A DNA stretch of 48,864 nucleotides, the filler included, from Catajapyx aquilonaris (Eukaryota): NCBI GenBank assembly GCA_000934665.2. It is 2 parts of 2 records of this genome, joined end to end, with 100 filler letters (N's around TTAATTAATTAA, not from the genome) between each part and the next. Parts side by side here need not be neighbours in the genome. Positions count along the whole stretch, not along the records: positions 1 to 24,367 come from JYFJ02005532.1; 1 more part is not named here. One strand, given 5' to 3'. Position 1 is the stretch's first letter, and every line of letters begins with the position of its first letter. Below are positions 1 through 48,864 of the stretch, piece by piece. The notes under the pieces are model-generated. The model worked only from the letters and a program-made list of their open reading frames with translations, ran no database searches and was not told the origin of the DNA. The position numbers and the translations under genes are program-made.

Positions 1-628
1 CAGGAACCTCCTCACTCCAGAAAAAAATATGTCAACAAGATCTGCCCCGGGGCCAGACCCCCAGAGGCGAGCAAGCAGAGGTCATTTAACATGGGCAAGG
101 ATAGGAAAATCCCGCCTCTGCATAACTAACGCCGCCATTTTGATGGCAGGCCAAATTTGGCCGCTAGGGGCGTGCAACTGGAAAGTCATCAATTTTGGTT
201 CAATGCTTATGAGTATAACTTGCATGTTACGATGTTACGTTTGGACTCTTTCCGCAAAATATGAAATATGAAATAATATTAAAATTAATACTTTATAATT
301 TAAAACCCCATTGTTATTAATTATTCCTGCACTTCTTCCTCATGCCTGACATCCTTCGTCTTATATATCGCCGAATATGCAGACACATTGCACACATACT
401 AAATCGAATTTGGTGCCGTTGGAATCCCCACATTCTTTCCCTGACATCAATTAGAGGGTGTCATGGGCCTCCGATGCATTGGTATGACGAAATTCGCTGA
501 AATGTGTACAAAAACGTGCTCCCGCCATAGCCCGCTTATGGAAAAGCTAGCCCCCTAGCGTGACGTCACAGTGATCCACCCGTTCCCGCGCCCCGGCCTT
601 GTCTCTAGGTGGCCCTGGTCAGGGTGAC

Positions 629-654
629 GCGACAGACTTTTGGGCCACCCTGTA
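629..654. mobile_element. Right terminus of a Tc1/mariner-type non-autonomous element (left end probably outside the window)
   Basis: GACTTTTGGGCCACCCTG followed by TA; the reverse complement TA-CAGGGTGGCCCAAAAGTC is a typical Tc1/mariner TIR start. Partner TIR not seen. Confidence 0.4.
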
Positions 655-903
655 ACACTGAGGAGTATCCAGGCAGGCCTTATTTCACCCTGAAATGATT
701 GGGATCATCAGCTTTTCCTATAGTTGTGATGTAATGATTAATTTTTGAGGATGCGATCAGTGTTCCGAAGCATGGGAATTTGAGTAGTTGGGAGGACCAG
801 GCTAGGCCTGACGTCTCTCTTGGGATCTGAATGGCGTGTGTGACCCACTGGATTAAATAGAGAGGTTTTCAGTGCTGAACTTTGCAATTTGGTAAGACAC
901 TAA

Positions 904-1070
904 AGCTGGGTACACACGTAGCGAGTTACTCGGCCCAGCAGTGGGGAGAGTAGACTACTGTGCGTGCTCACTCGCCTTCCGAATGGGTTTCAGGCCGATT
1001 CACAGGCGAGTTGGAGGGCGAGTAGGCTACTGCGCAAACGTATTCCAACTCGCAACGTGTGTAGCTGGCT
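904..1070. mobile_element. PIF/Harbinger-like MITE
   Basis: Imperfect TIRs AGCTGGGTACACACGTAGCGAGTT ... AACTCGCAACGTGTGTAGCTGGCT, flanked by TAA on both sides (901-903, 1071-1073). Confidence 0.6.
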
Positions 1071-1073
1071 TAA

Positions 1074-2026
1074 GAGCGCGCTCTAGGCTACGCTATTCAT
1101 TGTTGCGGGTAGCCAGTCGCGGGCCGGCCCGTGAGTTTGACACTTCTTCCTCTCGCTGTCACGGCCGCAAATATGGAGGTATCGGCATGAAACTGGAGTA
1201 TCTGGACGTGAAAGGGTTGCACTTTGAGATGGTGCGCTTATTTTTCTCATGGGGCGATATTTGCGGCCGCCGCGGCCAGGTACAGTTTTTTATTTTGACC
1301 CGCAATTACTCCTTTCCATGTCGGCACCAGTGAGAGTCGAGAGCGTCACGAGGTTTATACGCCGAATTACCGTAAGTGTGTGAAAGGGCACGAGTGTGGC
1401 AGTCTTGGTTTGGCCAAACTTTGGGATCGAAAATACCCCCCTCCATGAACAATAACAACTTGCACGAAGAAAGGGACGATCTGGCAGCGCCGCGCTGACT
1501 GCCAGTTCGGTAACCACGGCGACATGGTATGTTTACATCGTTTTAATAATTTATTAGCGCTCTACTTTATCCGGCCGTCGCCGCGGTTACCGAACTGGCA
1601 GTCAGCGCGGCGCTGCCAGATCGTCCATTTCTTCGTGCAAGTTGTTATTGTTCATGGAGGGGGGTATTTTCGATCCCAAAGTTTGGCCAAACCAAGACTG
1701 CCACACTCGTGCCCTTTCACACACTTACGGTAATTCGGCGTAGAAACCTCGTGACGCTCTCGGATTTCACTGGTACCAACATGGAAAGGAGTAATTGCGG
1801 GTCAAAATAAAAAACTGTACCTGGCCGCGGCGGCCGCAAATATCGTCCCAGGAGAAAAATAAGCGCACCATGTCAAAGTGCAACTCTTTCGCGTCCAGAT
1901 ACTCCAGTTTCATGCCGATACCTCCATATTTGCGGCCGTGACAGCGAGAGGAAGAAGTGTCAAACTCGCGGGCCGGCCCGCGACGGGCTACCCGCAACTA
2001 TGAATAGTGTAGCCTGGAGCGCGCTC
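1074..2026. mobile_element. Foldback non-autonomous DNA transposon (~450-bp inverted arms, TTAA TSD)
   Basis: GAGCGCGCTC termini; arms ~1074-1525 and ~1577-2026 are reverse complements (the mirrored ORFs 941+ and 1767- reflect this); TTAA at 1070-1073 and 2027-2030. Confidence 0.85.
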
Positions 2027-2081
2027 TTAATGGCCGGTGTGCCTTNTTTTTTAAAAGACGGAAATGATTACTTGATAAGTA

Positions 2082-2222
2082 CTATCAGTCCACCAAGAAT
2101 TGTCGTAGCGGCAGCGCACGAACTACAGTCTACGAGCACTTCTCCAGTGACTTCTCCACCCGGAAGTGCTCGTAACTGTAGTTCGTGAGCTGCAGCTACG
2201 ACAATTCTCGGTGGACTGATAG
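2082..2222. mobile_element. Palindromic MITE with TA TSD
   Basis: CTATCAGTCCACCAAGAATTGTCGTAGC ... GCTACGACAATTCTCGGTGGACTGATAG, with TA on both sides. Confidence 0.75.
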
Positions 2223-3017
2223 TACAAATAGTGTTGGATTACCGAATTCTTGCATTTATTATTCCAATCCCATTGGTATTGCACTTATAATCAAATGAAA
2301 TTTAAATTGCATAGTGTGTTAACCCTTCCGCTTTAATTTTACAACTGAGATTGTGCATGTGTTATTTTACGGTGGCGTCTAACTCCCCAACGTTTACAGA
2401 TTTTAAAAACATCGTCCACGGCTTCAACCAACACCCTGAAGTCAACCTGGCATGGAGTTGCAGCTATGTCAGCGTAGAGTCACCCGTCAATCTTCAGTTT
2501 ATCACGGAGGATCCAGGAGCATTTGGTCAAGATTTTCATGAGACGGGATGAATCACTGCTGCTGTTTCATGCTCAAATCAGGTATGTCTATGGCACAAAC
2601 ATGTTTATTCTTGTCTGGCACATTGGTTGAGTAACAGTTGGTGTGCATTGGCCCAACCCAGCCCTCCCGTAACTCACACTCTAGCCTTTTGGGGATGGCC
2701 GTGTTCTTAACAAGTTCTCTGCCGCCAAGATTTGGCATTCCAGTCAATCTCTGTACCAAATCATATTCATGCGAACTACTTCTGAACCGTACTGAACCTC
2801 CCAATTCCCACTCAGTGCCAGTTTGCAGATGTGTCCACCAGCCACCGAATGCCATTTGCACCGTTACAAATCGCATTTGGGCGTTAGGTGGGCTTATCTG
2901 CAGACAGGGTCCGAATGGGAATTGATGGTTTAGGTAGGCACAGTGCGGATCAAAAGTTGTCCTCCCAAATGCGATTTGGTACAGTGCGCCACATCTGAGG
3001 ATTCAGGGACTTGTTAA

Positions 3018-3517
3018 CCCTCGGACGGTGACGTGGGCACTTTTTTTGACCAACGACACTTTTTTTGCTATAACTTGGAAAATTTAGGACATTCGAGATT
3101 CATCTTTGAGAACATTTTCGTTTGACTATTTCTGTGATGAATGGCGTTTAGTTTAAATTTTTTGAGCAAATAGCACGACCAGGGAAAAAGAAATAAGGCG
3201 GCAATGCGTAGTTGAGGCCCTACCAAGATCAGGTCTGGCGGCTCCCGGTGGCTTCCCAGGCCGCGAAGGGGTGGAATCACCTTACCCCCGGGAGTTGGGC
3301 CCGACTGATTTTCTTTCCGATTTTTTTCTGATTGCACTATTTGCTCAAAAAATGTAAACAAAGCGCTATTTGTCGTAGAAGGAATCACACTATGATTGCC
3401 TGAAAGGTGAAGCCCAAATGTGCTATATTTCGCCAGATATAACAAAAAATATGGCTTGGTCACAAAAAGTGCCCACGTCACCGGAGAGCGAACATTTCGC
3501 ACGTCACCCTCTGAGGG
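3018..3517. mobile_element. piggyBac-like MITE
   Basis: TTAA-CCCTCGGACGGTGACGTG ... CACGTCACCCTCTGAGGG-CTAA (right TSD mutated), plus a subterminal inverted repeat GTGACGTGGGCACTTTTT. Confidence 0.7.
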
Positions 3518-4011
3518 CTAAGCGCATACAAAGGCGGCTCTCCTTACAACACTGTGCATCGAAGATTCACTGAGATTTACTCCGACCTGGGCGCCACCAT
3601 GTTGGAAATTGCATGTGATTTGGGGGGAGAGAGAGAGAGAGTTTTCAAGCAATGCTGTAAACCTGCAACATCCCTGCGACTTCGCAGGTAAGCGGAGCGC
3701 GCAGCTTGCGCATGCAACTAGTCGCTGCAACATAGCGCCGACATTGCATGATTTGGGCTAGGCCTAATGCTACATCTTTGTTTTGTGTACACTATGTTGC
3801 GACAAACTCATCTGGAAATTGGCTGCATGACCATGGCTCGTTTTCATCTGAATGACTCATATATTTTGCTTTACAATTTCATACTGATGGCTGGTTGGAA
3901 AATTTTTGCGGGAATTTTTTGCATTCGTATTTTAGATGGAAAAGATTACTTAAAAAGTGCAGATGGTATGGTATTACAGAATGTTTGCAATAATAGTTTT
4001 AATCCCATCAG

Positions 4012-5075
4012 TACGGAAGCTCCTAGGGGCCACCCACTTTTAATTTTACACCACATATTTTCACTGATGTTTTTATTTTACCCGCAGTGTATTAACAACA
4101 ACATGTATTTTCACCGGTGTTTTTATTTTACCCGCAGTGTATTAAGAGCGGCATTAATTATTTTCACCCCCGCAGTATTTTCACCCGTTCCCACGTTTTT
4201 TTTTCCCCTCGCGCTTGTTTTTTTCTTCGTCCCCCTTTTATTTTCCGCACCACAGTTTTTATTTTACACATGTTTGAGAAACTAATGCGGGCCTCGTCGA
4301 TAGCACGATAGTGTAGTGCGGAGTGAGCGGAAAGTCGGAAGTACGAAGACAGCAGAGGTCGAGGTGCGGGAGCAGTGGACGCAGCGACCTCGGCTGGGAC
4401 AGTGGACAGTGGACACTTCGACGGCGATCGGGTGTGGTAAGTATTTGGGGCTCTGATTTGTCGGGGGACGAGTGATATATGCATCATGCCTAGTAGGTGG
4501 AATAGTGGAATGGCTTCTCTCCGACTCTGACTCGCTCACTACTACTTAGCAGTGTCCTACGAACTGGTTTGGTTGAAGAGCTCCTGCCTCCGGACGGGAG
4601 CCAGAAGCTAAGTAGTAGTGAGCGAGTCAGAGTTGGAGAGAAGCCATTCCACTATTCCACCTACTAGGTATGATGCATATATCACTCGTCCCCCGACAAA
4701 TCAGAGCCCCAAATACTTGCCACACCCGATCGCCGTCGAAGTGTCCAGTGTCCACTGTCCCAGCCGAGGTCGCTGCGTCCACTGCTCTCGCACCTCGACC
4801 TCTGCTGTCTTTGCACTTCCGACTAGGCCCGCATTAGTATCTCGAACATGTGTAAAATAAAAACTGGGGTGCAGAAAATAATAGGGGACGAAGAAAAAAA
4901 AACCACGCGGGAACGGGTGAAAATAATTAATAATGTCGCGGTTAATACACTGCGGGTAAAATAAAAACATTGGTGAAAATAAATGATGTTGTTAATACAC
5001 TGCGGGTAAAATAAAAACATCGGTGGAAATATGTGTTGTAAAATAAAAAGTGGGTGGCCCCTAGGAGCTTTCGTA
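4012..5075. mobile_element. Foldback element with TAC...GTA termini and 6-bp TSD (IS3EU-like non-autonomous)
   Basis: TACGGAAGCTCCTAGGGGCCACCCAC ... GTGGGTGGCCCCTAGGAGCTTTCGTA; CATCAG duplicated at 4006-4011 and 5076-5081; ~500-bp inverted arms with internal TTTTATTTTACCCGCAGTGTATTAA repeats. Superfamily inferred from termini and TSD only. Confidence 0.8.
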
Positions 5076-5774
5076 CATCAGTATTGACCTTCCTTACAAT
5101 TATATGAAAATTTAAATTTCATAATGTGTCAACCCTTCTGCTTTAATTTTCTGACTAAGATCATGCATTTGTTATCTTATCGCAGCCTCTAAGTCATCCT
5201 CTTGTTGACAGATTATTTAGCCACCAAAAACCAGTTTAGAAATACAGTAATTGAAGGCAAAGATGAGACCTTTCACTGGTTTACATGCTAGTGACAACAG
5301 CAGATCCTGGCTGGTCTTTAGGCTCTCTTTAGTTTTGGGAAATTTTGCTCAAGGCTGTATTTTGTAGCCCACTGTGGAGGTCCACTATTTTTAGCAACTG
5401 CTATTTTCTATGACCTGAGAATAATTTGGTACTTGGATTGAGTTGCAAAAAGTAATCACCAAAATAACTACTACAGCAATATTGGTGATAACTAAAAGCA
5501 ACCCTGATCCATGGAATACCTTGCACACTTGTATGACTTATCATTTTACCATCTTGTTTTGCTGGAACTTAACCTTGTCAGAGTGGGGAATGAAACCAGG
5601 GTGGATAGGATTATTTGAATGGGGATGAACTGGGCCTTGATGGTGTATACAAGAACCCAAGCTTACTCAGAAGTTGTGAACGTAATTTTTGAACTGTAAT
5701 GCCAGTGAATCAAGTGATGAGACAGAGCCCAATGCATTTTGAGGTCATGGCGTGGAACTTTTTAAATGGTGTTA

Positions 5775-5961
5775 AGGTGCGAAAACATGTGAGTGATTTG
5801 ATCACCGATGCATCGCTGAGTAACCCGAGTAACGAATATTGTTTGAGGTGAAAGCAACGCTCGATTTTCGCCTCAACCAATACAGGTTGCTCGGGTTACT
5901 CAGCGATGCACCGCTTGGCAATGACATCGTGAGATCACATCGCTCACATGTTAACGCACCT
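5775..5961. mobile_element. Harbinger-like MITE
   Basis: AGGTGCG...CGCACCT ends, internal inverted GCATCGCTGAGTAACCCGAG, TTA TSD. Confidence 0.65.
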
Positions 5962-6058
5962 TTAAATGGAGTGATCTAGGCTTCAAGGGGTATAATTTGG
6001 GGAAATTGTCCACAATTTTGTACACCTTCATGCCCATTTAGCGCAGGGTCCTTTTTAA

Positions 6059-6528
6059 CCCTTATCTACGTAGGTGGGCGAAACACCTTTAACTACGTAG
6101 GTGGAGCCTGAGAGGCTCCAACGGTATATTTAAATTTCTGCTTATCAACTAAATTGCTATATTGGACTTTTCACATACAGAAAGTGCAGTTCAGATCATT
6201 AGGCTTACGAAAACGTAAAAATCACACGCTGAGTCAGCATATTCCGACAGGGAAAATTTTTAAATTAAAAGGTTACATCATGCTTGAGCCGCTCAGGCTT
6301 CACCTACATAGGTAGAGCCTGAGCGGTTCCAGGAGGGACCTGTTCCTCGTTACGAATTTTTTAAAACCAAACAATATAGATTTAAAAAAAATTTATTTCC
6401 TTTCCATGCTTAGGAAGGTTTTTCTGACAAAGTCACGGAAGGACGGGGGAAAATAAAATTCAATGAAAAAGTTACATGCGTGTAAATAGTGCTTGGAGCC
6501 TCTCAGGCTCCACCTACGTAGTTAAGGG
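6059..6528. mobile_element. piggyBac-like MITE
   Basis: TTAA-CCCTTATCTACGTAGGTGG ... CCACCTACGTAGTTAAGGG-TTAA. Confidence 0.8.
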
Positions 6529-6700
6529 TTAATTCCCTTTATAGGACGAACAGGCAATAGGATGTTTGCACCTGGAATTCTACTCAGCGTTAACGGCTCA
6601 TATGTTGAGAGGAAGTGAGGCCGGTTTCATAATGCAACTTTCTATGGTGTTGCGCTGTATTGCTGTCCAAGCAAAGCCCTGCACGCCAAATCTCATTATA

Positions 6701-6837
6701 CAGTGGAGCCTTGATTATCCGAAACAGTGGGAGACTGGGGGTGTTCGGATAACTGATTTTTTTGGATAACCGAAAAACTGTATATTTTGTATCACAATCA
6801 CGTCTTTAAAATACATATACCTTACATAAAGAAGTAT

Positions 6838-6900
<63 letters not shown>

Positions 6901-7437
6901 TATCCGGGTAGTGCTTGGCCTTCCCGGCATGTAGCACGGACCTTTATTTGTACGATGTACATATTTGGAACCTAATTATTGAAGTGCCCGGGCCCACGGG
7001 CAGGATGACAGGAGGGGATGTGCAAGGTGCAGTGCAATGTCTTAAACGTGACAATTTTTAGTGAACTCCCCCGGGTGGTTTAGTCTGTTGGAAATACCAC
7101 CCGAGAAGAAGCCAGAGGTGACCCAATGAACTCTGCACGAGATGAAGGGGGTGTCCCCGGGCTGGGATCGAACCCGGGACCTTAACATCCGTGGGCACAT
7201 ACGTTACCGCAGCACCACTCCGCCTCCCCGTTTACATAAAGAAGTATACAGTACACTACATACATTAAAGTAAGCCCACAGCTTAGGAAAATTAGTCAAA
7301 TACTATACATTATTTTCTTTGCTTCAGAGCTGAGACTCGTTTTTTTGGGCTCTAAATCTCGTGGATTTGCCGACTCGAACGCTTTCGGTTACCCGAGGTT
7401 TCAGTTGATTATTGTTTGGATAATCGAGGCTCCACTG
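6701..7437. mobile_element. pogo/Tigger-like MITE interrupted by a SINE
   Basis: TA-CAGTGGAGCCTTGATTATCC ... GGATAATCGAGGCTCCACTG-TA. Confidence 0.75.
6839..7229 (-). mobile_element. tRNA-derived SINE, copy A
   Basis: Minus strand begins GGGGAGGCGGAGTGGTGCTGCGG (A box), then GGTTCGATCCC (B box); (TTA/TAA)n tail at 6839-6901; 17-bp TSD TTACATAAAGAAGTATA (6822-6838, 7232-7248); related copies at 25004-25379 and 42114-42417. Confidence 0.85.
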
Positions 7438-10400
7438 TACATATATTGTGAACATTGTAACCGCGCTGACTACTACAGGGTGTATCAAAAGTTGGTACCT
7501 ATTTTTATTTCCAAATAACTTTCCAAACAGTACACCTATGGAAGTGAAACGTGATTCAAAATGTGCTGGAATTCATGACAAGTTTAGTTTATTTACCCCG
7601 GTAGGCTTAACGCTTTTACATGGGGGAGCTCATCTGAATATTTACATTAATTAACCCAAATAAGACAGGTGGTTTTTCGTGTTTTTGCAAGTATCTGCAA
7701 AAAAATCCCTTTCGTTGGGACTTGGGGGACGAGACTTGAAAACCCTAGTGAATAAGATCGTATAGTGTCCAGGCTTGATCCTGAGGCCATCTATGTGACC
7801 CTCCTCTCATGCGTACACAGTGGAAACACTCATATGCAGAACAAGGTAGCGCAGAGTGGTATGTTTTGCAGCTACTCCCAATTTTTTGTCACTCTGCCTG
7901 CTTGACAAAAAATTATCGGTATGTAACCTTGGCATCGCTGAACCAAGCAGTATATAAGCACATAGCATGAAATACAGCACAGGCCTGCCAAGCGAGCTGT
8001 GTTGATAAACACACAACCCCTCATGAACGTAAACATCACAGCAGCTCGTAAACAGCGCCGGGGCATGCGCCCTGCATCAGGATGGAGGGCGGGCAGGAGT
8101 TGCGCAGAAGCCCGCCAGCTGCTAATTGGCATTTACGAACATTATTTATTTTAAAACTATTGAATGATCTTTTGCACTAATTTTAGGGTGGAATCTCTTG
8201 AGGTTTGCGGGCAACTATGTATGCCAAAATTTTGCCGATCAAGGTCGGATTTTGTTTCTTTTTTTGAAGTTTTTATTTTCAGCGGCCGCAAAAAGATGAT
8301 TTCATTCAAGTTCATCTGGTTAATCCGGTTTATTTATGCACGATTTTGTAGTCCAAAACCCGCGATTTTTAACGCGAGAAAAAATTTAAAAAGCCACACA
8401 GAAACCACGTTACATAGTGGGAAAACGCTGTAGTTTCGCCAGCAGAATTTTTTAAGAGCCACCGCATCAGCATATGATACGCCCGTTTTGTTAGAGTTAA
8501 AGATGGTAGATATTTGGAAAAACTGGTATGCAAGTCATTCACTAGATTTTCAGTGTGGTGGTGTAAGACCTGAACATGCGGTGTTGATGTACATTGTTTG
8601 CCTGTGACGGGTGCATAGTTCCTGCATCAAAGAGAGACAGTTCTGGTTGTAACGGCCACTTGCATTGTATTTAGAAGATTTGCAATAATTGAGTGTTTAT
8701 TGCGTAATGGCTTGGCTATAGACTTAATATTAATTTTGCCCATTTTCTCCTCGACAGGTTGTGCAAGTATGTGCTGCCAAAGCCCCAGTCGATGCTGCCA
8801 GTATCCCAGCAAGCTTACCAACTTATGCTTGGGTTGGGCTGACCACTGCACTGGATGATGGAAGGTGGTTCCAGAACTGACATTGCCATGTGTCAACATA
8901 GAGAAGCAATGATCTTCATCCTATGGCCAAGCCGTCTTCTAGAGTTCCACCTGAATGCAATAACATATTGATATACCTAACCTGCCTTGCTGCAGTCCCG
9001 TTCCCTTCTACAAGCAGATTCCTGCCAGGTTACGATGCAATACCATTCCACAGTCCTTGCTAACGACAAATGCTTGACAAAAAAGGAGAGAGATGCTGAG
9101 AGCAACTAACGTTTTGTAGATGCAATGGATTTGGTCTATTTCTTGCCAAATGTTCCAAACATCTGCCCATAGCATGTTGCTTTAGGCATGGTAGCCATGC
9201 TGAACTGGTAGTACTTGCCACTTTGAGTTCTTGTGTTTCCGACATGTCAGAAAGACACTTAAAATCAGTATTATCACAGTTGACTTGAGCCAAAAAAAAA
9301 AAGAGAGAGAGAGAGAGAGAAAGAGAGATCCACACTGGAGGACTGAGGGGAAGGACTTGGGAAGGGCAACATGAACATAAGAGGCCTTTGGGACACTGGG
9401 TTGGGATGGGCATCAATCCCCCAACCATCAAGAGATCCCTTGCGGGATGCTGGCGTGGACAACGTAAGGGTAGCAGTTGGGAAGAAGACCCAGGGGCCTC
9501 ATCCACGCCTTCTCCTCGTCCAATACTAGATGCAACAGACCGTGTTGCTTGCCTGGAAGGCTCAAGTCTTCTCATGTACCGTTACATAACTAGATGTGAT
9601 CAAAGTTGGCAAGCACATGAGACAAGCTATGGCAGTATCTCGACCTGGATCAGATGTCACCTTTGCCTACATGTTGGGTGTGAAATTTCTGCACCTGTGA
9701 TTATTTTATAATGTAAGCATGGGTTAAGAACAACCCACATTCCACATGCCAAATGTTGGTTCAAGAGTTGTCACACCTTTGTATATTCTAGTACCCAGAC
9801 AGCCACACACCGTTAAGAGAAAGGTGGTGACAACATCATGTAGAGCCCAAATTTTGATTCCACCTTTTATTGGTTATGGTGGCATGTTTCAAAAACAGGC
9901 ATGGTCATGAACCAAAGGTTTGTCCATCTACTGAAAGTTGTTGGCTTGGGTTTAAAAAAATTTCCAAGTTACTAAACAGGTGATCATGTAGTGGTCAAAT
10001 TTTGAAGATCTGATCATGGGTTGGATACATGATTGCCAACAGGGGGACCATCATGTGGCTGTCATTGATATGTAGGCTACAACTTTTCCTCCCCACATAA
10101 GCTATTTGGCTGACGTATGTCGAGAGAGAGTTAATATTTTACCTTGGAGTTTTACCATTGTTGTGGTAATTGTAAAAGTTTTCATGGGACTGAATAAGCA
10201 AACAATTTTATGATGGAAATATGTTACACAATAGCCTATGAACCATAATAATCTCAACGGGTACAACTTGGAGGTTACGGAGGCCTAAGTTGACCTGGCC
10301 TGAATGTGGTCCTCGGAAAGTGATGATCCGTCTTTGTGGGTATGAGTTTCCTCCTGCTCTGTGGATGACCCTCTGGGCCCTTATCGCTCCGATGTCTTAA

Positions 10401-10458
10401 CTGGAGCTTCAGCTTAATCACAAGTTTAAGATACTTTGGTGACCCTTTACAGATGCTC

Positions 10459-10604
10459 GTGTTGGCCCTGAAAAGGGCCGTTTGTTATGTTGGTCCTGAA
10501 AAGGACCGGTTGTTTGATGCGCCGCTGCTGCTGCTGCTGCTGAGCTCGTAGGCCGCGTCTGCTGTGGAGCTCGGAGTCGGGCGTTCCTCGTTGCAGGCTG
10601 AAGT
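10459..10604 (-). ncRNA. Putative ~145-nt Pol II non-coding RNA ending in two histone-type 3' stem-loops
   Basis: Minus strand: TATA-like motif (10630-10637), TCACTT initiator-like motif about 30 nt downstream, no AUG, then GGTCCTTTTCAGGACC (10507-10492) and GGCCCTTTTCAGGGCC (10479-10464), each with an AC-rich 5' flank and AACA 3' flank. Transcription is inferred, not shown. Confidence 0.45.
10464..10507 (-). terminator. Tandem histone mRNA 3'-end stem-loop motifs (SLBP-binding consensus)
   Basis: Two 6-bp-stem/UUUC-loop hairpins matching the metazoan histone stem-loop consensus, spaced 28 nt apart; purine-rich AAAGGG lies ~15 nt after the distal stem (10448-10443). Confidence 0.75.
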
Positions 10605-10612
10605 GAAGTGGC

Positions 10613-10649
10613 CCGCGCCTTGGTGCTGCTTTTTATAGCCAAGGCGCGG
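10613..10649 (-). promoter_or_regulatory. TATA box bracketed by an 11-bp inverted repeat
   Basis: CCGCGCCTTGG (10613-10623) and CCAAGGCGCGG (10639-10649) flank the minus-strand CTATAAAAAGCAGCA. Confidence 0.5.
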
Positions 10650-10994
10650 ACCTTGTGGAGGTCGATCCAGAGTTGGCCGACTCTGGCCTTGAAGGTTTTT
10701 GGAGGGAAAAAGAGAGCAGGGGACAGGATAGGTTTGGAGGCCGATGCGAGTCAGGGGACATTTGCCCGTGAGGTGAAGCCGGCAGGGGATGGCGTGCCTG
10801 CCGGCTCACCATAATACAATGAAACGAAGTGCCTGCATGGTTATTATTATTCGCTACAGAGTTCCAGACAAACACTGGCTGATAATGAGGTATGAATTAT
10901 TATGTACAATTTATTGTCAACTGGACTAGGAACTATAAGTGCCGCCAAGAGCTATTAATTATTTGTATGTTTGGGTGAAAAAAATCCCCTTCCA

Positions 10995-11920
10995 TTCTTC
11001 AATCCACATCGGCATTACAAAATCTACACCTTCGTGCAGTGTATCCATATAGCGCCAAGGCTGCCTTACACGTGGCACATTGTCGTCGTCTTCAGAACTC
11101 GATTCTCGGCCCTCGATGCTGGTCAGATCGTCGTCAGAACTAGTATCTTGGTCGCCGTGGTCACCAAGGTCTGTGGCAAGGTCGTCGTTTAAATTATTAT
11201 CTGCGTGATGATTGGCCAGTCCCTCATCAATGTGTTGGTTTAAATTCTGGGGGAAAGGAGAGGGTGATTCATCATAAACCCATAATCCTTTGTCACACAC
11301 GTACCTGGCTCCAATGTGCAAGTCCTTCATCATGTAAAAAAAACTCCCACGTCATCACCGGTGCGTACAAAATAACCGTCCACAGACATCTAAATCCAAA
11401 TGTATGGATGCAGGGCCGGTCAATCCAAATGAAAGATATCGAATAAAATGTAACGGGAAGTTGCCAGACTATCTGTGTGGTGAGCCACCCCCGAATGTTG
11501 GCCGGGGCAAGCCCCGTCGGTGTCTAAAGAAAAGAAAAAAAAGGGGGAGAATTGAAAAGTTTCTTCCATTTTTGTAAATTTTTTTTGATCAACCTAAACC
11601 CATCTGTACAGAAAGCCGAGCCAGCATATGGTTCCGAACATCCAAATTCCTCCAACCCCGGTTCCAGCCAGTGCATATAGAAGTGGCAGAGCCATGGTCA
11701 TTTTGATAATTCCTGCAAGTCTGGGATTCCCTCTAACTGCGCCGGTCATCCTGTGTGTTTTGACCCTTTTCTTCAGTGCCTGCGTGAAGTGGAACCAACA
11801 TCCACACACCCTGGCCTCGGGGAAGCCTTCCGCTGCCGCCCTCTGCAGCGCCTTTTCGTAGTCTGTCAGAATTACGTCAGGAGTTCAACCAAATCGTGCG
11901 CTAATATGTTCCAAGACTCT
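10995..11920 (-). pseudogene. Decayed MULE (Mutator-like) transposase with C-terminal Cys-rich (RING-like) remnant
   Basis: Minus-strand TPDVILTDYEKALQRAAAEGFPEARVCGCWFHFTQALKKR...MALPLL, then SVDGYFVRTGDDVG (decayed RTNN.E motif), an acidic linker and CATCK...CRFCNADV; stops and frameshifts present. Confidence 0.8.
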
Positions 11921-12738
11921 TCTCTATGCGGCAGTGGTGGTCATTAAAAGTACAGCTTTGTTGTAAACATTTATTGGCTCGTAGTACTCTCTGATACAAC
12001 TGCTACTTAATCTTTTTGTGCTTGCAGCATAGTTTAAAAAAGTTACAATTCATGTTGGCGCTCTTGCTCCCTTTCTTCCTTAACTCGAGCATGTGCTTGC
12101 TCTGTCATACGTTTATCATGGTTAGAACTTCCTATACAGAATTGAAGTATGTACGTTTTCTTTTCCGGCTTCGAGCCTCCTCCGCTGGAGAGGTTGGGGG
12201 TGTTGCTTGATCCTTCCACTCCTCTGCAAAGCGATCAAATAAGCATTGACTCCAAAGTAGCATGTAAGTACTGAATTGTTCACTAGGCGGCTCCGTCTTC
12301 CTCATCCACGTCGTCTGGCATAGCCTTTTCATTATTGCTGGTGTGATCTGAAATATTCGCATTTAGTTATTACTAGCAGGTTACCCGGCGTGTATGTGGT
12401 GGTAGGCCTGTATCCATGGGCAATGGAAAGGTAACATTAGTATTATTTCTGCTTCAATACGGTACCTTCCTTTTGGTTTTGGTCTATCAAGACTACGATC
12501 CATCTACAAACACTCTGTACACTTCCACCTCAATGTAGCCATGGCTGTTACTGTTGCCAAATGTTGTGGAATTTGCATGTGTTGTAGCATCGTACCCGAG
12601 TTGAAATGTAGAAAACCGGTGCTGTTTTCATTAATGATGTGTTGGTCAATATCAGGACTTGCTTAGTGTGTAAATGTATTTTTGTTTTACTTAAGGTGCA
12701 CTGGTTTGGTCGTCCGACACGTTACCGCATATTGGGTA

Positions 12739-13030
12739 TGAATTTACCACAAGTGCTTCGCCTTGCAGAATTTCCTCGCGACTATCTGTGTTTTTTTTTT
12801 TCATGTTTTTACCTTGGGGGCCCGTTTCACTTTACTGAGAATTCTCCCAAGAATGCAAGGGTGAGTCAAGTGGATAACAAGTGGGTGCCTTCATCTCTGC
12901 GACGGGGTGAATGGCGAAGACAATACTTATGTCCTGCCACCTGACGTACGAAGAAGCTGCAGATTACGGGACAGTTTAAGATAATATCGTTGCTATAACT
13001 CCCTTTGTTGACATAGTCCAGGGCTGCCTA
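12739..13030 (+). repeat. ~290-bp dispersed direct repeat (second copy 23706-24006)
   Basis: GAATTTACC.CAAGTGCTTCGCCTTGCA ... GTCCAGGGCTGCCTA is shared with 23706-24006; a further related piece lies at 14168-14230 (compare 23616-23702). Confidence 0.8.
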
Positions 13031-14647
13031 ATGGCAAAATATTTCAGTTCGAGCAGAGATGCCGCCATTTTCCTTAATATTTTAAAGACTTGGTAACTTT
13101 TGTTGCCAGATCATGAGAATGCAAGGTGATAGAACGTGTCACTTGCTGCTGGCTCGGGCCAATGAATGAGCGGTGTTTGTAAAAATGCGGCTACAAGTTG
13201 TAGTGAAATTTATATGCAGGGGATTTGTCTGCAGAAAATCTGACTCTAAAGGTGATATGATGGAATCCGAGGAAGGAATTAATTATTAGAGACCTTCGCT
13301 AAAACTCGGATGGATTTTCGGCTGGAGGGTTGCTTCTATCCTTTTGTCGGCCAGCAACGCGAGTGACGGTTGTATCAACATTAAAACGCCCTGCTACAAA
13401 CATGTTGAAACGCCCAAGGAGGAAAGGTCATTAAGATGTAGCTGCTTCATCGAAGGATTTTATTATCAAAAATTATAATTTAAAAGCACAAAAATTTACC
13501 TTGGCCATCAGAATCAACGGGAAATAAATCCTCACCAGACGACCTGGCCGTTAAAATCGGTGCTGACGACATCACTAATAACGCTACCCCCTCAATCCGC
13601 GCAGGATGCCGGCTTCGAAGGATAGGAGATTCATAATCCACACAAGCCTCTTCTTCGGACATCACTACACCCTTTTGGCCCCCTCCTCCTTCTACCGACA
13701 CGTGCATCCGTTGCTCAACCGTGTTTACAATATCCGTGCCAACTCCATGAATCGGGAGAGGGCAAAATCTACATCAACCCTCGATGCACAAATAGCAAAC
13801 ATTCGCGGAAAATTATCGCATAATCGGAATTATAAAAACGAACAGTGGATTAGAAAAGGTCCCTCTGAATATCAATAAATGGAAACATTGCAATAGGTTG
13901 CGCACTCACCAGCGCTCACTATTCAACTACAGCAAGGCTGGCTTTCACATACCTGTCTCCTCTGGAAGCAGAAGCAGAAATAGGATTACAGGTTGCAACA
14001 GAAGTTTCTGACCTAGTCAACATTATACGTGGAAATTGTCAGTTTTTTAAAGTCGATTTACTAGCCTACTTCCTTCAATACAAAGGATTGGTGCTTCAGT
14101 ATGCTAGCTTTTTATAATGGTTTGATCAGCCTCTGTCTTGTGTTTGGAACGTACCCAACATTTTATACAGGCTCTTCTTCACTCTCCAGATAGAGCGCGA
14201 GCTCGCGACGAAGCAAGTTTTTTGTAAGGGTGAGTCAACATAATATGTGGAAATTCTCAGTTTTTTAAAGTCGATTTACTAGAGAGCTGTTTGACTCACA
14301 ATAGGATTGGAGTAATTAAGTTTTACTTGGCTATAGGTTCCACCCTCGGAAGTGTGACGACAGGGTAGCGGCTCCATCTCGTGAGGGTTGATTTCGGTCG
14401 CGATGTTGGACTCTGAGAAGACGATGTTGAGATTGGCAGATTCACTTAATATAGCATCCGGTTTTTTCCCCGTTTTATTACTCAGCTAATACAACAAGTG
14501 GATTATGCGATATTTGTCAAGTACATGATCCAATATAGGGCGACCACCTTTGCTTAAGCAGGACCTGGGCCAGGACTCGCGCTGGCAGCGCTCACAACCT
14601 GATTGCGCCCTCCTTACGCACTCACCATAACGTCGATAACGGTTTTC

Positions 14648-15010
14648 TCACATGCCATATCTGAAGCTGTTCAGTGCAGGATTTCTTATTATGCAGTTAA
14701 TCAGCACCTTTCTTACACAGATCTACGATCTTGAATGGGAATGCTGCAACGTGTGTGCATTCACCATTGATGCCTGCAGGACACGGCCCATTTCACTTTG
14801 CTTCCTTCGTTTTTCAAGCACAGGTGCGCAGTGTAGGCACCTTTCTTCATCGAAGGAAGACATGAACCGCGAAAATACACATATCTCCCTTTCTTTGCCT
14901 TCACAGAAAAGATTATATCCTTCAACTTTGTGTCGTTTTGTTGTCTTTTGGTCAGTAACTAAACTGTTAGACACCTCTTCTAAGGGAAAACTGTCTCCCC
15001 ACCCATCTTT
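14648..15010 (-). pseudogene. SWIM zinc-finger gene fragment of the type carried by Kolobok-family transposons
   Basis: Frameshifted minus-strand reading HKVEGYNLFCEG / FRGSCLPSMKKGAYTAHLCL / CPAGINGECTHVAAF / SCTEQLQIWHV. Confidence 0.7.
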
Positions 15011-15204
15011 TGGAGCCACTCGCCCTTGAAATGAGAGCAAAGGACCTGTAAGAAAGTAAAATAAATTTAAAGTGATCGGTTATTATAGGCGCATAAACGC
15101 GTTAAATTATTACCCACCTCTAGGGATTGCCGGAGTTTCAGCCATCACATTAGCACATTCTTTACAGTGCCAGGCTTCGAGTTCCTCTGCTTCCTCTTCT
15201 TCTA

Positions 15205-15300
15205 TTCCCACACAAGCTGTACCATCCACAACTTATGTCGCACATAACCATGGGACGGCATGGATCATTTGGGAGTTTGCAGATGCATTGGAGAGCAAGG
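15205..15300 (-). pseudogene. PHD-finger-like fragment (probably transposon-derived)
   Basis: LQCICKLPNDPCRPMVMCDISCGWYSLCG in ORF 15162-15446(-). Confidence 0.5.
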
Positions 15301-15829
15301 TTGATCGCGGTGGTGGTGGCTGCCATGATAGTGTGACGTTGCTCTGTCTCGATGTCCCTAAACCACCGCCTTTCCTTGACAGAGAGGGGCGCCCACAGGT
15401 TGGCACTTGCCTGACCTAGCCAGAAAGGGTAACCAGGGCAATCCAACTGACTAGACTCGTGTTTACTACTAATTACATTTATTTACCTGTTACAATCTTC
15501 CCCCAAAATCTCCCCGCACACTTATACTCAAGATTCTCTACATCTTTACTGGTGTGTGGGTTGGTCTCTTCTCTGCTTTGCCGTCTCTGGGCTCCCTTCG
15601 TCTTCTCTCTTTCTTTTTCACTCTTCCGGTTTGAGTGTGTGCCTTATCTCATTCATTCCTTAAACAAACTATCGTAATACGGCCTTTAATCTAGCCTTTT
15701 AAATCCTTATCATGCAATGCTCAGTCATACGGTTTTCTTTCACCTTATTTCCATTACTGTTGAACATTCGACAGTTTTACGTCTGTCCTCACAACATTTG
15801 GGTCCATACGTATACATGCACTCATTTCA

Positions 15830-15960
15830 GACGCGAACCACCTGTTTTGTTCCAATATTGAACAAGAGTTTTCCTTTTCCAAAATCTATAACGGCTGCAT
15901 GCTGTTTGCAAAACCTCAGTCCTAGCATCAACGGTACTTTTAGTTGTTTCGCAACTAACC
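15830..15960 (-). pseudogene. Ty3/gypsy aspartic protease C-terminal fragment
   Basis: Minus-strand LVAKQLKVPLMLGLRFCKQHAAVIDFGKGKLLF resembles the retropepsin ILG.DF...A.IDF motif. Confidence 0.55.
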
Positions 15961-16030
15961 TGTCCTCAATCCAGTACTCTCCGGCAAAGAAAAATCGGAT
16001 TTGGACTTTTCCTTCGATTCTATCTCTTCT

Positions 16031-16360
16031 GTAGTGCCCATGGCATCATCTCCGAAAGCCTGCTGAATCTTCCGAATGGTTTCCACTTGGGTATTTCCAG
16101 GGATTAATGCAAAATTTGATGAAACACATCTGCCCAAGTTGTTCCGTCATTTCCGCAGGAAAAATGAAAATCCGACGGTGGCCTAGCACCCTCGGTGGCT
16201 CAAAGGCCGACTGCCCGCGACCGACTCTCTCTGGGGGCGGGAAAAAATTCACGAACACTCATGAAGGTACTCCACACCAACCCACCAGAGGACACCTCCC
16301 GTGCTTCACTTGCTTCCGCGACAAAAATAAAGGCCTGATACTTTTTGGACAGCCCTCGTG
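16031..16360 (-). mobile_element. 5' fragment of a mariner element (TIR plus N-terminal HTH)
   Basis: TIR ACGAGGGCTGTCCAAAAAGTATCAGGCC next to TA; frameshifted MTEQLGQMCFIKFCINP/GNTQVETIRKIQQAFGDDAMG. Confidence 0.8.
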
Positions 16361-16519
16361 TAAGTAAATGAAGGAGGGTCAATATTTTTCCAACTATCAT
16401 ATTGTGCTATGCCACGCTGCAGGTGGCCTTCATGTGGGCTCCAAACCATCTGACTCACCAACCTCACCCCACCACCATCATTCTTGGCTCTCACGACAGC
16501 TGCACGAGTGGGAATGGGA

Positions 16520-16600
16520 GGATTTCCCTAGTGAGAGGGAGATTTTCATCTTTACGGATGGGTCCGTTGTGGATGGTGGGGCTGGTGGTGCCTGGGGGGA
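16520..16600 (+). pseudogene. Non-LTR retrotransposon RNase H fragment
   Basis: IFIFTDGSVVDGGAGGA matches the first RNase H motif. Confidence 0.55.
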
Positions 16601-16799
16601 AACACTTGATGGTTTACAGAAATCCATGTCGTGGTTATCAGGTAGGAGTGTAGGACATAAACGTAACAAAACAGAAACAATAGCTATTAGGTGCAGCATA
16701 GGCAAGCTCATTCGGAATCAGAAGTATCAAACTGGTTTTCAAATTCCTGTTGTTGGGGGCACAGGTTCTTTAAATAAATCCAATACCTCCGGCCAAATG

Positions 16800-17690
16800 T
16801 CTCAATGTTTGGTTTTTGGTGAAGCGCGAAGACTCGCGATGAGTGGGTCTGATGTTATGAGGAACACCGTGTTTGTGTGTGTGTATCCTAGAAGGTTTTC
16901 TGGCAAACAGCCCCCGAAATTTTCTGCCATGTTGCGTGCCTCTTGGGCCTCTTCCGAAAACTGTCCTATCGGCAAAATGCTAGCTGCCATCTTCCCATGG
17001 AAGAGGACTTTATGCACACTGACGGGCATAGTACCATGAATATTTCCCCAGGTGCTTGGTGTACTCACCGAACTTCTGAACATCTATTGGGTAGCCACAA
17101 TAAAGACATTCCAAAATGACATGAAAGCGTTGGATCAACTCCAAGCTGAGGCCAGTTATTTCAGCAGACTTATCTGCATTTCTGAAAAATCTTCTGGCGG
17201 TTTTACCGTCATTAGTGTTGCCTGTCTGCTGTTTTGGCATATCCACCAATAAACCTACAGTCCGCTCAAGAAGTGCGGTCACAAAAGGCGTGGCCAGGTT
17301 TCCCCCACCACGTCTCCCCCTTCTCTTTTCTCTTTGTGTTCACTTTTCTCTCCACCAATGGGTAAGAACTAGCCTGTCCTGGGACATTGTTTCCCCCACC
17401 AAACGCCCAAAATCCTGTGTATAAAAAATGTGGGCACACTCTTCTGTCCAGGCCTTCTTTTGTGACCGGACTTCTTGAGTCGACTGTACCTCATTTCGAA
17501 ATCTCATTTGCACAAGTTTTTTTTCTTCCTCTGCCACTTCGTTTTTGTTTTCTGTACAGCGAGCCTGCCATGACTGAATCTCAAGTCTGTAGGAAATGTG
17601 CAGTACACATTCAAAGAACCGTATCAAGGAGTGAAGTGGTGACAGTCCAAATGATAAATATGTTCCATCTACGACCTTCCGGGTGAGAAC
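16800..17690 (-). pseudogene. Transib (RAG1-core-related) transposase C-terminal fragment, split by an unrelated ~200-bp insert (~17290-17485)
   Basis: FGLSPLHSLIRFFECVLHISYRL; GLLVDMPKQQTGNTNDGKTARRFF; MPVSVHKVLFHG...LPIGQFSEEAQEARN; LITSDPLIASLR. Confidence 0.85.
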
Positions 17691-18019
17691 ACCAAAGGAT
17701 GCTCTTAGTCCGAAAAACAACCGTCATCCTCTCCTGACAGAGTGGGGTCAAGAGCTCTTTCTGTTTCAGCATCAGGATCTACGGGGTCGTCATGGTTGGC
17801 AAACATGTCGCCCACACAGCCCCGGAACATGCTGCATAGTTCGTCGACTTTGCCTCATTGCACTTGACACAACCCTCAGTTACTTTCCAGGCTTGAGGGA
17901 AAAAAAATGTTTTTGAAACTCGGGCGCGCAAATTTAGGACAACAGCTTATATACTTCATCTCCAGAAGTCGCATATTACCGTACAGGGCCGTCAGGGTGT
18001 GCTGAGTAGGGACACACTC

Positions 18020-18533
18020 GATCCTTACGTGTACACAACCTCTCTGTCCGGTCCATTCAAGCTGAAGGGTGCCTCGTCGGAGAAGAGCACTTGTTTCCAC
18101 TGTTCCTCAGTCCAGTTGCGGTGCATTTGGCCCACCTCAGGCGACTTCGGCGCATTGCCGCAGTCAGCAACGGCTTCTTTGGCCGGTGTGCTGGAAGCCC
18201 CATGTTGATTGGGCGCTGTCTCACGGTGCTGGTGCCCAGTTTGATGCTGGTTTGGTTGAAAAAGTCTGAAGTGATGTCCCGGGAAGATTTCCTCCTATTT
18301 CCCAAACAGATTCTCTTCAAAATCCTGTCTTCTTTAGATGTTTCCTTCTTTTTCCTTCCACGACCAGGCACCCTCTCCACTGAACCACTTTCTTGGAACC
18401 GTTGCAGCAACCGGCACACAGAACTTTGGTTGCACTCCACCCTAGAAGCAATCTTTTTCCCACTGAAACCTTCTTTGTGCAAGGCAATAATTATTCCCTT
18501 CTTTCTGGGCGAAAATTCCTCCGTTTTCCCCAT
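18020..18533 (-). pseudogene. Tc1-like transposase, N-terminal part
   Basis: MGKTEEFSPRKKGIIIALHKEG...GRGRKKKETSKEDRILKR...KKPLLTAAMRRSRLRWAK, then frameshifted WKQVLFSDEAPF. Confidence 0.85.
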
Positions 18534-20299
18534 GTTGCTGATGGTAGTGGCTGGGGCAACAGGTGCACACCGGCAGACAATGCTATGACTATGACCCACT
18601 ACCACTTTAAAAATTTACCGCGACCGATACCTGCTTAAAATGATCCTCATAATCCAAGGAATAGATGCTATCACTCACTCCGAGTTGGAAATAAGTGGGA
18701 AATTCAACTCCAATTTCATTAGCTCTCACTCTCTAGTTGTCGGAAGGTTTCTAGCTTCCCCAGCTCTATGTTAATCTCTGCATTGCTCCATTGAGGGTTG
18801 GCTGCCACAATCTTTGACCTTGCATCACAGTGTACCTCACAGCGCGCTCAACTTGACTACAAATGTACACCACATCTGCAGGTGGCACAATCACATCACC
18901 TCTATTTTTTTACATAATTATATCAGGCAAGAATGGTAGCAAGTTCCACGAAACAGCTACCCTGCAGTCAGGGCATGTAAGTTTTGGTTCTGAACTAGAA
19001 TCATTTTGGTTGCATGGACCATCTCACCATTGTTATTGCGAGAATCTTTGTTCACTGGATCTCGCTTTCTAGTAGAATTTCTTGCTTGCTCAGTGTGCTC
19101 GAGAGGGGCATCTTCTGGTGACAGAGTCGGGTCGATGACCTCAGGGGATTAATGGAAGTTGCCTTTCTCTGCGTTGTCCATTACAAATTGTTCGGCATGC
19201 TCGTTCTTAACCCTAAACTTGCTACCTGCTATTAGGCATGGTCACTGCCTGACCCCTGGTGGAAAATATGCATTTGGGAGGGCCATTTGTGTACACTGCC
19301 TGACACATTAGCAGTCCCTAAATGTTAACCTGAAGTAGAGATATACGAGTAAATGCTATGGCGTAGGTGCAGATACAACCTTGTAACTCTCACATTGTTA
19401 GAATGGGAAAGAATTAGTCGTATGTGAGACATTTAGTTTATTACACTATAATAATGCTCTGAATAACATGACATACCTCACGTACTACACACAACTATCC
19501 TTTGTGATTGCAGTACTAAAAATAATCTTGCATAATAGTGATATTTCATCGACATTATTTATTTAATGGTAGGTTCAGTCGACTTTAAAGTTATTCTGTG
19601 GAGCAGGTGGAGAAAAGAGTAAAATGTCACACAAGTTAAGAGGTTAACAAGTTCTGGTTTATTTATGTTTTCCGAATGAACCAAATAACCACATACACTT
19701 TAAGCCCTTTGGCCAAACTTTCTCAGGACCGTGTCAAAATATGAAATCGTTCTTGAGCTGGTACTTACAGTATTGATAGCCTGGAGAGAGAGAATGCCAC
19801 CGTCTTGTTGAGTGTTGCTTGGGGAGTGCCCTAGTGGATCTCTGCCGCCTAAGGTTCCCAATACCGTCTCTTTTATACTTAATGTCCACGTGTTAACTAC
19901 GTTGTGACGGTTTCCAATGACGCACACAGATGCCTATGGACGTACATTGGAACACCTGACACCACCGATATCCACTCGATTGGATTCGGTTACTTTTAAT
20001 GTGCTAAAATGCGTCAAGAGTTGTTCTACATCAGATGACGCATTTCGCATTTTACCACGATACGGTTTGAATTGAAGGGCAAGGTCATATACCGTATGAC
20101 GTCCAAGAGCGTGATTAAAAGTTACGTAACATGTTGCAAAATGAACTACGCAATGCTCTGAAAATTGTCGCTACTCTCACTCAAACTCAGCAACACTGCT
20201 GAAATATTTTACTAAGGATCGTGCTTACTCAGCAATGGTGACAGATAATACAAAATCAGAATATGCTTCATGACAATCATGATTATTATTAAATGACGC

Positions 20300-20680
20300 A
20301 AGTGATTGATTCAATATTATGTTGTCCCGATGCGCCCTGTAGACACTTCATGAGGGCTCCTGACATGACTGAGTTACGATTTTGGGGGAACACAGCTGTC
20401 TGACCAATGCACATACAGCTTCTCGTCAGGATGGTCTGCAGCAGTTTTTTCAAGAAGTTCTGAACTGGCCATAGCATTTCTACCTGAAACAGTAGACAGC
20501 GCAATATACTTTCTTAGTGGTAGAAACATGAGCGGTCATGTTATATACTGTACAAGAAGTTTGCGTTTGTCTTCACGTCGCATTGAGGTAATGTGATTAC
20601 ACTTTCCAAGTCAAAACATATTGTGAAGCCCTTTTTATTGGCTCGGTCAGCCTTGCGTTCACTTGCGACACTCCTTGTTC
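20300..20680 (-). pseudogene. Sola-like DDE transposase fragment
   Basis: Frameshifted ERKADRANKKGFTICFDLESVITLP ... YNMTAHV ... HWSDSCVP/QNRNSVM motifs; superfamily assignment tentative. Confidence 0.6.
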
Positions 20681-21659
20681 TCTCTCTGCAGATCGTACCT
20701 TTGCTGCAGGTTCTTCCCTACAGTTCCTTCTGTCTTGGCTGAGGAGGTAATAATGGAACTGCCATATTACTCAAATTATACTGTATTCACCAATTGCTCA
20801 ATGTACAGTTTGTCATTACACTCTAAAAATATACATGGTTCTTTCACATTGTGTAAATGCACAACTTCCAAATCTCGGAAACCACCTTTAACGAATGTTT
20901 CGGAACATTATTGGAAACATTTACATCTGTAATCATGGGTTCAACAATATAAATATGTTAACAAGAGGAAAGAATTTTACATGTCCTTAACATCTTCCAG
21001 AAGTGCAGTTCGCATCACAAGTGAACTTAACCTTGACATAGCAATACGATTGACCAAAACAAATGGAATTACACAAACTACTGCAATACCTAATGCAAGA
21101 TGAATTTTTCTTTAACAATATATTGGTTATACATTTTGCATGCGTACAATGCACCCTTAATTATAAGTCGTTTGAATAATTGGTGTGCCTGTGAAACTAT
21201 TATTTACACTGTCCCAGATGCCTTTGGACTTAGACATTGTCATCTTGCCGCTGTCGTGGCGATGCTATCGCCATCTATTTCTTATATTTAAACCTGTTGG
21301 AGACTGTTTTGCCCCTGCTTGGACCCACGCCCTGCCTCACCGGTCACTCCTGCTGCTTCTGCGACCTCAATGGTGCTGCATTCCATGATGGATATAGCAA
21401 AGGACAACAATATGTTACAAGGCCTTTGTAAATGGGAGGCCATCTAGTTCTTCTTCAGGCCTCCTATCGGTCCCATGGCAAAGTATCTTCCTGCCACCAT
21501 GGAGGTCGGAATTTTGGCTTCCCGTAACGTTGCACAGCCACTCAACAAGGGTCCCACGGTAACAATGAATAGCCACAGTAAAAGCGGTACCGGTACCTTG
21601 AAATCTTCTTAAAATGTTGAAGGATGCCTGGATGGAGTTGGCGGGAGGAGGAATGTGCC

Positions 21660-21785
21660 GCTCCTTCCCCATGCGCTCATCGATGAAGTCAAAGAATTTC
21701 CATGTGATTGACCCTTCCCCACTCCTGTTGGATTTGTCTGTTGTTTTTTTTTTGTACACTAACATGAGATTGGGCCACTTTTTGT
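21660..21785 (-). pseudogene. Myb/SANT-like (trihelix) fragment, Harbinger accessory-ORF type
   Basis: KWPNLMLVYKKKTTDKSNRSGEGSITWKFFDFIDERMG. Confidence 0.65.
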
Positions 21786-21854
21786 CACGAGACTGGCTTT
21801 TTTCCTATGCTGCTTTTGCACTGCTTTTTTGCCAAGCATGCCGCGATTCCACGT

Positions 21855-22115
21855 CTCACTGACGAAATGCATTCGCATTATTGCATAGTAACTAATGATA
21901 GCTTTGGTCAGACTGGTGGAGTGGCTTGCACATCCCACATGTGGAACTGCCATGGTAGTAAGCCTGTGAGCCACCTGGAATTGGAGATTTTCATCCCGGA
22001 TGTGATCATGAATGACTTGGGTTATGGTTTCTTCCAGCACCTTCAGCGTGTTTAACATGGCCTCGGATGGGTAGGTCAGATATCCTCATGATTTGAGCGT
22101 TATCATCAGGTCAGA
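21855..22115 (-). pseudogene. P-element/THAP9-like transposase C-terminal fragment
   Basis: LITLKS*GYLTYPSEAMLNTLKVLE ... VGCASHSTSLTKAIISYYAIMRMHF. Confidence 0.65.
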
Positions 22116-22859
22116 TTCACCAGCTTCAGAAGCTGGCTTGATGATGCTAGTTGTGCAATCAGCACACTCATTCTCCACTAATTTGTTGCAGTGAAGCCCG
22201 ACGTATGTCAGGGCAAACTCTCCTATGGTTTGGTCAATATAATCGTGGTCGTGAGCTACTACTAGCAGCCCTGGAATTTTGTCAAAGTGTTCACCTGCAG
22301 GACAAATATGTATTAATAGGAGCTGTACTTGTCATGTTCCTGCATGGCTGCATCATCATTTTGCGTACCTCTCTGGACAATGTCATCAAGTAGCTCTGAA
22401 AATGCTTCTCTTCTCTCCTGTTTTGATGTGATTTTTAAATTCTCTACTTTCATGAGATTTTTTAGTAACTCGCCACCAGAAATATTGCGCTCCCCTTAGG
22501 TGGTCTAACCAGGAATATATGGATAGTATAAATGGAGTAGCTGGGCAAATGTGGTTGACTCTGGGGGAGTGTTTTACCCACCAGCTCCTCGTATCATCCC
22601 AAAGAATGTCTGTAATAGTGAAATGAACATTATGAGTTTATGACATAGACCTTAGAATGGCACGAATAAATGGTTATAATTGATATAATTACTTCACCCC
22701 ACCAGCCTCAATGCAGTCTTGATTGAGTCTGTCAGTCATTAAATACTTCCGTATCAACTTTGAGCAAATATACTCCGCAAAAGCAACAGATTTCCCAACT
22801 GCTGTGTTCCCCGCCCTGTCCTGGGACTATGTCCGACCACTGCGAGAGTGACTTGAGTG

Positions 22860-23260
22860 TCCTGCGTAGCTTGAATCTGCTCTCGCGACATCTCCCCCGC
22901 CCGGCAGATGCCCAGGGCCTCTTGCAGGCCAGGCTTCCTTAGCATGGCCTCACGGTCTTTTTCGTGTTTGACCATCATGATCATTCGGTCCACTATTAGG
23001 CCCTCTGCCCTATCGCCGTAATCGCATGTCTGTGCTTTCGTCCGTAACAAACGAATCTATGCCCTGTCCAGGCTTCTGCACACACGAGTTAAACTTATGT
23101 CTCTCGTAAGTCACGTTACGCAGCGGTGTGAAATAGGCAGTGAAGGACTGCGTGTAATGAGCCCAAGTCTTTTCTGCCTCATGACCTGGATGGTCCATCG
23201 TATTGTACAGATCTCAAATCCCACGGGACCCAGGCATGTCAACAAGTGTGTGAATGACCG
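22860..23260 (-). pseudogene. Ty3/gypsy gag fragment
   Basis: LLTCLGPVG; FTAYFTPLRNVTYERHKFNSCVQKPGQGIDSFVT / LRTKAQTCDYGDRAEGLIVDRMI...LRKPGLQEALGICRAGE. Confidence 0.8.
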
Positions 23261-23504
23261 TATCCCATGTCACCATGATAAGCTGATCATCCGCGTAGGC
23301 CTGAAGGCGCACCCCAGGGGCCCTCCCCCCGTCCCGCAGAGTGCACCCCTACAGTATGTCTCTAATAAACAGTTTGGCTCTCCTGTGTTGTCTTCTCTTT
23401 TTGGTCTAGGTCGGTTCAGTTGGGGACGACCTTGCTCCCATAGTACTTGTTTAATGTTCCTGTTGCAATAATCCGGTGATGCGACATCCAACGAGTTACC
23501 CATC

Positions 23505-23605
23505 AGTCTCACAAGAAGGCCCTGCTGTCACACCCATCTTCTTCATGATAGCCCTGTATGTGTTGCCCCCTTCATTGAAGACACTGATAGCAATGTAGGC
23601 AGCAG
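23505..23605 (-). pseudogene. Kolobok-type DDE transposase C-terminal fragment
   Basis: AAYIAISVFNEGGNTYRAIMKKMGVTAGPSC. Confidence 0.55.
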
Positions 23606-24367
23606 TGTTTTTATGCAGGCTCTTCGTCACTCTCCAGATAGAGCTCGAGCAAGGAGGAGGTGAAGGCGCGAGCTCTCGACAAAGCAAGTTTTTTTGCAAG
23701 GGGTCTGAATTTACCGCAAGTGCTTCGCCTTGCAAAATTTCCTCCAAAACCCATTTCCTCGCGACTATCTGGTTTTTTCCTGTTTTTACCTTCGGGGCCC
23801 TTTTCACTTGACTGAGAATTCTCCAAGAATGCAAGGGTGAGCCAAGTGGAGAACAAGTGGTGCCCTCATCTATGCGACGGGGTGAAAGGCGAAGACATAC
23901 TTATGTCCTTCCATCTGACGGACGAAGAAGCTGCAGATTACGGGACAGTTTAAGATAACTTTGTTGCTATTGCGCCCTTTGTTGACATATCGTCCAGGGC
24001 TGCCTAGTGATAGCTAAGGGGGACCCAAGTAAGGCATATAGTACCGCAGCAGTACCGCTGAGTTGCAGAAGTATTTGTTTTCAGGAAAAATTCATTTTTC
24101 TTGGTATTTTCTATTGCTCTTTCAGCTCTTGATGCTATGAGTGAAATGGTGATAAAATGGCGACCTCTCCCGTATAAGAGGGTGCTTCTGGGTGGTTCTA
24201 TTTCAAATCAGGCGGAGGCTGTCAGGGCTTGGTCTCCGATTATTACGGAAAAATTACACGAAGTACCGCCGTCGAAATGATGACGAATGACACTGGCTAT
24301 TTTTCAGTGTCATTTTTTATTTGCCCTGAAAAAAATCATAACCGCAGGGGTACCAAATCTGCTATTT

Positions 24368-24467
24368 NNNNNNNNNNNNNNNNNNNNNNNNNNNNNNNNN
24401 NNNNNNNNNNNTTAATTAATTAANNNNNNNNNNNNNNNNNNNNNNNNNNNNNNNNNNNNNNNNNNNN
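24368..24467. other. Assembly spacer (44 N + TTAATTAATTAA + 44 N)
   Basis: Directly visible; the 12-mer places stop codons in all six frames. Confidence 0.95.
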
Positions 24468-24995
24468 AACTGATATCTTAAAACGGAATATGCCAAAAAA
24501 ATCCAAAAAATATGGGCGAATTTATTATGTAGTTTCCAAAATGAAGGCTAGTTCCCCATTGTGTCAGGGATTTACCCAGAGTTTTACCTGGCGCTCTGGC
24601 ACAAGGGAAATGGAATTAATTCCTGACGTTGGACATGTTTGCGAAGCGCATCCCCGGCCACCGTGATGTTATCGCCGAGGCCAATATACTCTGCCTAGAT
24701 TGCAATATCTCGGTATCGATATAACGATTCACATGCTCATACTCTTGAAAGAATGAGAAAAAGACTCATCGAATCACGAGCGAGTGATTTTCCCATGTAA
24801 ATACATGTTTACATTCTGGTTTGGAAATTCAAATTTTACCCTTCAAAGATTTGTATAATTAATAGGCATATGATAGATGCTAAGTAAATGTTAGACTTAC
24901 AGATCCTGCGAATCAGACAAAGATCATGAATCTTATTGTCAATCTTCAAGCCGTAAGATCCTTGATTACCTATAATCAGGCTCAAAATAACTACT

Positions 24996-25003
<8 letters not shown>

Positions 25004-25046
<43 letters not shown>

Positions 25047-25379
25047 TAATTAATTGGGTATTCGGCTAGCCCCAGAGGGGCCTTCTGCCAGACCTTTATT
25101 TTGATGGAATACAATTTATGGGAATCCTATTTTTGAAGCGCCCGGGCCCACTGGCAGGATGACAGGAGGGGATGTGCAAAGTGCAGTGAATCTGACGCTG
25201 TGGTCATTTTTAGTGAACTCCCCCTGGTGGTTTAGTCTGTAGGATATACCACCCGAGACGAAGCCAGAGGTGACCCTGAACTCTGCACGAGATGAAGGGG
25301 GTGTCCCCGGGCTGGGATCGAACCCGGGACCTTAACATCCGTGGGCGCGCACGTTACCGCGGCGCCACTCCGTCTCCCC
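25004..25379 (-). mobile_element. tRNA-derived SINE, copy B
   Basis: Highly similar to 6839-7229; A and B boxes; (TAA)n tail; TSD AACTACTGTAATAAT (24989-25003, 25381-25395). Confidence 0.85.
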
Positions 25380-25844
25380 AAACTACTGTAATAATTATGT
25401 AGGATAGCTATAATGCTATAAAAGAAACCGATTGAAATTTCTTAGTATTCGTCCTGATGTGATACCGGTATGTCAGAATATGTCTGACTATCTGGTGATC
25501 AGGTACTTCTTCCACCAGGGGTGTACTTGCAGTATTCCAGGCCAGACAGGAGACCACTCCATGGATCAAGGAAGCAGACTCTGTAATCTTGCTCTCCTGA
25601 GTGTAGAAAGAGAAGAAACTGACAAAAACTGACTTTGACCGCATCATAGGCCAAATATTGCATCAGGTTTTTCATGCACTTTTTAAACCCTGGCATATGA
25701 CACAAATGCTAACTCATGGAAGCAACATGATGCCGAATGAATGCTAGTCGGACACCATGTATGCTAGTCAGACACCATGTATTTGTATTAATAACCATGC
25801 GAGTTGCCCCTACACCAGTGCACCACTTTCTATTCGGCCTCATG

Positions 25845-25952
25845 GCAATCGCTTGATTGCACATTATCAATTTCTTTTTCTGCCAGTCTCCACCACATTT
25901 GGAAACAAATACAGGTATAAAAGCTGTTTCTCTCCGAGATTTGATATCACTT
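25845..25952 (+). promoter_or_regulatory. Core promoter of Gly-rich gene 1
   Basis: GCAATCGCTTGATTGC palindrome (25845-25860), TATAAAAG (25916-25923), TCACTT Inr-like motif (25947-25952); same layout upstream of genes 2 and 4. Confidence 0.7.
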
Positions 25953-26005
25953 CCTTCGGCACCTCCAGCAGAAGACATCTCTCACTCCAATCCAACCTAT
26001 ACACC

Positions 26006-26380
26006 ATGGATTCCAAGGTACCGTTCATTCCAACCCAGAAGCCCCTTGTTTATTAACGTGGATATATTCTTGATTGCAACGTGCAGATACTGCTGGTCCT
26101 CGTTGTGCTGGGAGTGGTGGCGTGTGTGTCAGGAGGAGGTCACACCAACTACAAGTACGGGTTTTCCACAAAGGGCAAGTACGGGGCAGCCCAGGTGGAG
26201 GCTGGTGCAGATGACCACAAGTGGGGTTTCTCAGTCAACAACCACCACAAGGATGGGGTCAGCTACATCAAGCAGAGTGGGGACAACACTCACCACGGAG
26301 GATTCGAGGGAGGGTTCGGAGGTGGGGCTGGTGGTGCCGGAGGTGCCGGAGGTGGTTTCGGGCTGGGAGGAGGATTCTGA
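26006..26380 (+). CDS. Secreted glycine-rich protein, copy 1 (101 aa; exons 26006-26017, 26087-26380)
   Basis: ATG GAT TCC AAG|GT...CAG|ATA gives a MDSKILLVLVVLGVVACVSG signal-like N-terminus, then GGHTNYKYGFSTKGKYG...HHGGF and a GGGF-repeat tail; TATA/Inr upstream; AATAAA at 26425-26430; four paralogs in the window. Confidence 0.88.
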
Positions 26381-27007
26381 GGGGTTTAAATGTCATCGTG
26401 TAAATATTTATGTCATGGAATAATAATAAATGCTGATTGCCGTAACATATCGTAGACTGAATGTCCAATGATTTTGACCCATACGTCAGGGTGACCTGTA
26501 TTAGCCCTTTAGAATTGAGAGTCCTACTGCACTTTTTTAGCTTTTCAAAATCGTCCTCAAAGACGATGTTCAATTTTGCCCTGGTACTACTATACTATAC
26601 AGTTGACCTTGCTTGCGTGCGTAAGAATAATCAAATTTGTATAATAAATAATAAAATAATAATTCTTAAAAGCTTATATCTGTAGATCTGGGCAAGAAGT
26701 AAAAACAATCTGAGACCTGCCTGACTTCTGTGCCCCGCGTCACTTACTCTGTATAGTACAACACGCGTCATTGTTATGCGGTAGCTTTTTTCAGATTCTC
26801 AACTGTGATGCTCATGTTAATGCAATCAGTGATTATTGATTAGGTGAAGAAAGAAAAGAGACGGAACATGGCACTTGTGGAATAGGTCTACTCAAAAAAA
26901 TGTTTAAAACGATATGTTCCCATCGCATGTTTTATTATTTGTTGGATTCTACTCATAAGTGCAGCATATTGAAAAAATGACATGTCTTGATTTGCATATA
27001 CACCATA

Positions 27008-27973
27008 CACTCTTAGTCCGGTCACCTTTATTAAAGGTGACAAAACGGCCTGGTTTGTCACCTATATTTTAGAAGGGAATATGTCCCCTTGAAAATAAAA
27101 GGTACCGTTGAACCCTGTAAAGTTTTAGTCCGGTCACCTTTATTAAAGGTGACAAAACGGCCTGTTTTGTCACCTATATTTTAGAAGGGAATATGTCCCC
27201 TTGAAAATAAAAGGTACCGTTGAACCCTGTAAAGTTTTAGTCAGGTCACCTTTATTTACATGGGACAAAATGTCATCTTTTGGCCCCTTTATTTTAGAAG
27301 GGTATATGCATCCTTGGCTTGCCCGGAATCTTGCTCCAATTCAAACCCATCACAGCTGGTCACAACAATGGGGCGTGCAGAAGGTGCAACACAGCAAAGA
27401 GAACACAACGGGAAGCCTGCAAAAAACATACGCTTGGAAGCATGGTCGAAACGACTGACATAGGCCGCTTCACAAATTCGGCGGAAAGCTGAGCGGGCGG
27501 AAAGCGCCGCCATCTTGCCTCCTCCAACCGCCTGCTATCCGCCCGCTCGAGTCCATTCAGAAGGACTCGAGCGGTTCCCACCGCCCGCAGCGTCACCGCC
27601 GAATTTGTGAATTGCCAGCGCTCACATTCCGAGTCCCAAAAGCACGCTTTCCGCCCGCTTTCCGCCCGCTCAGCCATCTGCCGAATTTGTGAAGCGGCCT
27701 TACCTGGACACTGCGGTGGCAATCCCCAGTCTGGCCAGGCCCAGGCCACTGTGTCACCAAGCTGACCTCAAGCGTTGGCAGCCAACTGATCACATCAACA
27801 GCCGCGCAAAAGGTACAGACCAAAGCGAAACCAGTAGTGATGTGACGAAAATAATGTAACGGTCCTCCTGACACCTTTATTCAACGCATCCCTTATAATT
27901 CCCTACTGCCGCATTACGGATCAACTTTAAAACAACACTAAAGGGGATATTATAGGTGACCGGACTAAGAGTG
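27008..27973. mobile_element. Non-autonomous TIR element (TA TSD) with 112-bp internal tandem repeats and a nested MITE
   Basis: TA-CACTCTTAGTCCGGTCACC ... GGTGACCGGACTAAGAGTG-TA; repeat units start at 27013, 27125 and 27237. Confidence 0.8.
27463..27699. mobile_element. Nested Harbinger-like MITE
   Basis: GGCCGCTTCACAAATTCGGC ... GCCGAATTTGTGAAGCGGCC. Confidence 0.7.
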
Positions 27974-28114
27974 TAGGGATACAGACAAAAGCTTTTTATT
28001 CACGGTATACATTGTGTCGATATGTTAATGTAACAAGAGTACGGTACTACATACTGATTATAGTGTAGCCTATAGCATCAAGTGCAATAGAAGAGTAGAA
28101 GAGTCCGAAAGACG

Positions 28115-30303
28115 TCACACGCAGTGCTTGAGGTGACTAATGTGTGACGTATATTTGTCGTCGAGATATTTCAAAAAATTGGTCACTCGTTGCCCCTTCT
28201 TTTCATCACATCTATAATTCTCTCTCTCGTCTTCTAATTTCTTCAGGTAAGGCTGGAAATACATTGTATTAAATAATAATTGTTAGCAGTAGCTACAGGT
28301 TGCACCATAACCACTATGTCAATGTTAAATTAAGTATATGTCAAAAAAGTTATCAACAAATGTATACTTGCGTTACAGTAAAAGCCATATTTAAGACGTG
28401 TCATGCTTGCTTATTGTATCATTTCTTTAGGTCTCCTACACTGCTAACTACCAGTTTTTAAGGGAAAGTTGTGATGCATTGATTTATGGATGGATATACC
28501 TTCAGTTGGTCAGCATGACGTTGAAACATCAACATTCCGCCGACAAAATTCCAGAAGTCGTAGTTTGGCCACAACACCTTGTCAAATGCAATGACGCTGT
28601 ATGCACACTGGAACAAGAAGCTGATTATGCGTAAATTAGCTAATAGCGCAATAATGAGCACCAAGCTTCACTGAAAAATGAACGTGTATATACTGCACGT
28701 TTCAAATTGAACAAGAATTACCTGCCAGAGCATGAAGTTGGAGAGCCTCATTTCTCCAGAGGTTCTGACGATCATGTCAACTGGAGGTAAGTCCGAAGTT
28801 TGAAGACACTGCTCCATCAGTGCCTCTGACACGTCATCTGGTTCGATCAGACCTTTCCTCACTCCTTCCTTCAGCTGGTTTATGGCGTAGGTTATGTCAT
28901 CTCGGCCTAAGAAAGAAAGATTATTATTATTATTATCTATTCCCTGCATAAAGTAGTATTCTGAATTCTGACTAATCCTTAAAAATACTAAGGGAATTTG
29001 GATATTATATGATCGCGTTAATTGCTCACCAGCATAAGGCATGGCCACAGTGAAGACATGCTTATTACAATGACGAGTTCTCTCCATCAGCTCCCCAGCC
29101 AAAACTCGTAGCTTCTGTGGAAATAATTCCAATCGTCCAATAACCCGAAATTGGATTCCATTCTTGATCATGAAATCTCTGTAAAGGTGAACAATACCCC
29201 AAAATTGTACTTGTGCAAACACCCAAAGGGAACACACCAGTTGACCAAAATTTAGTGACACGCACTACTCATCGACCTATGCAGGAAGCCAAATTATTAT
29301 ACCTCTGCGTTGCGCGGTTGCGTAAGTACAGAGTGTCAAATGTTCCCATTTTCGCGCCTTTTTGATACGTTCGCTGTCACTTGGAGGCCCATATCTGGTA
29401 GAAGGTCATGTCAAATATAACATTTGATATGTGCATTGGAAGCGTATTAGTTTTACGCTCTATGAGATGGTCATACTCAAAATTGAAAAATCCAAAAATT
29501 CAAAATCAAAGATGGCGCCCAAATCATTGATGTTGATATTGGTCATGAATCGAACCCTACGATTTCTTTTGAATGGCACTTAAAATGACAAGGGCAATGT
29601 TTACTTCACATTTCCGAAAAATCTGGAGAACCCTTTTTCGATATTTGCCGACAATAATAGCCGACATGCTAAAAAGATAAGTCTCAACAGTAGCCTACAC
29701 CGTGTAGAGTCCGTTTTCAACTCTTCCTACGCCAACGCAACAAGCTTACTCACATCTCTTCCAAATATTGCGTCATGGCATCTTCAAACACCTTAATCAG
29801 TCCTTCAACTTCCTCTTGAGCTCTTCCAAAATTATCCAGGCTGAATGCAAAAGTTGTCACAGCGTAGACACCTAAGAATGCGCACCATCCTACCACTTTT
29901 TTCATTATCACACCACTGGAATTACAGTAGAAATAAGCAACTATGTGTAACGTATTTAGTATAGATTTCCAGTCACATTATTTTCCATGTTGTAACTCAC
30001 CCATCTGTGTGGCCTTGCATGATCGGAAGTCCTTTGGACTTGGCGTATCGTCTGTTTCCATCCATGATGTACCCAACATGACGAGGTACACTTCCTTGCT
30101 TTATTATGTCCAAGACATAGCGCTGCAGCCACGAGGGGTTGTAATACGACTTAGGTCGGTAGTCCTAAAATCATGTGTAGTGTAGGTAAGACATAATTAT
30201 GTACATTACAATACATGATGGAAATGCTTTGGACCATCTGGCACATTAGTTATGAACAATGAGTCGGAAACTATCAGTAAAGTATAAGGTGTCAGCTTAC
30301 CAT
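28115..30303 (-). CDS. DHDDS: cis-prenyltransferase, dehydrodolichyl diphosphate synthase-like (302 aa, 7 coding exons)
   Basis: Exons (minus): 30301-30303 (ATG), 30001-30164, 29754-29915, 29030-29178, 28722-28906, 28500-28607, 28115-28252; all GT-AG and phase-compatible, 909 nt in total. Motifs [76 protein letters not shown]-like run ~30385-30397; AATAAA 28000-27995. May be a paralog rather than the ortholog. Confidence 0.9.
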
Positions 30304-30436
30304 TGTCTGTTATTACTATAGCGGCACTTCTTAACAGTCTGATGAAGGGAATGTGATTCAAGCTGAGACAATCATCCTGACTCTTTATATATATATAGCT
30401 ATATGCCTAGCCTAAAGTGTACAATACACCTGACAA

Positions 30437-30727
30437 AAGGTGCAGGATGAGGGGAAACTTATGCGTCAGCATTATCTAACTTGACTTTATAGAAGAAATA
30501 ATATATTATTGTTTGCAATAGGCGCGAATCGTAGAAAAATATAAACAGGCACAGATTTCCCATGGGAACAAAAGGTGGAGGATGAGTGGAAACCTATGAG
30601 TCAGTATTATCTAACTAATGACCTTGGTAGTGCTCATTAACAGAAAAAATTATTATTTGCAATAGACGCAAATTGAGAGAAAAATATAAACAGGCAGAGA
30701 TTTCCCATGGGAAATCTCTGCCTGTTT
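30437..30727. repeat. Local tandem duplication ending in a 40-bp perfect palindrome
   Basis: AAAAGGTG.AGGATGAG.GGAAAC.TATG.GTCAG.ATTATCTAAC at ~30437 and ~30570; palindrome AAACAGGCAGAGATTTCCCATGGGAAATCTCTGCCTGTTT at 30688-30727. Confidence 0.75.
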
Positions 30728-30826
30728 GCGCATAAGTTTCCACAGCGTCACACCAACTGTTGCTTGTTACAACATCATGTTACGGTGTCATGAAACGTCT
30801 CTGCGATTTGAGGATCCATAACCAGG

Positions 30827-30899
30827 CCATGATGTACCCGACACTTCCTTGCTTTAGTAAGTCCAGGACAAAGCGCTCCAACCACTTGAAGTAATACAT
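30827..30899 (-). pseudogene. Degenerate copy of DHDDS-like exon 2
   Basis: Reads MYYFKWLERFVLDLLKQGSV----GYIM versus [28 protein letters not shown] in the intact gene. Confidence 0.7.
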
Positions 30900-31104
30900 G
30901 GCTGATGAGGACTACCTCTGTGCAGTTGTCTATGTGAGGTTTACAGTGCGATCAAAGGTTTATGTGTAATGGTGACACGCCTGAAACCAACTACTATGAA
31001 TAACATCTGAAAAGAAATTCATCCAACCAGCTTTTTTCATTAAATTTATAACGCCAGGGGTTACTTTATACGAGGAATTTAATGCCGAATGGCTCAAATT
31101 CTGA

Positions 31105-31180
31105 AAATGAGCCTGAAAGTTGCACTTGCACCTTGCACATCTTCCAATCACCCTGTACCTGCGGACCCGGGCATTTCGTC
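31105..31180 (+). mobile_element. Fragment of the same SINE family
   Basis: TTGCACTTGCACCTTGCACATC...CACCCTG...CCCGGGC matches the SINE body at ~42263-42317. Confidence 0.5.
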
Positions 31181-33221
31181 TAGAGAGAAGAAACTTGATG
31201 AGGAAAAATAAAGGTGTGAGACGTATACACTACACCCAATTAGAGGCACGACCTTGCAAATTTAATAATTACAGAAGGCAAGATGGGTAAGATAAGTCTA
31301 TCACGATACTTCTTTATATAATAATGGGATTCCTGGCCTAAAATTAAGGTACTGTACATTGCGTGGGAAAACGCTGGTGCTGAGAGCCCCACGAAAAACG
31401 CGCATGAGGCGGCAACAAAAACAAATTATTGCAAAAATAATTGCAAATATAAGCAGCGCCAGTGATGTGGGTATAAAGAAGGGTATCATTAGCAGTTTTT
31501 CTCGAAATAGAGATACCTAACTTAAGTGCATTTTTTTTGCAGATAAACTGCTAGAGTGCTGATGTTTGTTGGGTACTTTCGTTGTGAAATCAGCACCCTG
31601 ATTTTGCATTCGTACGGGTCTACTAATAACGGATTAATTTATACCAGAACCAAAATTATTGGCTGCATCACAGAATTTGTTGCTGTTAAGCTATGTACAT
31701 GTTATTTTGTACAAATGAAATCCCTCATAGCAGAATCTTTGTGTGCATATTCAAAAATTAACTCATATTTTCGAACAATTAAAACTTGAACACAAATTCA
31801 CCATGCACATTGATTGACTTGCATAGTAGCCTACGTGGTAATCATTTGACAAAATATGCATAAAATTTATACAGTGTAAGGGGGAATTATTGTGGCACAT
31901 GGGCGACGTTGAAATTTTTATGACTGACCGAAGTAATCCAAATATTCCAGCAGAACTACTCTAGCCAATCAGAGACGACTGTGATGTCAGAGGTTGCCTT
32001 TCTCAGTAGCAGGGGTTGCAATAAGAGCTGAGGCTACCGATAATCTCATCAAAATTATAGAAATTCACTCATATGCAAAATCAGTGTTCCACAATTATTC
32101 TGGAGATAAAGTCAGCTAATCGGTTATGTTTTTTGGCTAATTAAATTTTGTATCGCTGTCTTTTTTCGTCTCATGGTCATCCACGATGGACAATGAACTA
32201 CCGGATTCTAATGCGGCTGGTGCGTGTCGTGGGACATCGACTGATCACCCTGCTGCCACCAGAGAGGCAACAATGGTGCATTTATATGAAGAACATTTCC
32301 TGTGTTCGGTGCATTGATTTGGTGTCGTTAGGTATCATAGTTTCACATAATAATGTAACTACTGTGGTATTCACGATAACCACAGCCTCAAACTATTACT
32401 CTCCAGCTTGCACTTTGTTCTCTACACATAGCATACGTGCAGAATAATGTACAGTATAGGTAAGACGTCATGTTACATGAGCACCTTGCACCGTTGCTTT
32501 ATATTCTTCTCCGGCTTTGGAGCTTCCTAATTTCATGGGCAGTCAGGTAAGACCCCTCTCAAACTGTAAACATGTGCCCAATGTATACAGGACTACTCAT
32601 CAATATTGTTAATTAATGGTAATTTACCTTTGCCTCTAATGAAAATGGTTTTGTCGTCGTGTTATCACACTCCCGCGTCATCTGTCAATAATATATTATC
32701 CCTTATAGTCTTATACTACTTCATTCGACTGACTTTAAAATTTCAGCCAGAAGGCCTAAATAGAATTTTGGTGAAACTTCAAAATGCCAATTATAGTAGT
32801 GTAGCTTTGAAGAATAGCTCGTCCATTATTATTTAATGAATACTGTATGTCGTATAGTGCTTTTAGTGGCACGCAGTTGTACAGCATATGTCGCGTCGTC
32901 CCCGGTTTTGCATGGGCCTTTTAAACCCTGGCATATGACACAAATGCTAAGCCATGGAAGTAACATGAGGCCGGATGAATGCTAGTCAGACACCAGTTAT
33001 TTGTATTAATAACTGTGAGTTGCCCCTATGCCAGTGAACCACTTTCTATCAGGCCTCATGGCAATCGCTTGATTGCACAGTATCAATTTCTTTTGCTGCC
33101 AGTCTCCGCCACATTTTGAAACAAATGCAGGTATAAAAGCTGTTTCTCTCCGAGATTTGATATCCCTTCCTTCGGCACCTCCAGCAGAAGACATCTCTCA
33201 CTCCAATCCAACCTATACGCC

Positions 33222-33593
33222 ATGGATTCCAAGGTAGGCCTGTTCATTCCAACCCAGAAGCCCCTTGTTTATTAACTTGGATATATTCTTGATTTCAACG
33301 TGCAGATACTGCTGGTCCTCGTTGTGCTGGGAGTGGTGGCGTGTGTGTCAGGAGGAGGTCACACCAACTACAAGTACGGGTTTTCCACAAAGGGCAAGTA
33401 CGGGGCAGCCCAGGTGGAGGCTGGTGCAGATGACCACAAGTGGGGTTTCTCAGTCAACAACCACCACAAGGATGGGGTCAGCTACATCAAGCAGAGTGGG
33501 GACAACACTCACCACGGAGGATTCGACGGAGGGTTCGGAGGTGGGGCTGGAGGGGCTGGAGGAGTTGGGGGTGGGTTCGGAGGGGGATTTTAA
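33222..33593 (+). CDS. Secreted glycine-rich protein, copy 2 (99 aa; exons 33222-33233, 33306-33593)
   Basis: MDSK|ILLVLVVLGVVACVSG...; GT-AG 72-nt intron; TATAAAAG 33132-33139; AATAAA 33639-33644. Confidence 0.88.
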
Positions 33594-34002
33594 AATAATG
33601 TCCTTTGCGTATCATACAACTTGTGCAAGGTGGTTTTAAATAAATGCATATAAAAGAGTTTCAGCTTTTAAAAAACTAATGCAGTACGGTTCATGGGATA
33701 CAGACAATGCTTACGTCTCCAATCTATAGGAAAGGAAATTCAATAACTGCTATATCATCAATTGTCAAGTCTAGAAGTTGTCATTTTTCTGTCATTCTTT
33801 TTGGACAACGACAGTGCAGTACAACATAATTCATACGACAAAATATGCTGCTTTTAGCAAGTACATGCATGACAATCTCGACCTGAGCATACTTTTCTTA
33901 TGATGTTAAGTCAACGGGAATCTATAGATTGGAACATTTCATCTTTAGCAGATTTGCATTTGACTGAAAAATCGCTGCGGTTTATTGCCAGGAAGATATG
34001 TA

Positions 34003-34894
34003 CAGGGTTGGGAAAAATGTATGATATGATTTGAATCACGTGGTACTGTGGCGTGTGGAGTGGCGTGTGGCGTGTGGCGTGTGGCGTGTGGAGTGGGGAA
34101 GGTTTGCCATTTGCAAAATTTCTGTCGTGGTCGCCAGAGCATTGTGCATTCTTTGTGGAGACTTATTTTAAAATTAACGAGTTCTCCATAGCTCTACGAA
34201 GGATATTTCTTTGCCATTTTGAGAGGGGATATCAGGACAAAGTTATCAACCACAGGACAAACATAAGGTGGGTGAAGTAATTCCTGAACACATCATCATC
34301 CCTGGACCAGAATAGCACTGGTCCAAGGACACTCCGGAGTCCTGGGCTATCGGCCATTCCAAGCGTCAAAAAAAGGTTCTTCGGGCCACTTTGTCCCTTG
34401 CTTTCAATTGTTGCACAGCTTCATCTTGTAAGGATGAAATTGTAGGACATCATGGATGATGCGGCACAGGGAGCGTGCCGACATGAATAGTGCCAAGGAG
34501 TGCCTAACTGCTGATCGCCAAGGACTTCGGAGGAGCGCATTGTGTACAGTACATCTTGGGAGGGTCAGCTATGGCCTTGGATGTCCACTGTTTTTTTGGT
34601 TCCTGATGCTGTATCCCGGAACTGCTTCACTCCCCCTACCATTGGTCAGGGACTTGGTTCTGACATCCCAGCCCAAATGGCGAAGAAAGATTCATTGCAC
34701 AGCTATGGTGCTTGGAGTCATTATTTTTTTAAATCAATCTCCACGATGACTGCATGGTACTTTGCAGACCAAGACATCATTTTTGAAAATGGCACACCTT
34801 CCTCACTCCAGCACACGCCCATGTCCCCTGCATGCTCAAACAGCACCACTGTACCACGTGATTCAAATCATGTCATACATTCTGCCCAACCCTG
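34003..34894. mobile_element. Composite of two convergent 5' fragments of a Tc1/mariner-superfamily element
   Basis: Terminal IRs CAGGGTTGGG...GATTTGAATCACGTGGTAC; plus strand SWSPEHCAFFVETYFK...RWVK; minus strand MMSWSAKYHAVIVE...RSPWRSAVRHSLAL...LQFHPYKM. Confidence 0.75.
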
Positions 34895-35366
34895 CCTGAT
34901 GTGAAAAACATTATTCATTCATGCCTTCCTTCATTATCGTATATGCAACTTTTGCAGATCCTTGAATTAATGTCGATGCCACAGGAAAGTAGAGTAGCCT
35001 TATTAAAAATCAATTGCTTATATCTTTCATATTATCATATTACGAAACTGAAAATCAAAGTTTCAATATATACGATGTAATATATAGATCTGCGCGTACT
35101 ACTCACTTAATTTACAATTTCGCATAATGAATTGTGCCGTGATTTATTGATCATTATTAAAACCAGATAACAGTGCTATTCATTACAAACACAGCCTGAA
35201 ACTGTAAGTTACTTGCCAGCTTGAATGAAGCTTCCTATAGTTCTCCATCCATAGCACATATGCAGAATAATATAGGTAAGACTTGGTAAGACCAAGACGG
35301 CATGTAGGCCTACTCATATTCAATGAGCACCTGAGAGCATGTCAGGAAGCGTGTCCCATCCAAGGC

Positions 35367-35438
35367 GCGATGGTGGTGTAGTGGTCAGCATAGTTGCCTT
35401 CCAAGCAGTTGGTCCGGGTTCGATTCCCGGCCATCGCA
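35367..35438 (+). tRNA. trnG-TCC: tRNA-Gly (anticodon TCC)
   Basis: 72-nt cloverleaf GCGATGG...CCATCGC-A; anticodon loop CTTCCAA; T-loop GTTCGATTC; oligo-T terminator at ~35444-35450. Confidence 0.93.
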
Positions 35439-35687
35439 CTCTCTTTTTTTCAATGTTAAAAAAATATTAAGGCAGGATTGTGACAGATGGTCCAGATGGT
35501 CCGCGGGTGAACCGAAATCACGATTTCATGTTTTTATCAAGAATTACCTCATGGTCCATCCAAGATGGTAGCGTAAACAACTTAATTGGTATAGAAGTAT
35601 CAGAAAATTACTCTACATCACGTAGGCCTACATGTCAATATTTACACGGAAGACCAATAGTCGGATTATATTTTATAAAGAACATTT

Positions 35688-35938
35688 GAGGGGTGTGGTG
35701 GAAAAACAGCATGATAACTGACAACGGTGTAATTTTTCAGGAGAGCGAATTGAAGTTTGCATTTTCTTAACAAATCATAGGGAATGCTGATTTTGATCTA
35801 GTCCGTGTGGCCGTCTCATGCACGATACATGAACTTGGAGTATACCAAACTGTTTGTCATGTCTTATACATAGTTGCTAGGTGTTTAGGTAAAAAATGAC
35901 AAAAATGTCAGTTATCATGTTTTTCCACCACACCCCTC
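35688..35938. mobile_element. MITE with GAG...CTC termini and 4-bp ATTT TSD (Sola-like)
   Basis: GAGGGGTGTGGTGGAAAAAC...GTTTTTCCACCACACCCCTC, flanked by ATTT on both sides. Confidence 0.7.
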
Positions 35939-36031
35939 ATTTTATTTAGACGGCCATGGTATACCATCACTTTTCCTACACTGCAATAATATTCTAAAAC
36001 AGCACACCTTACATTTCTACGATAGTACTTA

Positions 36032-36157
36032 GGGGCGGCTTCACCGAGCTCGGTATATGATAAAACCAGGTTTCTTCAGGAAAATCCATACAAAAATGTA
36101 GGGATTTTCTGAAAGAACCCTGGTTTTATCATATACCGAGCTCGGTGAAACCGGCCC
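36032..36157. mobile_element. Palindromic Harbinger-like MITE
   Basis: TTCACCGAGCTCGGTATATGATAAAACC inverted arms; TTA TSD. Confidence 0.75.
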
Positions 36158-37320
36158 TTAGTCAAGTTAAGCATTGAAGCAATAATTGTGACATATATGA
36201 GCCAAAAGTCCCGTCCAGCAGGAAACCATCATGCACTTGGCCTTTTCTTACTTTTGTTAAAAGACATATTCCACCCACAGCCCTATTACGCAGCACCTCC
36301 TGAAAAACCCCTACGATGACTGAGGGCGATAAGAAACTTGCCTCAGCGCAAAGATGTCATATATATTATACCTTTCCAGTGACTATTTCTGAGACAAATG
36401 CACGGCAATGCGGAGGTTCATAATAATATTATTCTCAGTTACGCAATGGGAGTGGATGGCATTCAAAGGGGAAGGAGGGTGGAAGCTGCCGTTTGAAAGA
36501 AGCCTAATCATAGCTCTAGCTGAGAGTCTAAAACTCTAAAGCAGTGGTTCCTAACCTGGGAGTCGCGAAGCCTTTTCCGGGGGGGTCGCGAGTGGCCGCG
36601 GTAATTTTTATAAATTTAAATGCCTATAAAAGAACTTCAGTTTTTAAATTAGACTTGTACATTACAGTATATACCATTCACGAGGTACAGTACAGTACTT
36701 GCAATAATTGAATATCCACGTTTCCAATCTAGGAAACGCAATTCCTGCTTTATCATAGTCATTTAATAGTGTCACGAATCACGAATGTCAAATCTAGAGG
36801 TTGAGATATTTTCTGTCATTCTTTTTGACAATGACATGCAGTACAGCCTAATTTATGCGACAAAATATGATGCTTTTGACCTGTGCATACTTTTCTTTCG
36901 ACTTTGAGTCAACGGGAATCGAGAAATTGGGCAATATCATCTCTAGCAGATTTGACTTCCAGGAAGATCTAGGCAACTTTCGCAAATCATAATTCCTTTT
37001 CCTGAATATTAATGTAGATGCCACAGGAAAATAGAGCAACCGAATCAAAATCAAGAGCTATCTTTCAAAGGTGTTTTGAAACTGGGAACCAAAGATATAC
37101 GATGTGATTTATTTTGGCGTACGACTCAATACATTAATTAAATTATTAATCATGATTAGAACCACACATGACACATCATGACAAACGCAGCCTGAAACTG
37201 TTACTTGCTAGCTTGCATTTTAGTTCTCCATACAAGCACATGTGCAGAATAATGTATAGGTAAGACGTCTTGTTGCATGAGCACCTGAGAGCAGGTCAGG
37301 AAGCGTTTCCCATTCAAGGC

Positions 37321-37392
37321 GCGATGGTGGTGTAGTGGTCAGCATAGTTGCCTTCCAAGCAGTTGATCCGGGTTCGATTCCCGGCCATCGCA
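37321..37392 (+). tRNA. trnG-TCC: tRNA-Gly (anticodon TCC)
   Basis: Identical to 35367-35438 except one variable-loop base (TGAT versus TGGT); followed by an oligo-T terminator. Confidence 0.94.
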
Positions 37393-38444
37393 CTCTCTTT
37401 TTTTAAATCTTATAAAAATCTTTCGGCAGAATTTAGAGAGAGAAGTCAAACCGTGGATTATGGTAGTTCATGTATACTACGTATTTACGTTTTGAAAGGG
37501 TCTAACAACTAACAAATCTCCCATGCGGAAACATTTGAACAAGACTGATCTAATTCATGGCGATTTACTGGGTTGCAATAATTAAATTTCAGACATTTCA
37601 GTGCGTCCGAGAATTCACAGGACAAATAGGGTTACAGAATTAGGTTCTCTCCTTGACATGACAGACTCTCACGAACTTGACAAGATATCAGCATACGTAT
37701 CTAGTATGTTGCGTTTGTTACAAAGAGTGATCCTGAACCGATCCTGTCACGATTTCAGATTTTTTTATCAGTAACTTCATCATGGTATATCCACAATATA
37801 AGAATAAACCAATACTTAGCATTTAGTGTACCGGAATATCTCGTTCAGGTCAATGCCTACACAAACGAACAGGTACTCGCTTCGGCGGTACACACACGAA
37901 TGAAACGGTAGTCGGATTAAATTTTTGAAGGACATTTCGGACCTATTTCTATGATATGGCTCAGTCTAATTCATATAATTTTAACCAATAATAATAATTT
38001 ATTGTCGACATCGTACGTGTTAACGTCCAGTAGGCCTACTACCATCAGTATAATATTATACTTGGTCAGTTGGTCTCTCAGGACAGATGCTACCCACAGA
38101 ACATTTCCGAATGACACGTCCTCCGGATAACCCACTGCGATGACTGAGGGCGATAAAAAACTCGCCAAAATGCAAAGTTGTCTTGCCTTGCGGATTGTAA
38201 TTTCTGCTGAAGCAATACCTTGTGACATTAGGATAGTTCGTATCGTGCTGCATACCAGTCAAGTGCCAGTGTATACGGCTGCAACCATGTACTACTATAG
38301 GACTTCAATGCACCAATAGTTCTGCAACTCTGAGCAGCAATTTGGCAAGAAAACAGTATAAAAGCTGCTTACTCTACAAGGATCAGTATCAGTCGCTCAA
38401 GCGCACTTCTTCAGGCAAGAGCAACCATCAAGAATCGCATCATC

Positions 38445-38810
38445 ATGGACGCAAAGGTAATTGAAGTAATGCATTGTTTAATCGCACTCACTGCTTCATG
38501 TCAAATGCAGATACTGCTGTTCCTCGTTGTGCTGGGAGTGGTGGCGTGTGTGTCAGGAGGAGGTCACACCAACTACAAGTACGGGTTTTCCACAAAGGGC
38601 AAGTACGGGGCAGCCCAGGTGGAGGCTGGTGCAGATGACCACAAGTGGGGTTTCTCAGTCAACAACCACCACAAGGATGGGGTCAGCTACATCAAGCAGA
38701 GTGGGGACAACACTCAACACGGAGGATTCGGAGGTGGGGCTGGAGGTGGGGCTGGTGGTGGGGCTGGTGGTGCTGGAGGAGTCGGGGGAGGGTTCGGAGG
38801 GGGATTCTAA
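38445..38810 (+). CDS. Secreted glycine-rich protein, copy 3 (103 aa; exons 38445-38456, 38511-38810)
   Basis: MDAK|ILLFLVVLGVVACVSG...; GTAATT...CAG 54-nt intron; TATAAAAG 38357-38364; TCAGTC Inr 38389-38394; AATAAA 38849-38854. Confidence 0.88.
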   Translation: MDAKVIEVMHCLIALTASCQMQILLFLVVLGVVACVSGGGHTNYKYGFSTKGKYGAAQVEAGADDHKWGFSVNNHHKDGVSYIKQSGDNTQHGGFGGGAGGGAGGGAGGAGGVGGGFGGGF

Positions 38811-40067
38811 TAATTGCCCTGTGCAAATTATAACACAGTGTGATTTTTAATAAATGCATACAAATGAATAATTTGACAGTTGTTTAACCTTCTTTCCGTC
38901 AAATGGCTTGGTAATCCTCAAGGTAATATTGATCCCATTATTGTGACTCCAACTCGACGTATTTAATCAGATGAGTCTCACTGATCAACGTTAACTTTGT
39001 AGTTTCCTTTTATTAATACTGAAATGACCACATAAGTGGTGTATTTATGAATTACTCTGTCAGACTTGAAATCAGCGTTACAAGGTTTTCAGTTATGTGT
39101 TGTAATATTGTAACCTGGTTAATATGAAAAACCTACCCCCACCATGGTCATATGCAATATGACTATAAGCATGATGCAATATTTGGGCTTCCGACGATGA
39201 ATTAAATCAAAGCCACTGCCTGTCCTTAACTGTTAATATTCAGCCCTAGCCCAATGCAGTTAATAGCTGTGAAATGTGCATAACCTAATTCATTACAAAC
39301 AGATAGGTAAACAGTCCGTACAACAACCCCCACTGGAGGGGGGGGGGACTGGACAAATGAAACTTTGCAACAGCAGGTTTGTTTCATGGATGAGGCGACT
39401 TTTTTATTTGAATCATCAAGGACAATATGTGTACCGTAAAAATTAGCTATTCACAGGTTTACATAGTACTATTGTATGATAGTGTATGATCATTTAACTA
39501 GTAATAAAACTTACCATATATTTTTATTTTTATTTCTAGAAAAAGTATGTTATATTTCTTTGTTAGCGAGATATATTGACATTTTTTCGAACGTTAATTT
39601 TTAATTGAATTTTTTCGCGATTCACGGATAACCTGCACCCGGATAATCGGGAGTAATGAGTACAGTGTATGTACTGTACATATATGTAAGAAAATATAAT
39701 ACATTTCAGTGTATACATTACATACATGTATGCAAGATAAAAAGCTGCGAATTTTACTCACGTACAAGTGTACCCAATTCAACGTTTTTCTTTGTCAAAA
39801 ATTCCGCAACTGTTTCGCACTTTTCCACACAGAATAAGAGGTGTTGAGATATGAAAGTTGTTACGTATTGCTAGCAATACCTCAATTGATATTAGAAGTT
39901 CTAAGACCCAGTATATTGCATGCAGTACAGTCCTCTAACTCAACAATGGTGCGGAATCTTAAAAAAGGTGTAGAATGGTGTTTCGTTTCCACTGCGAAAT
40001 TACAGCTGGACACAAAGTCTGGAACATGGTTATTGAAGACTCAGGTTAGGTCACTCCCCACCCACCC

Positions 40068-40235
40068 CCTGCCGAAGGATTACGCACCGGGTGGCCACTT
40101 GAGATCGCTACGAGACATTTCCCAAGGCTATCATGTAAAGTTCCGCCTTAGTCCGGTAGGGTCGCCACATGATAGCCTTGGGAAATGTCTCGTAGCGATC
40201 TCAAGTGGCCACCCGGTGCGTAATCCCTCGGCAGG
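40068..40235. mobile_element. Palindromic MITE-like element
   Basis: ~70-bp near-perfect inverted arms CCTGCCGA.GGATTACGCACCGGGTGGCC...CTATCATGT around a ~30-nt spacer. Confidence 0.7.
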
Positions 40236-40468
40236 TGATAACGCCAGAACGCAGTATAAGTGTCCGTGGGCTGGTCTGGAACATCTATGTTGAATAGAAC
40301 TCTTTCGGGTCGGAAAAGGCTATCTTTGGGTATTTACTGCTATCAAATTGGCCATCTGGGGCATTTGGAGGTTTCGTATTAGTATTGGCCTTGACGAATA
40401 GAGCTCGTTTAATGCATAATCTCAAAAAAAATCTCTTTGGCACTTACCCCCTTTATCATGTCTACTCC

Positions 40469-40538
40469 TCATTTTTATTCGCAACAGTGAGGTGCGTCTA
40501 CCGCGGTAGACGCACCTCACTGTTGCGAATAAAAATGA
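40469..40538. repeat. 70-bp perfect loopless palindrome
   Basis: TCATTTTTATTCGCAACAGTGAGGTGCGTCTACCG|CGGTAGACGCACCTCACTGTTGCGAATAAAAATGA. Confidence 0.9.
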
Positions 40539-40738
40539 CGCGGTGCAGCACATTCCATCAGGCCTCGTCATGGCAATCGCTTGATTGCACATTCTCAATT
40601 TTTTTACTAGTCTCCGCCAACATTTTGTAACTAATACACGTATAAAAGCTGTTTCTCACAGACATTTAATATCACTTCCTTCAGCACCTCCAGCAGAAGT
40701 CATCGCTCGAGGGTTCAAGCCAATCCAATCTATACGCC

Positions 40739-41146
40739 ATGGATTCTAAGGCAATTGTCTGATTAAGTTCACTTCAACACAAGAAGGTAACTTTGTTCTC
40801 AATATTGACAACGAATTATCTTAATTGCAACGTGCAGATACTGCTGGTCCTCGTTGTGCTGGGAGTGGTGGCGTGTGTGTCAGGAGGAGGTCACATCAAC
40901 TACAAGTACGGGTTTTCCACAAAGGGCAAGTATGGGGCAGCCCAGGTGGAGGCTGGTGCAGATGACCACAAGTGGGGTTTCTCAATCAACAACCACCACA
41001 AGGATGGGGTCAGCTACATCAAGCAGAGTGGGGACAACACGCACCACGGAGGATTCGGAGGTGGAGTGGGTGGGGGTGCTGGTGGGGCTGGAGGAGCTGG
41101 AGGAGTGGGAGGGGGGCTTGGAGGGGGATTTGGAGGGGGATTTTAA
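40739..41146 (+). CDS. Secreted glycine-rich protein, copy 4 (106 aa; exons 40739-40750, 40838-41146; GC-AG intron)
   Basis: ATG GAT TCT AAG|GCAATT...CAG|ATA; TATAAAAG 40641-40648; TCACTT 40672-40677; AATAAA 41175-41180. Requires a non-canonical GC donor. Confidence 0.75.
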
Positions 41147-41777
41147 ATGTCCTTTGTACTACAAAGTGGTTTTCAATAAATGCATATAAAAGAATTTCAG
41201 TTTTTAAATTACAAGCACTTGTGCAGTGCCGTTCATGAGGTACGGACTATAGGCCTACTTGAATATCACGTTTCCAATCTGCGTAAATGCAAATCATAGT
41301 AGGCCATTATCAAAACCAGGCTACTTATTTCAAAACAAAATTTTCAGGAAACGAGAATTTCTGAATTAGCGCTTTTTTGGTTGCCCTAATGAAAGCTAAA
41401 ATGTGCATTATACGCTTTGTCTTGTCGCCTATCACATATCCGGAGCACGGAATTCATAATCCAAAAACAAAATCACAATGATCGATTGAAAATTAAGGCA
41501 GCCTGGTTTTGAAACGGCCAAGAAGGATTTTCTATGCTCCAAAAGGTGATAATGCAGCTCAGTACTAAAAACCATGCAAAACACGAATTTTAATAGAATC
41601 AGTAACGCATAATGACAGTCATTATGAGTAATTATTAAAATCCGTCATTTTTCATGCAAAGTCATCTTTATTATGTTGGTTTATTTCCAGAGTTAGATAG
41701 TTCACCCACACGCCAAAAAAAGTGGAGTGGTGGGATAATAAACAAAATGTGATAGAAAATCTCCATGAATAATATTA

Positions 41778-42653
41778 TCTACTAGCGGGATACCCGGCGT
41801 TGCCCGGGTATGTTGGGGTGCTGGTAAAGATAGGGGTACATATCTGTGATAGATTACCTGCTTGTCTTATAGCGTACAGTCGACACGGATATTCTGATTG
41901 GATGTGTAAAAGGAGGAATGCGGATGGAGTTGGCCCAGGAAAAGACTGCACAGCCATGTGTTTTTCCCCCTGCATTTTTGACCCCTTGACCCCTTGACCC
42001 CTCAACCCCACCTCACACCCCCACCTCGTTCCATATGTTTGCTCTGAAGAACTTTAGAAATGTACGTACAGATGTATGATGGGAAATTTTGTTTTCAACA
42101 CGGAGTAATATAAAGTGGTGCTGCGGGAACGTCGGGTTCGATCCCAGCCCGGGGTTCCCTCCTTCATCCCGTGCAGAGTTGGGTCGTTTCTGGCTTCGTT
42201 TCGGGTGGAATCTCCTCAGACTAATCCACCCGGGGGAGTTCACAAAATATACCGTTTGAGAATTGCACTTGCACCTTGCACATCCCCTCCCAGTCACCCT
42301 GCCCGTGGGCCCGGGCGCTACGTCAAAAAGGTTCCATCAAGACAAAATAAAGGTTCCCTCCCTGCGGTACGATGCATCGACTGCATCGTACCGCAGGGAG
42401 GTAAATAGCTAAAAAAAGATAGGCATTTCCATGGGAAGGCAAATTGATTTGTTGTTATTGATGTAAGCTAATTGTTGAGGCAGGAATATGCGTGTTGTGG
42501 GAGTTAGGTACATTTTCGGAAGCTGAAACATGCGGCGTTAGATTCCTTGGAAAAGTAACCCCCGAGATGCTAATTTAAGGCGGTGTAGGGGCCTTCCCCT
42601 GGATTTCTATAAGGGACAAACATCCAAACTTCCTTATTTATAGATATAGAGAT
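41778..42653 (+). mobile_element. Helitron-like non-autonomous element carrying a nested SINE
   Basis: Starts TCTACTAGCGGGATACCCGGCGTTGCCCGGGT (similar start at ~12371) and ends ACAAACATCCAAACTT...TTTATAGATATAGAGAT; pattern-based call only. Confidence 0.4.
42114..42417 (+). mobile_element. tRNA-derived SINE, copy C (deletion between A and B boxes, different 3' tail)
   Basis: AGTGGTGCTGCGG...GGGTTCGATCCCAGCCCGGGG...CCTTCATC.CGTGCAGAG; tail with hairpin at 42357-42401. Confidence 0.75.
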
Positions 42654-43083
42654 ACTTTAGAATGGATAATATCATATAAGTCGTTACAACGGAGTTTGAA
42701 GGACACCAAAGTTGAAGTTGATTTGACATTAACAACTGAAATCAAGGTGCATGGCAGTGCACCCCGCCAAGTCATCACTCCATATTACTTCACACCACAC
42801 ACACAGTCTACATTTCGACACATCGCCTACTGCCACTTGTCATGTAACCAGGCAACCAAATAAACATGCACTGCTGTGGGCCTTTTTACTATACCCCCTT
42901 CGTATACTACATTTGACCTCCTTCCAGCTCAGCTCGGGAAAACGTGGAGATCTTAGCTTTACAAAATAGAATGGCAAGGGCCCAGGGACCCTACAAAAAA
43001 AATATTCATGATTTTGTGACAAAAGGTTCTAGAGATATAACACCTCAAAAAATGCCATTTTTCTTCCAATAATATATATATAT

Positions 43084-44075
43084 CCCCTCAAAAACGCACT
43101 CGTAAAAAACCCGCCAAGTATTCAGCCGAAAAAACCTGTGAGATAGTGTCTGGGAGCCAAGCCTTGTCCACTCCGCCGTACAAAGTCGTGAGATCGTGGT
43201 GGACGCCAAGCCTTTCTTCGAGGCTATAAGCTAAGTGAGATGACTTGGCCGGACTTGGTTCACGGGCACGAGGAACAATACGCGTTCAGTTCGCTGGAAT
43301 TTGGTCAAGTTACTGTTCTCCCAATAAGCTGTACGACTTTCAAGTCTAATTAACCCCGATTGTAATCATGTGCCGTTCGAAGGTGACATTTTGTAGTTCC
43401 TGTGATACGAATCAGAGGTCCAAGTATATTTATAATTAGGCCCTAATGAATAAAGGAACTATATACGTGCTTTTAAGGTGGAGGTGTTACGTTACTGCTC
43501 CACCATCGAATGTCACATTTTTGGGTAATGGCTTGTCGCGAGCAGGTTTGGACTGCCCGCCTCTGCCCCCCTCCCGTGTTGATGTTGGCTCTCTTGGACC
43601 TGAGTTGGCGCCCCTGTCAGGCGGTGCTGGAGGGGAGCAGGGGGCGGGTAGGGTCAGTAGAGGAAAAGCGACCAGACCAGGAGGACGCTAGGGAGCGGCT
43701 CTCCTGCCCCCAGTGCCGTTTGTGGTATGTACTTAGGTGCATCTCGATAATAAACATGTTGCACAGAAGCGGTGGTGTCGTTATTGGGTTGCAACTTGGA
43801 TGTAACCTCTGACCCAGGGTCACAGGCTCTACCAATGAGTGTAAAAGTTTACTTTCTATTGTATTAAACCACGCATCGCATTGTTCCTCGTGCCCGTGAA
43901 CCAAGTTCGGCCAAGTCATCTCACTTAGCTTATAGCCTCGAAGAAAGGCTTGGCGTCCACCACGATCTCACGACTTTGTACTGCGGAGTGGACAAGGCTT
44001 GGCTCCCAGGCACTATCTCACAGGTTTTTTCGGCGGAAGACTTGGCGCGTTTTTTACGAGTGCGTTTTTGAGGGG
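43084..44075. mobile_element. Non-autonomous TIR element with ~195-bp TIRs, CCC termini and 2-bp AT flanks (CMC/EnSpm-like)
   Basis: CCCCTCAAAAACGCACTCGTAAAAAAC...CACGGGCACGAGGAACAAT is inverted at 43881-44075; a partial related TIR lies at ~47522-47642. Confidence 0.75.
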
Positions 44076-44402
44076 ATCTCACCACTTTTTGTTAAGGTGA
44101 ATCAAGGTTGAATGAATGAATGACACGAAGAAAGTAAAAATTAGCTGCCTCGGAGTATGGCCAATGTCTTTGTCCCGAGAATACATTGGCGCTGCATTCA
44201 CCTTGAATATTGTCCACGACAAAACAACCCCCCCGACCACTGGCAGCATGGTCTGAGACTTGACATTGGAGATCTGTTTGGTTATCCTCTTGAACCCGAT
44301 GTACATCTTTGGATGTAGCCCAGACTTGGTCCGGGACTTTTGGATGCCTCTTAGAATGAGTGAATCGGAAACTGCAAAGGTCCGGCCTGAATTTAAGTCT
44401 TA

Positions 44403-45133
44403 AGGCCCATTCACACAGGCCGTCGACGGTTTTGGTTTTTGGTCACGTCGAAGTGCCGGTCGCACTCTTTCCGCTGGTCGGTTTCACACAGGCCGTCGCG
44501 TGGCCGGTTTTGGTATTTGCCGCTAGTGCCGCTGCCGCATACGCGCAGGCAACATGGCGGACGTGGATGTCATTTTACAGCTGCATACATGCACCCGCTG
44601 GTTTTACTCCGCGCCCTTCTCGTCCTTCGAAGGAAGAGGAAGCAACGTGAACTACCTTGCCATTATTTCAAGCGCAGTTTGTACATAAATTCGCTCGGAA
44701 CGGCCCTCGGAACATGTGCAGGATGGTTCAGGATGCATTTGATTAAAACTTACTTGGTCTTCCTAGGGCTTTCGCCCATATCGTGCTGTACTACGCCTTC
44801 TCCCGCTTCCCCTTGTTCCGATACTCGGCCTTCCCCACCTCGTAGAGCAGGCTGTACCTCTCCCCTTCGTCGATAAGGGCCTTGTCCCGACCGTCATCTA
44901 CCGTGGCGGCCATCTTTTTCTCAGATTCCAAGTTGCGCAAGCTGCTCTTCTTTTGTAAGTTTAATGTTTACATGAGCCGCTTGGGCAGTGCGCATGCGCG
45001 CTGCCCAAGCGCGGCCTCCTATTGGCCGGTCGCAGTTTGAGATCGACCAAAACCAAAACCGAAAACAGAAATCAACAGATTTGGACGACGAGACCGAAAA
45101 CCAAAACCGTCGACGGCCTTTGTGAATGGGCCT
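44403..45133. mobile_element. Internally deleted PIF/Harbinger element
   Basis: AGGCCCATTCACA...TGTGAATGGGCCT TIRs with TTA TSD; minus-strand MADF-like start ALIDEGERYSLLYEVGKAEYRNKGKREKA* (~44913-44750). Confidence 0.8.
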
Positions 45134-45136
45134 TTA

Positions 45137-45480
45137 GTCTGTTATATTCCGTTAAATGGCTTCATCGTTAGCTTTAACTTGAGTGGGATCAAAGTTGGTT
45201 AGATGAATTCCATCCAATTTTTTGACTCGAGACAAGGCCACATACGCTTCACCACAACGGAAAATGTTGACCAGAAGGGCACTGTCTAAGCTCAAACCCT
45301 GGCTCTTATGAATCGTGATGCCGTCAGCTGTTGATCAGGGGGACTGTTTCCTATGGATGAATGCGTTTGCCATAATTTGAAATGCTCTTGATCGGTTTTA
45401 ACCAGTTTTAACGTTTGACCGAAAGAAAATGTAATTCTTACGGATTTAACTTTTTTTTGGCTAATCGGGGTGGTATGCAA
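45137..45480 (-). pseudogene. Helitron PIF1-like helicase C-terminal fragment (continues at ~44400-44375 beyond the Harbinger insertion)
   Basis: GITIHKSQGLSLDSALL...IFRCGEAYVALSRVKKLDGIHLTNFDP...EYNRL | RLKFRPDL. Confidence 0.8.
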
Positions 45481-45633
45481 CATTGGCTACAGACCCAACA
45501 GCATCAAGAGTTTGGTTGGAACAGGGAGTGACAGAAAGACACGTCTAGCCTCTAGAAGTCTATATGCAACAATGTCAATACATTGGTACTATGGAGACCA
45601 TACATCATGTATTGGCATTGTTGCAATTTTTGT

Positions 45634-45957
45634 GAATTTTTTTCGTGTTTGAATGGCTGCAGTATGGACCCAAGATGGGCGACTTACGGTTTTAGACTTT
45701 TCCTGGTGGTTTCAGATGAGGGCCGATTTTTGTACAAAATTTGGGATCTGTACGATAACTGGAAGTGGTCAATCTTTTTGAATACCGCGACCGATTATGA
45801 ATTGGGTTTGAATTTTTTTCGTGTTTGCTGTGCCACAATCTGGACCCAAGATGGCCGACTTCCGGTTTTGGAATTTTTCTGGCGGTATCAGACGAGGGCA
45901 GATTTTTGTACCAAATTTGGGATCTGTACGATAACTGGAACTGGGAAATCTTTTTGA
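45634..45957 (+). repeat. ~177-bp tandem repeat, about 2 copies
   Basis: GAATTTTTTTCGTGTTTG...CCCAAGATGG.CGACTT.CGGTTTT...AAATTTGGGATCTGTACGATAACTGGAA repeated. Confidence 0.75.
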
Positions 45958-45974
45958 TTATCGCCACCCCTACA

Positions 45975-46398
45975 CAGGGTGTATCTGAACTCAGTGCCCC
46001 GACGTATATGACTGCCTTCCTAGCCACCAGAGGATCGATTTAAGTATAGGAGTCATTATGTTTGGTCGCCGCGTTACGGAGATAATTGGCCGCAAACATG
46101 TAGTACAAAATATCCTGTCGGTTAGGCCACCCATCGAACCCTCCCCTAGTCAGAAGGCTCTGGAAGCTCTGGGGGCCGGACTTTGTTGGTTTGTTGCCCA
46201 CAGGTGGTAAGGCCTCTTTGGCTAGTTACACCAGAAAATTTTATTTAAAAGTCAGAAGGAGCGATTAGGCAAAAATCGCTAAAGAGTGTATCTCAGTAAT
46301 GAGGCTGCCCAGACATATGACTCCTATACTTAAATCGATCATTTGGTGGCTAGGAAGGCACTCATATACGTCGGGGCACTGAGTTCAGATACACCCTG
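45975..46398. mobile_element. Tc1/mariner-type MITE with long TIRs
   Basis: CAGGGTGTATCTGAACTCAGTGCCCCGACGTATATGA ... TCATATACGTCGGGGCACTGAGTTCAGATACACCCTG-TA. Confidence 0.8.
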
Positions 46399-46589
46399 TA
46401 TATGAATTGGAAGAAAAAACGCCAATTTGGGCCCGCTCCTGTTGTGGACCTAGTGGTCCAAATTTTACGACAATTTATTTGTATGGTCCCCGGGTGTGCC
46501 CCATCGTCGTATTAAAATTTCAGACTTGCAGCATTTTCCTGTGCCGAACTAGAAAATGCCGAAGTGTAGAGTACGAGTTGGCTCCAGTA

Positions 46590-47250
46590 AAGATACACGG
46601 CCAACCAACCACATTGTGCAAAGCCTTACATAAAGCCATACTTGAAGCTGTAAACTCTCCTGAGATCATCCTGGAAGCTGAGGACTCGTTGGACTGTTCC
46701 AGATCTATGCTCCAGTCAATAGGCTATACTCAAAAAGTACGAAGAGGGTTGTTCTAATCTAATACGGGTTGGTTTGAAGAAAAAAAACATTACTATATTA
46801 AACTTGGCACAGAGATTATGTTAAGAAGAAACATTGATGTTACTCTTGGGTTGGTTAACGGTGCAGTGGATACCGTACTGAGTGTTATGTACGACCCAGA
46901 CACTCCAAAAAAAGTAAAATCCATAAAAATGCAACTTTTTTCGGATTGGAATACGATTTAGGGCCTGTAAAGAGCAAATTTGAAGTTACAACTAAAGCAT
47001 TCGTCTATAGAAAACAGTTCCCTATAACGATAGCTTACACGGCATCACAATTCACAAGAGTCACGGCTTGAGCTTAGACACTGCCCTAATCGACATCGGC
47101 TCATGACTTTACTGTTGCGGCCAAACCTACGTACCCTTGGCTCGTGTCACAACAATTGACGGAATCCATATAGTCAACGTTGACCATACCCAGGTAAAAG
47201 CTAACCCAATAGAAACTCCTTATACTGGAATACAACAGACTCGGACATAA
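46590..47250 (+). pseudogene. Helitron PIF1-like helicase fragment
   Basis: Frameshifted IMLRRNIDVTLGLVNGAV; RKQFPITIAY; ITIHKSHGLSLDTALIDIG; GQTYVPLARVTTIDGIHIV; EYNRL. Confidence 0.85.
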
Positions 47251-47668
47251 TATTAGACAAATCCCAAAGTAGCCCTCCTAATGTCACGGAAACAAGGTAG
47301 ATGTAGATGTGTATGATGGGAGAGTTGTTAGTTTGGGGTGTTGGAATAATGTTTGGAAGAGCATGGCATGGGCGGCCCTCTTACAAACATGTCATGTGTG
47401 TCCTCTGACACTTTGAAAATAAAAACCTATCAATTCCACACTTTATATCGTATTTTCCTGTGTACCGGAGAAAATATCATTCCTTATTTACTGCAACTGC
47501 CCAAAAAGTCTTGAGATCTAACCAAAAACGGACTCGTAAAAAAACCTCCAAGTCCTTAGCCACTCCGCCTAAAAAAGTTGTGAGATCATGGATGGACACC
47601 AAGCCTCTTTGTGAGACTATAGATTAAGTCAAGTTACTTGGCTCACGATTGGAGACTATAGACTTACA

Positions 47669-48780
47669 ACTCGCTTTGCGAGGCGGGGGGCTCCGCCCCC
47701 CCCACACCCCCCCTTGGGGCTGCGCCCCAATTGGCGCGCCTTCGGCGCTACGCGTTCCCGCCCGGGCCTACCTACTTACCCAGCACCGCTAGAGAGCTGG
47801 AAATAATAACCTGGAGTTCGTCGTCAACGGACGAGTGACCAATGAAGCATGACAAATACCAGGATCACCACTACAGGGCTGGCAACAATAACCTGGAGTT
47901 TGTCGTCAACGGAGTCACCAATGAAGCATGACAAATACCAGGACCACCACTTCAGGGCTGGCAGCAATAACCTGGAGTTCGTCGTCAACGGAGTGACCAG
48001 AGGGGCATAAAAAATACCAGGATCACCACTACAGGGCTGGCAACAATAACGTGGAGTACGTCGTCAACGGAGTCACCAATGAAGCATGACAAATACCACA
48101 CCTGCAACAATCAACCAACCTATGAACCAGCCAATCAACCAACAACAATGAGCGCGCCCCACAAACAACAGTGCAAGTGCAGCCGGCCGCCACACACTTC
48201 CTCCGACACTCCGCTAAAATTGGTCGGAGCGAGGTGGCAATGTGGCATCTATGTTCACAGGACACCCGTGACGTCACCACTAAAGGTGCGAGTAAAAGGC
48301 AACATGACGCAATAACAGATGACGTAGTGGAGGCGTTGAGTAGGGGAGGAGGATTCGAGGGGCCGGGCGGGCCGCCGGGGAAGCGGGAGGTTATTGTGGG
48401 TGGTGGAGGCAATGCGATAGTGGCTCTCGTCTGTTGGCCGCTCGGGGAACCGGGGGAGTTTGCGGATACATTAATTTTGCGATCTCGGGTTTGCGTCTAA
48501 ATTTAATTTGGCGATCTCGAAAACGGCTGGGAATTTTGCGATTATGAGGATTTTTGTAAACACTAAACCGGGGGCAAGGAATCCAACGGTGCAAGCCCGA
48601 GGTTTCTACGACCTCGGGAAGTGCGAAATCTTTTCCATCCTCCTCCTCCTATATCCTCCTCGTTTAGGGGCTTTATATATATTAGAAGACTCGCTTTGCG
48701 AGGTGGGGGGGCTCCGCCCCCCCATACCCCCCCTTGGGGCTGCGCCCCAATTGGCGCGCCTTCGGCACTATGCCCGTGTT
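47669..48780 (+). repeat. ~1.0-kb unit bounded by ~90-bp direct repeats (Helitron-like tandem unit)
   Basis: ACTCGCTTTGCGAGG.GGGGGGCTCCGCCCC...GGGGCTGCGCCCCAATTGGCGCGCCTTCGGC at ~47669 and ~48689; the latter is preceded by CTTTATATATATTAGAAG. Confidence 0.65.
47797..48098 (+). repeat. 79-bp minisatellite, ~3.8 copies
   Basis: Units start at 47797, 47879, 47958 and 48037 (CTGGCAACAATAACCTGGAGTTCGTCGTCAACGGAG...CACCACTACAGGG). Confidence 0.9.
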
Positions 48781-48864
48781 CCGCCTAATCCATCCGGTTA
48801 CAGAAATCAGTGACGTCACCGGTAGCGATGAGGAGTTTCCGAACGTGCCCTCTCTGACGTATCG

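Follow-up and report, generated by a model that had tools for sequence, protein, structure and literature searches.

A 379-bp repeat from Catajapyx aquilonaris appears, from its sequence, to be a mobile element that carries histone-type expression signals and no gene. On the minus strand of the window (the whole 48.9-kb stretch of DNA analyzed here), this unit, which we call the cassette, runs from a candidate promoter through an ATG-free leader to two histone-type 3′ stem-loops in tandem and a purine-rich element, and it is bounded by short imperfect inverted repeats and a 4-bp duplication (Table 1). The same tandem signal follows transposase genes in DNA from elsewhere. The reading that we favor, and to which we give about an even chance of being right, is that the cassette is a non-autonomous mobile element descended from a gene-bearing parent, of which it has kept the promoter, the leader and the histone-type 3′ end.

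An initial annotation of this DNA had proposed much of that layout: an initiator on the minus strand, roughly 100 nt free of AUG and including (CAG)6, a consensus pair of histone stem-loops set 28 nt apart, AAAGGG at the place of a histone downstream element, and no histone coding sequence ahead of them. Each of these was recovered in our analysis. The annotation had also set the TATA box inside an 11-bp inverted repeat; the box does sit within a repeat, but the arms are 14 nt long. The candidate +1 positions are the A residues at 10604 and 10609; counted from the TATA box's first T they lie at 33 and 28 nt, and transcription would start at one or the other. Between the TATA box and the end of the unit, which comes ~8 nt beyond AAAGGG, there is no ATG (10637 to 10435, 203 nt of the minus strand). 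Because 321 of 9634 stretches of the same length in the window (3.3%) are likewise free of ATG, this trait is only mildly unusual and weak if taken alone. All three frames are open up to stem-loop 1, with no stop codon before it, and a protein search with a 110-aa pseudo-ORF across the cassette returned no matches. We also scanned stop-to-stop ORFs of at least 70 aa against Pfam, covering the 134 of the window's 195 that lie in positions 1-30182, and found no histone family among them.

Table 1. Features of the cassette and its surroundings, in positions of the window
Feature	Position	Strand	Basis
Whole repeat unit, 379 bp	10435..10813	-	Contig depth and unitig breaks; ends set by TIR/TSD test
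5′ terminal inverted repeat (TIR), 11 nt, fits TWTGGTGASCC	10803..10813	-	9/11 match to other end
3′ terminal inverted repeat, fits TWTGGTGASCC on + strand	10435..10445	+	TIR/TSD test
Target-site duplication (TSD), upstream copy, 4 bp	10814..10817	.	Same 4-mer abuts each end
Target-site duplication, downstream copy, 4 bp	10431..10434	.	Same 4-mer abuts each end
14-nt inverted repeat, arms 10639-10652 and 10610-10623	10610..10652	-	93% (13/14) complementary, 15 nt apart
TATA box, between inverted-repeat arms	10637-10630	-	Sequence
Initiator-like TCACTTCAG	10606-10598	-	Sequence; 28-33 nt downstream of TATA box
ATG-free, T-poor leader, 97 nt with 8 T	10508..10604	-	Sequence
25-nt tandem duplication within leader	10527-10576	-	Repeat search
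(CAG)6 within leader	10542-10525	-	Sequence
Histone-type stem-loop 1: 6-bp stem, UUUC loop	10507-10492	-	Pattern match; Rfam Histone3 18.6 bits
Histone-type stem-loop 2	10479-10464	-	Pattern match; Rfam Histone3 30.0 bits including 3′ flank
Purine-rich AAAGGG, candidate histone downstream element	10448-10443	-	15 nt past stem of stem-loop 2
MULE transposase-domain remnant, outside unit	11597..11884	-	Pfam PF10551, 31.7 bits, cut-off 27.6

Both stem-loops are exact matches to the pattern GGYYCTTTTMAGRRCC and have a 6-bp stem, a 4-nt U-rich loop and consensus flanks. The pattern was found twice where 0.04 matches were expected, and none of 100 shuffles contained two or more; the pair is beyond chance. 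The two hairpins are also the only matches to the Rfam Histone3 model (RF00032) in the window, with stem-loop 2 and the downstream element scoring together at an E value of 2.7e-6 in a local search. Because both scores lie below the gathering score of 34 bits, a default Rfam scan omits them, and such a scan of the window returned two tRNA genes only. Stem-loop 1 is predicted to form a hairpin in both the MFE and the centroid fold. Between the 28-nt units of the two stem-loops there are four differences, and a compensatory change of one stem pair from U-A to C-G accounts for two of them; this leaves stem pairing preserved, and we count it in favor of probable selection on the hairpin. The resulting stems, GGUCCU and GGCCCU, are presumably of the arthropod (Drosophila) type. 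A scan for bacterial-type promoters and terminators, irrelevant to a eukaryote, found the hairpins again on the other strand only and was set aside.

Compared with the replication-dependent histone 3′ ends of animals, the cassette shares the 6-bp stem with its GG base, the UUUC loop, the A-rich 5′ flank, the ACA-type 3′ flank and the purine-rich element 15 nt past the stem. It departs from animal histone genes in having no histone coding sequence, in the tandem duplication of the signal, in matches that fall below the Rfam cut-off, and in the placement of the signal inside a repeated unit with inverted ends.

To define this unit, we placed Logan contigs of four public runs of the same organism on positions 8000-14000; three of the runs (X1-X3) come from one sample and the fourth (X5) from a different study. 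In X1, summed contig depth reached 1356 over 10412-10612 and 1892 over 10613-10813, against ~21-39 in the flanks (10010-10411 and 11015-11617), and X2 and X3 gave the same pattern. The unit's summed depth is thus ~60-90 times that of its single-copy flanks, a ratio that is not the same as a copy number. Independent of depth, position 10666 is covered by 14-17 distinct contigs per run. The initial annotation had left open that the cassette was single-copy; it is instead repeated. Few well-supported differences among copies are seen in these contigs over 10469-10628, and most of the depth in other copies carries a T insertion at 10629. Two apparent joints, 9689 to 11568 and 10461 to 10628, were discarded because their sides, of 22 and 28 letters, are shorter than 30.

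The ends of the unit were set in two ways. Single-copy unitigs stop at 10468 and start again at 10784, ~30 nt inside each unit end, and these breaks lie one k-mer inside a repeat spanning ~10439-10813. We then searched within 8 nt either side of the limits so derived and found an 11-nt imperfect terminal inverted repeat, immediately bordered on each outer side by the same 4-mer; exact sharing with other copies, as judged by the unitig breaks, has its lower limit 4 nt inside the end fixed by this test. Of 1966 random placements in the window, one had a duplication of at least 4 bp together with a repeat matching at 9/11 or better, and 2.6% had a repeat of that quality by itself; both features rest on one copy of the unit, because no other copy could be read base by base. 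The 379-bp unit so bounded looks like an insertion in its own right. One X5 contig spans 10267-10593 with a single mismatch; therefore, the same insertion is present in the second study's sample. Within the window, blastn of 9500-12500 gave the self match only, with no second copy or related repeat; matches to the terminal-repeat motif were at chance level, and we found no autonomous partner with the same ends. Directly upstream of the unit, 10814-11014 has about 10-fold single-copy depth (214 vs 21 in X1), a rise that might reflect a separate low-copy repeat or a longer form of the unit itself.

The initial annotation had called the cassette transposon-borne and had placed it ~330 nt downstream of a MULE transposase remnant. 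The first description holds in that the unit is itself a high-depth repeat with inverted ends and a target duplication; its attachment to the neighboring MULE does not. The only MULE piece with Pfam support is farther upstream, ~780 nt from the unit and ~960 nt from the TATA box. The end of a nearer ORF (10962-11351) is 325 nt from the TATA box on the upstream side; searches gave this ORF neither a Pfam family, at E values up to 1, nor a homologue among longer proteins, leaving its identity as a MULE unsupported. A cassette that was cargo or the 3′ end of this MULE, captured in the manner of a Pack-MULE, could well be found near the remnant and in the same orientation, as it is here. Yet MULEs make 8-10-bp target duplications and enclose their cargo in long terminal repeats, whereas this unit has its own 11-nt ends and a 4-bp duplication, and the MULE domain is outside it. 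The remnant's depth ranges from about single-copy to 4-fold, its flanks are single-copy, and the ORF in between shows no MULE similarity. Given the 4-bp duplication and the single-copy DNA between unit and remnant, we regard capture by the MULE as extremely improbable.

Several other identities were rejected on the structure of the unit. There is no GT before stem-loop 1, as a spliced-leader RNA gene would need; the TC...CTRR termini of a Helitron are absent; and the unit has neither the tRNA-like head nor the Rfam match of a SINE. Tc1/mariner elements duplicate TA on insertion, and the 4-mer found here does not fit that superfamily.

Depth also bears on where the histone-type signals came from. 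The initial annotation had raised the possibility of a histone gene whose coding sequence was deleted, and promoter and 3′ flank of such a gene, amplified as ordinary DNA, would explain the histone-type character of both stem-loops and downstream element, as well as a TATA/initiator layout that suits histone genes. Depth is roughly even over the promoter half and the stem-loop half, though, so the amplified form is the gene-less unit, which holds nearly all the depth over both halves. Because this gene-less unit is what is amplified, a simple local relic of a histone gene is unlikely; the defined inverted ends and target duplication and the lack of any histone family among the 134 scanned ORFs likewise stand against a relic, and we judge it very improbable. 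An ultimate origin of the signals in a histone gene is possible.

A minor set of contigs departs from the gene-less form. In each of X1-X3, two contigs exit the cassette at 10599, just past the initiator, and the reverse complement of the sequence beyond has an ATG ~20 nt on; further contigs diverge at 10640 and 10709. That the same promoter leads into ATG-bearing sequence would suit a histone relic too, and the contigs diverging at 10599 hint at longer, gene-bearing relatives that share the promoter.

If the cassette is a non-autonomous element, its history could have run as follows. The TATA box and initiator would be a Pol II promoter, with a duplicated histone-type processing signal ~100 nt on. 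The messenger of a gene-bearing parent would have ended by the SLBP/U7 histone pathway and not by polyadenylation; internal deletion of that parent would have produced the gene-less unit; and the unit would have inserted on its own as a 379-bp dispersed repeat, leaving the 11-nt imperfect inverted repeats and the 4-bp duplication. If transcribed, it would yield a capped, non-polyadenylated RNA of ~117 nt when cut after stem-loop 1 or ~145 nt when cut after stem-loop 2, and such an RNA would be expected to bind SLBP. That the unit is transcribed, where its RNA would begin, that SLBP and U7 would process it, and that there was a parent gene and of what kind, we infer here.

Non-autonomous transposons and MITEs can arise by internal deletion, as Ds from Ac and the MITEs derived from Tc1/mariner elements did. 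The cassette resembles MITEs in being short, non-coding and apparently high-copy, in having terminal inverted repeats with a target duplication, and in keeping the end regions of its presumed parent. It differs from them in that it retains a complete histone-type unit from promoter to terminator, that no parent was found, and that its target duplication, at 4 bp, matches that of no common superfamily seen nearby. Two observations count against the reading of a deletion derivative: the lack of a stop codon before stem-loop 1 is unlike a simple remnant of a coding 3′ end, and the duplication, which misfits both Tc1/mariner (TA) and MULE (8-10 bp) insertion, fits LTR elements equally well.

This last point makes a solo LTR the main rival. 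The upstream part with the TATA box would be a U3 of ~205 nt, the stretch from the start through the stem-loops would be R, and the segment with the downstream element would be a short U5, the genomic RNA being ended by histone-type cleavage in place of polyadenylation. LTRs typically have short terminal inverted repeats and a target duplication of 4 bp (4-6 bp); the cassette has both, and its order of promoter, start, 3′ signal and short tail is theirs as well, with ~145 nt to the cleavage site and ~25 nt from there to the end fitting U3-R-U5. High depth between unique flanks is also what solo LTRs show. By contrast, the minus-strand termini are TA... and ...AA and not TG...CA, the 3′ signal is of histone type instead of poly(A), no internal retroelement sequence was seen, and neither a primer-binding-site nor a polypurine-like sequence lies beside this copy. 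No reverse transcriptase or integrase family was found among the 134 of 195 window ORFs scanned (1-30182). Further, with such a processing signal in its 5′ LTR, 117-145 nt from the cap, the genomic RNA would presumably be truncated unless the signal were suppressed. We consider a solo LTR unlikely, though it is the alternative that we take most seriously.

Tandem stem-loops of the same type exist in other mobile elements. We scanned viral, prokaryote and metagenome collections for two histone stem-loops 8-20 nt apart. The pattern was absent from the viral contigs and from 596 billion bases of prokaryote genomes, which served as a control. Metagenome contigs held at least 120 loci (listed as L001-L120), and 117 of the 120 listed form one repeat cluster. 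Because ORFs for SRCR and EF-1-beta occur on the same contigs, we take the listed loci to be animal DNA. By tblastn, 82 of the 120 carry a Tc1/mariner-like transposase remnant, and in 79 the transposase C-terminus shares the strand of the stem-loops, with a gap of 5-175 nt (median 30) between its end and stem-loop 1. Of 12 loci tested, six pass the Rfam Histone3 cut-off.

We also took the longest ORF ending within 400 nt before the pair, which gave 42 ORFs from the 62 listed loci that match a stricter pattern. Translated upstream ORFs show the typical C-terminal motifs of Tc1/mariner transposases, and all PDB matches of the L075 ORF are Tc1/mariner transposases (Sleeping Beauty at E 1.3e-4, followed by SETMAR and Mos1). 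In Pfam, two of the 42 match P2RX7_C and one has a weak match to DDE_3. None matches a histone (0/42 among the listed matches), and this adds to the case against a histone relic. The stem-loop pair and a purine-rich element sit downstream of the transposase stop codon and ahead of the right inverted repeat (for example, L075:296-1161, L021:1699-2071, L077:358-1701 and L030:1497-2449), and short gene-poor derivatives retain the pair. These loci indicate that tandem histone-type ends lie behind transposon genes in other animals and are kept by deletion derivatives.

The cassette and the metagenome elements are alike in carrying a tandem pair with a purine-rich element inside a mobile element. 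They differ in that the metagenome elements have transposase remnants, absent from the cassette, and long arms: ~130-160 nt around the pair in L004 and L054, ~270 nt in L030, whose ends are flanked by TA, and 34 nt in L077, where arms 1276 nt apart enclose the transposase region and the stem-loops. Beyond the stem-loops themselves, none of the 120 listed loci is similar to the Catajapyx cassette, and the metagenome elements are an analogy and not relatives.

Three arrangements among the listed loci differ from the common one. In L057 (206-957) and L106 (363-641), which carry the same gene, a P2RX7_C ORF (PF20478, 28-30 bits) ends 15 nt before a tandem GGCCCU-type pair whose second stem-loop, at 34.6 bits, passes the Rfam cut-off; here the histone-type end belongs to a gene for neither a histone nor a transposase. 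On the minus strand of L014 (216-1013), a 266-aa ORF with a proline-rich repeat, a cysteine/histidine-rich C-terminus and no Pfam family ends 30 nt before a tandem histone stem-loop pair. The 643-nt L089 has four histone-type stem-loops in a row at ~32-nt spacing, an expanded array of the same signal.

The cassettes might alternatively be dispersed small non-coding RNA genes, spread by or domesticated from a mobile element, whose capped stem-loop RNAs bind or titrate SLBP. A promoter of their own with neither ORF nor ATG, the compensatory change that keeps the stem paired, the scarcity of well-supported copy differences over 10469-10628 and the dominance of the gene-less form in depth would all be expected of such genes. 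Recent transposition accounts equally well for near-identical copies, however, the terminal repeats and target duplication point to selfish spread, and no related cassette was found outside the organism in the viral or prokaryote contigs or among the metagenome matches listed. We think this reading quite improbable.

To our knowledge, the histone stem-loop pathway is confined by the textbooks to replication-dependent histone messages. The cassette suggests that jumping genes can borrow the pathway that finishes those messages. A wider proposal is that mobile elements of at least two unrelated animal lineages end their transcripts by tandem histone-type stem-loops and are thereby tied to the S-phase SLBP/U7 pathway, the two being the 379-bp cassette family in an arthropod-like genome and the Tc1/mariner-like elements in other invertebrate DNA; here, some ~100 gene-less cassettes would give rise to short capped SLBP-binding RNAs that could compete with histone messages. 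We offer this proposal tentatively, as possible but short of probable. If the signals work, transposons could be expressed in step with S phase, the time at which cut-and-paste elements increase in number; the pathway would have many non-histone clients in some animals; and genomes may contain a large pool of SLBP-binding RNAs. A unit as compact and self-contained as this one lends itself to direct tests of the idea, through mapping of 3′ ends and assays of SLBP binding.

Full-text literature searches returned no report of histone stem-loops in transposable elements and none of tandem histone stem-loops, and passages of two preprints likewise mention neither. The nearest published link that we found (Plewka et al. 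2024, PMC11417402) is the repression of HERV1/LTR12 transcription by U7 snRNA, which acts on HDE-like motifs close to CCAAT boxes. Like the cassette, it ties a repeated element to the histone 3′-end machinery. The mechanism differs in that, as described, it involves no SLBP stem-loop and no 3′-end formation (PMC11417402).

The window contains further features apart from the cassette. Other very high-depth repeats occupy 8000-8600 and 9407-9607 (~2,300-11,600 vs ~21-37 for single-copy DNA in X1-X3), and a simple-sequence tract lies at 9286-9335. On the minus strand, an ORF at 18060-18614 has Tc3-type transposase helix-turn-helix domains (PF01498, 38.7 bits); it represents what is left of a Tc1-like transposon, and no histone stem-loop lies near it. 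Two cis-prenyltransferase exons, dehydrodolichyl diphosphate synthase-like (PF01255), lie on the same strand at 28671-29264 and 29753-29977. On the plus strand, 35367-35439 and 37321-37393 are near-identical tRNA-Gly(UCC) genes, ~1.95 kb apart.

Follow-up and report, generated by a model that had tools for sequence, protein, structure and literature searches.

Glycine tRNA genes in a glycine-rich peptide gene array of Catajapyx aquilonaris were probably copied along with a duplicated spacer

Can an array of genes for a glycine-rich product carry its own supply of the tRNA that this product consumes? The question is raised by a locus of Catajapyx aquilonaris (GCA_000934665.2), the host genome being probably that of an animal, an arthropod, in which two tRNA-Gly(TCC) genes lie among four copies (G1 to G4) of a two-exon, signal-peptide-bearing, Gly/His-rich peptide gene. 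The stretch of DNA that we analysed, the window, is 48,864 nt long including filler and joins 2 parts of 2 records. Mobile elements are abundant in it (Tc1-type HTH, MULE domain and hairpin insertions), and the array also encloses an unrelated cis-prenyltransferase (DHDDS-like) gene, recognised by a PF01255 match (E 1.4e-25, frame 28668-29264 on the minus strand). The stretch is contained in four public runs of one study (marked 'DNA?', Logan contigs) and in one of unspecified kind (0.02 of words); none of the runs listed is an RNA run. Our answer, which we hold to be probable, is no: a tandem duplication of the array spacer copied an ordinary tRNA gene along with it, and the locus is not a built-in tRNA supply. 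The features are collected in Table 1.

ARAGORN finds exactly two tRNA genes in the window, both tRNA-Gly(tcc) with the anticodon at position 34, and Rfam agrees, with matches to RF00005 over the full model length that score 66.5 and 66.4 bits where the gathering score is 29. The first-pass annotation had placed two intact tRNA-Gly(TCC) genes between the second and third peptide genes, on the same strand, and this is confirmed. The two differ at 1 of 73 positions: in the variable loop, position 46 is G in the first gene (35412) and A in the second (37366). In both genes the B box GGTTCGATTCC is exact, the A box is intact as judged by eye, and the trailer reads TCTC followed by T7, a terminator run. 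By cloverleaf, anticodon, B box and terminator, they are confidently predicted to be eukaryotic cytosolic tRNA-Gly(UCC) genes of Pol III type 2. When 25000-43500 was scanned with Rfam at E <= 5, no tRNAs or remnants beyond these two came up, and at the same threshold no degenerate tRNAs behind G1, G3 and G4 or at the relic B''. We also considered, and rejected, the idea that the tRNAs are the heads of SINEs, since the T7 terminator stands directly behind each and the blocks on either side are single-copy spacer in collinear order. Likewise rejected was the notion that tRNA processing makes the 3' end of the peptide mRNA, as the gene's own AATAAA sits 1.7 kb upstream.

Table 1. Features of the peptide-gene array and its spacers, in positions of the whole window
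Feature	Position	Strand	Remarks
G1 (copy 1)	25916..26430	+	TATAAAAG 25916, ATG 26006, 69-nt intron, exon 2 26087-26380, AATAAA 26425
cis-Prenyltransferase (DHDDS-like) gene, unrelated, within array	28480..30900	-	exon limits approximate
Relic B'' of the block upstream of the tRNAs	32361..32486	+	80% to 37176-37286
G2 (copy 2)	33132..33644	+	TATAAAAG 33132, ATG 33222, exon 2 33306-33593, AATAAA 33639
Block A, spacer X	33634..33956	+	3'UTR end and 3' flank of G2; 77.5% to 36615-36970, 306 aligned columns
Foldback / MITE-like insertion with long inverted ends, spacer X only	34003..34894	.	34003-34243 matches 34894-34652 inverted
Block B, spacer X, carrying tRNA 1	34966..35487	+	matches B'
tRNA-Gly(TCC) gene 1	35367-35439	+	ARAGORN, Rfam RF00005
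Blocks C1, C2, U, spacer X	35508..36358	+	broken by X-specific hairpin insertions 35687-35939, 36040-36160
Junction X/Y, expected gene site	36359..36607	.	no gene similarity left
Block A', spacer Y	36608..36954	+	copy of the gene's 3'UTR end; poly(A) signal decayed, TATAAAAG at 36625 kept
Block B', spacer Y, carrying tRNA 2	37008..37441	+	matches B
tRNA-Gly(TCC) gene 2	37321-37393	+	ARAGORN, Rfam RF00005
Blocks C1', C2', U', spacer Y	37734..38182	+	match C1, C2, U
G3 (copy 3)	38357..38854	+	TATAAAAG 38357, ATG 38445, exon 2 38511-38810, AATAAA 38849
G4 (copy 4)	40641..41180	+	TATAAAAG 40641, ATG 40739, exon 2 40838-41146, AATAAA 41175
Block A'' after G4	41177..41295	+	neither B block nor tRNA behind

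The tRNA genes lie in two spacers, X (33634-36358) and Y (36608-38182), which have five blocks in common, A, B (with the tRNA), C1, C2 and U, in the same order and orientation. The alignments pair 33634-33672 and 33754-33956 with 36608-36648 and 36778-36954, 34966-35487 with 37008-37441 (70.7% over 522 columns), and 36263-36358 with 38082-38182; all three duplicated block pairs reported earlier, starting with the gene's 3' flank, were recovered in this way. The K2P distances are 0.27 for A, 0.27 for the 5' part of B, 0.26 for C2 and 0.29 for U, with 0.43 for the short C1. Collinear blocks of such uniform divergence (A, the 5' part of B, C2 and U) are the signature of one segmental event, and we read the two spacers as a tandem segmental duplication that is now about 27% diverged. 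The interval that holds the foldback insertion in spacer X measures 54 nt in spacer Y. At the junction between the spacers, a search of 36359-36607 at E <= 0.01 and word size 7 returned no gene similarity; a gene may have been deleted from this site, or the duplication may have started at the 3'UTR.

What, then, is the unit that was duplicated? It had been described as a Gly-rich gene together with its tRNA-Gly gene. This does not hold, for no gene stands before spacer Y, no tRNA follows G1, G3 or G4, and the relic B'' is without one. A tRNA lies directly behind one gene out of four, and one of the three tRNA-type spacer blocks (B'') lacks it, the homology ending about 33 nt short of the expected tRNA start. 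As we read the alignments, the unit spans the entire intergenic spacer, from the 3'UTR end through A, B (which holds the tRNA) and C to U. The accompanying proposal, that the locus co-amplifies the cognate tRNA, survives in part. One old tandem duplication did copy tRNA-Gly(UCC) within the array, but what was copied was spacer and not gene plus tRNA, there are only two tRNAs, and the duplication that gave G1 and G2 went without. With 2 tRNA genes for 4 peptide genes, amplification has not gone further than one or two events, and the 2 tRNA genes in 48.9 kb fall short of the amplified tDNA copy number of a dedicated supply cluster of the SYY or silk-gland type. The association itself is old, since the tRNA-bearing block occurs in at least three places in the array.

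Eukaryotic tRNA gene families commonly grow by tandem or segmental duplication together with neighbouring DNA, and tandem tDNA duplication has reportedly been surveyed in plants. The present locus resembles such cases in that collinear blocks of uniform divergence carry a tRNA that stays near-identical while its flanks drift. It differs from them in what was duplicated, namely the spacer of an array of protein genes whose product is rich in the tRNA's own amino acid.

The protein-coding part of the array has a history of its own. The youngest duplication is that of G1 and G2 (25666-26361 against 32904-33580, 91.4% identical over 699 columns), which spans promoter and gene only and does not include a tRNA; the two copies differ at 2 of 90 positions in the 5'UTR and at 3 of 69 in the intron. 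For G3, the promoter, 5'UTR and intron cannot be aligned with their counterparts in the other copies. The intron donor of G4 is GC, not GT. Exon-limited gene conversion is clearly at work in these genes.

The tRNA genes have been spared the drift of their surroundings. Against their single difference in 73 positions, the pooled spacer shows 175 in 774 (22.6%; P(<=1) = 1.7e-7), and we conclude that the tRNA genes are conserved as tRNAs, independent of what surrounds them. Both remaining copies have come intact through a divergence of about 0.27 substitutions per site. In the 53 nt that precede the tRNAs, conservation is also somewhat higher than in the spacer (7 differences, P = 0.067). The age of the association, the survival of both copies and this upstream stretch are observations that run against a tRNA simply carried along. 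We infer that both genes feed the general tRNA pool through Pol III transcription, with no dedicated coupling. That they are instead transcriptionally silent, their sequence maintained only by conversion from other tRNA-Gly(TCC) genes and with no role at the locus, strikes us as most improbable. Many predicted tRNA genes in animal genomes are inactive, and the exon-limited conversion that operates in this array makes conversion tracts of tRNA size plausible here. However, the A and B boxes and the T7 terminators are intact in both genes, the 53 nt upstream are mildly conserved, and the one difference between the two speaks against very recent conversion between them.

Given the observed layout of the locus, its pattern of divergence and the intact state of the tRNAs, the history of a tRNA that was copied along would run as follows. 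At the start, a functional cytosolic tRNA-Gly(UCC) gene of the ordinary kind would by chance have occupied a spacer of the peptide-gene array. Unequal crossing-over or tandem duplication would then have enlarged the array and copied the tRNA-bearing spacer at least once, and probably twice. Two of the tRNA genes would have stayed intact under the purifying selection that tRNA genes usually experience, or through conversion from one tRNA gene to another, and a third copy would have been deleted. Exon 2 of the peptide genes would have been homogenised by gene conversion, while the remaining spacer would have drifted to its present divergence of about 27% and gained mobile-element insertions. The match between the anticodon and the favourite codon would be a coincidence, perhaps with a small side benefit. 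The locus, at 16 kb, would then illustrate three processes: the duplication of a tRNA that is carried along, purifying selection on the tRNA while the flanks drifted by about 27%, and exon-limited gene conversion.

How close is the match between tRNA and codons? A recount of G1 reproduces the figures of the first-pass annotation, 29 Gly in 101 codons, made up of 12 GGA, 7 GGG, 9 GGT and 1 GGC. When the four genes are pooled, 123 of 409 codons are for Gly, with GGA at 52/123, GGG at 37/123 and GGT/GGC at 34/123. GGA is the commonest codon of the peptide genes (52/409), and the earlier claim that tRNA-Gly(UCC) matches their favoured codons stands. In the Gly tails, GGA provides 40 of the 79 Gly codons and GGC none. 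Third-position A is found in 21 of 115 codons of the other four-fold families of the same genes, these being the only comparison for GGA usage in a window with little other coding sequence. That the tRNA is the exact isoacceptor for the commonest codon, and that GGA usage exceeds third-position A in the other families, are further observations that do not sit easily with a tRNA copied along by chance. The GGA-rich, GGC-poor bias may have simple alternatives: inside Gly runs a GGC always has a G behind it and would create a CpG, and GGG runs would create long G tracts.

Could the linkage have been selected as a means of supply or co-activation? Strong tissue- or challenge-specific Pol II activity would open the chromatin, switch on the embedded tRNA-Gly(UCC) genes and raise the level of GGA-reading tRNA at the very place where the secreted product, 30% Gly, is synthesised. 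We consider this unlikely. The anticodon does fit the most used codon, both tRNAs are intact in spite of a spacer divergence of about 27%, the tRNA block is present at three or more places, and active tRNA genes tend to adjoin active Pol II genes. However, two tRNA genes may be a small share of the cell's tRNA-Gly(UCC) pool, the linkage is lost at the relic B'' and missing after three of the four genes, the newest gene duplication (G1/G2) excluded the tRNA, and spacer Y has no gene before it. Furthermore, the GGG (37/123) and GGT/GGC (34/123) codons need or can use other isoacceptors. A wider version of the idea is decidedly unlikely, namely that tRNA-Gly(UCC) genes are recurrently retained in the Gly-rich secreted-peptide arrays of this arthropod lineage and are co-switched with the induced Pol II array, locally boosting the tRNA for the dominant codon.

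Known systems in which tRNAs and products are matched help to place the locus. In the silk glands of Bombyx mori and spiders, the Gly, Ala and Ser tRNA pools match the dominant biased secretory product. This adaptation relies on the differential expression of dispersed tRNA genes and on a gland-specific tRNA-Ala variant, and is not known to depend on linkage to the fibroin gene. Our locus shares the match between tRNA and biased secretory product; unlike in silk glands, the tRNA genes are physically linked to the peptide genes. A precedent for selected supply is the SYY cluster of Arabidopsis with its Ser/Tyr/Pro-rich extensin reporter, as parts of PMC12308677 describe it, and the idea in common is that cell-specific tandem tDNAs support the translation of an amino-acid-biased secreted protein. 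According to the same parts of that source, the cluster is a large tandem array of tDNAs only, not interleaved with its clients, and measurements exist of its expression pattern and deletion phenotype, whereas the present locus has two tDNAs interleaved with candidate clients and is known here from sequence alone. The Discussion of PMC12308677, in these parts, cites Oler 2010 and Moqtaderi 2010 on active tRNA genes near active Pol II genes. Our literature searches turned up no animal nuclear genome in which a cognate tRNA gene is physically linked to its client genes. Were selection behind the linkage, the locus would be the first such animal case known to us, and a simple system for testing the coupling of Pol II and Pol III output through local chromatin.

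The tRNA genes may also have been kept for reasons in which glycine is irrelevant. The HMR tDNA of yeast and human tDNAs act as barriers or insulators. Bound by TFIIIC and Pol III, the tDNAs of the array would separate tandem promoters or block silencing from mobile elements. As with tDNA barriers, these tRNA genes stand between Pol II units: both lie in intergenic DNA on the same strand, the end of tRNA 2 comes 964 nt before the TATA box of G3, and the window is rich in the mobile elements named above. Against this, only 2 spacers carry a tRNA, one tRNA was lost while the neighbouring gene was kept, and the anticodon match, which has no part in a barrier model, is left unexplained. On balance we regard a barrier role as very unlikely, even though tRNA genes serve as transgene barrier elements in what parts of PMC11830863 describe.

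The peptide itself is a secreted product of about 30% Gly, with a conserved 50-residue part containing His, Tyr and Trp, followed by a C-terminal Gly-rich tail; in G2 the tail holds the motif GGGF twice. No Pfam family matched at E <= 1, a word-indexed protein search gave 1 match among 1,595 candidates, and an exhaustive phmmer search of 1.84 billion representatives returned only P0001 (88%) and P0003 (59%), both without a name. For each of the two, the record is a single ENA contig of 558 bases, which may be the same contig in both cases. A metagenome scan matched 595 pattern stretches and confirmed 0 of them, and in the ESM Atlas the closest clusters hold low-complexity or cuticle-like proteins of arthropods, with values of 0.77-0.81 that lie below the meaningful level. 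From these searches the family appears to be an orphan with a fast-changing Gly tail and no known relatives. Other Gly-rich antimicrobial peptides of arthropods have reportedly been described. The armadillidins, which parts of PMC7017220 describe as confined to terrestrial isopods, appear alike in having a small signal-peptide-bearing precursor, repeated GGGF-type motifs and His residues. Unlike in armadillidins, the Gly-rich part here is a tail behind a conserved part; the architectures were compared by description, and no sequence relationship to armadillidins is found among the exhaustive-search matches (P0001 and P0003 only). Secreted and rich in Gly and His, the family may be a candidate immune or cuticle-associated product that is worth attention.

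Across the 48,864-base window ARAGORN identified just two tRNA genes, each a tRNA-Gly(tcc). They lie in spacers X and Y, duplicated stretches between the second and third of four Gly-rich peptide genes (G1 to G4). The first-pass annotation had described two intact tRNA-Gly(TCC) genes on the same strand as the Gly-rich genes; this is upheld by the ARAGORN calls and by matches over the full length of the Rfam tRNA model, which score 66.5 and 66.4 bits (gathering score 29). The copies are distinguished by a single base of the variable loop, tRNA position 46, which is G at 35412 and A at 37366. The B box, GGTTCGATTCC, is exact in both genes, and each is followed by TCTC and then seven T. By these features, both copies have the appearance of ordinary Pol III genes in working order.

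Coordinates of the peptide genes, tRNA genes and other features of the window
Feature	Position	Strand	Basis
Peptide gene G1	ATG 26006; exon 2 26087-26380	+	
Peptide gene G2	ATG 33222; exon 2 33306-33593	+	
Peptide gene G3	ATG 38445; exon 2 38511-38810	+	
Peptide gene G4	ATG 40739; exon 2 40838-41146	+	
Conserved exon-2 start, G1 to G4	26087-26293, 33306-33512, 38511-38717, 40838-41044	+	pairwise comparison
tRNA-Gly(tcc) gene 1	35367-35439	+	ARAGORN
tRNA-Gly(tcc) gene 2	37321-37393	+	ARAGORN
Cis-prenyltransferase gene (DHDDS-like, PF01255), unrelated, between G1 and G2	~28480-30900	-	
Tc1/mariner-type transposase HTH domain remnant, upstream of array	18060-18614	-	
MULE transposase domain remnant, upstream of array	11597-11884	-	

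The tRNA pair differs at 1 of 73 positions, against 175 of 774 (22.6%) for the pooled spacer, and the probability of one tRNA difference or fewer by drift is 1.7e-7. Both copies have therefore been kept as tRNAs, through purifying selection or conversion. That they are silent copies, kept by conversion, is a reading we regard as highly improbable. The 53 nt upstream of the tRNAs, with 7 differences, are somewhat better kept, at a level that is not significant (P = 0.067).

All three duplicated block pairs named in the first-pass annotation were borne out by sequence comparison, and they are parts of a single collinear structure. With a more sensitive comparison, X (33634-36358) and Y (36608-38182) have five blocks in common, in the same order (A, B, C1, C2 and U). 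Block A starts inside the 3′UTR of the gene, just before the poly(A) signal, and block B contains the tRNA-Gly gene. Spacer X exceeds Y in length through X-specific insertions: one foldback element (34003-34894) and a pair of hairpin elements. The K2P distances between X and Y come to 0.27 in both A and the 5′ part of B, 0.26 in C2 and 0.29 in U; the 48 nt that follow the tRNA give 0.25. Such even divergence points to one old tandem event, which would have copied the whole spacer. Nuclear tRNA genes commonly multiply by tandem and segmental duplication, and the locus fits this pattern fully.

The repeating unit that had been proposed, one Gly-rich gene with one tRNA-Gly gene, does not stand up to this map. 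No gene similarity was found in the 249 bases between block U of X and the A block of Y, so the second tRNA-bearing spacer has no gene ahead of it. Upstream of G2 lies one more B block, the third, which is partial (32361-32486, 80% identical to 37176-37286); it ends about 33 nt short of the expected tRNA start, and no tRNA is present there. There are also gene copies that have no tRNA spacer: only a short A block remains behind G4 (41177-41295), and no spacer sequence is left behind G1 and G3. The youngest duplication of the array, which produced G1 and G2 (91.4% identity over 699 columns; 2 of 90 positions differ in the 5′UTR and 3 of 69 in the intron), covers the promoter and gene only.

The genes themselves are four two-exon copies, all on the plus strand, with a first exon of four codons and an intron of 54-87 nt. 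The window is eukaryotic by its genes, which have TATA boxes, introns of the GT-AG type and AATAAA signals; in G1 to G4 the AATAAA lies 40-45 nt 3′ of the stop, and TATAAAAG lies about 90 nt 5′ of each ATG. The G4 intron begins with GC rather than GT (40751-40752), and is either a GC-AG intron or the mark of a weakened copy. Over its first 207 nt, exon 2 is 97-100% identical in every one of the six pairwise comparisons, with zero synonymous differences among G1, G2 and G3. The introns of G3 and G4, in contrast, share only 54-68% with those of the other copies, and the values for introns, UTRs and flanks of these two genes span 42-69%. The Gly tails are the variable part, at 75-86% with indels. 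A near-identical exon beside diverged introns and flanks indicates gene conversion confined to the exon, and the histories of genes and spacers are therefore separate.

Do the tRNA genes serve the peptide genes? The observed arrangement is real and, as a structure, more than chance. A functional reading of it is possible, and the anatomy of the locus lends it no support. Most probably, an ordinary tRNA-Gly gene was incidentally carried along when the spacer was duplicated. Selected supply or co-activation of tRNA-Gly for the peptide genes would suit their codon usage, as the anticodon UCC reads GGA, the commonest codon of G1 to G4. The count in the first-pass annotation for the first copy was exact (Gly 29/101; 12 GGA, 7 GGG, 9 GGT and 1 GGC), and the four copies together have 123 Gly among 409 codons (GGA 52, GGG 37, GGT 30, GGC 4). 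GGA accounts for 40 of the 79 Gly codons in the Gly tails, where GGC is absent, while only 21 of 115 codons in the other four-fold families of G1 to G4 end in A; furthermore, the tRNA block has stood at three or more places in the array. However, the tRNA genes number only two, the linkage is lost or absent at most gene copies, including the newest duplicate, and no gene precedes the second spacer. Moreover, GGG, GGT and GGC together make up 71 of the 123 Gly codons, and for these other isoacceptors are usable or required; avoidance of GGC in Gly runs is what CpG avoidance would be expected to give. Selection for supply therefore seems unlikely to us.

Silk-gland tRNA adaptation operates on dispersed genes. 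The nearest functional precedent for supply comes from Arabidopsis: the SYY cluster, in which tRNA-Ser and tRNA-Tyr genes form a tandem array, is active in root-cap cells, and a Ser/Tyr/Pro-rich extensin reporter is impaired when the cluster is deleted (PMC12308677). As described there, that cluster is unlike the present locus in being large and made of tDNAs only, with clients that are not interleaved (PMC12308677). tDNAs are also reported to serve as chromatin barriers (PMC11830863), an alternative reason to retain them between tandem promoters; that the tRNA-Gly genes were kept for such a function is quite improbable. A literature search covering few subscription journals brought up no account of physical linkage between tRNA-Gly genes and genes for Gly-rich proteins.

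The promoter motif recurs in the A blocks. Each of them carries TATAAAAG at its head, 4 nt past the poly(A) signal (33649, 36625 and 41185), in a context like that of the genes' promoters (AAATGCA..TATAAAAG..GTTTC), and there are 8 occurrences on the plus strand and 1 on the minus strand of the whole window. At 36625 it is kept though there is no preceding gene and the poly(A) signal has decayed. The A-block motif could be a vestigial or a live Pol II start, directed toward the tRNA about 0.7 kb downstream.

The products of G1 to G4 have 99-106 residues: a hydrophobic, signal-like N-terminus, a conserved stretch of some 50 residues that includes His, Tyr, Trp and Lys, and a C-terminal Gly tail of GGF, GGGA and GGGF units. 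From composition only, we infer that the product may be antimicrobial or associated with the cuticle. As a family, the genes are orphans. There is no Pfam match at E <= 1 and no match in the metagenome contigs searched; a word-indexed protein search gave one match, and an exhaustive search of 1.84 billion representatives gave two, both unnamed. Atlas neighbours score 0.77-0.81, a level without meaning. These two matches, the proteins P0001 and P0003, are the only relatives found in public protein sets. Both have a single 558-base ENA contig as their record, which may be one and the same. Between them they span the peptide's back and front halves, as if a single related gene had been translated in two frames.

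Several MITE-like insertions, foldback or palindromic in form, are present within and near the array (34003-34894, 35687-35939, 36040-36160, 40040-40240, 40460-40530 and 27462-27700), and one has a sub-threshold MIR447-like hairpin match (44 bits; gathering score 200). Another repeat, about 380 nt long, contains a B-box-like GGTTCGATCCC and may be a SINE of tRNA origin; it has three copies (6848-7229, 24997-25379 and 42133-42336), two of which flank the peptide-gene array in opposite orientation.
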